Assembly: GCA_048882325.1 (NCBI GenBank)
Contig: JBHLRS010000004.1
Coordinates: 49,628-113,627, forward strand
Direction: 5' to 3'
DNA length: 64,000 bases
DNA from: Candidatus Thorarchaeota archaeon
GTDB lineage: Archaea; Asgardarchaeota; Thorarchaeia; Thorarchaeales; Thorarchaeaceae
How positions within the stretch are numbered: the first letter of the stretch is position 1; every line of letters starts with the position of its first letter. The notes under the pieces were generated by a model. That model did not search any database and had not been told where the DNA came from. It worked only from the letters and a program-made list of their open reading frames with translations. This document shows positions 1 to 64,000 of the stretch, piece after piece. The position numbers and the translations under genes are program-made.

Positions 1-1
1 C

Positions 2-1087
2 ATCAAAGCATCACTCAGGCAGAAAGGACAAATCGTTGCTTCTGCAGAGTCTGAAAGACTCAGAATTGAGCAGGTCACAGCTAGGGTCAACATTGATTCA
101 CTCCGGGTTCCCAAACGTGCGCATATAGGAGGTAAGGTTTCAGGCTGGCTTAGAATTAGAAGGAACACAGAGAGTGGAGAACCTGCAATACTCAACATGA
201 CGTTCGTTTTTCCAGATGGTGATGAGCACCATGTGTTAAGCCAACCCGTCAAACAGAGTAAGAATTTATCAATCGCCTTTGGTCCGATAGTCATCCCTGC
301 GCCTCGTGTGACTGCAAACCACAAAGGTGTAACACTGGTGGCTACACTGAGCTATGCTGGAGTTGAGGTTGATAGGAGGTCAAGTGACATAGACCTCATG
401 GGTGGGCCTCAGATGGATATGGCTCAGATTGAGTTTGTTGGTCTTCCCAATTTCACAGCGCCTGATGATCTAATTCAGCCAACAGTCCAAGTAATCAGTA
501 ATGTTGAGAAGAAGAAGTCGTGCATTATAACAGTTGAATTGGAATCAGTTGGTGGAAACAGCGAGCTCCTCACACAGGAGATAGAACTTGAGCCGGGGAA
601 GGAACGTTTGTTCCCTGTGCCGGTGAGAATCCCATTGAGTGCAGAGATGAGCACAGCACATCTTAGAGCTACACTCAGATGTGGTGACAGATCCTATGAG
701 AAGAAACAGAGGTTCAAGATCAAAGCAATAGAAGAACCATTATTTAAGATCAATTTCTCAATCAGGAATGAGTCAGGAGATGAGATACCAGGACTAGTAG
801 CAAGGTTGTCCACTGTGGATATCATTACAACGATTGAAAGCGTTCGAGAGAAGATTGGAGACCTAACACTTAGTGTCCGTATCATGTCAAGACGTGATGT
901 TGTCAAAGAGTTTGAAGTGCCACTGCCAGATCCTGATGCAAAGAAAAATGTAGTCAGAATCAATTGGATTACACCACCAATTGATGTTGTCACCGGATAC
1001 TATGTAGATGCAGTAATTCTACAATCGGGACGTCCGTTGCCTTCGAGGGCAGTGGAACTCGTTAAACGACAGTTCACAGTGTATTGA
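2..1087 (+). CDS. hypothetical beta-rich protein, 5'-truncated by the window edge
   Basis: The frame of ORF 197..1087 stays open back to position 2 with no stop, so the gene begins upstream of the window. I recognise no motif. Confidence 0.45.
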   Translation: MKASLRQKGQIVASAESERLRIEQVTARVNIDSLRVPKRAHIGGKVSGWLRIRRNTESGEPAILNMTFVFPDGDEHHVLSQPVKQSKNLSIAFGPIVIPAPRVTANHKGVTLVATLSYAGVEVDRRSSDIDLMGGPQMDMAQIEFVGLPNFTAPDDLIQPTVQVISNVEKKKSCIITVELESVGGNSELLTQEIELEPGKERLFPVPVRIPLSAEMSTAHLRATLRCGDRSYEKKQRFKIKAIEEPLFKINFSIRNESGDEIPGLVARLSTVDIITTIESVREKIGDLTLSVRIMSRRDVVKEFEVPLPDPDAKKNVVRINWITPPIDVVTGYYVDAVILQSGRPLPSRAVELVKRQFTVY

Positions 1088-1397
1088 GAAAGGAAGAGTT
1101 CTATACTTATAAAATACTCATAATCCTGTGTTTGATTGGGGGAGGCTTATGAGGTTTCATTATGAGGCATGCAGGGATTACGGCCTTTGCCGATTTATTC
1201 TTCGTGTAATTATGATTCGACATTTGCCGACATTCAAATGAAAATTGTTATATTGGCTAAGAAATGCTTGGAAATAAGTATTCCCAAGGCAAAGCTATAA
1301 ATGCGAACTTTGAGCCGCGAATTGGTAATCGGACCCAACAATTAGGATATGATATATACTCATAGAACATTCGACAATGACTTCGACGATATGACCT

Positions 1398-2366
1398 ATG
1401 TTTGAACTCAGTACCAACTTGGATGTGAAGCGAATGCTAGATATATTGACCCATCCGGCTGTATCCGGACTACTGGTTATGACACTAGTTGGAGCTTTAG
1501 CATACAAGCTAAACTTTGTCGATATTTCAGGATTGATCAGTGCATTTGTAGTTGGTTTTACAATCTGGTACACTGGAGGAGTCGTGTCATTTGTCATTAT
1601 TCTGTTTTTCTTTTTGAGTGCGGGTTTGGCGACAAAGATGAAGTACAAAGAGAAAGCCAAGAAAAACCTAGCTCAAGAAGGGAAAGGTAAACGCTCTTGG
1701 GTCAATGTCTTAGGTAGCGGTATCATTCCAATGATGTTTTCGATAGCCATGTACATGACCGGACCTAGAGTGAATTCAGAGCTTGCTGCCGCTGGATGGT
1801 CGTTCCTAATGTTTGGAGGATATATCGGAGCTGTAGCAACTACGACCGCAGACACTTTAGCGAGTGAGATTGGTGTGTTTAGTAAGAGTAAACCACGCCT
1901 CATCACTAACCTGAGAAGGAAGGTCCCACGAGGTACTATCGGCGCAGTTTCTCTTCTTGGAGAGGGTGTTGCCCTATTTGCTGGTTTTTTCATTGGAGTT
2001 CTCGCACTCATCTTCGCACTTTTTACACCAGAACTTGTTGAGGCGGTAAGTACAACAGAACAGTTGATTGTCCTCGTTCCGATGTCCATCTTGACAGCAT
2101 TGATTGGGTGCAATCTCGACAGTCTCTTTGGGGCGGTTTTGCAGAATAGATTTGTTTGTGAGATCTGTGGAGCTGTGACTGACAAGGAGTTTCACTGTAA
2201 TTATGAAACCAAGTATGTGGGAGGATTCAAGAGTTTCACAAACATGCACGTGAATCTCGGCTCTTCCGGAATGGGGGCTACACTTGGCATAGTATTGGGG
2301 GCAGGATTGTTTGTCTGGATTCTCGGAGGCCTCTTCTTCTGGATAGCAGCTTCATCAAGCAGCTAG
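1398..2366 (+). CDS. DUF92/TMEM19-family polytopic membrane protein with a Cys/His-rich C-terminal tail
   Basis: Multiple hydrophobic helices. The conserved K..K..G..EKxxGxR...NVLGSG stretch is typical of DUF92 (TIGR00297). The tail reads CEICGAVTDKEFHC. Confidence 0.4.
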   Translation: MFELSTNLDVKRMLDILTHPAVSGLLVMTLVGALAYKLNFVDISGLISAFVVGFTIWYTGGVVSFVIILFFFLSAGLATKMKYKEKAKKNLAQEGKGKRSWVNVLGSGIIPMMFSIAMYMTGPRVNSELAAAGWSFLMFGGYIGAVATTTADTLASEIGVFSKSKPRLITNLRRKVPRGTIGAVSLLGEGVALFAGFFIGVLALIFALFTPELVEAVSTTEQLIVLVPMSILTALIGCNLDSLFGAVLQNRFVCEICGAVTDKEFHCNYETKYVGGFKSFTNMHVNLGSSGMGATLGIVLGAGLFVWILGGLFFWIAASSSS

Positions 2367-3701
2367 CTGTTTCTTCTCATACTTAACTGCATGCTGAATA
2401 GCATTGCAAAGGTCAGACCTCTCACCAATTTTCTGTAAGAGACCGGACACGAACCATTCAGTTATCTCAGCCGTACCTGAGTCACTTTCTACAAACTGAG
2501 TTTCACCATTCTCAACAACCCGATATTTGTTAACGGTTTCTTTGATCATAATTCTGGCCTCAGTGATATTTTGTATCTTCTGTAGAGGTCGAGGTTTAAC
2601 CTCCTTCTTGAGATAGCGCCATGCACGGTTTGATATGAGTAGAGTTTCAACCTGAGATAACACAGGCTTCAGTCGATTAAGCCCCATCTCCCAGTACGGT
2701 ATTGAACATCTATAGAGAACAGGTATATTGTGAGTTTTCGCATTTGCAGCTATTGAAGCGGCGACTTCTAGGAATAGTTCCCCAATATACACTGCTCTTG
2801 CAGTTTCCACGAGTTTCCAAGGGACTTGAGAGGGAGAGGTTATGGAGAGTGATGTTTCGGGACCTATTCCAACAAGTATTCGAGCACCTTTTGGTTCATC
2901 GATGATGATTGATTGGTTTGTCTGTTTATCGTTTTCAACAAACACGTGGTGGACATCAACTCCGCCCTGTATTAGATTGGCAAGGATATTCCACCCATCA
3001 ATGTCATTCCCAACTGAAGATATGAAGGAGGTTTTGAATCCTTCACGAGATAGAGCAAGAGCGAGTTCAACTGAGGGCCCACCAGAACGTCTTGAAGGAG
3101 TACTGCAACCAGACAGACCTCCTACTGGAGGTATCTTCTCACAATCAATCTGAGTATAGAATGCTGATGCACCAAATATGAGGTAATCAGGCGTTTTATA
3201 TTTCTTTGACCCCTCAAGAATCGCCTTCGCTCTCGTCCTTGCAAAAATCTCAAACAGAGTTGATTCAGGGAGTCCCGCATCACGGAACAAAGTTGCTAAT
3301 CGAACAAGATAATCTTCGAGTAGAAATGCTGTGAGTTCTTCGACATCTGATGGAAGACCTTCAAAATAGAATCTAGCTAATCCCCACCCATTCTTTGTGA
3401 GTTCATGGAGGACAACTCGTTTTCCCTGGTATATTGTTGTTCCAGTTGTGATGAGTCCAAAGTTTTTGAGAGTCTTAAGATAAGCAAGGATGCTCTTGTT
3501 TGAATGAGGTAGCCTTTCAACCAGGTCTCGTTGAAGGACCCGTCCGGTTTCATCAAAACTGGAAAGTACAGTTCTAGCCAAACGAGATGCCAAAACAGAT
3601 CTGATGAATTCATCTCGACTCTCAGGATTGGCAGGTAGAAAGAGAAGATAAGGCCAAAGCGACCCGATTTTGCCTGTGGTTGTCATTCCCAACATCTTCA
3701 T
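2355..3701 (-). CDS. winged-helix regulator fused to a PfkB/ribokinase-like sugar-kinase fold
   Basis: The N-terminal ~170 aa look like a wHTH (SILAYLKTLKNFGLI). The middle has a ribokinase-like GG...(V/L)A..L...G....VG.D..G N-motif. The C-terminal DTTGAGD-type motif is degenerate, so it may be a ligand sensor rather than a kinase. Confidence 0.4.
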   Translation of the reverse strand: MKMLGMTTTGKIGSLWPYLLFLPANPESRDEFIRSVLASRLARTVLSSFDETGRVLQRDLVERLPHSNKSILAYLKTLKNFGLITTGTTIYQGKRVVLHELTKNGWGLARFYFEGLPSDVEELTAFLLEDYLVRLATLFRDAGLPESTLFEIFARTRAKAILEGSKKYKTPDYLIFGASAFYTQIDCEKIPPVGGLSGCSTPSRRSGGPSVELALALSREGFKTSFISSVGNDIDGWNILANLIQGGVDVHHVFVENDKQTNQSIIIDEPKGARILVGIGPETSLSITSPSQVPWKLVETARAVYIGELFLEVAASIAANAKTHNIPVLYRCSIPYWEMGLNRLKPVLSQVETLLISNRAWRYLKKEVKPRPLQKIQNITEARIMIKETVNKYRVVENGETQFVESDSGTAEITEWFVSGLLQKIGERSDLCNAIQHAVKYEKKQLAA

Positions 3702-3766
3702 ATAGTGGTTTATTACGCCAATTTAGTGTACAAAGCTACCTATGTAGTTTACTAAATTACACTACA

Positions 3767-4564
3767 ATGGTGAAAATGATGTCTGGATTCACTAAGTCAT
3801 TTGCTTATCCATGGGCTCTTACTGGGATTTTCGGAGCTGTGCACCTCGTAATAACACTGATTCCGTTCAATCTTAGTATTGGTGGAGGTGGCGAGATATC
3901 TTTCGGTCTTGTTTCTGCACCAATTATCGGATTTCTCCTAGGTCCATTTTTTGGAGTGATTGCAGTAATAATCGGTTCGTCAATTGCTATGTTTATCAAC
4001 AACCTCCTTGCAGTAATCGGACCTTTTACTGTTCTGGCTACAGCTGCTGGAGCATTTGCAGCTGGTGTGATGAGAACAAGATTTCGAATCAGTGTACCAG
4101 TTTTATTCATACTTGCAATGATCATATACGAACTTAGCCCAGTTGGCAATGCTGTGCCTGCATTCATCTGGTTCCACATGATTGCTTTCATTCTATCTTT
4201 ATTGTTTATTATCCCGGGGGTGTCTTCTAAAATAATGAGCCCCCTAAATCTCAATGTGGACGTACATAGATGGAGAATGTTTGCTAGCATCTGGATGTTC
4301 AGTCTCGTTGCCGTGACATTGGATCAAGCAGTAGGTTCAGCTTTTGGAGGATGGTACCTCCCACCACTTTTTGGACTCCCTGCAATTGTAGGATATTTCG
4401 AGGTTGGCATTCTACTTTACGCTTTTGAGCGAATCGTTGGATCACTGATTGTTGCAATTGTGATATATGGATTAGTTGAAGGGCTCTCAAGAGCAGATTT
4501 CGGTTTACCTTTATCTCGCATATGGAAATTTGAGTTACTTGAATTATCGGAGGAAGAGATATAG
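3767..4564 (+). CDS. integral membrane protein, possibly an ECF-type S component-like
   Basis: Six or more hydrophobic segments and a Gly-rich helix. The tracked ORF starts at 3680 and would overlap the divergent gene, so I chose the ATG at 3767 (MVKMMSGF). Confidence 0.35.
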   Translation: MVKMMSGFTKSFAYPWALTGIFGAVHLVITLIPFNLSIGGGGEISFGLVSAPIIGFLLGPFFGVIAVIIGSSIAMFINNLLAVIGPFTVLATAAGAFAAGVMRTRFRISVPVLFILAMIIYELSPVGNAVPAFIWFHMIAFILSLLFIIPGVSSKIMSPLNLNVDVHRWRMFASIWMFSLVAVTLDQAVGSAFGGWYLPPLFGLPAIVGYFEVGILLYAFERIVGSLIVAIVIYGLVEGLSRADFGLPLSRIWKFELLELSEEEI

Positions 4565-4691
4565 CTCGCACGAAATGAGGAGGAGTGAAGACCTCAATTA
4601 GTCGGAGGAAACAACGGGCGTTCCTCCGACACCACATTTTCGTTCAATCCTAAATTGAGCAGAGACGAAGCTTCATAAGACTTCAAGCGAA

Positions 4692-5606
4692 ATGTTTCGT
4701 GAAGTTGTGTTTCCGGACACATTTCTACCATTCGTCTACACAATCGTGTGTGTGGAAGGAAGGAGCAAACGAGAATTGCAGTTTGGATTAGGATATTTGT
4801 GGACGATGTTCTTCGTCGTAATAGCGTTCTTCGCCTTGATGTTTGTAGCTAGTGGAATCAAAGTTCTGAAGGAATGGGAGCGTGTGGCAATCCTTCGTCT
4901 AGGAAAGTTCAAGCACATTAGAGGACCTGGAGTAATCTGGGTCACACCCCTTCTTGATAAAGTAGCTATGAAAGTATCGCTCAGACTTTTGACATATGCG
5001 TTCAAGACAGAACGATCATTGACCAAGGACAACGTACCAGTTGTCGTAGATGCGGTAATGTATTTTCGAATCATCGATGTTGAGAAGGCAATCCTCAGTG
5101 TTGAGAGGTATACCGTTGCCGTGGAGCTTGCTGCTCAAACAACCCTGAGAGAAACTACTGGTAAGGTAACTCTTGACCAACTCCTCTCTGAGAGAGATGC
5201 GATTGCAGGGCATCTTCAGGAACTCATCGACGAGAAGACTGAGCATTGGGGTGTTAAGGTAACTAGTGTCGAAATTCGCGATGTCGTGATTCCATCAGCA
5301 CTTCAGGATGCAATGAGTCGTGAGGCTCAAGCTGAAAGAGAACGCAGAGCTAGAATCACATTAGCTACTGCTGAGCTCGAAGCTTCAGAGAACATGCTGA
5401 AAGCGGCTCGGATTTATGAGGAGTCGAATGTAGGTTTCATGCTTCGTCAGTGGAACATCATGCAAGAGATCTCAAAGAATGCCAACTTGATCATCATGAT
5501 TCCAACAAACCTTCCAGAAGTCGGAATTGCCGCTGGAACCTCAGTGGCTTTGTCAGCTGGAACTGGAGGAATGAGAGTACCGAAAGACAAAGGATCAGGT
5601 GAATAA
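4692..5606 (+). CDS. stomatin/SPFH (band-7) family protein
   Basis: N-terminal TM, then the canonical SPFH core (RLGKF..GPG..W..P..D........L.T.D...V.VDAV.YFRI.D...A...V......A...LAQTTLR) and a C-terminal coiled coil. Confidence 0.85.
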   Translation: MFREVVFPDTFLPFVYTIVCVEGRSKRELQFGLGYLWTMFFVVIAFFALMFVASGIKVLKEWERVAILRLGKFKHIRGPGVIWVTPLLDKVAMKVSLRLLTYAFKTERSLTKDNVPVVVDAVMYFRIIDVEKAILSVERYTVAVELAAQTTLRETTGKVTLDQLLSERDAIAGHLQELIDEKTEHWGVKVTSVEIRDVVIPSALQDAMSREAQAERERRARITLATAELEASENMLKAARIYEESNVGFMLRQWNIMQEISKNANLIIMIPTNLPEVGIAAGTSVALSAGTGGMRVPKDKGSGE

Positions 5607-5631
5607 ACTCATTGTTTCATGAGTAGGAGGA

Positions 5632-6333
5632 ATGAAATTGGATGCTTGGATAAAGATCTTCGTAGTCATGCTCATGTTCTCAGCATTGGGAATGGTCATG
5701 CCATTTTTAGCCATTGATCCATTCGTTGGCCTGATACTTCTAGGCGTACTCCTCACTTTGCTTGTACTCACCCTCGAACCCGCAACAGGAAAAGCAATGG
5801 CACAGGTCACGGTTCCACTAGTAATCATCCTCTTTGTTTTTCAGGTGTGGATTAATCCTGCATTTACATTCAAAGATTGGATGCTTATAGTGATCTTTGC
5901 TGTCATGTATCTCATGTTCACCATGTTCACAGGCGGGAGTAGCTTCATTGAGGGTGGCTTTATCGATGCTAAGGTTTCGTTGAAGTTGTTTCCCCTGTAT
6001 GGAGTAGCAATCTTCCTATCTATCTTGATTGATGAAACGAGACAGCTTACAGCGTACATCATGGCTGGTACTGTTATCTGTTTGATGTTGCTTTACTCTG
6101 CGTTTCTGAGAAACTATGCTGATTGGCCAACATACTCTCAGTTCAAGTACAGCGACATCCATGCCGTCACTGATCTCAATCCCAAGGGCAAGGTAAAGAC
6201 TGGTGCTGAAATCTGGTGGGCAAGAACAGACGGACCACCCATCAAATCTGGTGAAAAGGTGGTCATAGACCATATCACAGGCATGACAATGATTGTCAGA
6301 AGACCAGATGACATCCCAGGTTTGGATCAATAG
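5632..6333 (+). CDS. NfeD-like membrane protein with a C-terminal OB-fold, stomatin operon partner
   Basis: Polytopic N-terminus plus a C-terminal GKVKTGAEIWWARTDGPPIKSGEKVVIDHITGMTMIV segment typical of the NfeD short OB domain. It lies 26 nt downstream of the stomatin gene. Confidence 0.7.
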   Translation: MKLDAWIKIFVVMLMFSALGMVMPFLAIDPFVGLILLGVLLTLLVLTLEPATGKAMAQVTVPLVIILFVFQVWINPAFTFKDWMLIVIFAVMYLMFTMFTGGSSFIEGGFIDAKVSLKLFPLYGVAIFLSILIDETRQLTAYIMAGTVICLMLLYSAFLRNYADWPTYSQFKYSDIHAVTDLNPKGKVKTGAEIWWARTDGPPIKSGEKVVIDHITGMTMIVRRPDDIPGLDQ

Positions 6334-6381
6334 TATCTAGAATAAAGGAAGGGAACGGTTAGACCGAACCCTTCTCATTCA

Positions 6382-7152
6382 TTATTTTTTCGCGCTTGTC
6401 AATAGACTCCAGAGAATCAGGAGTCCGAACAAGAATCCAAAAACCGTTGTGATGCCCCATTCAATCTGGAAGATTTCGGGTTGGATAACAGCTACTTGGG
6501 GGAAAGAAGGAAACTGAATGTAGGCAAGTGTATTCCATGTGAAATGAAATGAGATTGGCACCCAGAGTTTCCGGTCGGACCAATAGTAACTGAATGACAA
6601 CACAACTCCGCCAAGAAAAATATTGAACGTAAACAGGGCAATTAGGAGAATGTCAAAACCAGCAGGTTCCCACCAACTAAAATGAAGAAGCGAGAAAAAG
6701 AGAGAGCTAAATATGATAGCAGCTCCCCGACCAGCTAAATTCTCCATTCTTGTTAGAATATAACCTCTGTGTGTTAATTCTTCAAAGAATGAAAATAGAA
6801 CAGCATTGAGAACAACAGTGAATATCAGATCACCTGTGATTTCACTGACTAGACGGAGCTGACCGCCAAAGAAGAACGCTACTAAAGTAACAAGGGCTGC
6901 TGCAAGAGTGGCCGCAATTGCACCAATAATGATGGATGAACCGAATCGATCATCAACATCAAGCCCTAGTTCAACAATGGATTCACCACCCTCCCATCTC
7001 ACAAATGCCCATGCTATGGTGAACATGAATAGAAAGATCAGAATATTTGCAATTGGTGCTGAAAGAGCAATCAGGAACATCGCACACATGAATAAGAGTA
7101 GTCTAAGAAATGATTGTTGCCGAGTATCCGTCATAATTGGCGCCTTGCTCAA
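6382..7152 (-). CDS. CPBP-family (CAAX-type) intramembrane metalloprotease
   Basis: Motif 1 is FEELTHRGY (EExxxR), motif 2 is FSLLHF (FxxxH), motif 3 is HFTWN (HxxxN). Several TM helices. Confidence 0.75.
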   Translation of the reverse strand: MSKAPIMTDTRQQSFLRLLLFMCAMFLIALSAPIANILIFLFMFTIAWAFVRWEGGESIVELGLDVDDRFGSSIIIGAIAATLAAALVTLVAFFFGGQLRLVSEITGDLIFTVVLNAVLFSFFEELTHRGYILTRMENLAGRGAAIIFSSLFFSLLHFSWWEPAGFDILLIALFTFNIFLGGVVLSFSYYWSDRKLWVPISFHFTWNTLAYIQFPSFPQVAVIQPEIFQIEWGITTVFGFLFGLLILWSLLTSAKK

Positions 7153-7331
7153 TCTCTTATCTTCCTACCTAAATCTACTCCGGTAGTTAATCCATCAGAG
7201 AATATTGTATATGTAGTGCCAACTCTTAATAGTAGGCAACAGTATTCGCCCACCTAAGGCTATTAAGATAGTAAGCTGCAAGATACTATAGCAAAAACAG
7301 CCGAAGTTGAGCGCGTCTCGGAGGAGTACTC

Positions 7332-8474
7332 TTGACAAAGACAAGGAGTCTTTTGTTGGAATTCGAAACAGATGAGGTTGGGCGACTCGCAAGGGAGAGC
7401 AAGACAGAACGAAAAGCCCTAATCAAGGCATTCTCTGACTCATCAGACGTTGTTAGAGAGAGAGCATTGATCGCATCAATTGACCTCGCGGATCCAACTG
7501 TTGTTACTGATATTGTTAAAGCTCTGTCAGATGACGTGCAAGACGTACGAATTGCAGCAGCACAGGCACTTGCGTTTTATCATCAACCGCGGACTGTTCC
7601 TATTATGATCAAGGGTCTCAAAGATTCCAGTACATGGGTGAGATCACATTGTGCTGCAGGGCTTTCAAAATTGCTTAATGGACCAATTTGGGCCCGAATA
7701 GCTGAAGAAGATGTCGAGGCTTTCATTGAAGACTTCCCAGATATGACAGAAGAAGCCATCAACAAGTTTCTTACTGATATTAAACTGAAACCCGCGTCCA
7801 TAGATCGCTATATGAATTGGCGCAGCAAAGGATTTGACATTGAGATTGATGTGACATCTCTTGAGGAGGAACTTGAGAGTGCTCCAATCTTGCTCTCTGA
7901 GGAGGCTGCAGCAAGTATCGATGCTCCAAAGTTAGGTGGCGTGTCAGAAGAGGTTGAAGCGATTCTTAGTGATTTACCTGATGAACTACGTGAAACGCTT
8001 CCACCAGAGGACCTCAGAAGGCTTACTCCAACTTCTGCTAGAGAACTAGTGCAAAAGCTCAAAGTATCTATCCCATCAGAGAAACCAAAGAAGAAGGCTG
8101 TTAAGGTCCGAAAAGTGAAGAAGGTCAAGAAGAAGAAGAAGCTAACTGCTCAGGACGAGTTGATCGAGAAACTTCCTGCAGAAGTACGAAAAGAGGTTGG
8201 TGATGAAACTCTCTCTACTTTGAGTGTTGAAGAGCTTGAAGCACTTCTCTCATCAACAGTAGAAAGTGAACCTGAAACCATGGAAGAAGAGCCTGTTGAA
8301 GAGAAAGTCGACCCAAGGAAGCAAGAGTTCATAGAAAAGTTCGGAGAAGAAAAAGCTGAGCTTCTGATCAGTATACCTGAAGTGATGTTGGAGGGAATTC
8401 CTGAAGAGCAGATTCAGGAAATGGATCTTGAAACTCTCAAAGGACTGACTCAGGCACTCGAGCCTCGTGATTAG
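7332..8474 (+). CDS. HEAT/PBS-lyase repeat protein with a long acidic, Lys-rich low-complexity tail
   Basis: Repeated D.S..VR..A..AL motifs (DSSDVVRERALIASIDL, DDVQDVRIAAAQALAF, DSSTWVRSHCAAGLSKL). The tail has EEL/EEE runs and KPKKKAVKVRKVKKVKKKKK. The tracked start codon is TTG. Confidence 0.55.
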   Translation: MTKTRSLLLEFETDEVGRLARESKTERKALIKAFSDSSDVVRERALIASIDLADPTVVTDIVKALSDDVQDVRIAAAQALAFYHQPRTVPIMIKGLKDSSTWVRSHCAAGLSKLLNGPIWARIAEEDVEAFIEDFPDMTEEAINKFLTDIKLKPASIDRYMNWRSKGFDIEIDVTSLEEELESAPILLSEEAAASIDAPKLGGVSEEVEAILSDLPDELRETLPPEDLRRLTPTSARELVQKLKVSIPSEKPKKKAVKVRKVKKVKKKKKLTAQDELIEKLPAEVRKEVGDETLSTLSVEELEALLSSTVESEPETMEEEPVEEKVDPRKQEFIEKFGEEKAELLISIPEVMLEGIPEEQIQEMDLETLKGLTQALEPRD

Positions 8475-8478
8475 TTGT

Positions 8479-9750
8479 TCACTCAGATCCACGAATTACT
8501 ACAGCAAACTCACCAGCTAACTTGCCATACCACTCGAGCAGGTCTCTCATATTGTCCACATGACGATAACTACCATTTCCATATTGTGCAATAGCTAGCA
8601 TCAATTCCTCATCTATCTCACTTCGTTCACCCAGTCCAATGGAGTAGATAACGAGTTTGTTTCGATCCGTGAATCGATCTTTTAAGACTTTGAGTGGTGG
8701 AGGTCCTGAAGTTGTCATTCCATCAGTAAGCATGATTAACATAGTAGGTTTGTCAGGGTCTCCGAATTCCTCCATTATCTCATGGGCTTTGGCCAGAGCT
8801 GTGCCCATGTCTGTGAGTGTACCACCTTCTTCCACTTTATCTACAACATGCGTGCTGATAATCTGCAGACCTAAAGCCTTCTCTCTGCCAGTACATTCAA
8901 CAAACGGTTGAACTTCACCGGTTTCGGAGTTTAGAAAGGTCATCTCACTGACCTCTTTTTCGAAAGTAATCACTCCAACTTTCTCACCGTAACCTCGACC
9001 GACTTTCTCCGCCAAGTACAGAAGAACAGCCATTGCTGCAGCTTCTGCTCGACTAACGTTTTTGCCCTCTTCGAAACGGTTCAGGAATGCTTGAACTTCA
9101 GGACTGTCTCCAGCAAGATCTTTCAGACCTTCACGAGCATGCGCAATGTCCTGCACTGGGACATCTGTGGTTTTCATTGAACCACTTGTATCAATGCAGA
9201 GTACTGCGTTGAAAGGCGATGCAATTCCTACTGTTTTGAACTGGTATCCAGTCCGTTCGCGAAGTGCTTCAAATGCAAGTTTGGCAAACTTCTTGCCAGC
9301 TAAATCTGGTTTTGTGTTGATTATCTCCACTTTCACATCAAGTTCTGGCCAGTTGAATGACATACCAGGATATACCAACCGACCACCAATGATATTCTCA
9401 AGACCCGTAACTCTCTCTGCAGCTCTGGTTACTAAGTCCTCTGTATTTGCATCTTCAGTCAGTGGTTTGAGTCCAAACTCCACATATTCTAATGCAAGCA
9501 TGTCTTCATCGTAGAGTGTGACTTCAACTTGGTCACCTTCCATTAAGAGCGATGCTTCGAGAACTAAAGTATCAATGATTATGCCATCTTCGGAGGCATC
9601 CTCACTTTTTCTAATCTCAGCTGCGCCCCAGAAACTACTTTGCGGGTCCTCGAAAATTACTATAGACCCTATATCTGCGTCCAGCTTCTTCGCAATCTTT
9701 GGATGTAGATTGGCGAATCCTCTTAGGTCTCCGCCGTCAATTATCTCCAA
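8479..9750 (-). CDS. N-terminal beta-barrel domain (CDC48-N/double-psi- or VIT-like) plus von Willebrand factor A domain protein
   Basis: The VWA core has an intact MIDAS (VLCIDTSGSMKTTD ... GVITFEKE ... GGTLTDMGTAL ... MLIMLTDGMTT). The N-terminal ~170 aa carry barrel-like GD.VEV/IIIDT motifs. Confidence 0.65.
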   Translation of the reverse strand: MEIIDGGDLRGFANLHPKIAKKLDADIGSIVIFEDPQSSFWGAAEIRKSEDASEDGIIIDTLVLEASLLMEGDQVEVTLYDEDMLALEYVEFGLKPLTEDANTEDLVTRAAERVTGLENIIGGRLVYPGMSFNWPELDVKVEIINTKPDLAGKKFAKLAFEALRERTGYQFKTVGIASPFNAVLCIDTSGSMKTTDVPVQDIAHAREGLKDLAGDSPEVQAFLNRFEEGKNVSRAEAAAMAVLLYLAEKVGRGYGEKVGVITFEKEVSEMTFLNSETGEVQPFVECTGREKALGLQIISTHVVDKVEEGGTLTDMGTALAKAHEIMEEFGDPDKPTMLIMLTDGMTTSGPPPLKVLKDRFTDRNKLVIYSIGLGERSEIDEELMLAIAQYGNGSYRHVDNMRDLLEWYGKLAGEFAVVIRGSE

Positions 9751-9838
9751 GGTCAGTTTCTTGGTGATGGCATTTGCCTCCTCAAGTCCTTTAAGAAGTC
9801 ACTCCAATTCTAGGGTTATAAAGAATTGTGAGTCAGCG

Positions 9839-18826: not shown

Positions 18827-19176
18827 CTATGCACCCCACTTGAAATCCGGCGGCCTGCTCAAATGAGCACACTTCCACCATATTTATCGCGGCTCGTATT
18901 TATGGGTTTGTAATTTCCCCATTATACGAGTTCCCGGCGGTTTATCGAAGGTATTACTCACATATCACACGAAGCTGAGATTTAAAGAATCTAGAAAAAC
19001 TCTCCGTGTATTCTTTCGAAAAATGCGAGACTGCATTATTCGGGATAGTCTCCGATATTTTGGAGACCAGACTCCAAAAGATGGTCGCTCTACCTCATTT
19101 GACTAGACCAGACATTTTTTAACGTGCCTCAGAGGTTTCGAGAAACCGTTGACCACCCAAGACTTGGAGTAGAGAA

Positions 19177-20511
19177 ATGATGAGCAAGAAAAAAGTCATA
19201 ATCATGGGTGCAGCTGGTAGAGATTTTCATAATTTCAATGTCTACTTCCGCGACAATGAAGACTACGAAGTCGTTGCTTTCACAGCGGAACAGATACCAG
19301 GAATTGGTGACAGAATGTACCCGCCTGAGCTCTCGGGACCACTTTATCCAAAGGGCATCAAGATCTATCCGGAGGAAGAACTTCCCGAACTCATCAAGAA
19401 GCATGAAGTTGAACAATGTATACTTGCATACTCAGACCTACCACATGAGGTCGTAGGTCATAAAATTGCGTGGGTGAATAGTCTAGGACCAGATATGCGA
19501 CTTATGGGTCCGGAAACCACGATGATAAAAAGCAAAAAGCCAGTTGTTGCAGTTTGTGCGGTAAGGACTGGTTGTGGCAAGAGTCAGACATCAAGGCGTG
19601 TGAATCAGATTCTGGTTGACATGGGCCTCAAGCCCGTCAATATCCGACATCCAATGCCTTATGACCCAGATTTGACTACTCAGATTGCCCAGCGATACGA
19701 GAAACTCGATGACATGGACAAATTCCGATGTACAATCGAAGAGCGAGAGGAATACGAACCAATTATCAACATGGGTGTGATCCTCTACGCAGGCGTTGAC
19801 TACGGTAAGATTCTGGAGCAAGCTGAAACCGAAGCAGATGTCATAACTTGGGATGGTGGAAACAATGATTTCCCATTCTACAAACCAGACCTCCTCATTG
19901 TTCTAACGGATCCTCACAGACCCAGTCATGAGATAACCTACTATCCAGGAGAAACCAACCTAAGAATGGCAGACGTTGTTGTCATCAATAAGATAGACAC
20001 TGCAGATTATGAGGATATTGAAGAGGTCAGAGAGAACATCATGATTGTCAATCCACAAGCAACGATTGTCGATGCGGCATCTCCACTCACTATCGACGAT
20101 ATGGAAAAGATTAGAGACAAACGTGTGATTGTTGTTGAGGATGGACCTACAGTCACTCATGGCGATATGCCATATGGTGCAGGTTACATAGCGGCGAGAA
20201 AGGCTGGTGCAACCATTGTTGATCCACGACCGTTCGCTGTTGGAAGTATTGAGGATACCTTTGAAAAATACTCACATCTGGAGGATGTACTCCCTGCAAT
20301 GGGATATGGTAAGAAACAGATGGATGAACTCCAAGAGACCATCAACAAGTCTGATGTTGATGCTATTATCATTGGTACTCCAATTGACCTTAATCGTGTC
20401 ATCAAAATTGACAAACCTAATGTCAGAGTGAGGTATGATCTCCAAGAGATTGGAAGACCCAATCTAGAGGATATTCTGACAGAGTTTGTGAAGAAACACA
20501 ACCTGAAGTAA
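19177..20511 (+). CDS. COG2403-family P-loop GTPase (cyclic 2,3-diphosphoglycerate synthetase-like)
   Basis: N-terminal Rossmann-like VIIMGAAGRDFHNFN, Walker A VCAVRTGCGKSQTS, and G4 VVVINKIDTAD. Size and domain order match the archaeal COG2403/cDPG synthetase family. Confidence 0.5.
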   Translation: MMSKKKVIIMGAAGRDFHNFNVYFRDNEDYEVVAFTAEQIPGIGDRMYPPELSGPLYPKGIKIYPEEELPELIKKHEVEQCILAYSDLPHEVVGHKIAWVNSLGPDMRLMGPETTMIKSKKPVVAVCAVRTGCGKSQTSRRVNQILVDMGLKPVNIRHPMPYDPDLTTQIAQRYEKLDDMDKFRCTIEEREEYEPIINMGVILYAGVDYGKILEQAETEADVITWDGGNNDFPFYKPDLLIVLTDPHRPSHEITYYPGETNLRMADVVVINKIDTADYEDIEEVRENIMIVNPQATIVDAASPLTIDDMEKIRDKRVIVVEDGPTVTHGDMPYGAGYIAARKAGATIVDPRPFAVGSIEDTFEKYSHLEDVLPAMGYGKKQMDELQETINKSDVDAIIIGTPIDLNRVIKIDKPNVRVRYDLQEIGRPNLEDILTEFVKKHNLK

Positions 20512-20530
20512 ACTATTATTTGGCAGAAGA

Positions 20531-20575
20531 AAAAAGGTTGGGAGCAGTCTAAGCTCCCAATCCGTGGTTTATCCA
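20531..20575. terminator. hairpin between convergent genes, with a T-run on the minus strand
   Basis: ttgggagc (20538-20545) and gctcccaa (20553-20560) form an 8-bp stem. On the minus strand a cttttttcttct run follows. It lies between the stops at 20511 (+) and 20569 (-). Confidence 0.45.
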
Positions 20576-21513
20576 ACCATTAGGGAATCTAGACTTGAAT
20601 CTCCACGACGGGAGCTTAGGTCCCTGTACAGGACCACAGTAAAGACCACTTGAATTGCAGTGAATAGCAAAGAGGATATTATAACTTGAACCACCAGATA
20701 GTATGGACTGAACCAGAGAAGGGATGTGACTGCAAATTCAATGACAGCGATAACAATCCCAACCAGAAACATTCCACCAAAAACATGGAAGACATTACCA
20801 CTAGTCAATTCCCAAGATTTCCTCAATGAATCAATCGCTGACAAATCTGTGTCAACAACAATAGCGGTGACAGGTGCAAATCTAATGGAAATGTAGAGTG
20901 CGAATAACCCTCCGATAAATAAATACCCCATTGCAGCCAGCATCGTTTCCATAGCGCCCGGCGATATGATTGGATTGAATGGATCCGATATGTCAATGCC
21001 AGCTAGTGCCCGAGCAAAAAGTATGAAAGCGGGTGTAAGAACTCCAGTGACTAGAATCGTGGTTATTATTCTTACAAGTATAATATTCAAAGTCTTCCCA
21101 GTAGCGTAGGAAAAACTTGTTCCAACATCCGCAACCTGTTCTCCGCCGTAATCATCTAGAGCGAATTTGGTTCCAGCTCCAGTTATCCAAGCGTTGACAA
21201 TGAATGCTACAGTGGCAAACACGACTGACACAATAATCAAGTCCACAATTGGCAGTGTTGAGAAAGAGAAAAGGTTGAAAATGTAAGACAGTGGGTTTGT
21301 CGCGATAGTTCCAATCAAGCCAAAAATCACTGATAGTATAAGGAAAGAAGCAACAGCAAGTGCCACCCCTGCCAACCCGACAATTATGATATATTGGACT
21401 AGTTTGCGTGTCCACAAATTGAATGTTCTTGACACAAGGCCAGTAGCACTCACTTCATAAGAGCCAGTACGAGCCTGAGATGGGTCTAATCCTAAGTCGT
21501 CTTCAAATGCCAT
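20569..21513 (-). CDS. polytopic membrane protein of unknown function
   Basis: Six or more hydrophobic helices and no catalytic motif that I recognise. Confidence 0.45.
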   Translation of the reverse strand: MAFEDDLGLDPSQARTGSYEVSATGLVSRTFNLWTRKLVQYIIIVGLAGVALAVASFLILSVIFGLIGTIATNPLSYIFNLFSFSTLPIVDLIIVSVVFATVAFIVNAWITGAGTKFALDDYGGEQVADVGTSFSYATGKTLNIILVRIITTILVTGVLTPAFILFARALAGIDISDPFNPIISPGAMETMLAAMGYLFIGGLFALYISIRFAPVTAIVVDTDLSAIDSLRKSWELTSGNVFHVFGGMFLVGIVIAVIEFAVTSLLWFSPYYLVVQVIISSLLFTAIQVVFTVVLYRDLSSRRGDSSLDSLMVG

Positions 21514-21587
21514 GTGAAATCCTCCTCACACTATGACTTTACTTGCCTTTCGTTATAATTGCTCCGTATAGACTAGATGTCAATCAC

Positions 21588-23183
21588 TTACGCTGGCTTG
21601 GGTCTATTGTCAATAATCTCCATGAACTTCATGCCACCAGCTCTTTCGACCAATTCCTCAAAACCAATTATCGTCACACCTGGAGTGACCTCTGTGTTTG
21701 TCTTTGTTGTCTTCTGAATCTCCAGAATTAGGGACTTGTAATCATCAGTGACGGGACCTCTGGGAGCAATATAGACATTCAACACATCCATGCTATACGG
21801 GTCAGACATATCCTCCTTCGCAACCTCAATTTGAACTTCCTCAACCTGACTGATTGCTAGTAGCATCTCTCTGAGTGCAGTCAGATTCACCGTTGCACCC
21901 TTGATCTTTTTCTCACTTATACCCATGATTTCAATCTGAGCCTGAGTATCATTGGTTCGACCAATATTCCAGAAGAAGGGGCCATCAAATTCGCAGTGAG
22001 GACACTTTCCTTTCTCCTGATGCGAAGCTACATCACCGAGGAGAAATCCTTCAAAAACGGTCCCAGTTCCATCCAGATGGAACAGACACATATGACCTGA
22101 TTCGTCATCACCTACGAAGTCATAGGTACCATCATCATTAAACTTAACCAGTTCAAATGCAAGCATGAGAGGGGAAACGTTGTGATATGGTCCATGACGC
22201 TCACATTGAACTGCAAATGATATCTTACTTTCAGATGATGCGTATCCACCAACCACTCTTACATCTTTTGCACCCTTCTCGGTCAGAGTGGCAACCATGT
22301 CATCGACTACTGGTTCGTAGATCTTCTCGCCAGCAAGCAACATGACACACTTCTCTGGAGCTTCATAGTCTTTAGCCTCTTTCATTGTTCTGAAGAACCT
22401 GTTTCGAAGATAGCTCGGCATACCAGCAAATCCATTTACCTTGAACAGTCCAGCAAGCTCAACGAGTCTTTCGCTTGGAATCGCACCACCAGCACTTGTA
22501 GCAACATAGAACTTTGACATCTGCTTTAGACCTAAATTGACAGCGTGCCAACCGAGATGTGGTGCATACGGAAATAAGTTCATACTTGTAAGCTCCCAAC
22601 TACTATCAACATAGGGATCAATGGCCATTTGACCAACCTTCACACAGTTCTTGTACAACAAATCGTTGTCATATCGAGTTAGGAAGACAGGAGAGGGCAA
22701 TCCAGAGGCCCTTCCTGAACTGAACCAGAATTGAAGTGGCGAGAACTGATAGGTTGCTCGTTCTTTCAACCGATAAGTTGCAGCTGCTCTACCAATACCA
22801 AGCTTTACCCTCGCGCCGTTATTTCGAATGAATTTTGCAAGCTCCCTATGACCTGCTTCATTTGCGTATTTCATGAGGTTTCCAATAGCTTCAGAAGAAT
22901 CACGTGGCTTACCATCAACTTCTGTAGGATTAAGGACGAACTTCTGAATGTTATCACGATAATCAATCTTCTTGACAAGTGGTATGTTGTATTTTGCCCA
23001 GTCCTCGATGCACGTGATATTGAAGGGGTCAATATCGTTGTTCTTGAACATCTGTCGGTAGTATTTGTGGTTAGGCCACACCTGATACCGAATGAATGCC
23101 CTAAACTTCTTGTCTTGAATCTCCTTGATTTCGCGATGATTAGTTCTCTTTAACTCCCGAAAGGTGAATGTATCTTTAGTCAT
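21588..23183 (-). CDS. adenylate-forming enzyme of the PaaK / coenzyme F390 synthetase-like (COG1541) family
   Basis: FSSGRASGLPSPVFLT corresponds to the (S/T)SGTTGKP AMP-binding P-loop. The length and C-terminal small domain fit phenylacetate-CoA-ligase-like enzymes. Confidence 0.45.
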   Translation of the reverse strand: MTKDTFTFRELKRTNHREIKEIQDKKFRAFIRYQVWPNHKYYRQMFKNNDIDPFNITCIEDWAKYNIPLVKKIDYRDNIQKFVLNPTEVDGKPRDSSEAIGNLMKYANEAGHRELAKFIRNNGARVKLGIGRAAATYRLKERATYQFSPLQFWFSSGRASGLPSPVFLTRYDNDLLYKNCVKVGQMAIDPYVDSSWELTSMNLFPYAPHLGWHAVNLGLKQMSKFYVATSAGGAIPSERLVELAGLFKVNGFAGMPSYLRNRFFRTMKEAKDYEAPEKCVMLLAGEKIYEPVVDDMVATLTEKGAKDVRVVGGYASSESKISFAVQCERHGPYHNVSPLMLAFELVKFNDDGTYDFVGDDESGHMCLFHLDGTGTVFEGFLLGDVASHQEKGKCPHCEFDGPFFWNIGRTNDTQAQIEIMGISEKKIKGATVNLTALREMLLAISQVEEVQIEVAKEDMSDPYSMDVLNVYIAPRGPVTDDYKSLILEIQKTTKTNTEVTPGVTIIGFEELVERAGGMKFMEIIDNRPKPA

Positions 23184-23348
23184 CCTACAGTCTCCATGAC
23201 AAACGTATAGTCAGAGGCGCGCAGCAACCCGACATAAGAAAGTTGTGAGTGATATTTACAAAGGAAATACACGCCTTTAAGGGTCTGAAGTAGAAACCCA
23301 TAATAGATAACTACACAGAAGACAAACGTCTATGACCACTGGTCAGGA

Positions 23349-23789
23349 GTGATTTCATTGTCAGAAGCTGACGAAAAACTACAGAAAGGCATCATTGAAC
23401 TGGACAAAGGAAACGACAAGAAGGCATTTAGCCTTTTCAAAGAAGTCTTTGAAGAGAGACAGGGAAGACTCCTGAAGAAAGTGCAGGATAATCCGAAGTC
23501 ACCAACTTTGATGCTAGACGCACTTTACATGGTTCACAGCCTTGTATGGCTTAGAGTGGCTGAGGCTGGGAAAGAGAAGAAGCACAGTGTTGAACTTCTT
23601 GGTAAAGCTGTGGGAACTGTTGAGGCTGCCCGAACTGCATTGGGACCACTTGTCACAGGTCTCGCCCAGTGGGCGAAGGAGAAGAATATCAAGGTGGTCC
23701 ATAACAAAGCATTGGGACTTCTTGCAGCAACAAAAGATCTTGAAGATATGGCAAAGAAGGCTCTTGAAGCAAGCAGAAAAATGGCTTAG
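23349..23789 (+). CDS. small helical hypothetical protein
   Basis: ORF only. It lies between convergent and divergent neighbours and overlaps an antisense ORF, and I chose the + frame for its cleaner helical periodicity. Confidence 0.25.
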   Translation: MISLSEADEKLQKGIIELDKGNDKKAFSLFKEVFEERQGRLLKKVQDNPKSPTLMLDALYMVHSLVWLRVAEAGKEKKHSVELLGKAVGTVEAARTALGPLVTGLAQWAKEKNIKVVHNKALGLLAATKDLEDMAKKALEASRKMA

Positions 23790-23823
23790 ATGACAAGTCA
23801 ATTCTGAAAATGAAGACACTCCA

Positions 23824-24168
23824 TCAAAAGTCATTCTTATTCATATACTGAGACCATTCCTCGACTGGAAATCTTTCCTCCATTATTTCTAGCTCAGATA
23901 GTACAGCTGATTGGAGATCCACACCAAATGAACTAGCAATCTGCATGAAGAGATTGAAGGACTGAGCAAATTCGCGAGCAATCTCATCTTCCTTTGGAGC
24001 TTTGTGTCCCAATCCAATCACTTTGTACCCCTCTTTCACAGTGATATGACGCGATATTTCACCAAGTTCCTCAATGAGATGAGCAAACACTAGTGAAGCT
24101 GGAAATTTGTCCCATCCACGCGCTTTGTCAAACTTGTCAAGTTTGTCTTGAATTTCTCGGAGATGCAT
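23824..24168 (-). CDS. mazG: MazG-like nucleotide pyrophosphohydrolase
   Basis: WDKF...L...L.EE.GE and E.aDvL motifs (ARGWDKFPASLVFAHLIEELGEISR ... EDEIAREFAQSF) in a ~115-aa all-alpha protein. Confidence 0.65.
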   Translation of the reverse strand: MHLREIQDKLDKFDKARGWDKFPASLVFAHLIEELGEISRHITVKEGYKVIGLGHKAPKEDEIAREFAQSFNLFMQIASSFGVDLQSAVLSELEIMEERFPVEEWSQYMNKNDF

Positions 24169-24879
24169 CTATATCATCCTCTTTGTGATCAGTAAAACCT
24201 GAGCCCGGGCTTGATCCAACGCAGATGCAGGAGGACTCTTCATAGGTCCTAGAGGTGTGTCCATGGGGAGTGACCCACCTCCAAGAAACATGGCTTCACT
24301 AACTATACCCATCATCTCAACAGGAGGAAGAACAGCACAGGCTAGTTTTGCTCCAGTCTTTACATCTTGGATATTCGTCACAATCTTCCAAATTCTTGTT
24401 CCATCAGTACAACGACATTCGATAAGGTTTTTCGAGTCCGGTACAGGTTGTGTTTGACTGACTTCCACAGCAAGAATGTCTACTGCATGAGCAGGTTCAT
24501 CATCGAACTCCTGAAGTTTTTCGATCAGCGCCTCAACAATTCGAAATGAATAGAAAACTTCTGCCAGAGTCAGAGATTCTTTCAGAGTTACAGGTTTGTA
24601 TCCAGATGTTTTGATAGAGTCCTCAAGGATGCTACGGAACTCAGCAATGCTTTCAACAATCTTCTTTGTTGCATCAAGTTCAGCCACATTACCTGCAGGC
24701 ACATAAGAGTACTTGACCTCATATATCAAACTGCTTGCTTGTTGAAGAGTCGTTCCAAGTTTTGAGTAGTCCACATGAAATTTTAGCTTCCTGTTCCCCA
24801 TCGTTTCATGCAGACGTCTTAGTGCATCTTCAAGCACGAGTAGCCTAGCATCCTTCGCAGTATCCACGAGAGTCACCAT
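24169..24879 (-). CDS. tRNA-binding (Trbp111/CsaA/EMAP-type OB) domain protein with an N-terminal extension
   Basis: C-terminal VDILAVEVSQTQPVPDSKNLIECRCTDGTRIWKIVTNIQDVKTGAKLACAVLPPVEMMGIVSEAMFLG follows the D..VG.I...H..PD...KL..C.VD.G....QIV....G.ESEGM pattern. Confidence 0.55.
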   Translation of the reverse strand: MVTLVDTAKDARLLVLEDALRRLHETMGNRKLKFHVDYSKLGTTLQQASSLIYEVKYSYVPAGNVAELDATKKIVESIAEFRSILEDSIKTSGYKPVTLKESLTLAEVFYSFRIVEALIEKLQEFDDEPAHAVDILAVEVSQTQPVPDSKNLIECRCTDGTRIWKIVTNIQDVKTGAKLACAVLPPVEMMGIVSEAMFLGGGSLPMDTPLGPMKSPPASALDQARAQVLLITKRMI

Positions 24880-24997
24880 TTGTTATGATTCAGAGGCTCC
24901 AGATAAACCTCTCTCAATAGAAGGAGGAGGCCACACGAAGTGATATAAAGATAGGCGCAATAGTCCAGAAAGATTTCAGCAGTGGGAGCTACGCACC

Positions 24998-25609
24998 TTG
25001 ATACAAGCCGTGTACATCCTGATTGCCGACAGCGGCCTTTGTGTCCTCGACAGGAAATATGGCGAGGCAGATATGGATCCCAATCTAATTAGTGGGTTTC
25101 TTACGGCTCTGATACAATTTGGACGTGAACTCAGTGACGGAAACCGAGTTCATGTTATTGATTTTGGTGCATTCGATATTTGCCTCTCGTTGAAAAACAA
25201 CGTAATTGTCGCAGCTTCAGTTGACAAGGTTGATGATGGGAACGCTGCTATGGCGGTCCTCAGCGAGGTCAATAATGCATTCACAAAGCAATTCGGAAAC
25301 ATGCTCCAAGAGTGGGACGGTAATCTCGAACCGTTTGAATCATTCCACTCAAAACTTGATGATATCACAAAGGAAGGTCATGCATCTGAAACCAAAATCG
25401 TGGTTCCAGTTCTCACTGGAAAGGTCAATCCCATGCTTGTAAGATTAGGACAGATGAGTCAGGTAACTTTCGATGTCGCTAAGAAGTGTGATGGAAAACT
25501 CACAACAAGGGATATTGCTGACCAACTGGGAATGCATATGAAAGAGGTTCAGAAATCACTCCATACTCTTGAGGACATGAAAATCCTCGAATGGAAAGAG
25601 ATTGGATAA
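24998..25609 (+). CDS. roadblock/longin-like N-domain fused to a C-terminal winged helix
   Basis: The N-terminal ~110 aa (ILIADSGLCVLDRKYGE...LISGFLTALIQFGRELSDGNRVHVIDFGAFDICLSLKNNVIVAASVDKVDDGNAAMAVLSEV) follow the roadblock/LC7 or longin pattern. The C-terminal KLTTRDIADQLGMHMKEVQKSLHTLEDMKILEW looks like a wHTH. Confidence 0.35.
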   Translation: MIQAVYILIADSGLCVLDRKYGEADMDPNLISGFLTALIQFGRELSDGNRVHVIDFGAFDICLSLKNNVIVAASVDKVDDGNAAMAVLSEVNNAFTKQFGNMLQEWDGNLEPFESFHSKLDDITKEGHASETKIVVPVLTGKVNPMLVRLGQMSQVTFDVAKKCDGKLTTRDIADQLGMHMKEVQKSLHTLEDMKILEWKEIG

Positions 25610-25672
25610 GACCTGGCTATATCCAACTTGTTGTTTGTTCTTTTTTAATTGAGTGAGGAGCTGATCTGCTAA

Positions 25673-26380
25673 TTATGATGATTGACCCCACTCATTACCA
25701 ACTGCAATCAGAATGAGTCCGATTACTATCAGACCAGGTGCTAGAACTCCAGGAATTGTAGTACTATTAAACACCAGATCTCTCAGAAGATAGCGTCCAG
25801 CGTGAACTACTCTTCCTGCGAATAACACAAAGAATCCTAACCCAAGAAATAGGTTAGACTTTCGTAGATTGCCACCAGACTGCCATGCAAGATACCAAAA
25901 CAGAAGCGGTATGAAGAGGGCATAAACTGCTCCTGCTGAACCTGAGAGAAGGACTCTTGTTGTGGAGTCAAATGGGACAAACCCAAGAAGAATGCCGATT
26001 CCTACCGCAGGTATTGCGAATCCGATTTGGGCCCATCTCTTTCCAATTATCATGAAACCAGCAGTGGCTGACAGTAAGGCTAATGCCATCCATTGGAAGA
26101 ATGCTCCAGCCATCAGCCAGAATGAAGATTCACCGAGGTATGGAAGTTCACCCGCCAAGATTCCCGTTAGACTCTGGGTGTCTGCGTAGAAATCACCTAC
26201 GAAATAGAAGCAACGTCCAATCGCCAAGAGAAGGAAGAATAATGACATCGCAAACTGGAAAGGATTTCCAGATTTCCTCCATCTTCGGCCCAGAAATATG
26301 AAGAGAAAGAAGTAGTATCCTACTACTAAGAACCACAATCCTGCGTGGACTTCTCGAATAATGATCTCAGCTGGCTGCAT
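25673..26380 (-). CDS. polytopic membrane protein of unknown function
   Basis: Seven or more hydrophobic helices and no motif. Confidence 0.45.
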   Translation of the reverse strand: MQPAEIIIREVHAGLWFLVVGYYFFLFIFLGRRWRKSGNPFQFAMSLFFLLLAIGRCFYFVGDFYADTQSLTGILAGELPYLGESSFWLMAGAFFQWMALALLSATAGFMIIGKRWAQIGFAIPAVGIGILLGFVPFDSTTRVLLSGSAGAVYALFIPLLFWYLAWQSGGNLRKSNLFLGLGFFVLFAGRVVHAGRYLLRDLVFNSTTIPGVLAPGLIVIGLILIAVGNEWGQSS

Positions 26381-26459
26381 CCTTAAGACTCCATCCTAAA
26401 CCTTCTGAAACTTGAACGGTGCGCCGGCAAATAAAGATATTCCGCTCTTGTAAAACCGT

Positions 26460-26921
26460 GTGATACGCCCAGACAAGTTCTATATTTGCATGAAAGATGT
26501 AATCCCTTGTTGTGAGATGAACTCAGGACCAACATGGAAACTACACAGGAATGAATCTGATATAGAAGAGTTCATCGACGTCCGTAGGAAGGTGGGAAAC
26601 CAGATAATTCGTGACTACCTGTTGGACAATGTTGTAAAAGACAACAAAATCAAAAGGATACCAGGAAAACTTCGAGGGCCAAAGAATGAATTTAAGGACC
26701 TGGCGAAATTTCTCATTCTAGAAATCTCATTGGAAGGAAAGAAAGTACGTTTTCTAGCGGAAGCTGGAGTATATGAGAACTTGAGAATTGTGGCTGTTGA
26801 TTCAGATTTTCTTGCAGATCAAAGCAAAGAGGACCTGATACGGATATTCACTGAAGCTCTTGAAAGTCCAGATCTGTATGACACTTCTGTTGTTCTTAGC
26901 GATGATTCAGAAGTCAGGTGA
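26460..26921 (+). CDS. hypothetical protein
   Basis: ORF only. The start is uncertain, with an alternative at MKDVIPCC. A small CPICSK-containing ORF follows directly at 26931..27125. Confidence 0.3.
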   Translation: MIRPDKFYICMKDVIPCCEMNSGPTWKLHRNESDIEEFIDVRRKVGNQIIRDYLLDNVVKDNKIKRIPGKLRGPKNEFKDLAKFLILEISLEGKKVRFLAEAGVYENLRIVAVDSDFLADQSKEDLIRIFTEALESPDLYDTSVVLSDDSEVR

Positions 26922-27126
26922 GTGAGACCCATGACCTTCGAAAGATATGCAAAGTGCCCTATATGTAGTAAACGGACAGTCCTGAGAGTACCTCCAGATG
27001 TACTCGACAAAGCAGAGAGATTTCCCTTCACGGTGAAAGTCAAGCATGATGATCATTATTTCTATATCAATCTTGATAGTCAAGCTTGGATAACGGACAT
27101 ATTACACCCTGAACTTGTTGAGTGAC

Positions 27127-27942
27127 TCACCCAATATATCTGTCAGAGGGACTGGTATCGTCACTAGCAATTGGACCTTTCTGAGCAATCTCATCCTTTG
27201 CCCACTCGATGAATTCAACCACCTTCTCGACTTCAGTGTCAATAACATCAAAATGAGCTTTAATCCCCACAAGGTCCGTGAGTCGATCGAGTAGGACTCT
27301 TGCAGCACGGAAGTCTGCTTTTATCACGCCCATAGTTTCGCCCAAGAGACATGCACCTTCCATATTGTAGATGGAGGCAGCCCAATTGGGAATGATTCCA
27401 TTTGCTCCAACAACAACGCCTTCCTCTGTGGCAATCATTCCATCAGCCTGTGAAATCTTGTCAAGAAAGTCCTGTGAGCTTGCAGAGATATAAACACGAG
27501 GAGGTGCAGGAAATGAGCCAAAGTATTCCTGATATCCCTGTTCATATGCAGCAAGCGAATACATCTCTTTCACACCAAGTCTAGAGAACTCGTTGGCAAC
27601 ATAATCTGCATACTCGAATACACCGGTTCCTGAAGCTGGTTGAAAATCAGCAGTCAATGTGAGAAGGTCATGAGGTTCATCTGGTGCTGCTCTATAAAGA
27701 AATATTGAAGAAGTTGGTACCCGTGAGATTCCCTTAGATACGAGAACACGAGGGGGAAAATCGTTACTGAAGAAGTCCATGACATGTTTTGCATCAAGCA
27801 CCCTTGTGAGTGTCTGAATAGCGATTCTTCCAACATTGGCAATTCCTGGTAGTCCAACTATACCAATGGGGGATTTCAAAGACGATGCGTCAACATCCAT
27901 GAACCGTCGAGTAAACATAACTAAAGGAGGAATTGAACCCAT
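27127..27942 (-). CDS. PAC2-family proteasome assembly chaperone-like protein
   Basis: N-terminal IVGLPGIANVGRIAIQTL matches the conserved GFPG.G.VG motif of archaeal/eukaryotic PAC2 (DUF75), and the length is ~270 aa. Confidence 0.65.
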   Translation of the reverse strand: MGSIPPLVMFTRRFMDVDASSLKSPIGIVGLPGIANVGRIAIQTLTRVLDAKHVMDFFSNDFPPRVLVSKGISRVPTSSIFLYRAAPDEPHDLLTLTADFQPASGTGVFEYADYVANEFSRLGVKEMYSLAAYEQGYQEYFGSFPAPPRVYISASSQDFLDKISQADGMIATEEGVVVGANGIIPNWAASIYNMEGACLLGETMGVIKADFRAARVLLDRLTDLVGIKAHFDVIDTEVEKVVEFIEWAKDEIAQKGPIASDDTSPSDRYIG

Positions 27943-27965
27943 TTGGTACTTTGGGTGAGGGAGTT

Positions 27966-28718
27966 CTAAAGTCTATAGAATTTGAACGCATTCCGAGTAG
28001 TCTGTTTTGCAATATCACTTTTGGACTGATCCAATAAATCACTAAGAGTTTCAACGCCAAACAGGATGTTAGCGGGTTCATTTCTCTCAGATGTTGGTGA
28101 GAGGTATGGACCATCTGTTTCAAGAAGAATTTGCTCAAGCGGTAGGATAGTGGCGGCATCTTTTCTGTTCCGATATTTCCCAAAATTAGCAGGAAGTGTG
28201 ATGAACCAACCATTATCAGCCACTCTCCTGGCGGCCTCGGAAGATCCATCAAAACAGTGCATAAGGACAACTCCAGTGAACTCCTTCTCAAGAATTTCAG
28301 TGGCGCGATCTTCCGCTTTTCGAGCGTGAATTACAATGGGAAGTTCTAGCTCTGTTGCAAGATTGATGAACATCTGAAACAGAGGTTCTTGGTTCATTCG
28401 ACCTCGTTGATCTTTGATCCAGTAATAGTCCAATCCCACCTCACCCACTGCAACAATTTCGTTTGCATATTTCCTTGTGAGTGCAATGATTTTATCAGCT
28501 TCCTCCTTGGTGAGCTGAGACACGCTACAACCTGCTGAATGGTGCACAAATCCGCGGTGCTTCTTGACAATACCCAGTGTTCGACGGAATGATGCTGACC
28601 CGATTGAGCTAGATACCATGCCCAAAAGTCCAGCCTCTTTTGCTCTCTGTATGACTCGTTCTCTGTCATTCTTGAAATGATTCATATCGATATGTGTGTG
28701 GGAATCGAACAAGTCCAT
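27966..28718 (-). CDS. tatD: TatD-family metal-dependent hydrolase (DNase)
   Basis: The full TatD motif set is present: LFDSHTHID N-terminus, GEVGLDYY, IHAR, MHCFDGS, and LETDGPYLSP. Confidence 0.85.
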   Translation of the reverse strand: MDLFDSHTHIDMNHFKNDRERVIQRAKEAGLLGMVSSSIGSASFRRTLGIVKKHRGFVHHSAGCSVSQLTKEEADKIIALTRKYANEIVAVGEVGLDYYWIKDQRGRMNQEPLFQMFINLATELELPIVIHARKAEDRATEILEKEFTGVVLMHCFDGSSEAARRVADNGWFITLPANFGKYRNRKDAATILPLEQILLETDGPYLSPTSERNEPANILFGVETLSDLLDQSKSDIAKQTTRNAFKFYRL

Positions 28719-28739
28719 GATGTGAGCACGCTCAATGGT

Positions 28740-29117
28740 CTAGTCCTTCTCAGAGTCCTTGCTCTCTTTGATAGCTTCCCGGACATATGAACCAAAATCA
28801 GAGGTTTCTCCGTCACGCTGAACACGTATCTTGGGACCTTCACCCTTTACCTGACGCTCCACATATCGAACATCAAGTTGAGTTATGGTCTGACGAAGCC
28901 CACGATATACAATTAGATAGAGGAGGATATCTTCCACTCGCTTTCCAATATGTGGTTCATTCTTTTTGAGTGCAGATAGATGGCTCTGAGCATTTGAGTC
29001 CAAGAATCTCTGGAGAAGCTTTGTACGTTCCACTTCAGTCTTTTCCATTTGCTCTTTCTGTTCCTGTAACTTTTTTTCACGTGCCACTAGCTTTGCCATT
29101 TTCTTCCTTCTGATCAT
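28740..29117 (-). CDS. PDCD5/TFAR19-like double-stranded DNA-binding protein
   Basis: A Lys/Glu-rich N-terminal helix, then LLQRFLDSNAQSHLSALKKNEPHIGKRVEDILLYLI, matching the ilrqiLtpeAreRL..i.lvkPe.a..vE..l pattern of PF01984. Confidence 0.6.
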   Translation of the reverse strand: MIRRKKMAKLVAREKKLQEQKEQMEKTEVERTKLLQRFLDSNAQSHLSALKKNEPHIGKRVEDILLYLIVYRGLRQTITQLDVRYVERQVKGEGPKIRVQRDGETSDFGSYVREAIKESKDSEKD

Positions 29118-29371
29118 TGCAAGCTCTGTGTCATCGTCGCTCAGTGTGAATTCCTCATTGTTTTGCCCTTTCTAGACACAGTTAAAGATAACGATACAGC
29201 GAGGGTTGGTTTTTTAACTTTCAAGTGGCATCAAGACATAGACAACTTGGACGTGAAGACTGCTTGGCATTGGAAGGTAGATGCACTTGGTTGGGCGCCA
29301 CTGAGGATGAGAAGCCATATTGCCGTCTCAGAGGTCAGGAATTGCCCAAAGGAGAGGTTTCGGGCAAGTGT

Positions 29372-30205
29372 ATGAAACCTGAACGTGCAACAATCTGCAT
29401 TGACGCATATTCCTCTCTTGCTAGGGGACAGGATGCTCTTGAATCAAACAGCACAGATGCGTTTCCTTGGTTGATTGAATCTGCTTCACAGTTTGAGAAT
29501 CTTGGTGAAACCGATAATGCAATTCAAGCGTACATCAAGGCAATCAATTTTGCGAACAAGAATGATATGGTGGAGAAGGCATACGACTTGTTTTGTTCGG
29601 TTCGAACCGTGTATGAAGAAGGAATAGCAGAGAATGATCCAACGCTGACAGCAGCCGAAATAAAGCATGAACTGATGAGGGCAGGAGAAGCAGTAATAGA
29701 AAAGATCGAGCAGGTTGCTGAACGCGCACCGACCACCGAACTCCAGTCAGAGCTGAAAGCGGCTGTACTTGGAGGAGTGACTCTCAAGAAAGCAGATTCA
29801 AAGGAACACACAAAGGATTTGGTTATCAGTCATGGAAGATCACTCTACACTAAGAAGGCACAAGAGTACAAAGATGGGGCAGCTTCATACATTAAATCAG
29901 GCATGATAAAGAATGCTGTAACCCTCGCATGTATGGGAGCATTAGCAGACTTGATGTTGGGAAAAACGAAAGAGGGTATGGCATATCTTACAAAGACTAC
30001 TGCGCAGTCTGGTGAAGCACAGACCTTTAATGAACATCCTTGCTTTGTTTGGACTAAACTAGTCTTCAGAGCCCTGATTGAGAGGGATCAGAATCTTATG
30101 ATTACTGTGAACAAACAATTCTTGGAGATACCTTGGTCATTCAAAGATGATAGAGAATTTGCTAGACGTGTCATGGAATCGGTTGAGAGAAGTATCAGTG
30201 CTTGA
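29372..30205 (+). CDS. helical hypothetical protein (TPR-like?)
   Basis: ORF only. The tracked start is a GTG at 29225, and I prefer the first ATG at 29372, which leaves a ~250-nt divergent intergenic region. Confidence 0.35.
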   Translation: MKPERATICIDAYSSLARGQDALESNSTDAFPWLIESASQFENLGETDNAIQAYIKAINFANKNDMVEKAYDLFCSVRTVYEEGIAENDPTLTAAEIKHELMRAGEAVIEKIEQVAERAPTTELQSELKAAVLGGVTLKKADSKEHTKDLVISHGRSLYTKKAQEYKDGAASYIKSGMIKNAVTLACMGALADLMLGKTKEGMAYLTKTTAQSGEAQTFNEHPCFVWTKLVFRALIERDQNLMITVNKQFLEIPWSFKDDREFARRVMESVERSISA

Positions 30206-31508
30206 TTCGCAAACGAGCGATGAAGAAACCACTTGAGTTGTGTTTGTGTGGGAACAGTCTTGTGACTTTGTTTGAGCATTCAAATCCTCCATATCCTCGA
30301 TTTCCAAAACTTGGAGGGTCCAATAACTCAATACTGTGATGCTTCATTGCTGAGTCGATCTGCGTTTCGCCCTCATGAGGTAGAATTGAACAAGTAGAGT
30401 AAACAATCTCTGTTTCAGGGCGATCTGCATAATTCGTGAGTATGCCTTCGAGTATCTTATTCTGAACGGTCATTAGGGCAAACAGCGTTTCCTTTTTCAA
30501 ACGCCATTTGAAAGAAGGGTAGGACTGTAGAATACCAGTTGACGTGCAAGGAGCGTCAATCAAAATCTTATCAGCATCATGGACTTCAGGTTTTGAAGCA
30601 TCAGAATGAATCCATTCAATTTGTTGAGCATTAAGTAGCTTGGACCGTTCGATAGCCACTTTAACGCGATCCAAATAGACATCACTTGCCACAATTTGGC
30701 CAATTCCGTCCAGTTTCTCTAATATGAGTTGAGTCTTCATTCCAGGAGCTGCACAGGCATCCCATATTTTCTCTCCCGGTTGTGGATTTAGAATATCAAC
30801 TGTGATTACACTGGCTTTGTCTTGGATAAGGATGCGACCATCCTTGAATTGTTGAGACCCCACAACAGACTCAACTCCCTCGACAACTCTATATATCTCA
30901 GGTACATCAGGGTCGCTTTCAGTTGTTAGACCTTCTATTGATGCAAGGATTTCATCGTAATCTTCATGAAGTTTATTGGGTCTGACATAGTAGATTCGTT
31001 TCCCGTTGTTTGCTTTCATCAACTCTATTGCATCATCTTGCTGCATATTGTCAAGTAGAGTCTTCACTAAAAATGTTGGATGTGAATAATCCAAGCTAAG
31101 TCTATTGACTACTGGCATTTTCTTTGTTATGTTAGATAGATTATATGCTGTCGCAAGCCTGAATTCCTTTTGATAGTGTGAATCTATTCTCGGATAGTTT
31201 GATATTGTTTCATCAGAATCAGTTTCGAGCCACTTGACCTCATACAGAGCCAAACGAAGCATGTTCCTGTCACGTGGACCAAGACGAGTAAGTTTCCTTT
31301 TTCCCAACGATCGGGTAAGAATAAAGTCGATACTATTTCTGAACCGGACAACAGAGAGAGATAATGAATGGGTGTGAAACTGTGATACAAGCGAGTCTGC
31401 TGAGGTGGTCTGCATCTCACGCAAGATTGTCTTCATTGAAGTAGCAGACTTTTCATACGTTACAAGTGCATTGATGGCCTCAGTTCGAGCAGATTGTTCA
31501 TGTTTCAT
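30195..31508 (-). CDS. NOL1/NOP2/Sun-family RNA (cytosine-C5)-methyltransferase with a NusB-like N-domain
   Basis: SAM motif I WDACAAPGMKT, catalytic motifs ILIDAPCTSTG (motif IV PC) and YSTCSI (motif VI TC). Confidence 0.75.
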   Translation of the reverse strand: MKHEQSARTEAINALVTYEKSATSMKTILREMQTTSADSLVSQFHTHSLSLSVVRFRNSIDFILTRSLGKRKLTRLGPRDRNMLRLALYEVKWLETDSDETISNYPRIDSHYQKEFRLATAYNLSNITKKMPVVNRLSLDYSHPTFLVKTLLDNMQQDDAIELMKANNGKRIYYVRPNKLHEDYDEILASIEGLTTESDPDVPEIYRVVEGVESVVGSQQFKDGRILIQDKASVITVDILNPQPGEKIWDACAAPGMKTQLILEKLDGIGQIVASDVYLDRVKVAIERSKLLNAQQIEWIHSDASKPEVHDADKILIDAPCTSTGILQSYPSFKWRLKKETLFALMTVQNKILEGILTNYADRPETEIVYSTCSILPHEGETQIDSAMKHHSIELLDPPSFGNRGYGGFECSNKVTRLFPHKHNSSGFFIARLRIKH

Positions 31509-31536
31509 GACACTGTGTCTGAAGCTATATTACTGT

Positions 31537-33579
31537 TCAATCTTGTTGTCTGTTTTTTATCGGAGGCATAACATTGGCATACCCATCCATGACAATTACA
31601 CCATCTGCATTGAAGACATCAAACCTAAGTCGACACAGGTTGTTCTCTGGGATTTTTTCAGTCACCTCAACAACTGCTCTGATTTCATCGCCAGGATAGA
31701 CTGGTGCTTTGAAGTTTACCTTCATATTGAACGCTAGTGTTCCCAAACCTGGAAGTTGCGTTCCAATAACACGTGCAACTAGTGCACCTCCAATTGGACC
31801 ATGAGCAATACGTTTTCCGAAAATAGTTGTAGCTGCATACTCATCATCCACGTGAAGTGCGTTATAGTCACCAGACATCTGAGCGTATAGATCAATATGC
31901 TCGTCTGTTACTAACATTGTTGATTCTGCTATCTCGCCGACCTCTATTTCATCCAAACTCTTGCCTAGTTTAAACTTGGATTCTTTTTCTGTTCTTTTGG
32001 TTTCAATAGGAGCCTCATCGGTCTTTTTGGTACCTTGAAGAATCTCTGGAGTAAATCTGAACATTCTCGCGAATTTCATCAATAACTCCATGTCATCTGT
32101 GTCAATAACGACTTTCTCAGTCATCATGGCTTGCATGGCATCAAGTTTCCCTAGCAAGATATTTCGCCATGTTGCTGAGTCTGTCTTCACAGTCATCTCT
32201 GGAGTATCTGTGTCACCCTTCTCAATGGAACACTTCTGATCGTTGATCTTCAACAACCACGAATCAGTGTCATCAAAGTAGAATCGAATAACAGCGGATA
32301 CACCTTCTGCGCGTTCAGGTCGAAATCCATTTGGAATGCTGGACATCATGGCATCGAAATCAATGGCATCCATGTCAGGCAAGACTTGGAAAGAGCTATC
32401 ACGTTTACTTTCGATATAGACCTCTCTCTGGATTAAGAATCGCAAAATCTCCGAGGTACCGCCCCCGATTGTACCCAATCTTGCGTCACGGTAGAACTTT
32501 TCAAGTGGGTAGAAGTCCTTGACATATCCCGCCCCTCCACAGACCTGAATCGCCATGTCACAGACTTCTACCGAAACTTCAGTTGCGTAGAGCTTAGCAA
32601 TCGTAGCTTCCTTTGTACATGGAAGGTCATTTTGAATCATCCGTGCAGCAGAAATCAGAAGAAGTCTTGCATTGCGCATTTTCACAGCCATATCAGCAAT
32701 CTTGAACGAAACTCCTTCAAATCGAGAGATGGGTTGACCAAACTGTTCCCGTTCTTGTGAATAGTTAACAGCAATCTCATATGGAGTCCTCATACAACCC
32801 AATGCCTCTGCAGCAATTCCAACTCGCTCTGAGTCCAATTCATTCATCAAGATTAGGAATCCCTGATTCTGCTTTCCGAGAAGATTCTCCTTTGGAACCT
32901 TTAGATTGTTCAGTCTGAAATGTGTCACGCGAACACCATCGCGACCCATCAGATTGAAGTCTTTCTCAACCTTAAAACCGTCCCAAGAGGTCTCGATTAT
33001 AAATGCAGACATGCCACTCTTACTGTCCACATGAGGATTAGTTATCGCAAACACTACAATCTGATCTGCAATACTACCATTTGTGATGTAACGCTTTTCA
33101 CCATTGAGCACCCAACACTCTTCTTTTTCATCCCACTTTGCATTGGTGACCATTCCAGCTGTGTCGCTGCCAACTTTAGGTTCGGTGATGGCAAGAGCAC
33201 CAATTTTCTCCCCCCGAGCCAGCGGTACTAGATACTTCTCCTTCTGTTCCTCTGTCCCATAACGAAGAATCGGAATTGCTGAGAGTGTGCAGCTCGCTCC
33301 AAACATCATAGTTGCTGAAGGACAGATTGCAGAAATCTCCTCTCCTGCAATCAGCTGATACATAAATGGTTTCTCTGATCCTCCGTACATTTTAGGTATC
33401 AAGAGACCTGAGAGACCGAAATCTCCTAGTTTTTTGAAATACCTGCGATGATTGAAATCAGGGCTGGTAATACTGTTCACAAGTGGCGTAATTTCCTTTT
33501 CAGCCCATTCTCTAACCCTCGAGCGAAATTCGAGCTCATCTTTTGTGTATAACAACATGTCATCATTCATTTGAGTCAT
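31537..33579 (-). CDS. tri-domain fusion: acyl-CoA dehydrogenase + SCP2 sterol-carrier domain + MaoC-like (R)-hydratase hot-dog domain
   Basis: ACAD core covers aa ~30-400 (ALAITEPKVGSDTAGM, RYITNG, catalytic-base region EILRFLIQREVY). The SCP2 domain reads AVIRFYFDDTDSWLLKI...GKLDAMQAMMTEKVVIDTD. The MaoC domain reads SGDYNALHVDDEYAATTIFGKRIAHG. Confidence 0.8.
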   Translation of the reverse strand: MTQMNDDMLLYTKDELEFRSRVREWAEKEITPLVNSITSPDFNHRRYFKKLGDFGLSGLLIPKMYGGSEKPFMYQLIAGEEISAICPSATMMFGASCTLSAIPILRYGTEEQKEKYLVPLARGEKIGALAITEPKVGSDTAGMVTNAKWDEKEECWVLNGEKRYITNGSIADQIVVFAITNPHVDSKSGMSAFIIETSWDGFKVEKDFNLMGRDGVRVTHFRLNNLKVPKENLLGKQNQGFLILMNELDSERVGIAAEALGCMRTPYEIAVNYSQEREQFGQPISRFEGVSFKIADMAVKMRNARLLLISAARMIQNDLPCTKEATIAKLYATEVSVEVCDMAIQVCGGAGYVKDFYPLEKFYRDARLGTIGGGTSEILRFLIQREVYIESKRDSSFQVLPDMDAIDFDAMMSSIPNGFRPERAEGVSAVIRFYFDDTDSWLLKINDQKCSIEKGDTDTPEMTVKTDSATWRNILLGKLDAMQAMMTEKVVIDTDDMELLMKFARMFRFTPEILQGTKKTDEAPIETKRTEKESKFKLGKSLDEIEVGEIAESTMLVTDEHIDLYAQMSGDYNALHVDDEYAATTIFGKRIAHGPIGGALVARVIGTQLPGLGTLAFNMKVNFKAPVYPGDEIRAVVEVTEKIPENNLCRLRFDVFNADGVIVMDGYANVMPPIKNRQQD

Positions 33580-33705
33580 ATATCAGCACCAAATTTCGAT
33601 TCAATCGATTAGACAACCGCACGCAGTTTAGAAGCTCTTAAATCTCCTCTCATCGCCGACCTATCCTCACCAGATTAATCTAAGAAGAGGAGACAAGGAT
33701 TTCGT

Positions 33706-35364
33706 ATGCGTTTCTTTGGTCATCTCATAAAGGGTGAGAAGTCAGAACCAGTATCAGGACAGACAAGCTTCTTCCCAAACATGAACAAAGCAATCGGAGA
33801 TCCTAGACTGCTTTACGCGATGGCACTTAGAGAACAAGGATCACTAAGTAGATTTGCAGCTAGGTATTTTTCAGGACAAATGCCTGAAAAGGCACCAGAA
33901 ATAAGATTGCTGAAGGACTATATCAAGGTCCATGGATATCCACAAGCGTCAGATGATGAAATTCAGGAGATAATGTTTGCCGGGTACGCAATTGGTGGAC
34001 CCAAAGAAGCAGCGATTGCATGTGAGGAGGCTCATGCAATCCGTCGTTTCATGCATAAGGAGTACTATGAGAAAGGGGAGGGTCTAACCCTTAAAGAACG
34101 TGCTGAGAGTCTGATCAAAGTTGGGGAAGTGCTTTGGAAACACTATGATGATTTCAAGGAGATTGGTATAGCAGAGGGAACCCCTGTCAAATTGTTTGAT
34201 TGGCAGACAACAGGTGTGTTTAAGACTCTATACAAAGAGCACATTGACTTTGCAAGTTCTAGGATAGAATCCAGAGAGATTCCTAGCTCGACAGAAGGAG
34301 AACGCACCATTCTGAGCCGCTATCCGTTTGGCGCTGTAGGACTCTTTCCACCATACAACGCAGCAATCGGTTTAGGGGGGATGGCTATCATTTCAAGCTA
34401 TTGGGCTGGGAACGCGACAGTAACTAGAACGCCATCAAAGATGCCCTTGACCAACATGGAGCTGGCGTATGTCTTAACTGAAGCAATGAATGATCTAGAT
34501 TTCCCGAAGAGTGCTTTTCAGTCAGTCATCGGTCCTGCTCGAAGCATTGCTCATTATATGGTAAATGAGTCACCTTTGAATGCAATGGTGTACTATGGTG
34601 ATTCTAACATAGGTCTTGAACTGATGTCACAAGCTGTACAAAGAGGGCTCCATTTCGTACCTGAACTTGCAGGGAGTGGTGCAAGCCTTGTTTGGAAAGA
34701 TGTAGACATAGACAGAGTGACAGATTATGTGAACCATGCACGATTCTTTGGCTCAGGTCAAATCTGTCTAGCTGCTAAGAGACTCTTTCTACATGAAGCA
34801 ATCTACAATGATTTCATGGAAGTGCTCGTTGAGAAAAGCCAGAAACTGAAGGTTGGTTTCCCAGAAGATCCAAACACTGATTTACCCATTATTGGTGCTC
34901 GTGCACTCTATCAAAACATCGATATGATTCGTGAAGCAGTCGGTAAAGGTGCTAGGTTAGAAACTGGTGGCTATCGCTTAAATGCTCAAGGTGAACGCGA
35001 TAAAGCAGGTCTGTTTCTTAAGCCAACAATTCTGAGTGATGTTCCACTCGATTGCAAGATGTGGTACCATGAAACCTTTGGTCCAGTGCTACCAGTCATG
35101 AAGGTGAGCTCATTTGAACAGGCGATCAACCAAGCAAACAACTCACCGTATGGATTAAGGACATCAGTCTACAGCGACGATCCTGAAATCTGGCAACGCT
35201 TCTTTGACGAGATTGAAGCCCCGGGAATAGCAGTTAACACGGATCATCTACACTTTGATGACTACTATCCACATTTAGGTGGATTGAAAATGAGTGGTCT
35301 CTTTGGTGGAAAATACTTCTATGAAGTCCTGACATACTTGAAGTATATGCATCTCCCTTCATAA
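33706..35364 (+). CDS. aldehyde dehydrogenase family protein with a ~100-aa N-terminal extension
   Basis: ALDH hallmarks: ELAGSGASLV (ELGG-type Glu), catalytic Cys in FGSGQICLAAKRLFLHE, ETFGPVLPV, and a Rossmann GxxxxG region. Confidence 0.75.
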   Translation: MRFFGHLIKGEKSEPVSGQTSFFPNMNKAIGDPRLLYAMALREQGSLSRFAARYFSGQMPEKAPEIRLLKDYIKVHGYPQASDDEIQEIMFAGYAIGGPKEAAIACEEAHAIRRFMHKEYYEKGEGLTLKERAESLIKVGEVLWKHYDDFKEIGIAEGTPVKLFDWQTTGVFKTLYKEHIDFASSRIESREIPSSTEGERTILSRYPFGAVGLFPPYNAAIGLGGMAIISSYWAGNATVTRTPSKMPLTNMELAYVLTEAMNDLDFPKSAFQSVIGPARSIAHYMVNESPLNAMVYYGDSNIGLELMSQAVQRGLHFVPELAGSGASLVWKDVDIDRVTDYVNHARFFGSGQICLAAKRLFLHEAIYNDFMEVLVEKSQKLKVGFPEDPNTDLPIIGARALYQNIDMIREAVGKGARLETGGYRLNAQGERDKAGLFLKPTILSDVPLDCKMWYHETFGPVLPVMKVSSFEQAINQANNSPYGLRTSVYSDDPEIWQRFFDEIEAPGIAVNTDHLHFDDYYPHLGGLKMSGLFGGKYFYEVLTYLKYMHLPS

Positions 35365-35844
35365 GATGCGTTCATACAGCTGAACAGACATGTCTTTAGC
35401 TTGTTCATATGGTTCACCCCATGGGCGAAAACCATACTTCTTCATGAGCTTCTCTCCTACCTCCTGACCAACAAGAATATTGCAATAGTTACGAACACAC
35501 CCATGAGCACGTCCATACTCAGCAAATTGAATATACATAGCTGACGCGAGACCCGAACCCCTACATTCTGGGAGCACAGTTTGATGCTCTCCAAACAGAC
35601 CCTTCTCCGTGATTTGTGCTTTGTATAGCCCAACAATCTTGCCTTTGAATCGGCTACCAAAGTAATGATAGCCATTCCTCATATCTGCAACAACCTGCTC
35701 AGGTGTGTAGATACGTTTCTTCCGCCAATGTTCCGGATACTCGAGAGCGAGCGGCCAGACTTCTTTGAAGAGTTCTGAAATCTCCATCGCATCTTTCTCT
35801 TCAAATTCAACTATACGAATCTCTTCTGGCAAGAATTTATCCAA
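35359..35844 (-). CDS. GNAT-family N-acetyltransferase
   Basis: A 161-aa protein with the acetyl-CoA-binding stretch (V/I)..ECRGSGLASAM. Confidence 0.55.
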   Translation of the reverse strand: MDKFLPEEIRIVEFEEKDAMEISELFKEVWPLALEYPEHWRKKRIYTPEQVVADMRNGYHYFGSRFKGKIVGLYKAQITEKGLFGEHQTVLPECRGSGLASAMYIQFAEYGRAHGCVRNYCNILVGQEVGEKLMKKYGFRPWGEPYEQAKDMSVQLYERIL

Positions 35845-35894
35845 TTTTATCAGGACCTACAAATCTGGTTGGTGTTATAATTCCTGAGGTTTAT

Positions 35895-37016
35895 CTAGTT
35901 CGTGCTAGTCTGAGCTGCCCAATCGTATGCTTCTTGTTCTGGTGTACAACCACCGCAATGATGGCAACCAGCAGTTGTCTTCTCAGGGTTGATCCCATTT
36001 CTGAATAGAATCAAACCAACTTTTTTGTAAAACTCAACGGATTCTTCGAGGTTGTCAACATAAGTTGGGACATACTGTGCTAGCTGACTACCAAAAGCTG
36101 GACGGACTGGGGCGACGATTGGAAGAACTCCAATAGATGCCAGTTCCTCTACTACTTGGAGTGTTTGCTCACTGTCTTCTCCTAATCCTTGAAGAACGTA
36201 CGTACTAACATTACCACGGTCAAAGTGTTCTAGAGCGATTTTGAACCGCTCCCGATAGAAATCTAATGAGCCATAATCATATTTGCCTGGAACCATCTTT
36301 TTTCGAACTGATTCATCAGTACTTTCAATGTGCATACCTATGGCATTTGCTCCTGCTTTAGCCACCTCTGATATCAGCTGATGATCAACCGGAGGTTCAA
36401 ACTGGACTCCAACGGGAATATCAGTCGAGTCACGTATGGCCCGGATTATCTTAATGAGTAGGGCACTTCCCATATCAGGTGAATCAGTGGTTCCTGTAGT
36501 CAACAGAACATCATCGATTGCACCTTCACGCTGGGCAGCCAGCACAACCTCAACTATCTGTTCAGGGGTCTTCTCCAGTACCGTATTGCCTGATGTGTAA
36601 GAATGAGGTATCGTGCAGAATTTACATTGTGAACCTTGGTCCCAATATTTGCAACCTTGATATACGGTAGTAGCTAGCGTACGAGAACCGTGTAAGAGAG
36701 CTATGCTGGAGTAAGGAATACCATCAGCAGTTGAATAATCATAGAACTTAGGTTTTGGAACTAATTTCAGTTCAACAGAGCCATCGTATAGCCATATTTT
36801 TGGATCATTGGTTTCCTCAAGTTGCGCAGAATGATAGCGTTCTGCCATGGTTCCCTGTCTGATCGGTACGCCACACGGACGTCCATTGGGTAGAAAGAAA
36901 TACATTGCACCAACGGGTCCTGCACCTCCCTTTCTTCCGCTGAACTTGTCTTCTGGTAGGACAGCCCCCTCTGTAAGAAGTCTAACCTTGAGTCGGAGCA
37001 GTTCATCAACATCCAT
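35895..37016 (-). CDS. putative radical-SAM-like/TIM-barrel Fe-S protein with non-canonical Cys spacing, last gene of the glp operon
   Basis: CKYWDQGSQCKFC (C-x8-C-x2-C) near the N-terminus of a predicted beta/alpha barrel, a GGE-like LLTTGTTD segment, and a C-terminal CHHCGGC. Not the canonical Cx3Cx2C. Confidence 0.3.
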   Translation of the reverse strand: MDVDELLRLKVRLLTEGAVLPEDKFSGRKGGAGPVGAMYFFLPNGRPCGVPIRQGTMAERYHSAQLEETNDPKIWLYDGSVELKLVPKPKFYDYSTADGIPYSSIALLHGSRTLATTVYQGCKYWDQGSQCKFCTIPHSYTSGNTVLEKTPEQIVEVVLAAQREGAIDDVLLTTGTTDSPDMGSALLIKIIRAIRDSTDIPVGVQFEPPVDHQLISEVAKAGANAIGMHIESTDESVRKKMVPGKYDYGSLDFYRERFKIALEHFDRGNVSTYVLQGLGEDSEQTLQVVEELASIGVLPIVAPVRPAFGSQLAQYVPTYVDNLEESVEFYKKVGLILFRNGINPEKTTAGCHHCGGCTPEQEAYDWAAQTSTN

Positions 37017-37045
37017 TCTAAGTCCTCAGGCCGTACAAATGACAC

Positions 37046-38170
37046 CTAATCTATCTTATTATACCTGCCAGAAATCACTCTGATAATAAACTCTGGTATA
37101 TCAAACACCTCAATACCAGAATCTGATTGGGAGGATAGTATATTCTTACAGAAAGGGCATGAGGTCACGAGATAACGGGCACCAACATTTTTCGCATGCT
37201 GAATCCTTTCTGCGCCAATTACCTTCGCATGCTCTGGGAACAGTGTTCGGAGTCCAGCGCCATTGCCACAACACATTGCATTCTCCCTGTTTCGCTCCAT
37301 TTCAACTATACTTGATCCGGTTACCTTTTCGATTATTTCTCGTGGTGCATCGTATATGCCTGAATGCCTTCCAAGATGACAGGGATCGTGATATGTGACT
37401 TTACCCTCTATTCCGCCTTGTGGCAGCCTGTCTATGGATTCTCGAAGGAACTCGCTGATATGGTGTACAGGCTTGTTAAGCTTTGTATCAGTCTGAAGAT
37501 AGTCATTTGTTAACGCGCGATAACACCCAGGGCATGTAGTTAAGATGGATACAGCATCACTTCGATTCAAGACCTCAATATTGTGCCTTGCAGCCATTAA
37601 GCCAAGGTCATGATCTCCTGTTCTGAATAGTGGACTACCGCAACACCACTCATCTGCAGATAGTTCTACAGTGTAGCCAAGTTGTTCTAGAAGAAGCACA
37701 GTGTTTTGAGCGATGTCCTTTTCTCGGTAGGCTGCTGTACAGCCTGTGAAGTAAAGGATCTTTGTTCCTTTCGAATTCCTAATTGTAATCTCTTCATTAC
37801 GAGTCAGCTGGTCTTCCCCGAAAGGATTGTGCGTTTCCTTAATGAGTTGAGCAATTCTGGCAACGCCTTCAGGTTGATGGTTTGCTTTCACAAGTTCTCG
37901 TCGTTTTTCTTCAACAAGTGTAGCTATGTCAATCTCTGGTTTGCACCATGTGAGGCAGTGACTACATTCGAGACACTGATACAATACCTCTACGCCTCGT
38001 GCATCGATCTCGCGTGTACCAGTGATTTCTTGATGAAGCAGAAGAGCACGACCATGAGGAGTAGGTGCATCTGACTTCCAAGCAAAGAATGTCGGACAAA
38101 CATGTCGACACATCTTGGGGCATGCTGCACACATTCTCACTTGCTCTGCAATTGTGTCTGAATCTAACAC
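37046..38170 (-). CDS. GlcF/HdrD-like Fe-S oxidoreductase subunit with two CCG domains
   Basis: Ferredoxin-like clusters (CAACPKMCRHVCP; CLECSHCLTWCKP) and two CCG Cys-rich domains (FTGCTAAY...CCGSP; HDPCHLGRH...CCGNGAG). Confidence 0.7.
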   Translation of the reverse strand: MLDSDTIAEQVRMCAACPKMCRHVCPTFFAWKSDAPTPHGRALLLHQEITGTREIDARGVEVLYQCLECSHCLTWCKPEIDIATLVEEKRRELVKANHQPEGVARIAQLIKETHNPFGEDQLTRNEEITIRNSKGTKILYFTGCTAAYREKDIAQNTVLLLEQLGYTVELSADEWCCGSPLFRTGDHDLGLMAARHNIEVLNRSDAVSILTTCPGCYRALTNDYLQTDTKLNKPVHHISEFLRESIDRLPQGGIEGKVTYHDPCHLGRHSGIYDAPREIIEKVTGSSIVEMERNRENAMCCGNGAGLRTLFPEHAKVIGAERIQHAKNVGARYLVTSCPFCKNILSSQSDSGIEVFDIPEFIIRVISGRYNKID

Positions 38171-39594
38171 GAACGCACCCCCAATCCCAACTTTCCAGGA
38201 TTCAGTATCCCATTTGGATCCAGTGCCTCTTTGAATTTCTTCAGAACACTGAAACTTGAGCCTAATTCATCTTCCGTATAACTGCTCCGAGTGAGTCCGA
38301 CACCGTGTTGATGGCTCATAACCCCGCCTGCTTTGTGGCAGGCAGCCACACCAACATCCCAGATTCTTCTGTATGTTACCCACGCTGTTTCCGCGTCAGG
38401 TTGCGCTGTGAAGAAAATCATGTAAATGCTGCCACCGTTCTGATACATGTGCGAGAAATGAGACATGACTACCGCATCTTCAGCCTCCATTGCTTCTTTC
38501 ATAGCTCTGTATACATTCTCGAGCTTGTCATATGTTGCGACAATGTCAATAGTGTCACCTATGGAATATCCACTAGTGGTGAGTCGAGTCGGATAGTACA
38601 TATCGTATCGATGTTCCCACCATCGTTTTGATGGGCCCTCTCCTTGGTCAACACCTCCTTCCTCTAGGCAGATTCGTACTGCATCTTGTTCATCAATCTC
38701 TAACTTTTTCGGCTTGCCATCAAAAGCCAGTAGGAGAATGCAATGACCTTGCTCAAATTCGAAATGAGTTGAAAAGCTCAATGCTGCATCTTCAGGATCG
38801 TAGAGTCGAACAACTGATGGAATAATTCCCGTTCTGAATATCTTACGAATTGTTTCAAGTCCACTATGGACATCGGGAAAGCTAACACTACGAAAGCGAC
38901 GTTCTTCGGGAATGAGAAATAGCTTCAATGTAGCTTCAGTGATAACACCGAGAGTCCCCTCAGAGCCAATAAAGAGCTGACGAAGGTCGGGGCCAACAGA
39001 ATGTCTTGGTACATCTTTAGTTTTGATGATTGAGCCATCAGCAAGAACCACTTTTAGTCCAAGAGCCATGTCTTCGATTTTTCCGTACAGAGATGACATT
39101 GACCCGCCGGATCTAGTTGCTAGGAATCCACCAATGTTTGATGCACGAAGTGATGTAGGAGTATGACCTGTAGTATACCCGTGACGATTGACTGCTTCTT
39201 CTAAATCTATACCGACCACTCCAGCTTGTACCCTCACCAACATTGATTCATGATCAATCTCATAGATCTTATCAAGTCGCTTCAAGTCGAGCTGAATTCC
39301 TCCATAGATGGGGAGGGTTCCTCCACTGGTTCCTGCACCACCTCCAACGGGTGTAACAGGAATCTTCAACTCGTTTGCTACAGTCAATACTTTGGAGACC
39401 TCTTCAGTACTTCCAGGAAATACAATCATATCTGCAAGAGGAAGCATTTCACCTGCTCGAATCTTGGCTTCACTAAGAGGCCATGCATCATGAGCATTCA
39501 GGATTCTATCAGTTTCCTGCATAGTGATATGGTCGTGACCTACAACCTTAGTAATTTGCTCAAAGGCCTTCTTCTTCGATTTATCATTCAGCAT
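38164..39594 (-). CDS. FAD-linked oxidase/dehydrogenase of the GlcD / D-lactate dehydrogenase family
   Basis: FAD-binding PCMH domain (IPVTPVGGGAGTSGGTLP...GIQLDLKRLDKIYEID) plus the C-terminal FAD-oxidase domain. It overlaps the GlcF-like gene by 7 nt. Confidence 0.75.
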   Translation of the reverse strand: MLNDKSKKKAFEQITKVVGHDHITMQETDRILNAHDAWPLSEAKIRAGEMLPLADMIVFPGSTEEVSKVLTVANELKIPVTPVGGGAGTSGGTLPIYGGIQLDLKRLDKIYEIDHESMLVRVQAGVVGIDLEEAVNRHGYTTGHTPTSLRASNIGGFLATRSGGSMSSLYGKIEDMALGLKVVLADGSIIKTKDVPRHSVGPDLRQLFIGSEGTLGVITEATLKLFLIPEERRFRSVSFPDVHSGLETIRKIFRTGIIPSVVRLYDPEDAALSFSTHFEFEQGHCILLLAFDGKPKKLEIDEQDAVRICLEEGGVDQGEGPSKRWWEHRYDMYYPTRLTTSGYSIGDTIDIVATYDKLENVYRAMKEAMEAEDAVVMSHFSHMYQNGGSIYMIFFTAQPDAETAWVTYRRIWDVGVAACHKAGGVMSHQHGVGLTRSSYTEDELGSSFSVLKKFKEALDPNGILNPGKLGLGVRSC

Positions 39595-39601
39595 TTACAG
39601 T

Positions 39602-40840
39602 TCACTCCTTTTTGGGGAGTCTCTGAGCAATGAACACTGTTAGGTCGTCAACCTCAACAGAACTGCCTGTTCTGAAGAGGTTACTCTCAATTTGTGCTGT
39701 ACAGAGTGGACAAGGTGTCACGACTCGATCAGCACCTGTTCTCTTTATGGCTTCTAGATTCTCTCTCACCACAGCATCAGCAACGTCGTCAGAATGGTAC
39801 GAGACCATTCCACCACCTCCGCAGCAAGAGTCATGGGCATCTGATTCAGCTACACTCACACCTGGAATCTGATGCAGGATTTCAATGGCATAATCGGAGA
39901 TCTGACGGGAGGTGTGTCGGATAAGATGACACGGGTCGTGTACAGACACATGAACGGTAGAATATTCTGAACTGTCTTCCATAGAGGCACGTAGTTTCTC
40001 TAGACCAATATCCTCAACCAGAAACTCAAGGATGTGAACTGCAGATATACCCCAATCCTGTTGATAAGAGATGTCGGACAGACTCGAAGTACATCCAGCA
40101 CAGGTTGTGACAATCTTCGTGACTCCTGAATCTTTGACTTTCTTCCTGAGCTCACTTGTCAGGTGGAGGTCTGTTTCATGATCACCAATGAGTCTAGATG
40201 GTAATCCACAACAGGACATCTCCTCGAGAAGAGTATAGTTCACCTCAAAGTGTTCCAAGATCACCTTTGCCGCCTCACGAACCTCTTGAGCGCGTTCCTC
40301 TGCCTGGCAACCAGGGTAAAACAAAACCTCTGCATTATCTGAAACCTTGTCCTCGACATAGGGTAGACCTAGACGCTCAAGCCGCATATCTCGACTTTCG
40401 TTCTTCTCTTCCCTATCCTCCCAGGGAACAAATGCAAGTCTGTGTTCGGTGAGAGACTCTCTCACGATATGGAAACCCTTGGGAACCAAATCAGGGCGGT
40501 GGTCAAAGATTCTTGCGCGAATTAAGTTGACAACCTCAGGAATATCCACATTCTTCGGACATACCTCACGGCAAGTGCCACACCCAGTGCAAAGATACAC
40601 TTTGTCTGCGGCAGCCCAAAATTCAGGAGGGGACCTGCTTAGTTCAACAGCAATGCTTCTCGGGCCACTAAAGCGATCAACTCCGACTGCCGCGACGACC
40701 GGACAATGATTGAGACAAAGACCACAATTGATGCACCGCTCTACTGACTTCACTGCTTCAAACTCGTGTGAATGATAGGGGGTTATTTTCTCCTCTCGAA
40801 GAGTGTTTTTAGCATATTCATAGGCCTCATCTTCATTCAC
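39602..40840 (-). CDS. glpC: anaerobic glycerol-3-phosphate dehydrogenase subunit C-like Fe-S protein
   Basis: Two 4Fe-4S motifs (CINCGLCLNHCP; CTGCGTCREVCP) and two CCG domains (YPGCQAEE...; HDPCHLIRH...CCGGGG). It sits immediately downstream of glpAB. Confidence 0.65.
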   Translation of the reverse strand: MNEDEAYEYAKNTLREEKITPYHSHEFEAVKSVERCINCGLCLNHCPVVAAVGVDRFSGPRSIAVELSRSPPEFWAAADKVYLCTGCGTCREVCPKNVDIPEVVNLIRARIFDHRPDLVPKGFHIVRESLTEHRLAFVPWEDREEKNESRDMRLERLGLPYVEDKVSDNAEVLFYPGCQAEERAQEVREAAKVILEHFEVNYTLLEEMSCCGLPSRLIGDHETDLHLTSELRKKVKDSGVTKIVTTCAGCTSSLSDISYQQDWGISAVHILEFLVEDIGLEKLRASMEDSSEYSTVHVSVHDPCHLIRHTSRQISDYAIEILHQIPGVSVAESDAHDSCCGGGGMVSYHSDDVADAVVRENLEAIKRTGADRVVTPCPLCTAQIESNLFRTGSSVEVDDLTVFIAQRLPKKE

Positions 40841-40841
40841 A

Positions 40842-42215
40842 TTAAGTCACCTCCTTAATGTGGTTTATTGCATTCCTTGTTGCAGAAAAACCACTCATCG
40901 CTGCAACTCCTAAACCACTTTTCTCGATGGAATAATCATATCCTGCGAGGACAGCCCCTGCGGAGTATAAGTTTCGTGCCCACTCAACACCATCATCATC
41001 GACAGGTCTGAACTGGGGATCTAGAGTGAGACCACATGAATTGACAGGATGACCTTCTGGACTTACTGCAATTCGGTTTGTATAACGAGAGGGGACAATC
41101 TCACTAGCAGAATGGTATGAATCTGTAACTGTCATCAACCCGAACAGAGTTTCACGAATTCCAGCATTGTCACCGCTAAGTCCTCCACCAATGAATTTGC
41201 CCGTGGAAAGAATGAACGCTTTGGCAGTAATGTCAAACGACCGTCGAGGTGTTTTTGTTTTTATACTTACAAGGCGACTCTCGGCTCTTTCATAAGAAAC
41301 AGCTTCATGGCCAATAAGCAGTTTGCCACCTTTCTTTCTGAATTGATCATCTAGAGCGAGCTGCAGCCTCATTCCAGGAACCGATGGAGGAAATCCAAGT
41401 AACTCAAAAACCTCTGCTCCAATTTGATCTTCTAGACTTCGTTTGGTTTCTTGAGCTGATTTCACACCTAGGACTGGTGGAAATGCAACATGGGTAGCTC
41501 CGAGTTTGTCAACCTGAGGTTTCAATTGTCTTGCAATTTCTTCTATTGAGCTTTCATGGTCCATGTGTCTGGCTATCTCAATGGAAGAAATATTATAGGA
41601 CTTACCAAAGGGCGAAACCTGCAACAGGCAATGTCCGACTTTTCGTGGTGATCCGCCAGTAGCGATTCTTTCCTCCAGATAAGTTTTCGCTGCTGTTGAT
41701 GGATTGAAGTCTGCGTTTCCCAAGATTCCAGCAAAGAGAAGGACACTGTTCTCATTCTTGTGAAGACTTTCGGAGTACATTGTTTCTTGGACAAGACAAG
41801 TTGGTTTCGTCGTTCCCAAGATTGTAATCGGGAATATGTTCGTCTTGAATTCCCCATATAATGAAGCGATTGAATCCTTCAGATTCTGTTTCAACCAAGT
41901 CATTGTTTCGTCTGTTCTGGCAACTATCTCAGAAACAACATTACTTGGATCAACGTTTTCACTGTATCCAATGATGCTGTAGGGATGGAGCGGGTAGAGG
42001 CCAGCAATTGCAGTCAATCCCTCTTCAGGTGTCATGAATGGTTCAGAAGCATCTGGCAGGTATCCAATAATGTCAATGGCTCCTGATGAATAAGCTGTAG
42101 CACTCTGACCTTTCCTGAGAATGACAGTAGAAAAGCCAGATTCGGCTGCAACAGTACCTGCAACCAGTCCAGCCATCCCTCCTCCAATCACAAGGAGGTC
42201 GCAATTCATCTCCAT
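40842..42215 (-). CDS. glpB: anaerobic glycerol-3-phosphate dehydrogenase subunit B
   Basis: N-terminal FAD dinucleotide fold CDLLVIGGGMAGLVAGTVAAESG, followed by SSGAIDIIGY, characteristic of GlpB. It is contiguous with glpA, with no gap. Confidence 0.65.
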   Translation of the reverse strand: MEMNCDLLVIGGGMAGLVAGTVAAESGFSTVILRKGQSATAYSSGAIDIIGYLPDASEPFMTPEEGLTAIAGLYPLHPYSIIGYSENVDPSNVVSEIVARTDETMTWLKQNLKDSIASLYGEFKTNIFPITILGTTKPTCLVQETMYSESLHKNENSVLLFAGILGNADFNPSTAAKTYLEERIATGGSPRKVGHCLLQVSPFGKSYNISSIEIARHMDHESSIEEIARQLKPQVDKLGATHVAFPPVLGVKSAQETKRSLEDQIGAEVFELLGFPPSVPGMRLQLALDDQFRKKGGKLLIGHEAVSYERAESRLVSIKTKTPRRSFDITAKAFILSTGKFIGGGLSGDNAGIRETLFGLMTVTDSYHSASEIVPSRYTNRIAVSPEGHPVNSCGLTLDPQFRPVDDDGVEWARNLYSAGAVLAGYDYSIEKSGLGVAAMSGFSATRNAINHIKEVT

Positions 42216-43868
42216 CTAAGAGCCCTCCTCCCATGGTTTGAGGTCATAGTCTACATCGGATTGGTCTAGGTTGGCTACGCAAGCATACATGCCCTGTGCA
42301 AGTTCTTCCTGAGCTAGCTGTTCACCCCTCATTGATGGGCGAATGCCTTTCCATCGCTCTGCTCTGAAGTCCAGAATATCGACGAGAAAGTCATCACCCT
42401 GTAGGTCAAGCTCTTCAGCCAAAATGGAGGCGGCTTTGTAGGTGCAGAAGGTTCCCTGGCAAGGTCCAGTGCCAAGTCGAACTCGTCTACGCAGATCGTT
42501 CAGTGTCTGCGGAAATTCTTCTCTAATTGCATATCGAATCTCTGCTTCGAGAACAGGCTCGCAAGTGCAGATTGTAGTCCTCCACTCAGGATTGTCCTTT
42601 GTCATTTCTAAGATCTTGACTAGCTCGGTTCCCCGACGAGCTCGAAGACGTTCTAAAGCATGCAGACTGACTCCATACTCGATAGAGAGAGATTCGATGT
42701 CAATATCTTTATCATTGCCAGGCAGAGGTTGCTCATGAGTTGTGCTCTTGGATTTCACACCCAGTTTCTTTGCTACAAGATCTGTGACGGTTTCAGCCAT
42801 ATGCCGACACAGAACTAGCTTACCTCCCGTAAAGCTAATCATCCCATTCTCATGATCTATAACCTGATATCCACGTGTCACTTTATCTTCAGGAACATTC
42901 CAATCAGGCACGAGAGGTCTAACACCAACCATTGTCCTGATGACACGAGCTTCACGAATTGATGGTATGACAGACTCTATACTCTGAAACAGATACTCAA
43001 TCTCGTCAAAAGAAGCTACTATCGTATCAGGATCCTCCCAAGTGTCCAAAGCGGTTGTTCCAAGAAGTGATGAATTCTCATGTGGAAATAGATAGATCCA
43101 TCTTCCGTCAACAGCCTTTGCAGTAACTCCAACATTCACAACTCGACGGTCTAGAATAATGTGAGCGCCTTTGTTGAGCCGAAGATTGAGTTCTGCACCA
43201 CTTCTCCTCGCAATCTTGTGTGCCCAGGGACCTGATGCATTCACAACCAGTTTTGTGCTTGCTTTCTCTGATTGTCCGGTTATTCGATTATAATATAGAA
43301 CACTTTGAATTTCATTGTCTGATTTTTCGAATCCGATTACCTCGCAATACGTCTTGACCTCAGCACCGTGATTTTTCGCATCAAGAGCTTGGAGAAGACA
43401 AAGCCGAAATGGATCAATGAAGAATTCTTCGTAGTATACACCTGCTATTACATCCGGATGAACCATTGGCTCGAGCGCTAGTGTTGCCTCAGGAGTGATG
43501 AATACCATTTCAGGAACATCCCGTTCATCTGCATTCTCGGAGTATGCATCAATATAATCTCCATCACTAGCTGCTAGACTGAGATCTAGAATAGGAGCGA
43601 TGATTGGATTCTTCATGATGATATGACGTGCGATTCTCCTGAGAAACACGACTTCCGAGGAGCATATCTTCATTATATCAGGTTCACCCCGATACTTTAG
43701 ACCTGAGGAGATCATTCCTGCACATGTACCAACCGTTGCAGATGCAATATCATCACGTTCCAATAGCAATGTCTTCAGACCGCGCATCGCACAATCTCGA
43801 GCCACTGCAGTACCAGTGCTTCCACCACCAATCACCACTACATCGAACTCGGATTCAGTCATGCGCAT
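42216..43868 (-). CDS. glpA: anaerobic glycerol-3-phosphate dehydrogenase subunit A, FAD-dependent with a C-terminal BFD-like [2Fe-2S] domain
   Basis: FDVVVIGGGSTGTAVARDCAMRGLKTLLLER (DAO-type FAD fold) and C-terminal CTCEPV...GTGPCQGTFC (BFD-like). Confidence 0.8.
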   Translation of the reverse strand: MRMTESEFDVVVIGGGSTGTAVARDCAMRGLKTLLLERDDIASATVGTCAGMISSGLKYRGEPDIMKICSSEVVFLRRIARHIIMKNPIIAPILDLSLAASDGDYIDAYSENADERDVPEMVFITPEATLALEPMVHPDVIAGVYYEEFFIDPFRLCLLQALDAKNHGAEVKTYCEVIGFEKSDNEIQSVLYYNRITGQSEKASTKLVVNASGPWAHKIARRSGAELNLRLNKGAHIILDRRVVNVGVTAKAVDGRWIYLFPHENSSLLGTTALDTWEDPDTIVASFDEIEYLFQSIESVIPSIREARVIRTMVGVRPLVPDWNVPEDKVTRGYQVIDHENGMISFTGGKLVLCRHMAETVTDLVAKKLGVKSKSTTHEQPLPGNDKDIDIESLSIEYGVSLHALERLRARRGTELVKILEMTKDNPEWRTTICTCEPVLEAEIRYAIREEFPQTLNDLRRRVRLGTGPCQGTFCTYKAASILAEELDLQGDDFLVDILDFRAERWKGIRPSMRGEQLAQEELAQGMYACVANLDQSDVDYDLKPWEEGS

Positions 43869-44005
43869 CTTTCCTTAGTTTCTGAGACTCAGTTGATGTA
43901 TTGAACCAACGCGCAATACTAAGGTTTCGGATTGTATAAGTGGGAAAATTATAACCAAGATTACATTAAAAGGAGACACTCTGGCGTTCATCTAGTGAAT
44001 ACACT

Positions 44006-44254
44006 ATGCCAAACTACGATCTAGGTACGCTTGTTATCGGTAACCATGATGTGAAAAAACTCACTCAAGCCCTTGATATCCCGGATCATCGTTTTGAAGA
44101 CATTGTGACCCTCGCCCGACAAGCCTGGGAGCATGAAGACACAATCAGTGAGTCAATTGAGTATATTGCACAGAATGCTAGTGGTTCCGAACTGGTTCTT
44201 GCGCTTGTATTCTTTGGTCGAATTTGGGAAGACAACCAACAAGAAGAGGAATAG
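44006..44254 (+). CDS. small hypothetical protein (82 aa)
   Basis: ORF only, in the divergent region upstream of the glp operon. Confidence 0.2.
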   Translation: MPNYDLGTLVIGNHDVKKLTQALDIPDHRFEDIVTLARQAWEHEDTISESIEYIAQNASGSELVLALVFFGRIWEDNQQEEE

Positions 44255-44256
44255 TA

Positions 44257-45726
44257 TCAGGAAATTGCGTCCAGTATTCGTCCAGAATATTCTATCACGA
44301 GTTTGTTGTATATCTCGTATTGTTTCTGGTACACTTCAACATTTTCTGGAATAGGCTCGCGTCGCTCCTCAATATGAACCATATTTTCTATGGCTTCTCG
44401 ATATCCTCCGTAGATTCCAGTGCCGACTGTTCCAAGCACAGCTGCACCAATCACGGTTGAATCTCTTACCTTGGGGAGAACTACGGTTTTATTCACACAG
44501 TCAGCCATGATTTGACGCCAAAGCGGAGAATTGGCACCACCTCCAGCAATAAGGAGCTCCTTGAACTCAACATCTAACATTCCTTCCATCATTTGAAGAT
44601 AGAAGGAGATAGTATACCCGTTCGCCTCCAGAATTGCTCGAGCAACATGAGCTTTAGTGTGGTTGAATCCAAGATTGTAGAGCATACCTAGGTTATATGC
44701 CATGAATGGGAACATGAGAAGTCCATCACTACCTGGAGGAACAGAGGCCGCAGAGGCTTCGATGATTTGATACACATCTTTCTCTGTTTTCACAGCCAAA
44801 GCCATCTCCGGTTCACAGTACTGATCACGATACCACTTGTATGTGAGTCCCGTCCCTGGAGTCACACCTTCAAGAATCCACTTTCCGGGCATTGCTGAGG
44901 GATGGCAATACATGACAAAGGTCTCCTCGAGATATTCGTCCATATGTGTGATCACGAAGGTTCCTGTTCCAGTAGTAGCCTTGACAACTCCAGTTTCGAT
45001 CACCCCCATCCCTAAGGCTGCGCACTGTTGATCCCCACTACCTAGAATTACAGGCGTTCCTTTTCGCAGTGATGTCGCCTTCGCGGCTGCTGAGCTGACC
45101 TCACCAACGGTTGTTCCTGAATTCTTGATGTCTGCAAGTTTGTCAATCGGGATACCTGTTGCTTCACACAGTTCTTCAGACCACTGGAGTTTCTCAAAGT
45201 CGAATGGACCAAAACGAGCCTCACCTGGAGAACTGACCACTGCTCCACACAATCTATTGTTGATGAAAGCATCGATATGTAGCCATTTGTATGCCTTCTT
45301 GAATAGGTCTGGTCGATTCTCGCTGAACCACATCAACTTCCGGACTGCATTCCGTTGACCGATCTCCTCAGCCATGTCCTTACTCTTCTCAGTCTTTCTG
45401 GAATCAACCCACGTCACTGTAGGTGCCAAGGCATTCCCGTCTTTGTCAATAGGTGTGATTGAGTCTCTTGCAGTTGTGACAATTGCACCAACTATAGCGT
45501 CAGCCCCGTGTTTGCAACCTGCTAGTGCTCTTTGCATTGTATTAGCTGATGCACGCCAGTATGTATCTGCAAGCTGTTCATGTGTTCCAACATCCTTGGG
45601 TTTAGGTGGGTATTCTTCATACGCCTTACTGACTTCTCTTCCTTCCTCATCGACAATCACAGAACGCGTTCCAGTTGTACCAATATCAAAAACTGCAAAC
45701 AGACGATCACTCATCAACGACACCAA
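44257..45726 (-). CDS. FGGY-family carbohydrate kinase (glycerol kinase / xylulokinase-like)
   Basis: N-terminal actin-fold phosphate-1 motif LFAVFDIGTTGTRSVI, LGSGDQQCAALGMG, and C-terminal IAGGGANSPLWRQIMADC. Its context next to glpABC suggests a glycerol substrate. Confidence 0.7.
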   Translation of the reverse strand: MVSLMSDRLFAVFDIGTTGTRSVIVDEEGREVSKAYEEYPPKPKDVGTHEQLADTYWRASANTMQRALAGCKHGADAIVGAIVTTARDSITPIDKDGNALAPTVTWVDSRKTEKSKDMAEEIGQRNAVRKLMWFSENRPDLFKKAYKWLHIDAFINNRLCGAVVSSPGEARFGPFDFEKLQWSEELCEATGIPIDKLADIKNSGTTVGEVSSAAAKATSLRKGTPVILGSGDQQCAALGMGVIETGVVKATTGTGTFVITHMDEYLEETFVMYCHPSAMPGKWILEGVTPGTGLTYKWYRDQYCEPEMALAVKTEKDVYQIIEASAASVPPGSDGLLMFPFMAYNLGMLYNLGFNHTKAHVARAILEANGYTISFYLQMMEGMLDVEFKELLIAGGGANSPLWRQIMADCVNKTVVLPKVRDSTVIGAAVLGTVGTGIYGGYREAIENMVHIEERREPIPENVEVYQKQYEIYNKLVIEYSGRILDAIS

Positions 45727-45799
45727 CTAGTTGATGAACTGCACAAGGCTGCATATAGATTGTCCTACCATGAGAGTTATTTAACATAGGAACATCCGA

Positions 45800-46741
45800 T
45801 TGTCAATGGCAGACTATCCCGCTCACATTGAGATTGATTCACATGTTCATCTTGTTAGAGGGAAAAATGAGGCTCGATTTCCAGAAGCAAACACATTGTT
45901 GATTGATGATGAAATCCTCACTCTTGTGGATGCAGGTTCAAACCCCGAACAAGTCCTGTCGACTCTTAGACACCTGGGTCATAAGCCAGAAGATTTAGAC
46001 CGCATAGTGTTGACGCATTATCATGCCGACCACAAGGGTCATACCATGTTCTTTCGACGCTTTTCAGATTGTGAAGTGCTGTGTCACCCACTTGCGAGAG
46101 ATCCCATCGAGAGCTTTGAAGCCATGATGAAAACCATTGGGATAATTGGACCAGACACAAAAGACCAGTGGTTGGGTATGCTCCAATCAAGAATGCCACA
46201 TGTAAAGGGTGACTATATAGTTGATGACACGTTCCGAGAGGATAAACCAATAGATTGTGGAGAAATTGAACTCGTCCCTATTCATTCACCAGGTCACACG
46301 CACGACCACACTTGTTTTGGTATCAACGGACACGAAAAAATCCTCCTCGTTGATATAGACCTCACAGATTTTGGACCATGGTATGGAAATACTGTCAGCG
46401 ATATTGAGGACTTTAAAGAGTCAATCACCAGGATTATTGATCTGCAACCAAAAATGGGAATCAGCAGTCACCTCATAAGTCCAGTGACTGATGAGATTGG
46501 ACATCAACTTGAGAGATTTTTGACATTCTTCCAGAAACGCGATGATGCAATCCTCAACTGTATTGCTGAAGGAGTTGACACTATAAAGCAGCTCGCTCAA
46601 ACGCCTATTATCTACCCACGAATTCCCTATCCGGTCTACTTACTATTTGAAGAGATAATGCTTGGAAAGCATGTTGAGCGTCTTTCAAGAATGGATCTAG
46701 TTCTTATCGAGGATGGCCACCTTCAAGTATTGCGATCATAG
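45800..46741 (+). CDS. MBL-fold metallo-hydrolase
   Basis: LTHYHADHKGH (HxHxDH motif) and downstream His/Asp ligands (IHSPGHTHDH). Confidence 0.7.
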   Translation: MSMADYPAHIEIDSHVHLVRGKNEARFPEANTLLIDDEILTLVDAGSNPEQVLSTLRHLGHKPEDLDRIVLTHYHADHKGHTMFFRRFSDCEVLCHPLARDPIESFEAMMKTIGIIGPDTKDQWLGMLQSRMPHVKGDYIVDDTFREDKPIDCGEIELVPIHSPGHTHDHTCFGINGHEKILLVDIDLTDFGPWYGNTVSDIEDFKESITRIIDLQPKMGISSHLISPVTDEIGHQLERFLTFFQKRDDAILNCIAEGVDTIKQLAQTPIIYPRIPYPVYLLFEEIMLGKHVERLSRMDLVLIEDGHLQVLRS

Positions 46742-46749
46742 TCATTATG

Positions 46750-47592
46750 TTACTTATGTTTGAATTCTGCTGTTCTTTTCTCGAGAAATGCTGCTACACC
46801 TTCTTCTTTGTCCTCAGTGTCAAAGGTCCTACAAAATGCATCTAGCTCAAAGGCAAGATGCTCATCAATGGGTAGTTGCCATGCATTCTGTATGGACTGC
46901 TTGATAAAATCAAGAGCAACTCCAGGCATCTGCGCCAGCCGTCGTGCGAGTTCAGATACACCAAGTCTTAATTCTTCAACGGAGTTGAAGACTTTGTTCA
47001 CTAGACCAATCCTTAAAGCTTCATCAGCGGATATCAAATCGCCAGTGAATATGAGTTCTTTCGCAATCCCAAGACCGACAAGCCTTGAGAGCCGTACAGT
47101 CCCCCCATTACCGGGAATAGTTCCGAGCTTTATTTCAGGAAGACCTAGTTTTGCATTCGAAGACGCGTAACGGATATCACATGCAAGAGCCAACTCACAT
47201 CCGCCACCCAGCGCGTATCCGTTCACAGCACAAATGACGGGTTTCTTCATCGAGATCATGTATTGCGCGATATCCCTACTCGGGTCTACAACTTCCCGAA
47301 TGGTTTCTGAGTTCCGACCCACGAAATCAGTAACATCTGCTCCAGAGATGAAAGCCTTCTCTCCGTTTCCTGTTAGGATAACCACTCTGATGGATGCGTC
47401 CTCCTCTGCAAGTTTCAACAAACTCATCAGCTGTTTCTTGATTGCAATATTCAATGCATTGTATCTATCTGGTCGATTGATGGTGATAGTCGCTATTGCT
47501 TGCTCGATATCAAAAAGTACCAGATCCTCAGACACTTTTTTCACACGTCCATTATTACTGAAGCATCTTGGGAGGTGCGTAGCAATCCCCAA
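46750..47592 (-). CDS. enoyl-CoA hydratase/isomerase (crotonase) family
   Basis: ITINRPDRYNALN, ILTGNGEKAFISGADV, and the oxyanion-hole GGGCELALACD. The tracked start overlaps the upstream HADH gene by 38 nt, so the true start is probably an internal GTG or TTG. Confidence 0.8.
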   Translation of the reverse strand: MGIATHLPRCFSNNGRVKKVSEDLVLFDIEQAIATITINRPDRYNALNIAIKKQLMSLLKLAEEDASIRVVILTGNGEKAFISGADVTDFVGRNSETIREVVDPSRDIAQYMISMKKPVICAVNGYALGGGCELALACDIRYASSNAKLGLPEIKLGTIPGNGGTVRLSRLVGLGIAKELIFTGDLISADEALRIGLVNKVFNSVEELRLGVSELARRLAQMPGVALDFIKQSIQNAWQLPIDEHLAFELDAFCRTFDTEDKEEGVAAFLEKRTAEFKHK

Positions 47593-48685
47593 ACTCTTGT
47601 TGAAGTTTCTTCAACTCCTCGCGCACTTTATCAAGGCCAAGTCTTTCAATGGTTTCAAAGGGGCCTTCCTTATAGTTTGAACCCAACTTCATAGCTTTGT
47701 CAATATCTTCTTTCGAAGCTATTCCAAGTTCGTATTCAATCATGGCCTCTCGTAGATATGGCACGATGATTCTGTTGACCAACCAATCTGGATCTGCACC
47801 CTTTGGTTCGTCAAGGGTGATTTTCTTACCATCCTCATAAGCGTAGAAACCTTTACCAGCTTTCCTTCCGATTCTTCCTTCTTTCACAAACTTCTTGAGT
47901 ATTTCAGGAACCTTGTAGCAGGTTCCCAATTCTCTCTCCAGTGTACTCATTGTTCCTATTGATACATCCATTCCTACAAAATCAGATAATTCTAAGGACC
48001 CCATAGGTGTACCTAGCTTCTCTTTCATAGCTGTGTCGATCTCTTCACTGCTCGCCAAACCTTGTTCATAGATGTGTAGTACTGCTCTCGATATCTGCGC
48101 TCTGAGTCTATTGACTATAAATCCAGGACTGTCTATCGCCTTCACAGTAATCTTTCTCTGTTTCTCACCGACCTCTAAGGCAGTCTGAATGGTATCCTCA
48201 TTGGTTTGTTTTCCAATAATAACCTCTAGGAGCTTCATTGCAGGGACCGGAGAGAAGTAGTGCATCCCAACTACTTTTTCGGGACGCTTAGTGACATTAC
48301 CAAGCTCAGTTATACTAAGTGATGAGGTGTTCGACGCAAGGATTGTGTGAGGTTTGGCCGCACTGTCCATCTCTTTGAAAACTTTCTTTTTGACATCCAT
48401 GTTCTCGAATACAGCCTCAATGACCAAGTCCACATCGCTGACAGCTTCACTGAGATTGGTAGTTGCTTCTAACTGACTGATTAGCTTCTCTCCATCCTCT
48501 GGTGATAGTTTTCCTCTCTTAATCCCCGATTCCACGTATCCGTTAAATCTCGTCAAACCACGACCTATCGCATCATCATCGAGATCTGTCATTGTAACAT
48601 CATATCCTGATGCTCTGGATACATATGAGATACCAGCTCCCATAAGACCAGCACCAATAACAGCTATCTTCTTGACGTTCATCAA
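47555..48685 (-). CDS. 3-hydroxyacyl-CoA dehydrogenase, NAD-binding plus duplicated C-terminal domain
   Basis: KIAVIGAGLMGAGISYV Rossmann, the catalytic NTSSL stretch, and GMHYFSPVPAMKLLEVI. Confidence 0.85.
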   Translation of the reverse strand: MMNVKKIAVIGAGLMGAGISYVSRASGYDVTMTDLDDDAIGRGLTRFNGYVESGIKRGKLSPEDGEKLISQLEATTNLSEAVSDVDLVIEAVFENMDVKKKVFKEMDSAAKPHTILASNTSSLSITELGNVTKRPEKVVGMHYFSPVPAMKLLEVIIGKQTNEDTIQTALEVGEKQRKITVKAIDSPGFIVNRLRAQISRAVLHIYEQGLASSEEIDTAMKEKLGTPMGSLELSDFVGMDVSIGTMSTLERELGTCYKVPEILKKFVKEGRIGRKAGKGFYAYEDGKKITLDEPKGADPDWLVNRIIVPYLREAMIEYELGIASKEDIDKAMKLGSNYKEGPFETIERLGLDKVREELKKLQQEFGDCYAPPKMLQ

Positions 48686-48688
48686 TCA

Positions 48689-49456
48689 CTACTCCTTATT
48701 CCTGAATGCGAGTCTAGTATATGGCTTTCCCCACCGTTCATCATACAATAGTCCTTCAAGCGGAGGTCTACTTGGTCCGATGTGTCGATCTCTGACTGGA
48801 ATCCCAATACAAAACGCTGTCAGCGGAGTCCATATTGGCGGAACTCCAATCCTTTCTCGAATCATCTCAGTGTATCTTGAGTCCGAACATACCAAAGCCT
48901 CATATCCGCAACCATAACCCATTGCTGATGCAACCATCCACATGTTTTGTATAGCCATTCCAGCCACCACTGAACCAAAGAGTTCATTGGGATACAACTT
49001 TGTTGCGTCGTGCCATGCCTGACTCGCACATACAATTATGACTGTGTCACTCATTTCGGGATATCTGAAGAGCTGGCCATCACGGAGTCTAGAGAATACC
49101 GCAGCTCGGAATTCATCATCGATATACCAGTTCCTCCCGCTTGTGAGCTCAAAGGGGGAGTTTCCAAATACCGTCTGAGCGTTTTCGTGAGCGATGTCAG
49201 CCAGAAATTCCTTTGTGGCTTGATCATCTCTTATCACAATTAGCCGTAGCATTAACATATTCTCAGGACTTGGAGCATGTCGAGCTGCCTCCAGTATCAA
49301 CTCAATGTGTTCATCTGGGATTTTTCCGCCAGTGAATTCTCGGATTGACCTGCGTGCCCATACATGCTTCAATGCCTCAAGACCAGCTGCGATCTTTGCA
49401 TCCTCTCTCTTCTCACTCCTAGAATCTGACGTCCCCTTTGTTTTGGTCGTCATCAC
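48689..49456 (-). CDS. nitroreductase-like family protein, paralog 1
   Basis: RRSIREFTGGKIPDEHIELILEAARHAPSPEN resembles the nitroreductase N-terminal FMN-binding region. It is ~70% identical to 58661..59440 and sits first in a beta-oxidation operon. Confidence 0.55.
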   Translation of the reverse strand: MMTTKTKGTSDSRSEKREDAKIAAGLEALKHVWARRSIREFTGGKIPDEHIELILEAARHAPSPENMLMLRLIVIRDDQATKEFLADIAHENAQTVFGNSPFELTSGRNWYIDDEFRAAVFSRLRDGQLFRYPEMSDTVIIVCASQAWHDATKLYPNELFGSVVAGMAIQNMWMVASAMGYGCGYEALVCSDSRYTEMIRERIGVPPIWTPLTAFCIGIPVRDRHIGPSRPPLEGLLYDERWGKPYTRLAFRNKE

Positions 49457-49546
49457 CTCACCTCACGAAAGGTTCTATTCGATATCTGTTGTTCACTAGT
49501 ATTTGCACTATTTGAATCAGTCTGACACTGAAGTCGCACCGGTAGG

Positions 49547-50332
49547 CTACTTATGCTTGAATTCCGCCTTCCGCTTCTCGAGAAAAGCAGCTACACCTTC
49601 TTCTTTGTCCTCAGTGTCAAAGGTTTCGCAGAACAAATCAAGCTCAAATGCTAGACTATCACTGAGACTCCTTTGCCATGCGCTGTTCAATGATTGTTTA
49701 GCCGCTTTGATTGCCACTCCAGGTTTTTCAACGAGCTTTGCGGCAAGCTCTCTTACACCTTCATAGAGTGCTTCAATGGAGTCAAACACTTTGTTTACGA
49801 GACCCATCCGTAATGCTTCATCAGCCTTGATCTGGTCTCCTGTGAATACTAGTTCTTTGGCATTTCCAAGACCTATAAGTCGCGGGAGTCTAACTGTCCC
49901 CCCATATCCTGGAATGACACCCAGAAGAATCTCAGGTTGTCCGAATCTTGCATTTGCTGATGCATATCGGATGTCGCATGCCATGGCAAGCTCACAACCA
50001 CCGCCAAGAGCAAATCCGTTTACTGCTGCAATCACTGGTTTGTCAATCGATTCAATATACACACTCAGATCTTGTCCTGCTTTGGCCGCTGGACGCACTC
50101 CTTTTGAATCCAGACCTGGGAATTGAGAGATATCAGCTCCTGCAGCAAAAGCTTTCTCTCCAGCACCTGTCAGGACAATTACTCTTACAGCATCATCTTC
50201 TTCGGCTTTCTTGAAGAACTCATTGAGAGCGGTCCTTACGACAGTGTTCAGAGCATTGTATTTATCCGGTCGGTTAATTGTGATGGTTGCGATTCCATCA
50301 CTCACCTCGTAGAGAACTACCTGTTCAGACAC
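49547..50332 (-). CDS. enoyl-CoA hydratase/isomerase family
   Basis: ITINRPDKYNALN, AGADI, and GGGCELAMACD. Confidence 0.8.
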   Translation of the reverse strand: MSEQVVLYEVSDGIATITINRPDKYNALNTVVRTALNEFFKKAEEDDAVRVIVLTGAGEKAFAAGADISQFPGLDSKGVRPAAKAGQDLSVYIESIDKPVIAAVNGFALGGGCELAMACDIRYASANARFGQPEILLGVIPGYGGTVRLPRLIGLGNAKELVFTGDQIKADEALRMGLVNKVFDSIEALYEGVRELAAKLVEKPGVAIKAAKQSLNSAWQRSLSDSLAFELDLFCETFDTEDKEEGVAAFLEKRKAEFKHK

Positions 50333-50444
50333 AGCACTTCCTCCTGCAACTGCTCGCTTTGAATCAAAGGTGAGTAATAAGCCTTCGTGAGGATGAAATT
50401 CGAAAAAGATATCACTTGTTCTAGCCTATGAAATTACATCGTAG

Positions 50445-52580
50445 GTGAGGAAGGGAATGAAACCTAAGCTCGTTGCATCGATAATAAGTATCGGACTCAT
50501 ATCGTTAATCGTTGTTTCTGGCTTTGGTCATGCTACCGCAGTACCAATGCCAATCAATCTGAAAATAGGTCCCTATGTGGACAATGCTGTTTACAAAGTT
50601 ATTACCAATTCTGACCAAAGGATCCTAGCACTCCAAGCTGATGAGGTTGATCTTGACGCAAGTTTCTTTGATCCAGTGCATCTCGAAGCCTTGGACTTGG
50701 ATCCAGATATAGACATTTTCAGCGCTTTGAGAAATGGATATGGCTATCTCACAATCAATTGCCGAGATTATCCGTTGAATATCAGTGGACTCAGACGAGC
50801 ATTTGCTTATGCATTCGACAAGACCAATGTGACAGCAGATATAATGGATGGATTCTCTCAGGAGCATGACTCAGTGATTCCCTATGTGAATTCATGGTGT
50901 ATTGAGGATGAAATGCCGTATCACTACTACACGGCACAGATTGCAATAGGCAACCAAATACTCAATGATTTGGGTTTTGCAATTGATGGTGGAACAGGAT
51001 TTAGACTTGCTCCCAATGGGGCAGCATTTGATATTGAAGTCGAGTATCCATCATCATCTCCTGAGATTGGCGGAGGTGTAGCTCAGATTGCCGTGGATGC
51101 ACTTACAGCACTCCATATTGATGCTAGTGCGGTAGCTTCAGATTTCAATGATTATATTTCCAGGTTGGACAACCACGGAGCATATGACATGGTCTTCCTA
51201 GCTAAGAACTTTGGGAGCAACGATGTGGATTGGCTGGCATATGAATATTGGAGCGCTTTTTCTGATGTGGTATATCAAAACCCTTCAAACTTCGAGAATG
51301 CTACATATGACAGCTGGAGAAACCAGCTTCTCTATGGTGTTACCTATGAGGAGGTCTATGAGGCAGCATCGGAGATGCAAAGTATTCTGCAATACAATGT
51401 ACCCATCCTTGTAGTATATGAAAACGTCTACTTTCAGGCATACAGAAATGACCAGTTCACTGGTCATGTTCCAGACTTCGCTGAGTATATTACAGGACCA
51501 TGGACTATGAGAAAAATCCACAACATAGATGGAACAACAGGAGGTACAGTTACCATAGCAATCAGCCAGGAACCGGACAGCTTCAATTTCTATGTTACGA
51601 ACTCGTTTTCTTCTTCAGCTATCTTGAAGAATTTACACGCAAGTCTGTTCAAGTACGGTCCTGACTTGACACCTCAAATGGACCTGGCTCAGTCGATGCT
51701 AGTCGAAACACACACAGACAATCCTGCTGTGCCCACAGGACATACAAGATACACCATTGACATAATTCAGAATGCGACATGGACTGATGGGATGCCTCTT
51801 ACAGCTGAGGATGTGGCGTTCACGTTCGTCTATCAGTATGAAAGTGGGACGTATGGAAATCCTGCGGCAGCAGACTTGAATGATCTTGTCGCAGCCTATG
51901 CTCCGAATCCCTATACGGTGGTCATTGAGTTCGACAGTGAATCATATTGGCAGTTCGGAAGCTTTGCCTTCGAGTACATCATTCCTCAGCATATATTCAA
52001 CGATGTCGATGGAATCGGCTACGCGGGATGGAACACCTGGAATCCTGTGCTGAATCCTGCGCATCCGAATGTTAACTGTGGTCCCTTCATATTCACTGAC
52101 TATTCTGCTGGGAATTTCTATCAAATTTCAAAGAATCCCTTTTACCATTGGAGGGCACCAAACCCGCCTCCTGAGGTGAGTTCTCTGGGGTATATTGAGT
52201 ACATAGAAGGAACCACAGGACATGAGATCGTTTGGCAAGCATCAGATGACAATCCATTGGTCTATATTGTATACAAAGATAGCCTTCCAATCATCTCAGA
52301 CGTATGGGATGGAACCAATATAGTGGTAGACATCGATGGACTCACTGAGGGAATCTATAACTACACAATAGAATTGTATGACTATTCACTGAATATTGTC
52401 AGTGACACAGTCATAGTTAACGTGACATCCGCTATAACGACCACAAGTTCAACAAGCCCGACAACGCCAACCGGACCAGGTGGAGAATTACCTGACATTA
52501 TGGTGATTGCCATTGCCGGAGGTTCAATTGCTGTTATCATCATTGTGGTGGTGGCTATCTACAAAACTAAGAAAACCTAA
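50445..52580 (+). CDS. extracellular solute-binding (family-5-like) surface protein with a Ser/Thr-rich linker and C-terminal TM anchor
   Basis: N-terminal signal/TM (LVASIISIGLISLIVVSGFG). The mature domain resembles a peptide/nickel-type SBP. The C-terminus has TTTSSTSPTTPTGPGG plus a hydrophobic anchor and KTKKT. No ABC permease or ATPase genes are adjacent. Confidence 0.45.
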   Translation: MRKGMKPKLVASIISIGLISLIVVSGFGHATAVPMPINLKIGPYVDNAVYKVITNSDQRILALQADEVDLDASFFDPVHLEALDLDPDIDIFSALRNGYGYLTINCRDYPLNISGLRRAFAYAFDKTNVTADIMDGFSQEHDSVIPYVNSWCIEDEMPYHYYTAQIAIGNQILNDLGFAIDGGTGFRLAPNGAAFDIEVEYPSSSPEIGGGVAQIAVDALTALHIDASAVASDFNDYISRLDNHGAYDMVFLAKNFGSNDVDWLAYEYWSAFSDVVYQNPSNFENATYDSWRNQLLYGVTYEEVYEAASEMQSILQYNVPILVVYENVYFQAYRNDQFTGHVPDFAEYITGPWTMRKIHNIDGTTGGTVTIAISQEPDSFNFYVTNSFSSSAILKNLHASLFKYGPDLTPQMDLAQSMLVETHTDNPAVPTGHTRYTIDIIQNATWTDGMPLTAEDVAFTFVYQYESGTYGNPAAADLNDLVAAYAPNPYTVVIEFDSESYWQFGSFAFEYIIPQHIFNDVDGIGYAGWNTWNPVLNPAHPNVNCGPFIFTDYSAGNFYQISKNPFYHWRAPNPPPEVSSLGYIEYIEGTTGHEIVWQASDDNPLVYIVYKDSLPIISDVWDGTNIVVDIDGLTEGIYNYTIELYDYSLNIVSDTVIVNVTSAITTTSSTSPTTPTGPGGELPDIMVIAIAGGSIAVIIIVVVAIYKTKKT

Positions 52581-52698
52581 TCCCATGACTACCAATCAGT
52601 CATAATGAACGTGCAAACGCGCGTAATATCGTGACATCACTCAATGTTTAATTACTCGTTTGTGTAGTTCTGTATAGTACCTTCCGGAGTCAGGAATA

Positions 52699-53046
52699 TT
52701 GACGAGTTCTGAAAAGAGAAATGTCTGGATTAAGAGCCTTAGTGCAATGAAGGCATCTCTTGAGAGTTCCTATGAATTCAAGACTGTTGTCAAAGAGGAG
52801 AGAAGACTCCTTGAAGGACTGAGTGGTGTTAAGAAGGACTACATTGTCTTCTCCAGTTATAGAAGGAATGATGGTAGACGAAGGTTGGAAGACATCAAGA
52901 ACGTAATTGATGTCGCTCTGGAGAAGATAGGTCACTGTAATTCCGATGAAGCATCCAAGGTATACCTTAAAACTCTGAAGACTGTGACGATGCAGACACG
53001 TTGGGCAGCAGTTCTTGAGTCCCTCTCAGAATACTCTCATTCCTAG
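52699..53046 (+). CDS. small hypothetical protein
   Basis: ORF only. Confidence 0.25.
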   Translation: MTSSEKRNVWIKSLSAMKASLESSYEFKTVVKEERRLLEGLSGVKKDYIVFSSYRRNDGRRRLEDIKNVIDVALEKIGHCNSDEASKVYLKTLKTVTMQTRWAAVLESLSEYSHS

Positions 53047-53113
53047 TTCCAATATAATGTCACTAAACCACCATTCATATGAAATTTCTAATTATGGATT
53101 CCAAACCAAATAG

Positions 53114-53317
53114 GTGATTTTTATTCCAACAATACTAGACGAGAATTGTTGCGACGGGTGCGGGACTTGCGTCAAAACTTGTAGATATGGTGTCTATGAA
53201 AAATTAGATGAGAAACCGCAAGTGGCTCATGTGCAGTATTGTAAGGAATGTGGAAACTGCATTGAAGAGTGTCCAAATGGATGCATTTCTTTTCGGGACA
53301 GCATACGGAAGAGGTGA
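53114..53317 (+). CDS. 2x[4Fe-4S] ferredoxin
   Basis: Two Cx2Cx2Cx3CP motifs: CDGCGTCVKTC..Y and CKECGNCIEECP. Confidence 0.7.
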   Translation: MIFIPTILDENCCDGCGTCVKTCRYGVYEKLDEKPQVAHVQYCKECGNCIEECPNGCISFRDSIRKR

Positions 53318-53361
53318 CTTGAAAACAAAGAGAAAGGAGAGCCCGAAGGCTCAACCTTTAG

Positions 53362-53775
53362 CTATACTAACCACTTGTATGTGGTCATCTTGTCTGTCGT
53401 TTCAAAAGCAAGCTTCAGTGGCATTCCAACTGTAGGAGGACCCATTGGATTGGTAATGTGTGCAGTCAGCCTCAGACCTGATGGGAACTCACCAATAGCA
53501 ACAATGTAAGGTTGCTTTGATGACAGACTTGCGGGAGCAAAATCCACAATGACAAATGAGTAGAGTTTAGCTTCTCGCTCAGTGAACTCTGTTAGTTCAC
53601 ACTCGGTCATATCCTTCTGGCAGTGTTGTCTTGGTGGGAGATATTCAGATCCGCACTTGGGACATTTGCTCTTCATGAGCTTACCTTCATTAAGTGCCTC
53701 CAAAAACTTCTGGAAGAAAGGTGTCACAGCTTTGTCTGTGGAGTAACCTAGATAGATCTCCTTCTGTTCTGCCAT
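53362..53775 (-). CDS. DUF35 Zn-ribbon/OB-fold protein, thiolase partner
   Basis: CPKCGSEY...C Zn-ribbon followed by an OB-fold region. It lies 3 nt downstream of the thiolase-like gene, as in SCP-x-type thiolase/DUF35 pairs. Confidence 0.7.
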   Translation of the reverse strand: MAEQKEIYLGYSTDKAVTPFFQKFLEALNEGKLMKSKCPKCGSEYLPPRQHCQKDMTECELTEFTEREAKLYSFVIVDFAPASLSSKQPYIVAIGEFPSGLRLTAHITNPMGPPTVGMPLKLAFETTDKMTTYKWLV

Positions 53776-53778
53776 CCT

Positions 53779-54945
53779 CTACCAGCCCCTCTCAAATATG
53801 AATACGTTGACAAACTGACCTGACTGTCCGACATTGTGTGCCAGACCGTATTGAACATCATCAATTTGCCGTGACGGTTGATCAGCCTCGCCTCTCATCT
53901 GTTTCAAGATTTCATAGGTCATTGAAACTCCTGTCGCACCAAGTGGATGGCCCTTGCTCTTAAGTCCACCATCGCAGTTCACAGGGATTCTACCATCATG
54001 ATAGTTCTCCTTGTTATCAACGAGCTCCGGACCCTTACCGGGTTCTGCAAATCCTAGGTCTTCGTAAGCAATCAGTTCAGCTATAGTGAAACAGTCATGC
54101 ACCTGGGCCATGTTGATATCCTTAGGTTCGAGACCCGCCATCTTGTATGCTGCTTGGCCTGCACGCTTCGCACCCGGAATTGATGTTAGAGTAGGACGGT
54201 CTTGAATCATCATCTCAGAAGCTCCTGCGCCAATACCAGTGATCCACATTGGACTGTCTGTGAACTCTTTCACACGATCCTCAGCTGCAATAACCACAGC
54301 AGCTGCACCATCTGTGATGAGGCTGCAGTCATACAGGTTCAATGGTCTGCAGATTGGTACTGCATTGTTCGCCTCTTCAAACGACACCTCTTTTGGTAGA
54401 TGTGCCTTTGGATTCTGAGCGCCATAATGGTGCGACTTAACAGCAATCTTCGCCAATGTATCGTGTTCCATACCATACTCGCTCATATATCGAGAAGCCA
54501 TGAGTGCATAGAATGCAGGGAAACTAATACCAAATGGGTATTCCCAACGCATATCACCAGCCTGAGACATGTACTCTGTTGCTGTAGCTGATGAAACACG
54601 ATTCATTTGCTCAACACCTAGAACAAGCATGACATCATAAAGACCTGATGCTACCATTCCCCACGCAGCACGCAGGCTAGCAGTTCCAGTTGTACAGGCT
54701 GACTCAACTCTCATATGCGGTTTATCATGTAATCCAATATAGTCAGCAATCAAGGCAGATCCTGCACCTTGGCCACTGAACTGTGATGCAGCATATGAGA
54801 GGACACTTGCATCAATCTTGTCCTGACTGATTCCTTCGTCGTATATTGGTTTGTAGGCCTCAGCACAGAGTTCTCTCATTGTGGCATCGTATCTTTTTCC
54901 AAACTTGCTATGGCCACCTGCGACCACAGCAACCTTTCTTGCCAA
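53779..54945 (-). CDS. thiolase-like (SCP-x type, COG0183) acetyl-CoA acyltransferase
   Basis: VAVVAGGHSKFGKR, active-site Cys region VESACTTGTASL, and C-terminal H/C-loop regions (NCDGGLKSKGHPLGATG). Confidence 0.8.
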   Translation of the reverse strand: MARKVAVVAGGHSKFGKRYDATMRELCAEAYKPIYDEGISQDKIDASVLSYAASQFSGQGAGSALIADYIGLHDKPHMRVESACTTGTASLRAAWGMVASGLYDVMLVLGVEQMNRVSSATATEYMSQAGDMRWEYPFGISFPAFYALMASRYMSEYGMEHDTLAKIAVKSHHYGAQNPKAHLPKEVSFEEANNAVPICRPLNLYDCSLITDGAAAVVIAAEDRVKEFTDSPMWITGIGAGASEMMIQDRPTLTSIPGAKRAGQAAYKMAGLEPKDINMAQVHDCFTIAELIAYEDLGFAEPGKGPELVDNKENYHDGRIPVNCDGGLKSKGHPLGATGVSMTYEILKQMRGEADQPSRQIDDVQYGLAHNVGQSGQFVNVFIFERGW

Positions 54946-55146
54946 GTTTTCTATCCTCCATGGGAAGAGCCATCTCTGCTATATCAGAGGCTAGCTCATA
55001 TTGTTTACAGTATGTAACTCTCCATTAAGTAGGGGGTCTTAAGGTTGACGATTAGTCATCAAAAAGGAGTTGATATTCGATAGGGTATGATTTCGTGTTT
55101 CTGGGTGGAGGCAACATTAATGACGCCAATCTAGTGTATAAGGTGT

Positions 55147-55617
55147 ATGACAATTGCTGAAACTTTAATTTTTGAGATGAGTTCGACCTTTAAGATGATT
55201 CGACAAGCTGTATCGAGAATGGATAGCGACTTCTGGAAAGAAGATGAGAAAGATTGGGTATACGCCTACATTCTATTCCATATCGTGGAAGCGATTGAGT
55301 TCTATAATAGTCCGTCAGAAAAAGAGTGGGAGCCAATCAATGATGTATCTGCAAACTCCAGGAAGAAAGAAACGGAGTCACTTCTGAGGAAGGACAAGCA
55401 ATTCTTCGAAGATTATGTTTCCCGCGTAGAAGATCAAACAATGAAGATTTTTGAGAACCTGAGTGAGAATGATGTTCTGGGAAACGATGGTTTTGCACCT
55501 AGGGGATTCAAATCGATTCTACACAAGTACATCTATGTCATGCGACATTGCATGTATCATTTGGGAGAATTGACAAAGTCATTGCGTGCACGTGATATGG
55601 ATAGGATAATCTGGTAA
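55147..55617 (+). CDS. DinB/YfiT-like four-helix-bundle hypothetical protein, tentative
   Basis: A 156-aa helical protein with spaced His residues (HIVEA ... HKYIYVMRHCMYHLGEL) reminiscent of DinB_2. Weak. Confidence 0.3.
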   Translation: MTIAETLIFEMSSTFKMIRQAVSRMDSDFWKEDEKDWVYAYILFHIVEAIEFYNSPSEKEWEPINDVSANSRKKETESLLRKDKQFFEDYVSRVEDQTMKIFENLSENDVLGNDGFAPRGFKSILHKYIYVMRHCMYHLGELTKSLRARDMDRIIW

Positions 55618-55678
55618 GTTAGGTCAGTGAGTGACAAAGAAAGAGAAGATCCTCCCAAGGGGGGAGGACCGAATAATC

Positions 55679-56491
55679 TTACTCTCCAGTGAACTTGCCT
55701 CGGCGTTTCTCAAAAACGGAGGCAATTCCCTCAGCAAGATCCTTAGTGTGGAAACATTGAACACCCGCGTCGACTTGAAACTCGAAATTTTGTTTATAGT
55801 CACTCTCGAAAGCCATATGTGTCGCCTGTTTTGCAAGCTTCAAAGCTACTGGTGCATTTCCACCAAACTTCGCTCCGAACCACATGGCTTGGCTTAACAA
55901 CTCATCCTTGCCAACGACTTTGCTCACAAGGCCTATATCCAGAGCCTCTTGCGCTGTGACCTGTCCGCCAGTTAGAATCATTTCCATCGCCTTTCCGAGT
56001 CCAACGATTCTTGGGAGTCTAGCGCATCCTCCCCATGATGGAATTAATCCAATTCCAACCTCTACTGCTCCAAGCTTTGCCTCAGTATCACAGATTCGGA
56101 TGTCAGAGGCGAGAGCAAGTTCGAAACCACCGCCAAGACAGAGCCCATTAATGGCTGCTATTACTGGCTTGGAGAGCTTTGCAACAGTATCAATAGCTTC
56201 GATACCTTGTTCCAAAAGCGGTCGGACTTCATCAGGTGTGCTCAGGAGTGCTTGCGCCTCCTTCAAGTCTGCACCAACACCAAACACTTTTTCGTGCGTT
56301 GATGCGATTACGACTGACCTTACCTCTGGATCGTTTTCAGCCTCTTTCAGAGCTTCAACAAGCTCGTTGAGGATAGTTGCGTTGAAGGCATTCATGGCAT
56401 CAACGCGATTCATCTTGATTACGGCTACGTTCTTCGCAGGTGAAAGAAACGAACCCTCCTTTGAGTAAAGTAATGTTTCATATTCTGGCAC
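55679..56491 (-). CDS. enoyl-CoA hydratase/isomerase family
   Basis: AVIKMNRVDAMNAFN, GVGADL, and GGGFELALASD. Confidence 0.8.
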   Translation of the reverse strand: MPEYETLLYSKEGSFLSPAKNVAVIKMNRVDAMNAFNATILNELVEALKEAENDPEVRSVVIASTHEKVFGVGADLKEAQALLSTPDEVRPLLEQGIEAIDTVAKLSKPVIAAINGLCLGGGFELALASDIRICDTEAKLGAVEVGIGLIPSWGGCARLPRIVGLGKAMEMILTGGQVTAQEALDIGLVSKVVGKDELLSQAMWFGAKFGGNAPVALKLAKQATHMAFESDYKQNFEFQVDAGVQCFHTKDLAEGIASVFEKRRGKFTGE

Positions 56492-56589
56492 GTATATCCA
56501 CCTTTTGGGAGACTATGTTTTTTCGAGAGTAGTGAATGACTTATAAACCTCATTTATCGAGGTTGTAGGTTGCCCACTTTCAGTTGATT

Positions 56590-56626
56590 TTAAAAAAGAA
56601 GAACTAGACAGGGTTTTGACCCTGTC
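56590..56626 (-). terminator. hairpin plus T-stretch downstream of the 3-hydroxyacyl-CoA dehydrogenase gene
   Basis: gacagggt (56607-56614) and accctgtc (56619-56626) form an 8-bp stem with a 4-nt loop. On the minus strand ttcttctttttt follows, starting 9 nt after the stop codon. Confidence 0.45.
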
Positions 56627-56634
56627 AGTTTGTT

Positions 56635-57756
56635 CTAGCTTAGATACTTTGGCACTGAATAGCAGTCTCCAAAATCCTCGTGCAGCTTCTTGATGAAGTC
56701 ACGGACCTTGTCGACACCAAACTGCTCGAGCATTTCGAAGGGGCCCATAGGCCAACTTGCACCGAGCTTCATAGCCATATTGATGTCTTCTACGGATGCA
56801 ATACCATCATCAACAAGAAGCATTGCCTCTCGGATAGCGGGAATGTTGATACGCTCAACAATCCAATTAGGATCTGCACCCTTTGGATCTTTAACCTCAT
56901 CCTCTTCAGCACCATAGGAATAAAAGCCCTGCTTGGACTTCATACCGATGTGACCTGCATCAAAAAGCTTCTTGAGGGTTTCAGGAGGTTTGAAGCAGTC
57001 TCCAATCTCTCGATAGAGTGTCGACATAGCATTGAAGGTTATATCCAAACCAACGAAATCCCCAAGTGTGAAGGGACCTGCAGGCGCCTTTCCCACACTA
57101 ACCATTGCTGTGTCAATCTCCTCTTTTGTTGCTTCACCACGCTCTAGCATCAGAAGTGCTTCACGCATGGCAGGCATTAGAAGGCGATTGACAATGAAGC
57201 CAGGACTATTCTTAGCTATCACAGTTTGTTTTCCTTGGGTCTTGCCTACATTCTCACAAGTAGAAATCGTTTCATCAGTTGTCTTATCACCAACAACTAT
57301 CTCAAGGAGCTTCATTGCTGGGACAGGTGAGAAGTAGTGCATTCCTATGAATTTCTCAGGTCTTTTTGTGGCACTTGCTAGCTCATCAATGCTTAACGAG
57401 GACGTGTTTGTCGCCAAAATCGTATGCTCTGGTGCAGCCGCATCTATCTTAGTGAAGACTTCTTTCTTGACTTCCATGTTCTCAAAGATAGCTTCGATGA
57501 CCAGATCAGCGTCTTTGACAGCCTCCTCGGTGTTGGTTGTGGCTTTTAGGCGACTCATGAGACCTTCTGCATCACTCATTGAAATCTTCCCTTTGTCGAT
57601 ACCAGTCATGACATCTGTGCGGATTCGCTCCATGCCAGCATCGACAAACTCCTGCTTTATGTCTACGACAGTGACTTCGAAACCATTCCATGCTGAAACA
57701 TAGGCTATACCCGCACCCATCAGCCCTGCGCCTATGACCGCGATTTTTTTGACCAT
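56635..57756 (-). CDS. 3-hydroxyacyl-CoA dehydrogenase
   Basis: KIAVIGAGLMGAGIAYV, NTSSLSI, and GMHYFSPVPAMKLLEIV. It is ~60% identical to 47555..48685. Confidence 0.85.
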   Translation of the reverse strand: MVKKIAVIGAGLMGAGIAYVSAWNGFEVTVVDIKQEFVDAGMERIRTDVMTGIDKGKISMSDAEGLMSRLKATTNTEEAVKDADLVIEAIFENMEVKKEVFTKIDAAAPEHTILATNTSSLSIDELASATKRPEKFIGMHYFSPVPAMKLLEIVVGDKTTDETISTCENVGKTQGKQTVIAKNSPGFIVNRLLMPAMREALLMLERGEATKEEIDTAMVSVGKAPAGPFTLGDFVGLDITFNAMSTLYREIGDCFKPPETLKKLFDAGHIGMKSKQGFYSYGAEEDEVKDPKGADPNWIVERINIPAIREAMLLVDDGIASVEDINMAMKLGASWPMGPFEMLEQFGVDKVRDFIKKLHEDFGDCYSVPKYLS

Positions 57757-57768
57757 TTGTATGACCTC

Positions 57769-58128
57769 CTACATCGCACCCATCATTACAGCTAAGATAA
57801 GATTGGCAAGAGCATCACTCTCATGAGCATTTCCAATCACTTCAAGACTGCCGTCCTTCATGGTGTCCTTGAATGGTATATCACCAGTGAATATACCAAG
57901 CAAAGTTTCAGCATTCGACTTGTAGATAACATCAGGACTGGGATAAACACCTTCGAAGAGGTCAATCCTTTCTTTTGTAACAACCATGTACTGCGATCCC
58001 TCCTCAGTGTGTACCTGAAGGATCTTTCCATGATATGGACCAACCCAATCAGCAAGTTGTTTCTTTAGGTCCTCCTTTGTATTGCATTGCGTTTGAAGGA
58101 ACTTGAAAAATTCTTGTAGTTGAGACAT
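57769..58128 (-). CDS. SCP2 (sterol carrier protein 2)-like small protein
   Basis: A 119-aa protein with the ...FTGDIPFKDTMKDGSLEVIGNAHES..L C-terminal pattern of SCP2 domains. Confidence 0.6.
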   Translation of the reverse strand: MSQLQEFFKFLQTQCNTKEDLKKQLADWVGPYHGKILQVHTEEGSQYMVVTKERIDLFEGVYPSPDVIYKSNAETLLGIFTGDIPFKDTMKDGSLEVIGNAHESDALANLILAVMMGAM

Positions 58129-58131
58129 CTT

Positions 58132-58659
58132 TTAGTCCTCCTTTGCTATCCAGTCATCCACTGCCTCATGCATTACAGCTTCCACTGATGTCGCCCAGAT
58201 GTTGCCTTTCTTCTCTTTCACCTTGTCAAGAAATGCATCATACTTGTCGCCGTCCATTAGGACAACCACTCTGCCCTTTCTATCATTGATGAAAGCCTGG
58301 TGAATCATCTTCTTTGTGTTCCAGTACTCATGTTGGATGTCACCTTCCTTAAGTCGGGGATAGAAAGGCCATTCACCTGTTGGATGTGGTCTATAGGATT
58401 TTCCACCGCTTTTCCACCTGGCAACCTTGTCACCAGTGGCTTCCTTAAAGCCAGGTCTGAAAGGCCATTGTGGAACATAGCGGAATCCTTTCTCTCCATC
58501 TACTACTCCACCGGACCAACGACCAGTGTAGACACGTCCACCTTTGTTGTCGCAGAACTGTTCCATTACAACTTCGATGAAACCTTCAGGAGTTAGACCC
58601 GCCTCTTCAGCCAATTTCTTCATGTTTTCTAGAGTTTCTCCTTCAAAATTGACGTCCAT
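58132..58659 (-). CDS. Trp/Lys-rich hypothetical protein embedded in the beta-oxidation operon
   Basis: A 175-aa protein with no recognisable motif. It is tightly packed, with 1-3 nt gaps, between the nitroreductase-like and SCP2 genes. Confidence 0.4.
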   Translation of the reverse strand: MDVNFEGETLENMKKLAEEAGLTPEGFIEVVMEQFCDNKGGRVYTGRWSGGVVDGEKGFRYVPQWPFRPGFKEATGDKVARWKSGGKSYRPHPTGEWPFYPRLKEGDIQHEYWNTKKMIHQAFINDRKGRVVVLMDGDKYDAFLDKVKEKKGNIWATSVEAVMHEAVDDWIAKED

Positions 58660-58660
58660 A

Positions 58661-59440
58661 TTATTTGTCCTCCTTCCTGAATGCTATCCTCTTGTAGGGC
58701 TTACCCCAGCGTTCCTCATACATGAGTCCTTCAAGTGGAGCTCTGCTTGGGCCTAAGGCTCTCGGGGATACACGTTTGCCAATACAAAATGCGGTTAGTG
58801 GTTCCCAAATCGGCGGGATTCCTAGCCTATCTCTGATTAGTTCTGCATGACGTGGATCTGAACAGACAAGAGCCTCATATGCACATCCATAGCCAAGTTC
58901 AGTGGCGGTCAACCACATATTTTGAACTGCCATTCCACAGACAACTGATCCGAATAATGAGTTGGGATATAGATATCCAGCATCATGCCATGAATCACTT
59001 GCACAAACGATGATTACTGTGTCACTCTTTTCGGGATATCTGAATAGCTCACCATCTCTAAGTCTGGCGTATACAGCAGCCCTATAGGGATCACTGATGA
59101 ACCAGTTTCTTCCACTAGTGAGCTCAAATGGAGCTCCTCCAAAAGCCGTCTGAGCCATTTCCTGTGCAATATCAGCAAGAAATTCTTTGGTTTCTTGGTC
59201 GTCGCGTATGACAACAAAACGCATCATCAACATGTTCTCGGGACTTGGAGCATGTCGAGCTGCTTCCAATATCAGCTCGACGTCCTCATCGGGTATTTTC
59301 TCGCCAGTAAACTCTCGGATAGAGCGTCGCTCCCGAATCCATCTGAGAGATTCAAGATCTTTTGCGACTTTTACTTCTTCCTCGGCTTTACCAGCTGCTT
59401 TACTCTCTGCATCTGCAGCCATTTGTGTTATACACCTCAA
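58661..59440 (-). CDS. nitroreductase-like family protein, paralog 2
   Basis: RRSIREFTGEKIPDEDVELILEAARHAPSPEN, ~70% identical to 48689..49456. Confidence 0.55.
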   Translation of the reverse strand: MRCITQMAADAESKAAGKAEEEVKVAKDLESLRWIRERRSIREFTGEKIPDEDVELILEAARHAPSPENMLMMRFVVIRDDQETKEFLADIAQEMAQTAFGGAPFELTSGRNWFISDPYRAAVYARLRDGELFRYPEKSDTVIIVCASDSWHDAGYLYPNSLFGSVVCGMAVQNMWLTATELGYGCAYEALVCSDPRHAELIRDRLGIPPIWEPLTAFCIGKRVSPRALGPSRAPLEGLMYEERWGKPYKRIAFRKEDK

Positions 59441-59825
59441 CGTATTGTTGAACGGACCGGGTAATTATGAGCTACCATAAATGTATTCCTAGAAGTCGGG
59501 ATTCAACGAAGAAAATCCATATCTTGTCGATTTCTTGATTCTTCATAGAATAGACCCTGACGATACCCTGAGTAGTTCCTTATCATACTCTGAGTAGTGA
59601 CCCAGTATTGGCTACAATATACAAGCTGACATATGGAGAAATCTCGGATTGTTTTCTGAGCGTACATTGCTCCTCCCGGCGTATGTGCGTTCATCTCTTT
59701 ATGAACCGGGAGCTGTAATGCTCCCTCCAATCACGATAGAGATGATTTCGGTATTGAATATCAACCTAGTATTACACACAGTGATATTCACGTATGACGC
59801 TGAACATACTCAGGTGATTATCGAG

Positions 59826-59966
59826 ATGAAGCTCGTAACATTACATATACCGGAGACTTATGTCGATGGGCTAGAGAAGCTTGTAGAGAGCAATCTCTAT
59901 CCCAACAGATCCGAAGCCATCCGAATTGCTATTCGTGACTTGCTCAAGAGAGAGCTGTGGGGTTGA
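59826..59966 (+). CDS. ribbon-helix-helix (CopG/NikR-like) DNA-binding protein
   Basis: MKLVTLHIPETYVDGLEKLVESNLYPNRSEAIRIAIRDLL has the beta-strand then SRSEAIR helix signature of RHH proteins. I chose the ATG at 59826 rather than the tracked 59649. Confidence 0.5.
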   Translation: MKLVTLHIPETYVDGLEKLVESNLYPNRSEAIRIAIRDLLKRELWG

Positions 59967-59972
59967 TCTCAA

Positions 59973-60003
59973 AATGGAGCCCCACAAGCTCCATTCTTTT
60001 TCC
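59973..60003 (+). terminator. hairpin plus T-run immediately after the RHH gene
   Basis: aatggagc (59973-59980), loop cccacaa, gctccatt (59988-59995), followed by ctttttcc. Confidence 0.45.
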
Positions 60004-60099
60004 TAACATCCTAGATTCATTCAAATGCGAACTCAGAGACGGGGTTCTGCGAACGCGCCACCACATGAGGCGCATTAGCTGTAGAAGAAACTTTGATAT

Positions 60100-60132
60100 T
60101 ATCTCTTATTGGTGAATATATGATAAGAGATA
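60100..60132. promoter_or_regulatory. perfect 10-bp inverted repeat (tatctcttat / ataagagata) with a 13-nt AT-rich spacer, upstream of the Cys-motif paralog pair
   Basis: 60100-60109 is the exact reverse complement of 60123-60132. The spacer tggtgaatatatg carries a TATA-like run. It lies ~50-80 nt upstream of the ATG at 60181 and ~130 nt downstream of the RHH gene. Confidence 0.4.
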
Positions 60133-60180
60133 TCTCAAATTTCAAGTAGTGTTATCAAAATTCGTCTAGAGGCGTAGCGA

Positions 60181-61140
60181 GTGAACATAGACCCACAACT
60201 ACCTTCAGATGCGTCAGATCATCCAACCAATCTAGTGAAGGGTTGTCCCTGCTATCGTGAATTTGGTGACGAAAAAGTCTGTCTTAACAATGACACTGTT
60301 TTTCCAATCAATGCCATCTCGGTCGACCCAGGATTTTTCCATCAACTGGACTCGAGAGATTCGTTACTAGAATTTCGAAGTGACAACATCAGCATGTGTT
60401 ATCTTTTGATGTTCTTGGACAGGGCAGAGGGCTTTTGTTATTGCGTTAGTCAAAACCAACGAATCCGAATCAACGATAATGATATCAAAACCACTGAGAT
60501 TGATGATGCACTGAAATTCGTTACGACCTCGGAGAAAAGCAGAGACGGTGTTCTTTGTTCTGATTGTCTCTATAGATACCTTAGAACCCTTGGTGAGAGC
60601 TCTGGGGGCTTTCTTACAGATGACGAACGCGAGGAAATTATTGCGACATATGTTCGGGAGCTTGCAACAAACATAGCAGTGCAACTGAGCATGTATGATG
60701 GTAATAACAAGCAAATCAATTTCAACGAACATCTCTGGAGTTATCTAAGAGAAATCAATAGAAGCAGGTCACATTGGGCAGCAATGATTCTTAATCTGAA
60801 GAAATCAGGCGCAGAAAACGAGTTGATTGAACTGATTGATGCTTATAGAACTCTTGCACGATTGGAATCAGTCTTCTTATTCCAAGTACTATCTTTAGAA
60901 GATCCTTCCGAAGAAACGGACCCGCTTGGAGTTCTTCAATTCATGGTTGGAGTTTCTGAGAAAGTCATCAGTGTGAACAATTCAATCCGAGAAATGACAA
61001 ACAACCTCATTGAACGAAACGCGTTGCCTAGCAATATACATGAGATGCTTATGCAACATTCTGAAACAAGAAAGACAACGGAGTACAAGTTTAGCAATCT
61101 CGTGTCTGCCCTCCACAACATCGACACACATACCACATAA
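60181..61140 (+). CDS. Cys-motif hypothetical protein, tandem paralog A
   Basis: KGCPCYREFGDEKVCLNND ... CSDCLYRYLRTLG. It shares this architecture with the next gene, and the first ~150 aa align. Confidence 0.5.
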   Translation: MNIDPQLPSDASDHPTNLVKGCPCYREFGDEKVCLNNDTVFPINAISVDPGFFHQLDSRDSLLEFRSDNISMCYLLMFLDRAEGFCYCVSQNQRIRINDNDIKTTEIDDALKFVTTSEKSRDGVLCSDCLYRYLRTLGESSGGFLTDDEREEIIATYVRELATNIAVQLSMYDGNNKQINFNEHLWSYLREINRSRSHWAAMILNLKKSGAENELIELIDAYRTLARLESVFLFQVLSLEDPSEETDPLGVLQFMVGVSEKVISVNNSIREMTNNLIERNALPSNIHEMLMQHSETRKTTEYKFSNLVSALHNIDTHTT

Positions 61141-61191
61141 TAACTGCTAAATGCCCTCCAATTGTAGTTAGGAGCGGTCCCGAAGAGCGAC

Positions 61192-62196
61192 TTGAGCGCG
61201 CAGTTGCTTGAGTTGGAGAAGAAGAACGTGTTAGACACAAGCGAGCAAAAGCAAAGGTCCAGCATCAAACTAGTTAGGGGGTGTCCCTGCTACAAGGTGT
61301 TTGGGGACGAGAAGCTATGTGTCAACAATGACAGTGTACTCGAGATTGAATCTATTGAGATAGATCCCTCAATCTTCTCATTTCACTATGACAAAGACAG
61401 CATGAGGGAAGAGCGAGCTACTGAAGGTAATGTGTGCTACGCATCAATTTACATCAACTATCCAGACAACAAGGTCTACTGTATCTCACAAGGATGGGTT
61501 CTGAGAATCCATGGCAAGGATGTTCCGGGAAATGACTTGGAAGATGCAATGCAGTTTCTATCAACAAAGGAGATTACTAGTAGTGCTGAGATATGTTCGG
61601 AGTGTCTTTACAAGTTCATCCTTACATTGGGCGATACCTTTACGGATAACTTGACGGAGAAAGAAAAAACAGCTGAAGTGAAGAAATACGTGGACAAATT
61701 CTCACTCATGATTGCTTTGAAACATAGCCAGACTGATAAAATGATGAAACCCATTGGTACAGAAGACGACATCGAGAACGGTGTAGACCATTTTCAGTTC
61801 CTCAGAACTTATCTGGTTCAACTTCTAGACCAACAGAACTATTGGACAGTACTAGGCAAAGAGCTTGAGAAGAATAATGCGGAAGACTGGGTGAAGAATC
61901 TTGTATCGATGAGAGAAAGGCTTGCTAGATTGGAGTTCCAATTCTATAGCCAGACCCTGCAGCTCAGGGATATCAACGAGTTTAACATGCTTCTCAAGAT
62001 GCTGCAATATGTTCTAAAGACATCTGATGAGATTATCGAACTGAATGAGAAGATACACGCTGAGATTCGGTCAGAAAGATTCTGTCAACGAGCTGAAAGG
62101 GATGACAAACTGGATGTCCTCGCAGGGTACGCTGACAAGAGTAGAACCATAGAACACAATTTTGGAAATATCCTGCAAATCCTCACAAAACTATAG
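61192..62196 (+). CDS. Cys-motif hypothetical protein, tandem paralog B
   Basis: RGCPCYKVFGDEKLCVNND ... CSECLYKFILTLG, paralogous to 60181..61140. Confidence 0.5.
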   Translation: MSAQLLELEKKNVLDTSEQKQRSSIKLVRGCPCYKVFGDEKLCVNNDSVLEIESIEIDPSIFSFHYDKDSMREERATEGNVCYASIYINYPDNKVYCISQGWVLRIHGKDVPGNDLEDAMQFLSTKEITSSAEICSECLYKFILTLGDTFTDNLTEKEKTAEVKKYVDKFSLMIALKHSQTDKMMKPIGTEDDIENGVDHFQFLRTYLVQLLDQQNYWTVLGKELEKNNAEDWVKNLVSMRERLARLEFQFYSQTLQLRDINEFNMLLKMLQYVLKTSDEIIELNEKIHAEIRSERFCQRAERDDKLDVLAGYADKSRTIEHNFGNILQILTKL

Positions 62197-62200
62197 AACA

Positions 62201-62803
62201 TTAGACTGAGAATGTAGGATTGGAAAGAATCCGCTCTATGAATGTCTTAGAAGATGGATTCTTTTCTTCGCAATTCCATCTCTCGACAAATTCCTCATAC
62301 AATGCCAGTTCTTCTAGAACAACAACCGCAAGCTCCTGTAGCTCAGACACTTCAACTTCTGGTCCGGTTCCTAATCCGGGACAGATTGCTTTCTTTGCAC
62401 TGAGTCCCCAGGTATGTTCACCATCTTTATCCCAAAAGACAAATGGGAATGACATACAAACAGCTGGTCTAATGGGATGAATCATACAAAGATCGTCTTT
62501 CAGAAAGATGCAATCTCCATTCTCTAGCTTCTTGAGTGCGATGTATGCAGGTCCTTGTTCAGTTTTGACAGCAGGAATGTCCAGAAGTCCCTTTGGTATG
62601 TCATTCCCGGAAACTAGATAGAAATCAAGCGCCCTAATCACTTCGTTTGAATCAAGTTCAAGGCCCATCGAGATACGTGCTATATCGCGTCCAGTAACTG
62701 TGACCAGCAAAGAGTTCTCTCTGCAACATGCTCCGCATTTTGTGCATTCAAACCGGATTGCATCACTCTTGGGATTCATGGAGAAATCCTCCAGACATGA
62801 CAA
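62201..62803 (-). CDS. YkgJ-family (CxxCxxCC) putative Fe-S/zinc-binding protein
   Basis: CTKCGACC near the N-terminus plus additional conserved Cys (CIFL..DLC, AVCMSFPF), typical of UPF0153/YkgJ. Confidence 0.6.
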   Translation of the reverse strand: MSCLEDFSMNPKSDAIRFECTKCGACCRENSLLVTVTGRDIARISMGLELDSNEVIRALDFYLVSGNDIPKGLLDIPAVKTEQGPAYIALKKLENGDCIFLKDDLCMIHPIRPAVCMSFPFVFWDKDGEHTWGLSAKKAICPGLGTGPEVEVSELQELAVVVLEELALYEEFVERWNCEEKNPSSKTFIERILSNPTFSV

Positions 62804-62817
62804 CCCTCTCTCTGTAC

Positions 62818-63999
62818 CTAGAGGAGTGTTGAGAGAAACTCTGAGAGTCCTGAAAGACCTTCCTTTATCTCTGATATATCAGTTGCATATGAAAATCTAA
62901 GATGATTATCATACTTCGTTCCAAATGAGATTCCAGGTGTTGAAGTGACTCCAGTTTTCATGAGAATCAGCTCAGCCAACGTACTGCTACTGAGATTATA
63001 AGCTGAGAAATCTGGAAACACATAGAAAGCACCCTTTGGTTTGAGACACTCGACACTTTCCATACTGCGGAAAATATTGGTGATAATATCTCGTCGTTTC
63101 TTATATTCTTCAATCATAATCTTGATCGAACTCTGGTCACCCTTCAATGCTTCAGAACCCGCATATTGAACAAACGATGTTGCACAAGAGGTTGTATTCT
63201 GCTGAATTCGCACCATATTATTGATGGTTTCCTCATTACCAACTGCATATCCTAGTCGCCACCCAGTCATTGCGTATGTTTTAGAGAAACCATTGATGAC
63301 TAACGAGTGATCCAAATTAGGATCGATTTCCAACATTGATGTTTGTTTGAAACCGTCATAAACTAACATCTCATAGATTTCATCAGAGAAGACGACAAAA
63401 TCGTAGTCTCTTGCGAGATCGTAAATCAATTTCATCTGATCCTTCTCAAGAATTCCACCAGTTGGATTATTTGGAGAGTTAATCACCAGGGCAGTTACAG
63501 ATTTTGAGCAACTACTCTTGAGAGTTTCTTCGTCAAACCGGTACCCCGGATGCGTTTCTACATCCACTGGTTTAGCTCCGACTGTTCTGATCATCACACG
63601 GTAGGTTGGCCAAGATGGTGACAGTAGGAGTACATCATCACCCTGATCGAGCGTGCTGAGGAACCCTTGAAAAAGAGCCATCTTTGCTCCTGGTGTCACT
63701 ATGACATTTTTTGAGCCATCAATAGAGATTCCTCGACCTGTATAGTGTTCTTGAATACCGTCAAGTAGTGGAGGAATACCTCTTGATGAAGTGTACCTAG
63801 TGAATCCATGATTTAGTGCTTCAATCCCCGCCTTGATGATATTATCAGGAGTTGGAAAATCAGGTTGACCAACCTCAAAGTGATATATTCGCTTCCCTTG
63901 AGATTCCAAACGTTTCGCTATTTCAAACATCTTGAGGGTACCGGATGCCGGAATTCGCTCCATGGTGTGAGATGTCCAGTCCATGTAAAACACCATCAT
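62818..63999 (-). CDS. class I/II pyridoxal-phosphate aminotransferase (aspartate/aromatic type)
   Basis: The PLP-lysine motif SFSKTYAMTGWRLGY appears as NGFSKTYAMTGWRLGY. Other hallmarks are TPG, LVINSPNNPTG, and C-terminal G.SFG. It appears complete in the window. Confidence 0.85.
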   Translation of the reverse strand: MMVFYMDWTSHTMERIPASGTLKMFEIAKRLESQGKRIYHFEVGQPDFPTPDNIIKAGIEALNHGFTRYTSSRGIPPLLDGIQEHYTGRGISIDGSKNVIVTPGAKMALFQGFLSTLDQGDDVLLLSPSWPTYRVMIRTVGAKPVDVETHPGYRFDEETLKSSCSKSVTALVINSPNNPTGGILEKDQMKLIYDLARDYDFVVFSDEIYEMLVYDGFKQTSMLEIDPNLDHSLVINGFSKTYAMTGWRLGYAVGNEETINNMVRIQQNTTSCATSFVQYAGSEALKGDQSSIKIMIEEYKKRRDIITNIFRSMESVECLKPKGAFYVFPDFSAYNLSSSTLAELILMKTGVTSTPGISFGTKYDNHLRFSYATDISEIKEGLSGLSEFLSTLL

Positions 64000-64000
64000 T

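Follow-up and report, generated by a model that had tools for sequence, protein, structure and literature searches.

An acyl-CoA dehydrogenase–SCP2–hydratase fusion protein of Asgard archaea and its aldehyde dehydrogenase partner

The 64,000-nucleotide stretch of Candidatus Thorarchaeota DNA analysed here (the window) contains an open reading frame in which an acyl-CoA dehydrogenase (ACAD), an SCP2 lipid-binding domain and a MaoC-type hot-dog hydratase follow each other on one polypeptide. Is this combination real, where else does it occur, and in which direction would such an enzyme work?

The fusion gene and its distribution

The coding sequence lies on the minus strand at positions 31537..33579, with an ATG start at 33577-33579 and a stop codon at 31537-31539, and encodes 680 aa without any internal stop. 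A GGTG Shine-Dalgarno-like motif is present upstream of the ATG, and the N-terminal sequence M-T-x-(M/I)-N-D is kept in the homologues. All three domain types exceed the Pfam gathering scores. Pfam annotation gives the order ACAD, SCP2, MaoC, as a sequence-only reading of this DNA had claimed, and the boundaries which it proposed (30-400, 410-520 and 540-680) are right within about 20 residues. That reading had also placed the reading frame correctly, but it had missed the minus strand and the conserved aldehyde dehydrogenase partner. AlphaFold models compared with known structures by Foldseek recovered the ACAD, SCP2 and hot-dog folds, and the domain cores mostly had pLDDT values of 70-95. 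Near the hydratase motif (aa 570-600) the values dipped to about 55-65 when the full-length protein was modelled and to <50 in the C-terminal model, and two further low-confidence stretches, aa 385-399 and 520-533, are the modelled linkers on either side of SCP2. No solved structure found by Foldseek spans more than one of the three parts.

Could the reading frame be an artefact, such as an assembly chimera, a read-through of separate genes or a protein with degenerate C-terminal domains? We consider the chance of this to be practically nil. The frame is uninterrupted, with neither a frameshift nor a stop at the domain junctions, and the same architecture recurs in 86 independent full-length protein clusters (66-87% identity) from NCBI, JGI, ENA and Logan assemblies. 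Species-level genomes of Thor- and Hermodarchaeota with this architecture number about 29, including the closed chromosome CP070658, and such recurrence rules out a chimera. The linkers of the homologues vary in sequence and never contain stops, while the catalytic residues are invariant and all three folds are recovered.

A two-domain ACAD-SCP2 form was found in about 11 species genomes labelled Heimdall-, Hod- and Odin-. We searched 1.84 billion proteins with the SCP2 region, and among the best 150 representatives the only other combination of ACAD with SCP2 was one doubtful 461-aa protein. The view that this architecture is not a standard one therefore holds, and a literature search for ACAD-SCP2-MaoC proteins found no description of them; for the cultured Lokiarchaeon MK-D1, one SCP-2 homologue is mentioned (PMC12139934). 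One homologue of the fusion carries an extra acyl-CoA-binding (ACBP) domain. The ancestral Asgard unit may have consisted of the aldehyde dehydrogenase and ACAD-SCP2, with the hydratase joining later in the Thor/Hermod branch. If the two-domain form, which is the wider one, is indeed ancestral, the hydratase would be a later extension of the module, not the reason for it.

Where the hydratase came from was also considered. Recent recombination at the shared SCP2 with an SDR-SCP2-hydratase 2 gene was rejected, as the SCP2 domain of such a protein (P0121, locus L084) is only 25% identical to that of the fusion (pairwise E 3e-12) and its hydratase is of the double hot-dog type. The sole candidate for a free-standing SCP2-MaoC donor gene, P0241 (285 aa), is a fragment on a 1196-bp contig.

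Catalytic and lipid-binding domains

The ACAD module (aa 12-387; 32419..33546, minus strand) was delimited by Pfam, phmmer and Foldseek. It has the three-part fold of its superfamily: an N-terminal helical part (Acyl-CoA_dh_N, aa 12-124, E 9.5e-27), a middle beta part (Acyl-CoA_dh_M, aa 128-225, E 6e-21) and a C-terminal helical part (Acyl-CoA_dh_1, aa 238-387, E 2.3e-44). Its top PDB match in phmmer is MmgC of B. subtilis (5lnx, E 1e-80), and Bcd, SCAD and IVD are matched as well; in Foldseek the target-normalised TM-score of the model to SCAD, IVD and Bcd is about 0.9. The module also has the conserved motifs 'ITEPxVGSD' and 'YITNG'. In the J-K loop, the glutamate of the MCAD/SCAD type (Glu376, in 'IYEGT') is absent and its place is taken by glycines, Gly372-Gly373-Gly374 (codons 32458..32466, minus strand), in the motif 'IGGGT'. 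A glutamate is found instead at the alternative position in helix G: in alignments to 1ivh and human LCAD, Glu251 (codon 32827..32829, minus strand) is the equivalent of IVD Glu254 and LCAD Glu291 and is the predicted catalytic base, a role described for this position (PMC11153573). Both Glu251 and 'IGGGT' are invariant in all 67 aligned homologues. The likeness to IVD and LCAD lies in this exchange; identity to IVD is about 34%, and the best overall matches are instead MmgC, Bcd and SCAD-type enzymes. A base in helix G is also common to stand-alone ACADs of Bathyarchaeia, Atabeyarchaeia, Helarchaeota and others, and so it is a trait of the clade and not a feature of the fusion. The pocket-floor residue Met91 aligns with Pro132 of LCAD but matches Leu95 of IVD and not that proline. 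An LCAD-like widening of the cavity, by a proline where helix E begins, was rejected, since the invariant Pro87 stands four residues off and the cavity-widening Pro132 itself is unmatched.

The SCP2 domain occupies about aa 405-515 (32035..32367, minus strand; Pfam, model and Foldseek), and its Pfam match (PF02036, aa 421-507, E 3.9e-12) reaches 46.8 bits against a cut-off of 21.3. The model shows the alpha/beta SCP2 fold, a five-stranded sheet with helices, at pLDDT 75-94. Foldseek matched it to the SCP2-like domains of alkylsulfatases (2yhe and 2cfu, E about 1e-7; Pfam Alkyl_sulf_C, E 7e-5) and to AF1534 of A. fulgidus (3bn8). In the alkylsulfatases SdsA1 and Pisa1, the closest structural matches, the SCP2-like domain is likewise joined to an enzyme for alkyl chains, but it is C-terminal, the catalytic domain has a metallo-beta-lactamase fold and the chemistry is unrelated to that of the fusion. 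A hydrophobic tunnel for a lipid or acyl-CoA may be present, in line with the conserved hydrophobic positions F408, F419, I431, W471, L499, L500, F503 and F507. A specific affinity of this domain to eukaryotes was considered and dropped, as single-sequence and profile searches of the PDB were equally weak towards AF_1534 and mammalian SCP2.

The C-terminal domain (about aa 546-676; 31552..31944, minus strand) was assigned by Pfam, PDB search and Foldseek as a single hot dog of the MaoC/PhaJ type, with MaoC_dehydratas at aa 552-643 (E 9.8e-20). Its best matches in both sequence and structure are PhaJ1 of P. aeruginosa (5cpg, E 5e-30) and PhaJ of A. caviae (1iq6, E 2e-20), and the AlphaFold model superimposes on 1iq6 with a TM-score of 0.86 and an rmsd of 2.1 A. 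The hydratase 2 motif SGDYNALH (aa 569-576; 31852..31875, minus strand) aligns to the region of the PhaJ catalytic dyad as defined in PMC4823750. It supplies Asp571 and His576, which are present in each of the 42 aligned three-domain homologues, so that the concern about a domain without its catalytic residues falls away. The proposal of (R)-specific chemistry is plausible on this ground, and membership of the family suggests both (R)-stereospecificity and a homodimeric active site. Bulky residues, Ile605 and Val670, stand at the positions of Leu65 and Val130 in the C4-C6-specific PhaJ (PMC4823750). PhaJ itself is a separate protein of about 135-155 aa that forms homodimers and is linked to PHA synthesis, whereas here the domain forms the C-terminus of a putative flavoprotein of 680 aa.

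The aldehyde dehydrogenase partner and the gene neighbourhood

Only one neighbour is conserved across all lineages, an aldehyde dehydrogenase (ALDH; 552 aa, Pfam Aldedh) encoded on the plus strand at 33706..35364. Of the 44 loci, 38 have it next to the gene for ACAD-SCP2(-MaoC). It is transcribed divergently from the fusion gene in all Thor/Hermod loci that include the upstream DNA; in eight of the ten two-domain loci it follows the ACAD-SCP2 gene immediately, on the same strand. The superfamily's catalytic Cys in GQIC, general-base Glu in PELAGSG and oxyanion Asn in PPYN are conserved in 38 orthologues. At its N-terminus the protein has an extension of about 120 aa that is specific to the family. 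Hits in NCBIfam and PDB fall far below the family cut-offs, and no NCBIfam subfamily was reached (best 206 bits against a cut-off of 650). A CoA-acylating ALDH that would feed the ACAD directly is unlikely, because the general-base Glu is conserved. ALDH and ACAD do not catalyse consecutive steps, and a ligase is required between them. No CoA ligase is conserved beside the pair; an AMP-forming ligase is encoded near the Heimdall- and Odin-labelled loci, where it forms part of a catabolic context.

Between the two divergent genes there is a block of about 40 nt (33622..33661, minus strand), GGTCGGCGATGAGAGGAGATTTAAGAGCTTCTAAACTGCG on that strand, which contains a BRE/TATA-like element and sits about 60 nt upstream of the ATG of the fusion gene. 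Its core, AGATTTAAG, is invariant in the intergenic regions of all 12 Thorarchaeota aligned, and 10-11 of the 12 also share most of the block around it, while the other intergenic sequence is variable. We consider this block a likely candidate for the promoter of the fusion gene. The remaining conserved neighbours reflect lineage-specific synteny only: RsmB in Thor, an aminotransferase, FAD_binding_3 and AOR in Hermod, and HAD, ACT, PAP2 and an alpha/beta-hydrolase in Heimdall/Hod. A tRNA scan of the window returned nothing.

Within 6-25 kb of the fusion gene the window encodes crotonases, 3-hydroxyacyl-CoA dehydrogenases, a thiolase+DUF35 pair, glycerol kinase and GlpABC-like genes. There are three crotonases and two (S)-type 3-hydroxyacyl-CoA dehydrogenases, and no (R)-specific 3-hydroxyacyl-CoA dehydrogenase, of the SDR type or otherwise, turned up either in the window or close to any of the Thorarchaeota loci. 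Could the (R)-3-hydroxyacyl-CoA then be diverted, either as a monomer for PHA or, together with the nearby crotonases, by an epimerase route to the (S)-specific dehydrogenases? This set of genes speaks for such a route, as does the similarity of the hot-dog domain to PhaJ1Pa and PhaJAc, which supply PHA synthesis (PMC4823750). Genes for PHA synthase or phasin are absent, however, from the window and from all 44 loci, and a wider and seemingly ancestral form which lacks the hydratase argues against a module built around its product. We regard diversion as improbable.

Direction of the reaction and relation to known pathways

We favour the reading, with a probability of roughly 55%, that the fusion is a genuine, lineage-conserved multifunctional enzyme for two consecutive oxidative steps on acyl-CoA, paired with the ALDH. 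The acid formed by the ALDH through oxidation of an aldehyde would be activated by a separate CoA ligase. The ACAD module, which probably depends on FAD, would take the alpha-proton with Glu251 and yield trans-2-enoyl-CoA, which the PhaJ-type domain would hydrate by means of Asp571 and His576 to (R)-3-hydroxyacyl-CoA. SCP2, held on flexible linkers, may bind the hydrophobic acyl tail and keep hold of the intermediate, a role proposed for SCP2-like domains of MFE-2 and alkylsulfatases. Given that ACADs assemble as dimers of dimers and that PhaJ occurs only as a dimer, each hot-dog domain would pair with that of a second chain. The signals for chain length conflict. Short chains are indicated by Met91, Ile605 and Val670 and by the closest relatives (SCAD, IVD and the C4-C6 PhaJ), long ones by SCP2 and the rare ACBP fusion. 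The handling of bulky or branched acyl chains, which the sequence-only reading suggested, is a possibility: the catalytic base stands where IVD and LCAD have it, but stand-alone archaeal ACADs share this feature.

Does the enzyme run in the oxidative direction at all? The oxidation of acyl-CoA is thermodynamically difficult in anaerobes, and the host archaea are anaerobes. In the opposite direction, MaoC would dehydrate (R)-3-hydroxyacyl-CoA and the Bcd-like flavoprotein would reduce the enoyl-CoA with electrons from ETF or ferredoxin, while SCP2 held the growing chain; such an enzyme could serve CoA-dependent synthesis or elongation of fatty acids, or a fermentative electron sink of the butyrate/propionate type. 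Among the top relatives of the ACAD module in NCBIfam and PDB are physiological reductases, namely acryloyl-CoA reductase AcrC, Bcd of A. fermentans and C. difficile and caffeyl-CoA reductase CarC. Bcd and CarC, which run reductively with EtfAB, belong to its closest solved relatives. The short-chain look of the pocket residues and the two to three ETF complexes reported for Hermodarchaeota genomes (PMC8163825) agree with this. In the sole archaeon studied, moreover, a MaoC protein acts as an (R)-3-hydroxyacyl-CoA dehydratase in fatty-acid synthesis and not in degradation (10.1101/2024.07.05.601840).

That S. acidocaldarius system resembles the fusion in its archaeal MaoC-type dehydratase for CoA esters, but there the dehydratase, a protein of its own, docks to thiolase/DUF35, the reductase is an MDR enzyme and not an ACAD, and neither ACAD nor SCP2 takes part (10.1101/2024.07.05.601840). 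The fusion also has 'GGG' where the bifurcating Bcd/EtfAB enzymes have the glutamate of 'YEG'. Neither etfA nor etfB was found in the window or the 44 loci examined, and no thiolase/DUF35 or ketoacyl reductase is adjacent in those loci. The window contains no ETF or other electron-acceptor gene, and His220 instead of Glu stands at the position of the ETF salt bridge of LCAD and IVD; these two observations count against the oxidative reading, as do the failure to find an (R)-specific dehydrogenase for the product near the Thorarchaeota loci, the lack of a conserved ligase beside the pair and the conflict over chain length. The partner conserved in all lineages is an oxidative ALDH of the hydrolytic type, which fits catabolism and not synthesis. 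Taken together, we hold the reductive direction to be a serious but clearly less probable alternative to the oxidative one.

How close is the fusion to the peroxisomal enzymes? Like MFE-2 (HSD17B4, the D-bifunctional protein) and SCPx, it joins an enzyme of beta-oxidation to SCP2 and to an (R)-specific hydratase of the MaoC type, and like MFE-2 it places consecutive steps on one chain. However, MFE-2 is an SDR-hydratase 2-SCP2 protein for steps 2 and 3, while the fusion would perform steps 1 and 2. Its N-terminus is an ACAD and not an SDR domain, and a single hot dog of about 130 aa follows an internal SCP2 where MFE-2 has a double hot-dog hydratase 2 and then a C-terminal SCP2. MFE-2 hydratases match its hot dog only at E 7e-7 to 1e-3, no specific sequence affinity of the fusion domains to eukaryotic ones was found, and SCP2 is equally close to archaeal SCP2. 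The fusion is thus analogous to MFE-2 and stands outside the MFE-2 family, and the term 'peroxisome-like', used in the sequence-only reading, survives as an analogy only. SCP2-tethered proteins resembling MFE-2 are also widespread in bacteria. The layout of enzyme, SCP2 and (R)-hydratase is shared with the SDR-SCP2-hydratase 2 proteins, whose SCP2 shows a detectable relationship to that of the fusion and which have hundreds of homologues in Planctomycetota and Myxococcota but begin with an MFE-2-type (3R)-hydroxyacyl-CoA dehydrogenase instead of an ACAD. On one Asgard contig such a gene lies two genes from the two-domain form, which supports both (R)-specific chemistry and a catabolic setting; none was found near any Thorarchaeota locus. 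It is a long shot that the ALDH, ACAD-SCP2(-MaoC) and this Asgard protein make up an unrecognised, SCP2-tethered (R)-specific route of archaeal beta-oxidation for hydrophobic chains, such as fatty or isoprenoid aldehydes from membrane lipids, which would be a prokaryotic counterpart, and possibly a relative, of the peroxisomal branched-chain pathway with MFE-2 and SCPx, in the archaea most closely related to eukaryotes.

The fusion is a new combination of well-known parts and not a new kind of enzyme. As its parts are familiar and SCP2-tethered enzymes of beta-oxidation occur in many bacteria, we see it as a useful lead and no surprise of principle. It corrects metabolic reconstructions which treat the gene as an ordinary acyl-CoA dehydrogenase, and its pairing throughout the Asgard lineages with an unusual ALDH gives a well-defined module of two genes for expression and enzyme assays. 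Their outcome could settle the fate of fatty and isoprenoid chains in uncultivated archaea, which is relevant to the debate on the 'lipid divide'. If our favoured reading is true, Thor- and Hermodarchaeota use one lipid-binding protein to channel acyl-CoA through its first two oxidation steps to an (R)-hydroxy intermediate, in contrast to the (S)-specific crotonase route encoded a few kb away. Asgard archaea would then run two stereochemically distinct systems of beta-oxidation, as eukaryotes do in their mitochondria and peroxisomes.

Domain architecture and distribution of the fusion protein

In this work we have followed up the proposal, made from the sequence alone, that one gene of the window encodes an acyl-CoA dehydrogenase (ACAD), an SCP2 and a MaoC hot dog hydratase domain in a single polypeptide. 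The gene (31537-33579) lies on the minus strand, which the proposal did not state, and forms one ORF of 680 aa with an ATG start and zero internal stops. The proposed order of domains was confirmed, all of them scoring above the Pfam gathering scores: Acyl-CoA_dh_N (aa 12-124), Acyl-CoA_dh_M (aa 128-225), Acyl-CoA_dh_1 (aa 238-387), SCP2 (aa 421-507, E 3.9e-12) and MaoC_dehydratas (aa 552-643, E 9.8e-20). The full-chain AlphaFold model (mean pLDDT 80.8) contains three folded units, with linkers of low confidence between them at aa 385-399 and 520-533. Using Foldseek, we found that the ACAD part resembles short-chain, butyryl- and isovaleryl-CoA dehydrogenases (TM-score about 0.9). In a separate AlphaFold model of aa 391-680, the hot dog matched PhaJ of A. 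caviae (TM-score 0.86, rmsd 2.1 A) and the SCP2 unit matched the SCP2-like domains of the alkylsulfatases Pisa1 and SdsA1 and the A. fulgidus SCP2 AF1534. No solved chain covering more than one of the three parts was found by Foldseek.

Could the gene be an assembly chimera, with a stop or frameshift at the domain junctions? This was ruled out, because the ORF is uninterrupted, the same architecture recurs across clusters and species, and the linkers of the homologues, which vary in length and sequence, never contain stops. An independent Logan contig carries a 100%-identical copy of the protein, and homologues are labelled Thorarchaeota, Hermodarchaeota or 'Promethearchaeota' (the Asgard phylum name). 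Among the best 120 matches, 86 clusters are full-length three-domain proteins (66-87% identity) and 25 are ACAD-SCP2 proteins of about 518 aa labelled Hodarchaeales, Heimdallarchaeota, Odinarchaeota or Promethearchaeota. When one genome per species was scanned, the three-domain gene was present in about 29 species, the closed chromosome CP070658 among them, and the two-domain gene in about 11; the next relatives were only stand-alone ACADs of at most 56% identity, from Bathyarchaeia, Atabeyarchaeia, Helarchaeota, ANME-1 and others. The view that this arrangement is not a standard one also held: with the SCP2 region as the query against 1.84 billion representative proteins, ACAD together with SCP2 occurred, among the best 150 representatives, only in the Asgard family and in one doubtful protein of 461 aa. 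Public records annotate the fusion protein merely as 'acyl-CoA dehydrogenase family protein', and in genome papers genes of this sort are part of the '10-19 Acds' (PMC8163825); our literature searches found no published description of the ACAD-SCP2-MaoC architecture.

Catalytic residues and proposed mechanism

The 'IYEGT' loop, which carries the catalytic glutamate of MCAD and SCAD, reads 'IGGGT' in the fusion protein when it is aligned to solved ACADs. In a pairwise alignment with human IVD, for which we used a sequence 100% identical to PDB 1ivh_A, Glu251 lies opposite Glu254. A second alignment was made with human LCAD, whose sequence has Pro132 and Glu291 at the positions expected from the numbering of PMC11153573; here Glu251 lies opposite Glu291. 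PMC11153573 names LCAD and IVD as the two ACADs known to have the base on helix G. Glu251, Gly373 and Gly374 are invariant in the 67 aligned family members and Gly372 is conserved in 66, with one Ala. The nearest stand-alone archaeal ACADs also have the helix-G base, so this trait is not peculiar to the fusion. Residue 220 (32920-32922) is a nearly invariant histidine (65/67) at the position of LCAD Glu260, the glutamate with which LCAD, like IVD, makes a salt bridge to ETF. Docking of the electron-transfer partner may therefore be different, or the partner itself non-canonical.

The hydratase domain is closest to PhaJ1 of P. aeruginosa (E 5e-30), PhaJ of A. caviae (E 2e-20) and human HTD2. 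A loss of the MaoC catalytic Asp and His, which had been named as an objection to the proposal, was not seen: the motif SGDYNALH retains the PhaJ dyad (described in PMC4823750) as Asp571/His576, invariant in 42/42 sequences.

By homology, the flavoprotein module would convert acyl-CoA to trans-2-enoyl-CoA by means of Glu251, and the hot dog domain would then hydrate this to (R)-3-hydroxyacyl-CoA, with SCP2, placed between both enzymes on flexible linkers, perhaps holding the hydrophobic tail. ACADs form dimers of dimers, and PhaJ occurs as an obligate dimer (PMC4823750). Pairing between the C-terminal domains of two chains would make the fusion geometrically sensible. What the data show is the identity of the domains, the conservation of residues and the pairing of genes, and we infer the rest.

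The aldehyde dehydrogenase partner and other neighbours

The sole neighbour common to all lineages is an aldehyde dehydrogenase (ALDH) of 549-552 aa (33706-35364, plus strand, in the window), present in 38 of the 44 loci examined. In all Thor/Hermod loci with upstream DNA it is transcribed divergently at a distance of 125-230 bp, whereas in 8/10 two-domain loci it follows on the same strand, 35-60 bp downstream. The protein is divergent within its superfamily (best NCBIfam score 206 bits vs a cut-off of 650); the conservation of its Cys, Glu and Asn points to a hydrolytic enzyme that forms an acid. Its N-terminal extension of about 120 aa (33706-34070) has no Pfam match and is conserved in 38/38 orthologues, with the motifs FPNMNK..DPR and PE.RLLKDYI..HG.P.A. 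Since ALDH is common to all lineages and the fusion occurs in two- and three-domain forms, the ancestral unit appears to have been ALDH with ACAD-SCP2, to which the Thor/Hermod branch added the hydratase. The two-domain genes have no MaoC gene within a distance of 10 kb.

Between the fusion gene and ALDH (33622-33661) there is a block of about 40 nt, GGTCGGCxATGAGAGGAGATTTAAGAGCTTCTAAACTG in minus-strand reading, almost invariant in 11/12 Thorarchaeota loci amid variable intergenic sequence; Hermod-type loci have another conserved block instead. It lies about 60 nt before the ATG of the fusion gene and looks like a putative BRE/TATA promoter, possibly with an operator as well.

Other neighbouring genes encode PAC2, PDCD5-like dsDNA_bind, RsmB/NusB and TatD proteins, which indicate an archaeal host. 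No candidate for the fate of the (R)-product or for the electron acceptor was seen near the fusion gene, and no ETF, PHA synthase or SDR-type dehydrogenase in the window. Canonical (S)-type beta-oxidation genes are located 13-25 kb away on the minus strand: three crotonases (46750-47592, 49547-50332, 55679-56491), two 3-hydroxyacyl-CoA dehydrogenases (47555-48685, 56635-57756) and a thiolase with a DUF35 partner (53362-54945). Two paralogous minus-strand sets (46750-50332 and 55679-59440) each combine a crotonase, a 3-hydroxyacyl-CoA dehydrogenase and a nitroreductase-family protein (48689-49456, 58661-59440, minus), the second set also having two small ORFs that match nothing in Pfam (57769-58659). 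A glycerol/redox run on the minus strand (37046-45726), syntenic in other Thorarchaeota (for example at locus L001), comprises an FGGY (glycerol) kinase (44257-45726), a GlpA/B/C-like anaerobic glycerol-3-phosphate dehydrogenase (39602-43868) and, at 37046-39594, a GlcD-like FAD oxidase with its CCG-domain subunit; after it come genes for a radical SAM protein (35895-37016) and a GNAT (35359-35844).

Elsewhere in the window, a stomatin-like (Band 7/SPFH) gene precedes an NfeD-like one (4692-6333, plus strand), as is usual in the prokaryotic stomatin operon, with DUF92 (1398-2366) and Rce1-like CAAX protease (6382-7152) genes near it. A cluster at 8479-17797 encodes von Willebrand factor A-domain proteins (8479-9750, 15496-16716, 16655-17797) and, amid them, ORFs of 883 aa (11476-14127) and 373 aa (14378-15499) with no Pfam match.

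Likeness to MFE-2, direction and chain length

Is the handling of acyl chains 'peroxisome-like', as the sequence-only reading suggested? In its manner of working the fusion protein can be likened to a peroxisomal MFE-2 with its parts rearranged, but does not belong to that family, having no SDR, a single hot dog and an internal SCP2, for which we found no special eukaryotic affinity. On an Odinarchaeota-labelled contig (L084, JBHLPY010000085.1), the ACAD-SCP2 gene lies two genes from one for a 701-aa SDR-SCP2-double-hot-dog hydratase 2 protein (4552-6657, plus strand) with all three MFE-2 domains, whose SDR is closest to the (3R)-hydroxyacyl-CoA dehydrogenases of yeast, fly and mammalian MFE-2; there is also an AMP-forming ligase close by, and a further ALDH-family copy lies about 8 kb away. 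SDR-SCP2-hydratase 2 proteins make up about 12 clusters from Asgard archaea and hundreds from bacteria (Planctomycetota, Myxococcota and others). Eukaryotes thus did not invent the tethering of SCP2 to (R)-specific beta-oxidation enzymes.

We favour the oxidative direction, with a probability of roughly 0.55. [quoted passage not shown] However, catabolism is supported by the oxidative ALDH as partner, by the ligases and by the neighbour that resembles MFE-2. In the oxidative direction, ALDH would supply an acid and a ligase would activate it.

Several features indicate short chains: Met91 at the position of IVD Leu95 and LCAD Pro132, the short-chain nature of the nearest solved relatives, and Ile605 and Val670 at the positions of Leu65 and Val130, which restrict PhaJ to C4-C6 (PMC4823750). 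Others indicate long chains. The SCP2 domain is structurally nearest to those domains with which alkylsulfatases recruit alkyl chains, and some neighbours are related to lipids: PAP2 and alpha/beta-hydrolase in Heimdall/Hod, and genes of glycerol catabolism in Thor. The third indication is an ACBP fusion, a Hermod-type protein of 783 aa (P0087; 8001-10352 of locus L086, JAEOTF010000160.1), ACAD-SCP2-MaoC-ACBP, without an ALDH neighbour; its C-terminal fourth, acyl-CoA-binding domain (PF00887) argues for acyl-CoA substrates. In Heimdall/Hod loci (L003, L033-L039, L046), genes for a HAD hydrolase, an ACT-domain protein, a PAP2 phosphatase and an alpha/beta-hydrolase (Hydrolase_4) lie downstream of ACAD-SCP2 and ALDH, a run conserved in 8-9 genomes; this may be a hint that the context of the two-domain form is the breakdown of phospholipids.

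The fusion is a new, well-supported and uncharacterised combination with a conserved partner gene, although the kind of enzyme is already known. It is moderately relevant to the lipid metabolism of Asgard archaea, and easy to test.

Follow-up and report, generated by a model that had tools for sequence, protein, structure and literature searches.

FtsZ, ESCRT and numerous small GTPases are all present in Asgard archaea. Few regulators of cell division are known in archaea, and CdrS is among them. In Halobacterium and Haloferax, CdrS is a ribbon-helix-helix (RHH) regulator encoded in a cdrS-ftsZ2 arrangement (PMC7439475, PMC8406309). In many archaea the cdrS gene is the immediate 5' neighbor of ftsZ2, and its product controls genes of cell division. 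The sequence of the Haloferax CdrS motif is not given in the text of PMC8406309. Another RHH protein, aCcr1, is a cell-cycle regulator of the Sulfolobales (PMC9976878, PMC9976892). Asgard Arf proteins carry additional domains according to the searched passages of two reports, in which a description of a six-Cys domain was not found (10.1101/2024.02.28.582541; PMC11914678).

From the Thorarchaeota we analyzed a window, meaning the whole 64-kb stretch of DNA under study, which contains an RHH gene followed by two genes, here called A and B (Table 1). The explanation that we favor, tentatively and at somewhat less than an even chance, is that of a core locus in which a CdrS paralogue and a six-Cys heteromer of A and B are tied to a CdrS-type division programme.

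Table 1. Features of the RHH-A-B locus (positions refer to the window).
Feature	Position	Strand	Remark
Conserved non-coding block 5' of RHH gene	59754..59818	+	about 65 nt; probable RHH promoter/operator
TATA-like TTGAATATC	59754-59762	+	part of RHH upstream block
Near-palindromic word GTATTAC	59769-59775	+	part of RHH upstream block
GTATGAC	59792-59798	+	23 nt after GTATTAC
Shine-Dalgarno AGGTGAT of RHH gene	59812-59818	+	
RHH gene	59826..59966	+	46 aa + stop; CdrS-family paralogue by sequence
Hairpin (8 pairs), then CTTTTTCC	59973..60003	+	terminator-like; terminator scan
Conserved block 2 AACATCCTAGATTCATTCAAATGCGAAC	60005..60032	+	candidate upstream regulatory site or second promoter for A
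Block 2 core AGATTSATTSAAA (13-mer)	60013-60025	+	
Variable hairpin GCGCC-N9-GGCGC	60055..60073	+	in spacer; sequence not conserved
BRE/TATA-like promoter box AGAAGAAAC-TTTGATAT of A	60083..60099	+	predicted
Perfect 10-bp inverted repeat TATCTCTTAT-N13-ATAAGAGATA	60100..60132	.	directly 3' of TATA-like box
Shine-Dalgarno-like TAGAGGC	60167..60173	+	8 nt before GTG start of A
Paralogue A	60181..61140	+	319 aa, GTG start
A six-Cys N-domain	about residues 17-136 (60229-60588)	+	
A five-helix C-domain	about residues 147-318 (60619-61134)	+	
Paralogue B	61192..62196	+	334 aa, TTG start; same two-domain architecture as A

The first gene does encode a small RHH protein, as an earlier note on this DNA had claimed, but the protein comprises 46 and not 47 residues. 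Pfam RHH_1 (PF01402) covers residues 4-42 of the 46 (E=1.3e-8). The best NCBIfam match is the model of the transcriptional regulator CdrS (NF058555, E=7.1e-14); the score of 51.5 bits lies below the cut-off of 100 bits, which is tuned on haloarchaea, and is level with the 49.3 and 45.6 bits of ftsZ-linked Asgard RHH proteins. NikR models reach an E-value of only about 3e-5 and match solely with their RHH part. Homologues with 67-80% identity are encoded directly 5' of the FtsZ gene in Jordarchaeales, Hermodarchaeota and Thorarchaeota (L079, L080, L082), and the window protein shares 80% of its residues with the copy from Jordarchaeales and 71% with that from Hermodarchaeota. The former label "CopG/NikR-type" was thus too loose. 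The RHH_1 fold and a RSE.IR.A.R motif are common to the window protein and NikR, CopG and ParD, but it has neither a nickel domain nor a toxin partner and is not borne on a plasmid or mobile element. The NikR reading was rejected, since the protein ends at residue 46 without the C-terminal nickel-binding (ACT-like) tetramerisation domain.

An ftsZ gene is absent from the window, in which the RHH gene is followed by A and B. Thorarchaeota as a class also possess the canonical cdrS-ftsZ pair, apart from the RHH-A-B locus. The window-type copy is the more conservative of the two in sequence and is invariably located 5' of A and B. Its identity amounts to 85-100% across about 70 Thorarchaeota loci, and the DNA-reading N-terminal strand (MKLVTLHIPE) is nearly invariant across the class. 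By these sequence comparisons the window RHH is a paralogue inside the CdrS family and not the ftsZ-linked orthologue. RHH homologues are called 'ParD antitoxin' in some database entries; on that reading the locus would be an accessory cassette of the toxin-antitoxin or defence type, with the RHH protein as a ParD/CopG antitoxin. We regard this as hardly credible and rejected it because the downstream genes code for 319 and 334 aa without any toxin or PADLOC match, in a locus that is syntenic in about 70 species.

The two downstream ORFs proved to be real tandem paralogues. A has 100% identity to NCBI ACFFE2_03275, a protein from a MAG named Candidatus Thorarchaeota archaeon, B equals ACFFE2_03280, and both align with each other over the full length with 31% identity (E=3e-54). 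A GAGGC or GAAGC sequence is kept before the GTG or TTG starts in relatives, and this Shine-Dalgarno-like motif supports the start of A at 60181. In the case of B an alternative GTG start at 61228 would yield 322 aa. The N-domains are 38.7% and the C-domains 25.0% identical, so the helical C-terminal halves, which had been called divergent, have indeed diverged but are still homologous. Compared with the window copies, B shows 51-92% and A 25-82% identity across Thorarchaeota species, which by sequence makes B the slower-evolving copy; the single-copy relatives outside the core clade are also closer to B than to A (L078).

Alignment of 74 family members confirmed the motifs GCPCY..FGDEK.C.NND and CS[DE]CLY, whose core residues are invariant; the invariant positions in A include C22, C34, C73, C88, C126 and C129. 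An AF2 model of A reached a pLDDT of 75.4. The N-domain was modelled with confidence in just one of five AF2 models. The previously proposed combination of a metal-binding N-domain with a helical domain is consistent with the AlphaFold models and with the invariance of the cysteines, the metal binding itself being probable. Judged by cysteine conservation only, the N-domain probably binds zinc or an Fe-S cluster.

The earlier note had not recognized the family, and neither did our searches. Pfam, NCBIfam and PADLOC contain no family for A and B (all 74 alignment members were also run against Pfam), a profile search found nothing below E=0.19 among PDB sequences, and fold searches gave no match to a known fold. 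JGI labels one B homologue (P0215) as TFIIB/Brf1. That A and B are divergent TFB/TFIIB proteins is nevertheless extremely improbable, and this candidate was rejected because A and B lack the N-terminal zinc ribbon and the two cyclin-fold repeats required for such a factor. A search of 1.84e9 (1.84 billion) representative proteins identified 63 relatives. Every nameable one originates from Asgard archaea, to which, on the basis of these nameable members, the six-Cys domain is restricted. The domain comprises about 120 aa, is of alpha/beta type and carries the signature C[PCS]-x8-16-CxN-x25-60-C-x8-20-C-x25-50-CxxC[LIM]Y. This signature is present in A, B and all complete members from the exhaustive search, including stand-alone and Arf-fused forms.

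The six-Cys domain is also found in two other contexts. Stand-alone forms, which hhalign connects with the A/B N-domain at a probability of 99.9%, are located beside genes for an Mre11-like nuclease (NF041031, E=4e-26) and for a Rad50-like ATPase (Rad50 models, E=3e-47) that is short and has neither coiled coil nor zinc hook, and this neighborhood occurs in two different gene orders. In Heimdallarchaeota the domain is fused to Arf GTPases, for example at the C-terminus of MHA1221498.1 (hhalign probability 95.4%, E=1.7e-8; the Arf domain matches PF00025 with E=1.2e-43). The domain looks like a portable interaction module, and its contexts suggest different processes, namely cell division for A/B, DNA repair for the stand-alone forms and membrane GTPases for the fusions.

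The Mre11/Rad50 neighborhood of the stand-alone forms, together with the fact that the RHH adjoining A and B is a DNA-binding protein, could also mean that A and B are DNA or chromosome factors, whose zinc module would bind DNA or a DNA-processing ATPase in repair or segregation and not in cytokinesis. We consider this improbable: the Mre11/Rad50 context belongs to the paralogue and not to A or B, the Arf fusion points to membranes and not to DNA, and a known DNA-binding fold was not detected. A wider proposal, which is speculative and of similarly low probability, would define the six-Cys domain as a previously undescribed, Asgard-specific metal-binding adaptor that couples to P-loop NTPase machines, here Arf GTPases and Rad50-like ATPases; A and B, located behind a CdrS paralogue dedicated to them, would in that case form a lineage-specific part of the division or membrane/chromosome-remodelling apparatus of Thorarchaeota.

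About 70 species representatives of the Thorarchaeota share the order RHH-A-B, which makes this a core locus of the class and not the accessory module that had been supposed. The three genes stay contiguous and in the same orientation while their flanks acquire insertions: some species have an ACS/DRTGG pair inserted on the upstream side, and in others an extra gene precedes the CxxCxxCC gene. On the other hand, synteny is general around the locus in Thorarchaeota and includes genes for a nitroreductase, a CxxCxxCC protein (PF03692), an aminotransferase, a DUF362 protein (DUF362/Fer4) and ThiF, so that adjacency alone is weak evidence for a functional link between RHH and A/B. The three could accordingly be neighbors only, with RHH as a global regulator and A and B as housekeeping metalloproteins of redox or Fe-S handling that use their own promoter. 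The nitroreductase, CxxCxxCC and DUF362/Fer4 genes are of a matching redox or metal type, A has a conserved promoter of its own behind a terminator-like hairpin, no RHH gene adjoins the divergent single-copy members of the family in L078 and L085, and the best weak structural neighbors, ScdA and PhoU-like proteins, are metal-binding helical bundles. These structural matches are at noise level, however, and the helical domain contains no conserved His or ExxH-type motifs as expected for di-iron or PhoU-like sites. The unbroken order on one strand despite the flanking insertions, and two species (L003 and L009) without the promoter of A, also argue against mere adjacency, which we judge possible but rather unlikely.

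The DNA upstream of the RHH gene contains a block, which also includes GATATTCAC and whose consensus GAGTAWTACTCACAAYCATATTSANGTATGAC is kept in essentially all Thorarchaeota loci. RNAalifold revealed no consensus RNA fold for the RHH leader, which indicates that the block is conserved as sequence, and Rfam gave no match in 59400-60250. The block probably serves the RHH gene as promoter and operator. In L080 and L082, GTAATAC words also occur in the upstream regions of those cdrS genes that are linked to ftsZ. GTAWTAC is the sole motif in common with these upstream regions, and it does not occur in the spacer between RHH and A. Neither AGTAWTACT nor GTAWTAC is enriched in the window, and no regulon could be read from them.

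In the spacer, the terminator scan detected the terminator-like hairpin that had been noted after the RHH gene; it is formed by AATGGAGCCCCACAAGCTCCATT (59973-59995) and followed by the T-run. Hairpins of this type show no enrichment in the region, with 2 found against 1.8 expected. The stem is maintained by paired changes in relatives, with GGAGC/GCTCC in some and CGAGT/ACTCG in others, while several clades (L001, L004) have no such hairpin. At the place of the second, variable hairpin many relatives are able to form some hairpin as well. At 0 mismatches the core AGATTSATTSAAA of block 2 has a single occurrence in the window. In 35 Thorarchaeota loci of 8-11 kb each the exact 13-mer is present once per locus, always on the + strand and nowhere but in the spacer between RHH and A. 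It lies at a near-constant distance of 58-68 nt upstream of the TATA-like box with free intervening sequence. The box itself is a predicted archaeal BRE/TATA element according to the general archaeal promoter consensus, and most species of the Thorarchaeota have AAGAAA-NN-TT[GCA]ATAT in the corresponding position. L003 and L009 have lost this promoter together with the palindrome but have retained AGATTSATTSAAA, which implies that A is either co-transcribed with the RHH gene or makes use of block 2.

The inverted repeat downstream of the box is present as previously described: the arms (60100-60109 and 60123-60132) are fully complementary and separated by 13 nt. In a model built on the earlier note, the RHH protein would bind this palindrome as a local repressor over the transcription start of A and in this way control the duplicated module. 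The repeat spans the predicted start, and a site directly after a TATA-like box is typical for an archaeal repressor. Within the 62 nt after the promoter-like box none of 200 local shuffles reached this repeat; over the whole window, however, the number of perfect inverted repeats with arms of 10 bp or more is within chance (2 found, 1.5 expected). About 13 close species keep an imperfect version, and only in the form CTC[T/A]TAT-N13-ATAAGAG. L023-L026 have at the same place another perfect repeat with arms of 10-11 bp, CTTGATATCT-N12-AGATATCAAG, with N10 between 11-bp arms in L025. The repeat is missing in most other species, and L003 and L009 have lost the entire stretch through a deletion. 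This distribution did not match that of the RHH protein, with which the palindrome had been expected to be co-conserved: the protein is highly conserved throughout the class, including its DNA-reading strand, whereas the sequence of the repeat differs between clades. Because the palindrome is lineage-specific it is less likely to be the RHH site. In addition, the centres of the two arms are 23 bp apart, a wide spacing for a dimer of dimers of a 46-aa RHH protein compared with the Arc and CopG operators. Repression through the palindrome is therefore quite improbable. Three non-coding elements, the BRE/TATA-like box, the AGATTSATTSAAA block and the RHH upstream block of about 65 nt, are conserved far more widely.

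Returning to the favored explanation of a CdrS-linked core locus, A and B are ancient paralogues with a six-Cys domain followed by a five-helix bundle, and since the pair is kept together in tandem they may act as a heteromer. For the most part they probably use a promoter of their own, the BRE/TATA-like element at 60083-60099; a second route by read-through from the RHH gene is likely because two species lost the promoter of A. Expression of A and B would be tied to a CdrS-type cell-cycle or division programme. If RHH regulates locally, the GTAWTAC-containing block (59769-59798) or the AGATTSATTSAAA block, about 65 nt 5' of the promoter of A, are the likely candidate sites. Our best guess is that A and B form a heteromer which binds metal and is linked to a regulon of the CdrS type.

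The locus may bear on how Asgard archaea divide, as a second, extremely conserved CdrS paralogue is fixed 5' of A and B throughout the class. The recurrence of the A/B domain on Arf GTPases and beside Mre11/Rad50-like genes provides concrete experimental candidates, and a new domain family is defined for Asgard protein catalogues. The A/B pair behind its CdrS paralogue is a testable lead for Asgard cell biology and not a solved case. Should the link to division be wrong, a class-specific protein family and its regulatory DNA elements are still described.

One of the closest known systems is cdrS-ftsZ2. Common to both are a small single-domain RHH protein with CdrS as the best-matching model and Asgard homologues directly 5' of ftsZ, an extreme sequence conservation and conserved non-coding blocks around the gene. 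The window RHH differs in its length of 46 aa compared with about 61, in the absence of the C-terminal tail, in a model score below the haloarchaeal cut-off, and in that it precedes two Cys-proteins with their own promoter and not ftsZ2. The likeness to aCcr1 consists of a small RHH protein tied to cell-cycle control and a weak model match (NF053762, E=2e-4), but this match is far weaker than that to CdrS, and lineage and genomic context are different. Generic helical-bundle metalloproteins, such as the hemerythrin-like domain of ScdA and PhoU-like proteins, are weak structural neighbors only. Arf-family proteins of Heimdallarchaeota, finally, share with A and B a homologous six-Cys domain at their C-terminus, whereas A and B have no GTPase domain.

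The RHH gene, the hairpin, the perfect inverted repeat and the two paralogous ORFs described in the earlier note are all present in the sequence. Proteins A and B are 31% identical across their full length (E=3e-54), and both have a counterpart at 100% identity in a Candidatus Thorarchaeota MAG: for A the hypothetical protein ACFFE2_03275, for B ACFFE2_03280. The start of B is ambiguous, since 322 aa is the annotated length of many homologues.

Features of the RHH-A-B locus in the window
Feature	Position	Strand	Remarks
Conserved non-coding block upstream of RHH	59754-59818		about 65 nt; consensus GAGTAWTACTCACAAYCATATTSANGTATGAC then AGGTGAT
RHH ORF	59826..59966	+	46 aa; Pfam RHH_1 match, E=1.3e-8
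Hairpin, then T-run	59973-60003	+	3' of RHH; terminator-type element by scan
Block 2	60013-60025		AGATTSATTSAAA; single occurrence, confined to RHH-to-A spacer, in 35 loci
BRE/TATA-like box	60083-60099		AAGAAA-NN-TT[GCA]ATAT; kept in most species
Palindrome	60100-60132		TATCTCTTAT-N13-ATAAGAGATA; perfect 10-bp inverted repeat, 3' of hairpin
Gene A	60181..61140	+	319 aa
Gene B	61192..62196	+	334 aa; start codon TTG 61192 or GTG 61228

When one genome was scanned for each GTDB species, 70 loci were recovered, every one from Thorarchaeota or from an Asgard MAG with a generic name. In nearly all 70, tblastn revealed RHH, A and B in this order, followed by a CxxCxxCC gene in convergent orientation. 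The arrangement previously taken for an accessory module is a core, class-wide locus of the Thorarchaeota. RHH-A-B remains contiguous while the flanks vary: some species carry an upstream insertion of an ADP-forming acyl-CoA synthetase gene and a DRTGG gene, and in others an additional gene separates B from the CxxCxxCC gene. This contiguity amid changing flanks speaks against the view that a global regulator simply lies beside a housekeeping metalloprotein, but Thorarchaeota gene order is on the whole highly conserved, which makes adjacency a weaker argument; we consider a mere neighbourhood rather doubtful. The window also contains a 175-aa ORF (58132-58659, - strand) without a Pfam or NCBIfam match, located between nitroreductase and SCP2-like genes, which keeps its position in the Thorarchaeota contigs L003, L006, L007 and L008.

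The composition of the locus is modified in some lineages. Two tandem RHH copies, 78-89% identical to one another, precede A and B in some Thorarchaeota clades (loci L042-L047, L049, L051-L053 and L076, within the summary range L042-L053, L076; for example L043, 3416-3553 and 3574-3711). Loci L023 and L024 are without B, L063 has B alone, and L061 and L064 contain two B-like genes each. B evolves more slowly than A, and the divergent single-copy members L078 and L085 resemble B and have no adjoining RHH gene.

A and B showed no family match in Pfam, NCBIfam or PADLOC, and a profile built from 74 members found nothing in PDB sequences. Only 63 of 1.84 billion representative proteins matched in an exhaustive HMM search (E<=0.001), and all nameable ones came from Asgard MAGs. 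By these searches A/B appears to form a narrow family with no recognised relatives. For A, the AF2 model (pLDDT 75.4) consists of a beta-rich Cys domain (residues 17-136) and five long helices (residues 147-318, pLDDT about 90); any claim of a novel N-domain fold would rest on a model of limited reliability. The C-terminal halves, described earlier as divergent and helical, are indeed diverged, and helical in this model, but they are still homologous, because the C-domains retain 25.0% identity (N-domains, 38.7%). Six cysteines (C22, C34, C73, C88, C126 and C129 in A), together with one Pro, one Asn and one Tyr, are invariant. They form the signature C[PCS]..CxN..C..C..CxxC[LIM]Y, with the final cysteine pair at a helix start in the model, and metal binding by this domain is a reasonable reading of the pattern.

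The exhaustive search also revealed stand-alone six-Cys proteins of 130-150 aa in Thorarchaeota and other Asgard MAGs, which match the A/B N-domain with an hhalign probability of 99.9%. On Thorarchaeota-like metagenome contigs the stand-alone gene adjoins genes for an Mre11-like phosphoesterase (NF041031, E=3.7e-26) and a 430-aa Rad50-like ATPase (Rad50 models, E=3e-47) that comprises the head domains but has neither the long coiled coil nor the zinc hook. The three genes lie on one strand in L087, L089, L091 and L094 and in a different order in L088. They form a compact cluster (2518-5387 in L087); the six-Cys gene type of these five contigs encodes 136-153 aa. This context suggests a DNA- or chromosome-related role of A/B, an idea that is compatible with parts of the model we prefer and that we regard as unlikely. 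Fusions of the six-Cys domain to the C-terminus of an Arf-family GTPase occur in Heimdallarchaeota and in a further Asgard MAG (PF00025, E=1.2e-43; Cys part homologous to the six-Cys domain, probability 95.4%, E=1.7e-8). One such gene of an Asgard MAG (L084, 4705-5726) is called as two overlapping ORFs, owing to a frameshift or assembly error; an intact Heimdallarchaeota homologue is MHA1221498.1 (337 aa). Passages of two sources report that Asgard Arf GTPases bear extra domains, and the six-Cys domain is not described in the passages searched (10.1101/2024.02.28.582541; PMC11914678). Because it adjoins Rad50-like genes and is fused to Arf GTPases, the domain has the look of a portable module that is joined to P-loop NTPases or encoded beside them.

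In the RHH-to-A spacer, block 2 and the BRE/TATA-like box are separated by 58-68 nt of unconstrained sequence. Following the general archaeal promoter consensus, we infer that this box is the promoter of A. The palindrome lies directly 3' of it, and the earlier note had treated it as a possible operator of RHH. When the 62 nt 3' of the promoter-like box were shuffled 200 times, no shuffle reached the palindrome. The whole window has two perfect inverted repeats with arms of 10 bp or more and spacers of 3-20 nt, versus 1.5 expected by chance, so that the palindrome is notable solely through its position. The other repeat is GTCGGAGGAA-N10-TTCCTCCGAC at 4601-4630. The form CTC[T/A]TAT-N13-ATAAGAG is confined to about 13 close species; loci L023-L026 contain another perfect repeat, CTTGATATCT-N12-AGATATCAAG, which takes in the TATA-like box itself, and most other species show no such repeat. 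Since RHH is almost invariant across the class and the palindrome is not, the palindrome is unlikely to be the conserved operator of the window RHH. The palindrome may be a lineage-specific operator for RHH or another factor, or a by-product of AT-rich promoter sequence. In L003 (4844-5001) and L009 (3872-4001) about 80 nt of the spacer are lost together with box and palindrome, whereas block 2 (AGATTCATTCAAA) is retained about 70 nt ahead of the A start codon; transcription of A must there start at the RHH promoter or at block 2.

The block upstream of RHH is kept in essentially all Thorarchaeota loci and contains TTGAATATC, GTATTAC, GATATTCAC, GTATGAC and AGGTGAT. It is probably protein-binding DNA, because it showed no consensus RNA fold and no Rfam match. 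The starts of GTATTAC and GTATGAC are 23 nt apart, as are the centres of the two palindrome arms. The word GGTAATAC (GTAATAC), the reverse complement of GTATTAC, is present twice ahead of the cdrS-ftsZ pairs in L080 (Hermodarchaeota) and L082 (Thorarchaeota), about 45-160 nt before the RHH genes linked to ftsZ. GTAWTAC is thereby a candidate, possibly shared CdrS box, to be taken as a lead and not as a finding.

The top NCBIfam match of the window RHH was the transcriptional regulator CdrS (NF058555, E=7.1e-14), followed by NikR (3e-5) and aCcr1 (2e-4); toxin-antitoxin or TFB readings of the locus are highly improbable. Its 51.5 bits are under the cut-off of this haloarchaeal equivalog model, and ftsZ-adjacent Asgard RHHs reach equal scores (49.3 and 45.6 bits). 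In Thorarchaeota species whose A shows only 25-79% identity, RHH still reaches 85-100%. Homologues with 67-80% identity are present in several Asgard lineages; in the Lokiarchaeota contig L081 the gene adjoins an amidohydrolase gene and not ftsZ. The window RHH is 80% identical to the ftsZ-linked protein of Jordarchaeales and only 67% to that of Thorarchaeota, and is therefore the more conservative copy.

Taken together, we tentatively favor a class-wide locus in which a CdrS-family paralogue precedes two probably metal-binding paralogues with their own promoter. A and B would form a heteromer, their expression would belong to a CdrS-type programme, and RHH, if acting locally, would act at the class-conserved non-coding blocks. 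That the window RHH is a second CdrS-family paralogue is indicated by homologues with a cdrS-ftsZ2 arrangement elsewhere. The homologue directly precedes a Tubulin+FtsZ_C gene in Jordarchaeales (L079) and Hermodarchaeota (L080), and in the Thorarchaeota contig L082 a 60-aa RHH paralogue overlaps the start of ftsZ (TIGR00065, E=2e-125) by 4 nt. The ribosomal protein genes L3-L4-L23-L2 directly precede this pair (L082, 1030-5445). The layout of the ftsZ-linked RHH genes in these three Asgard contigs is that of cdrS-ftsZ2, described in haloarchaea and reported to be widespread in archaea (PMC7439475, PMC8406309).
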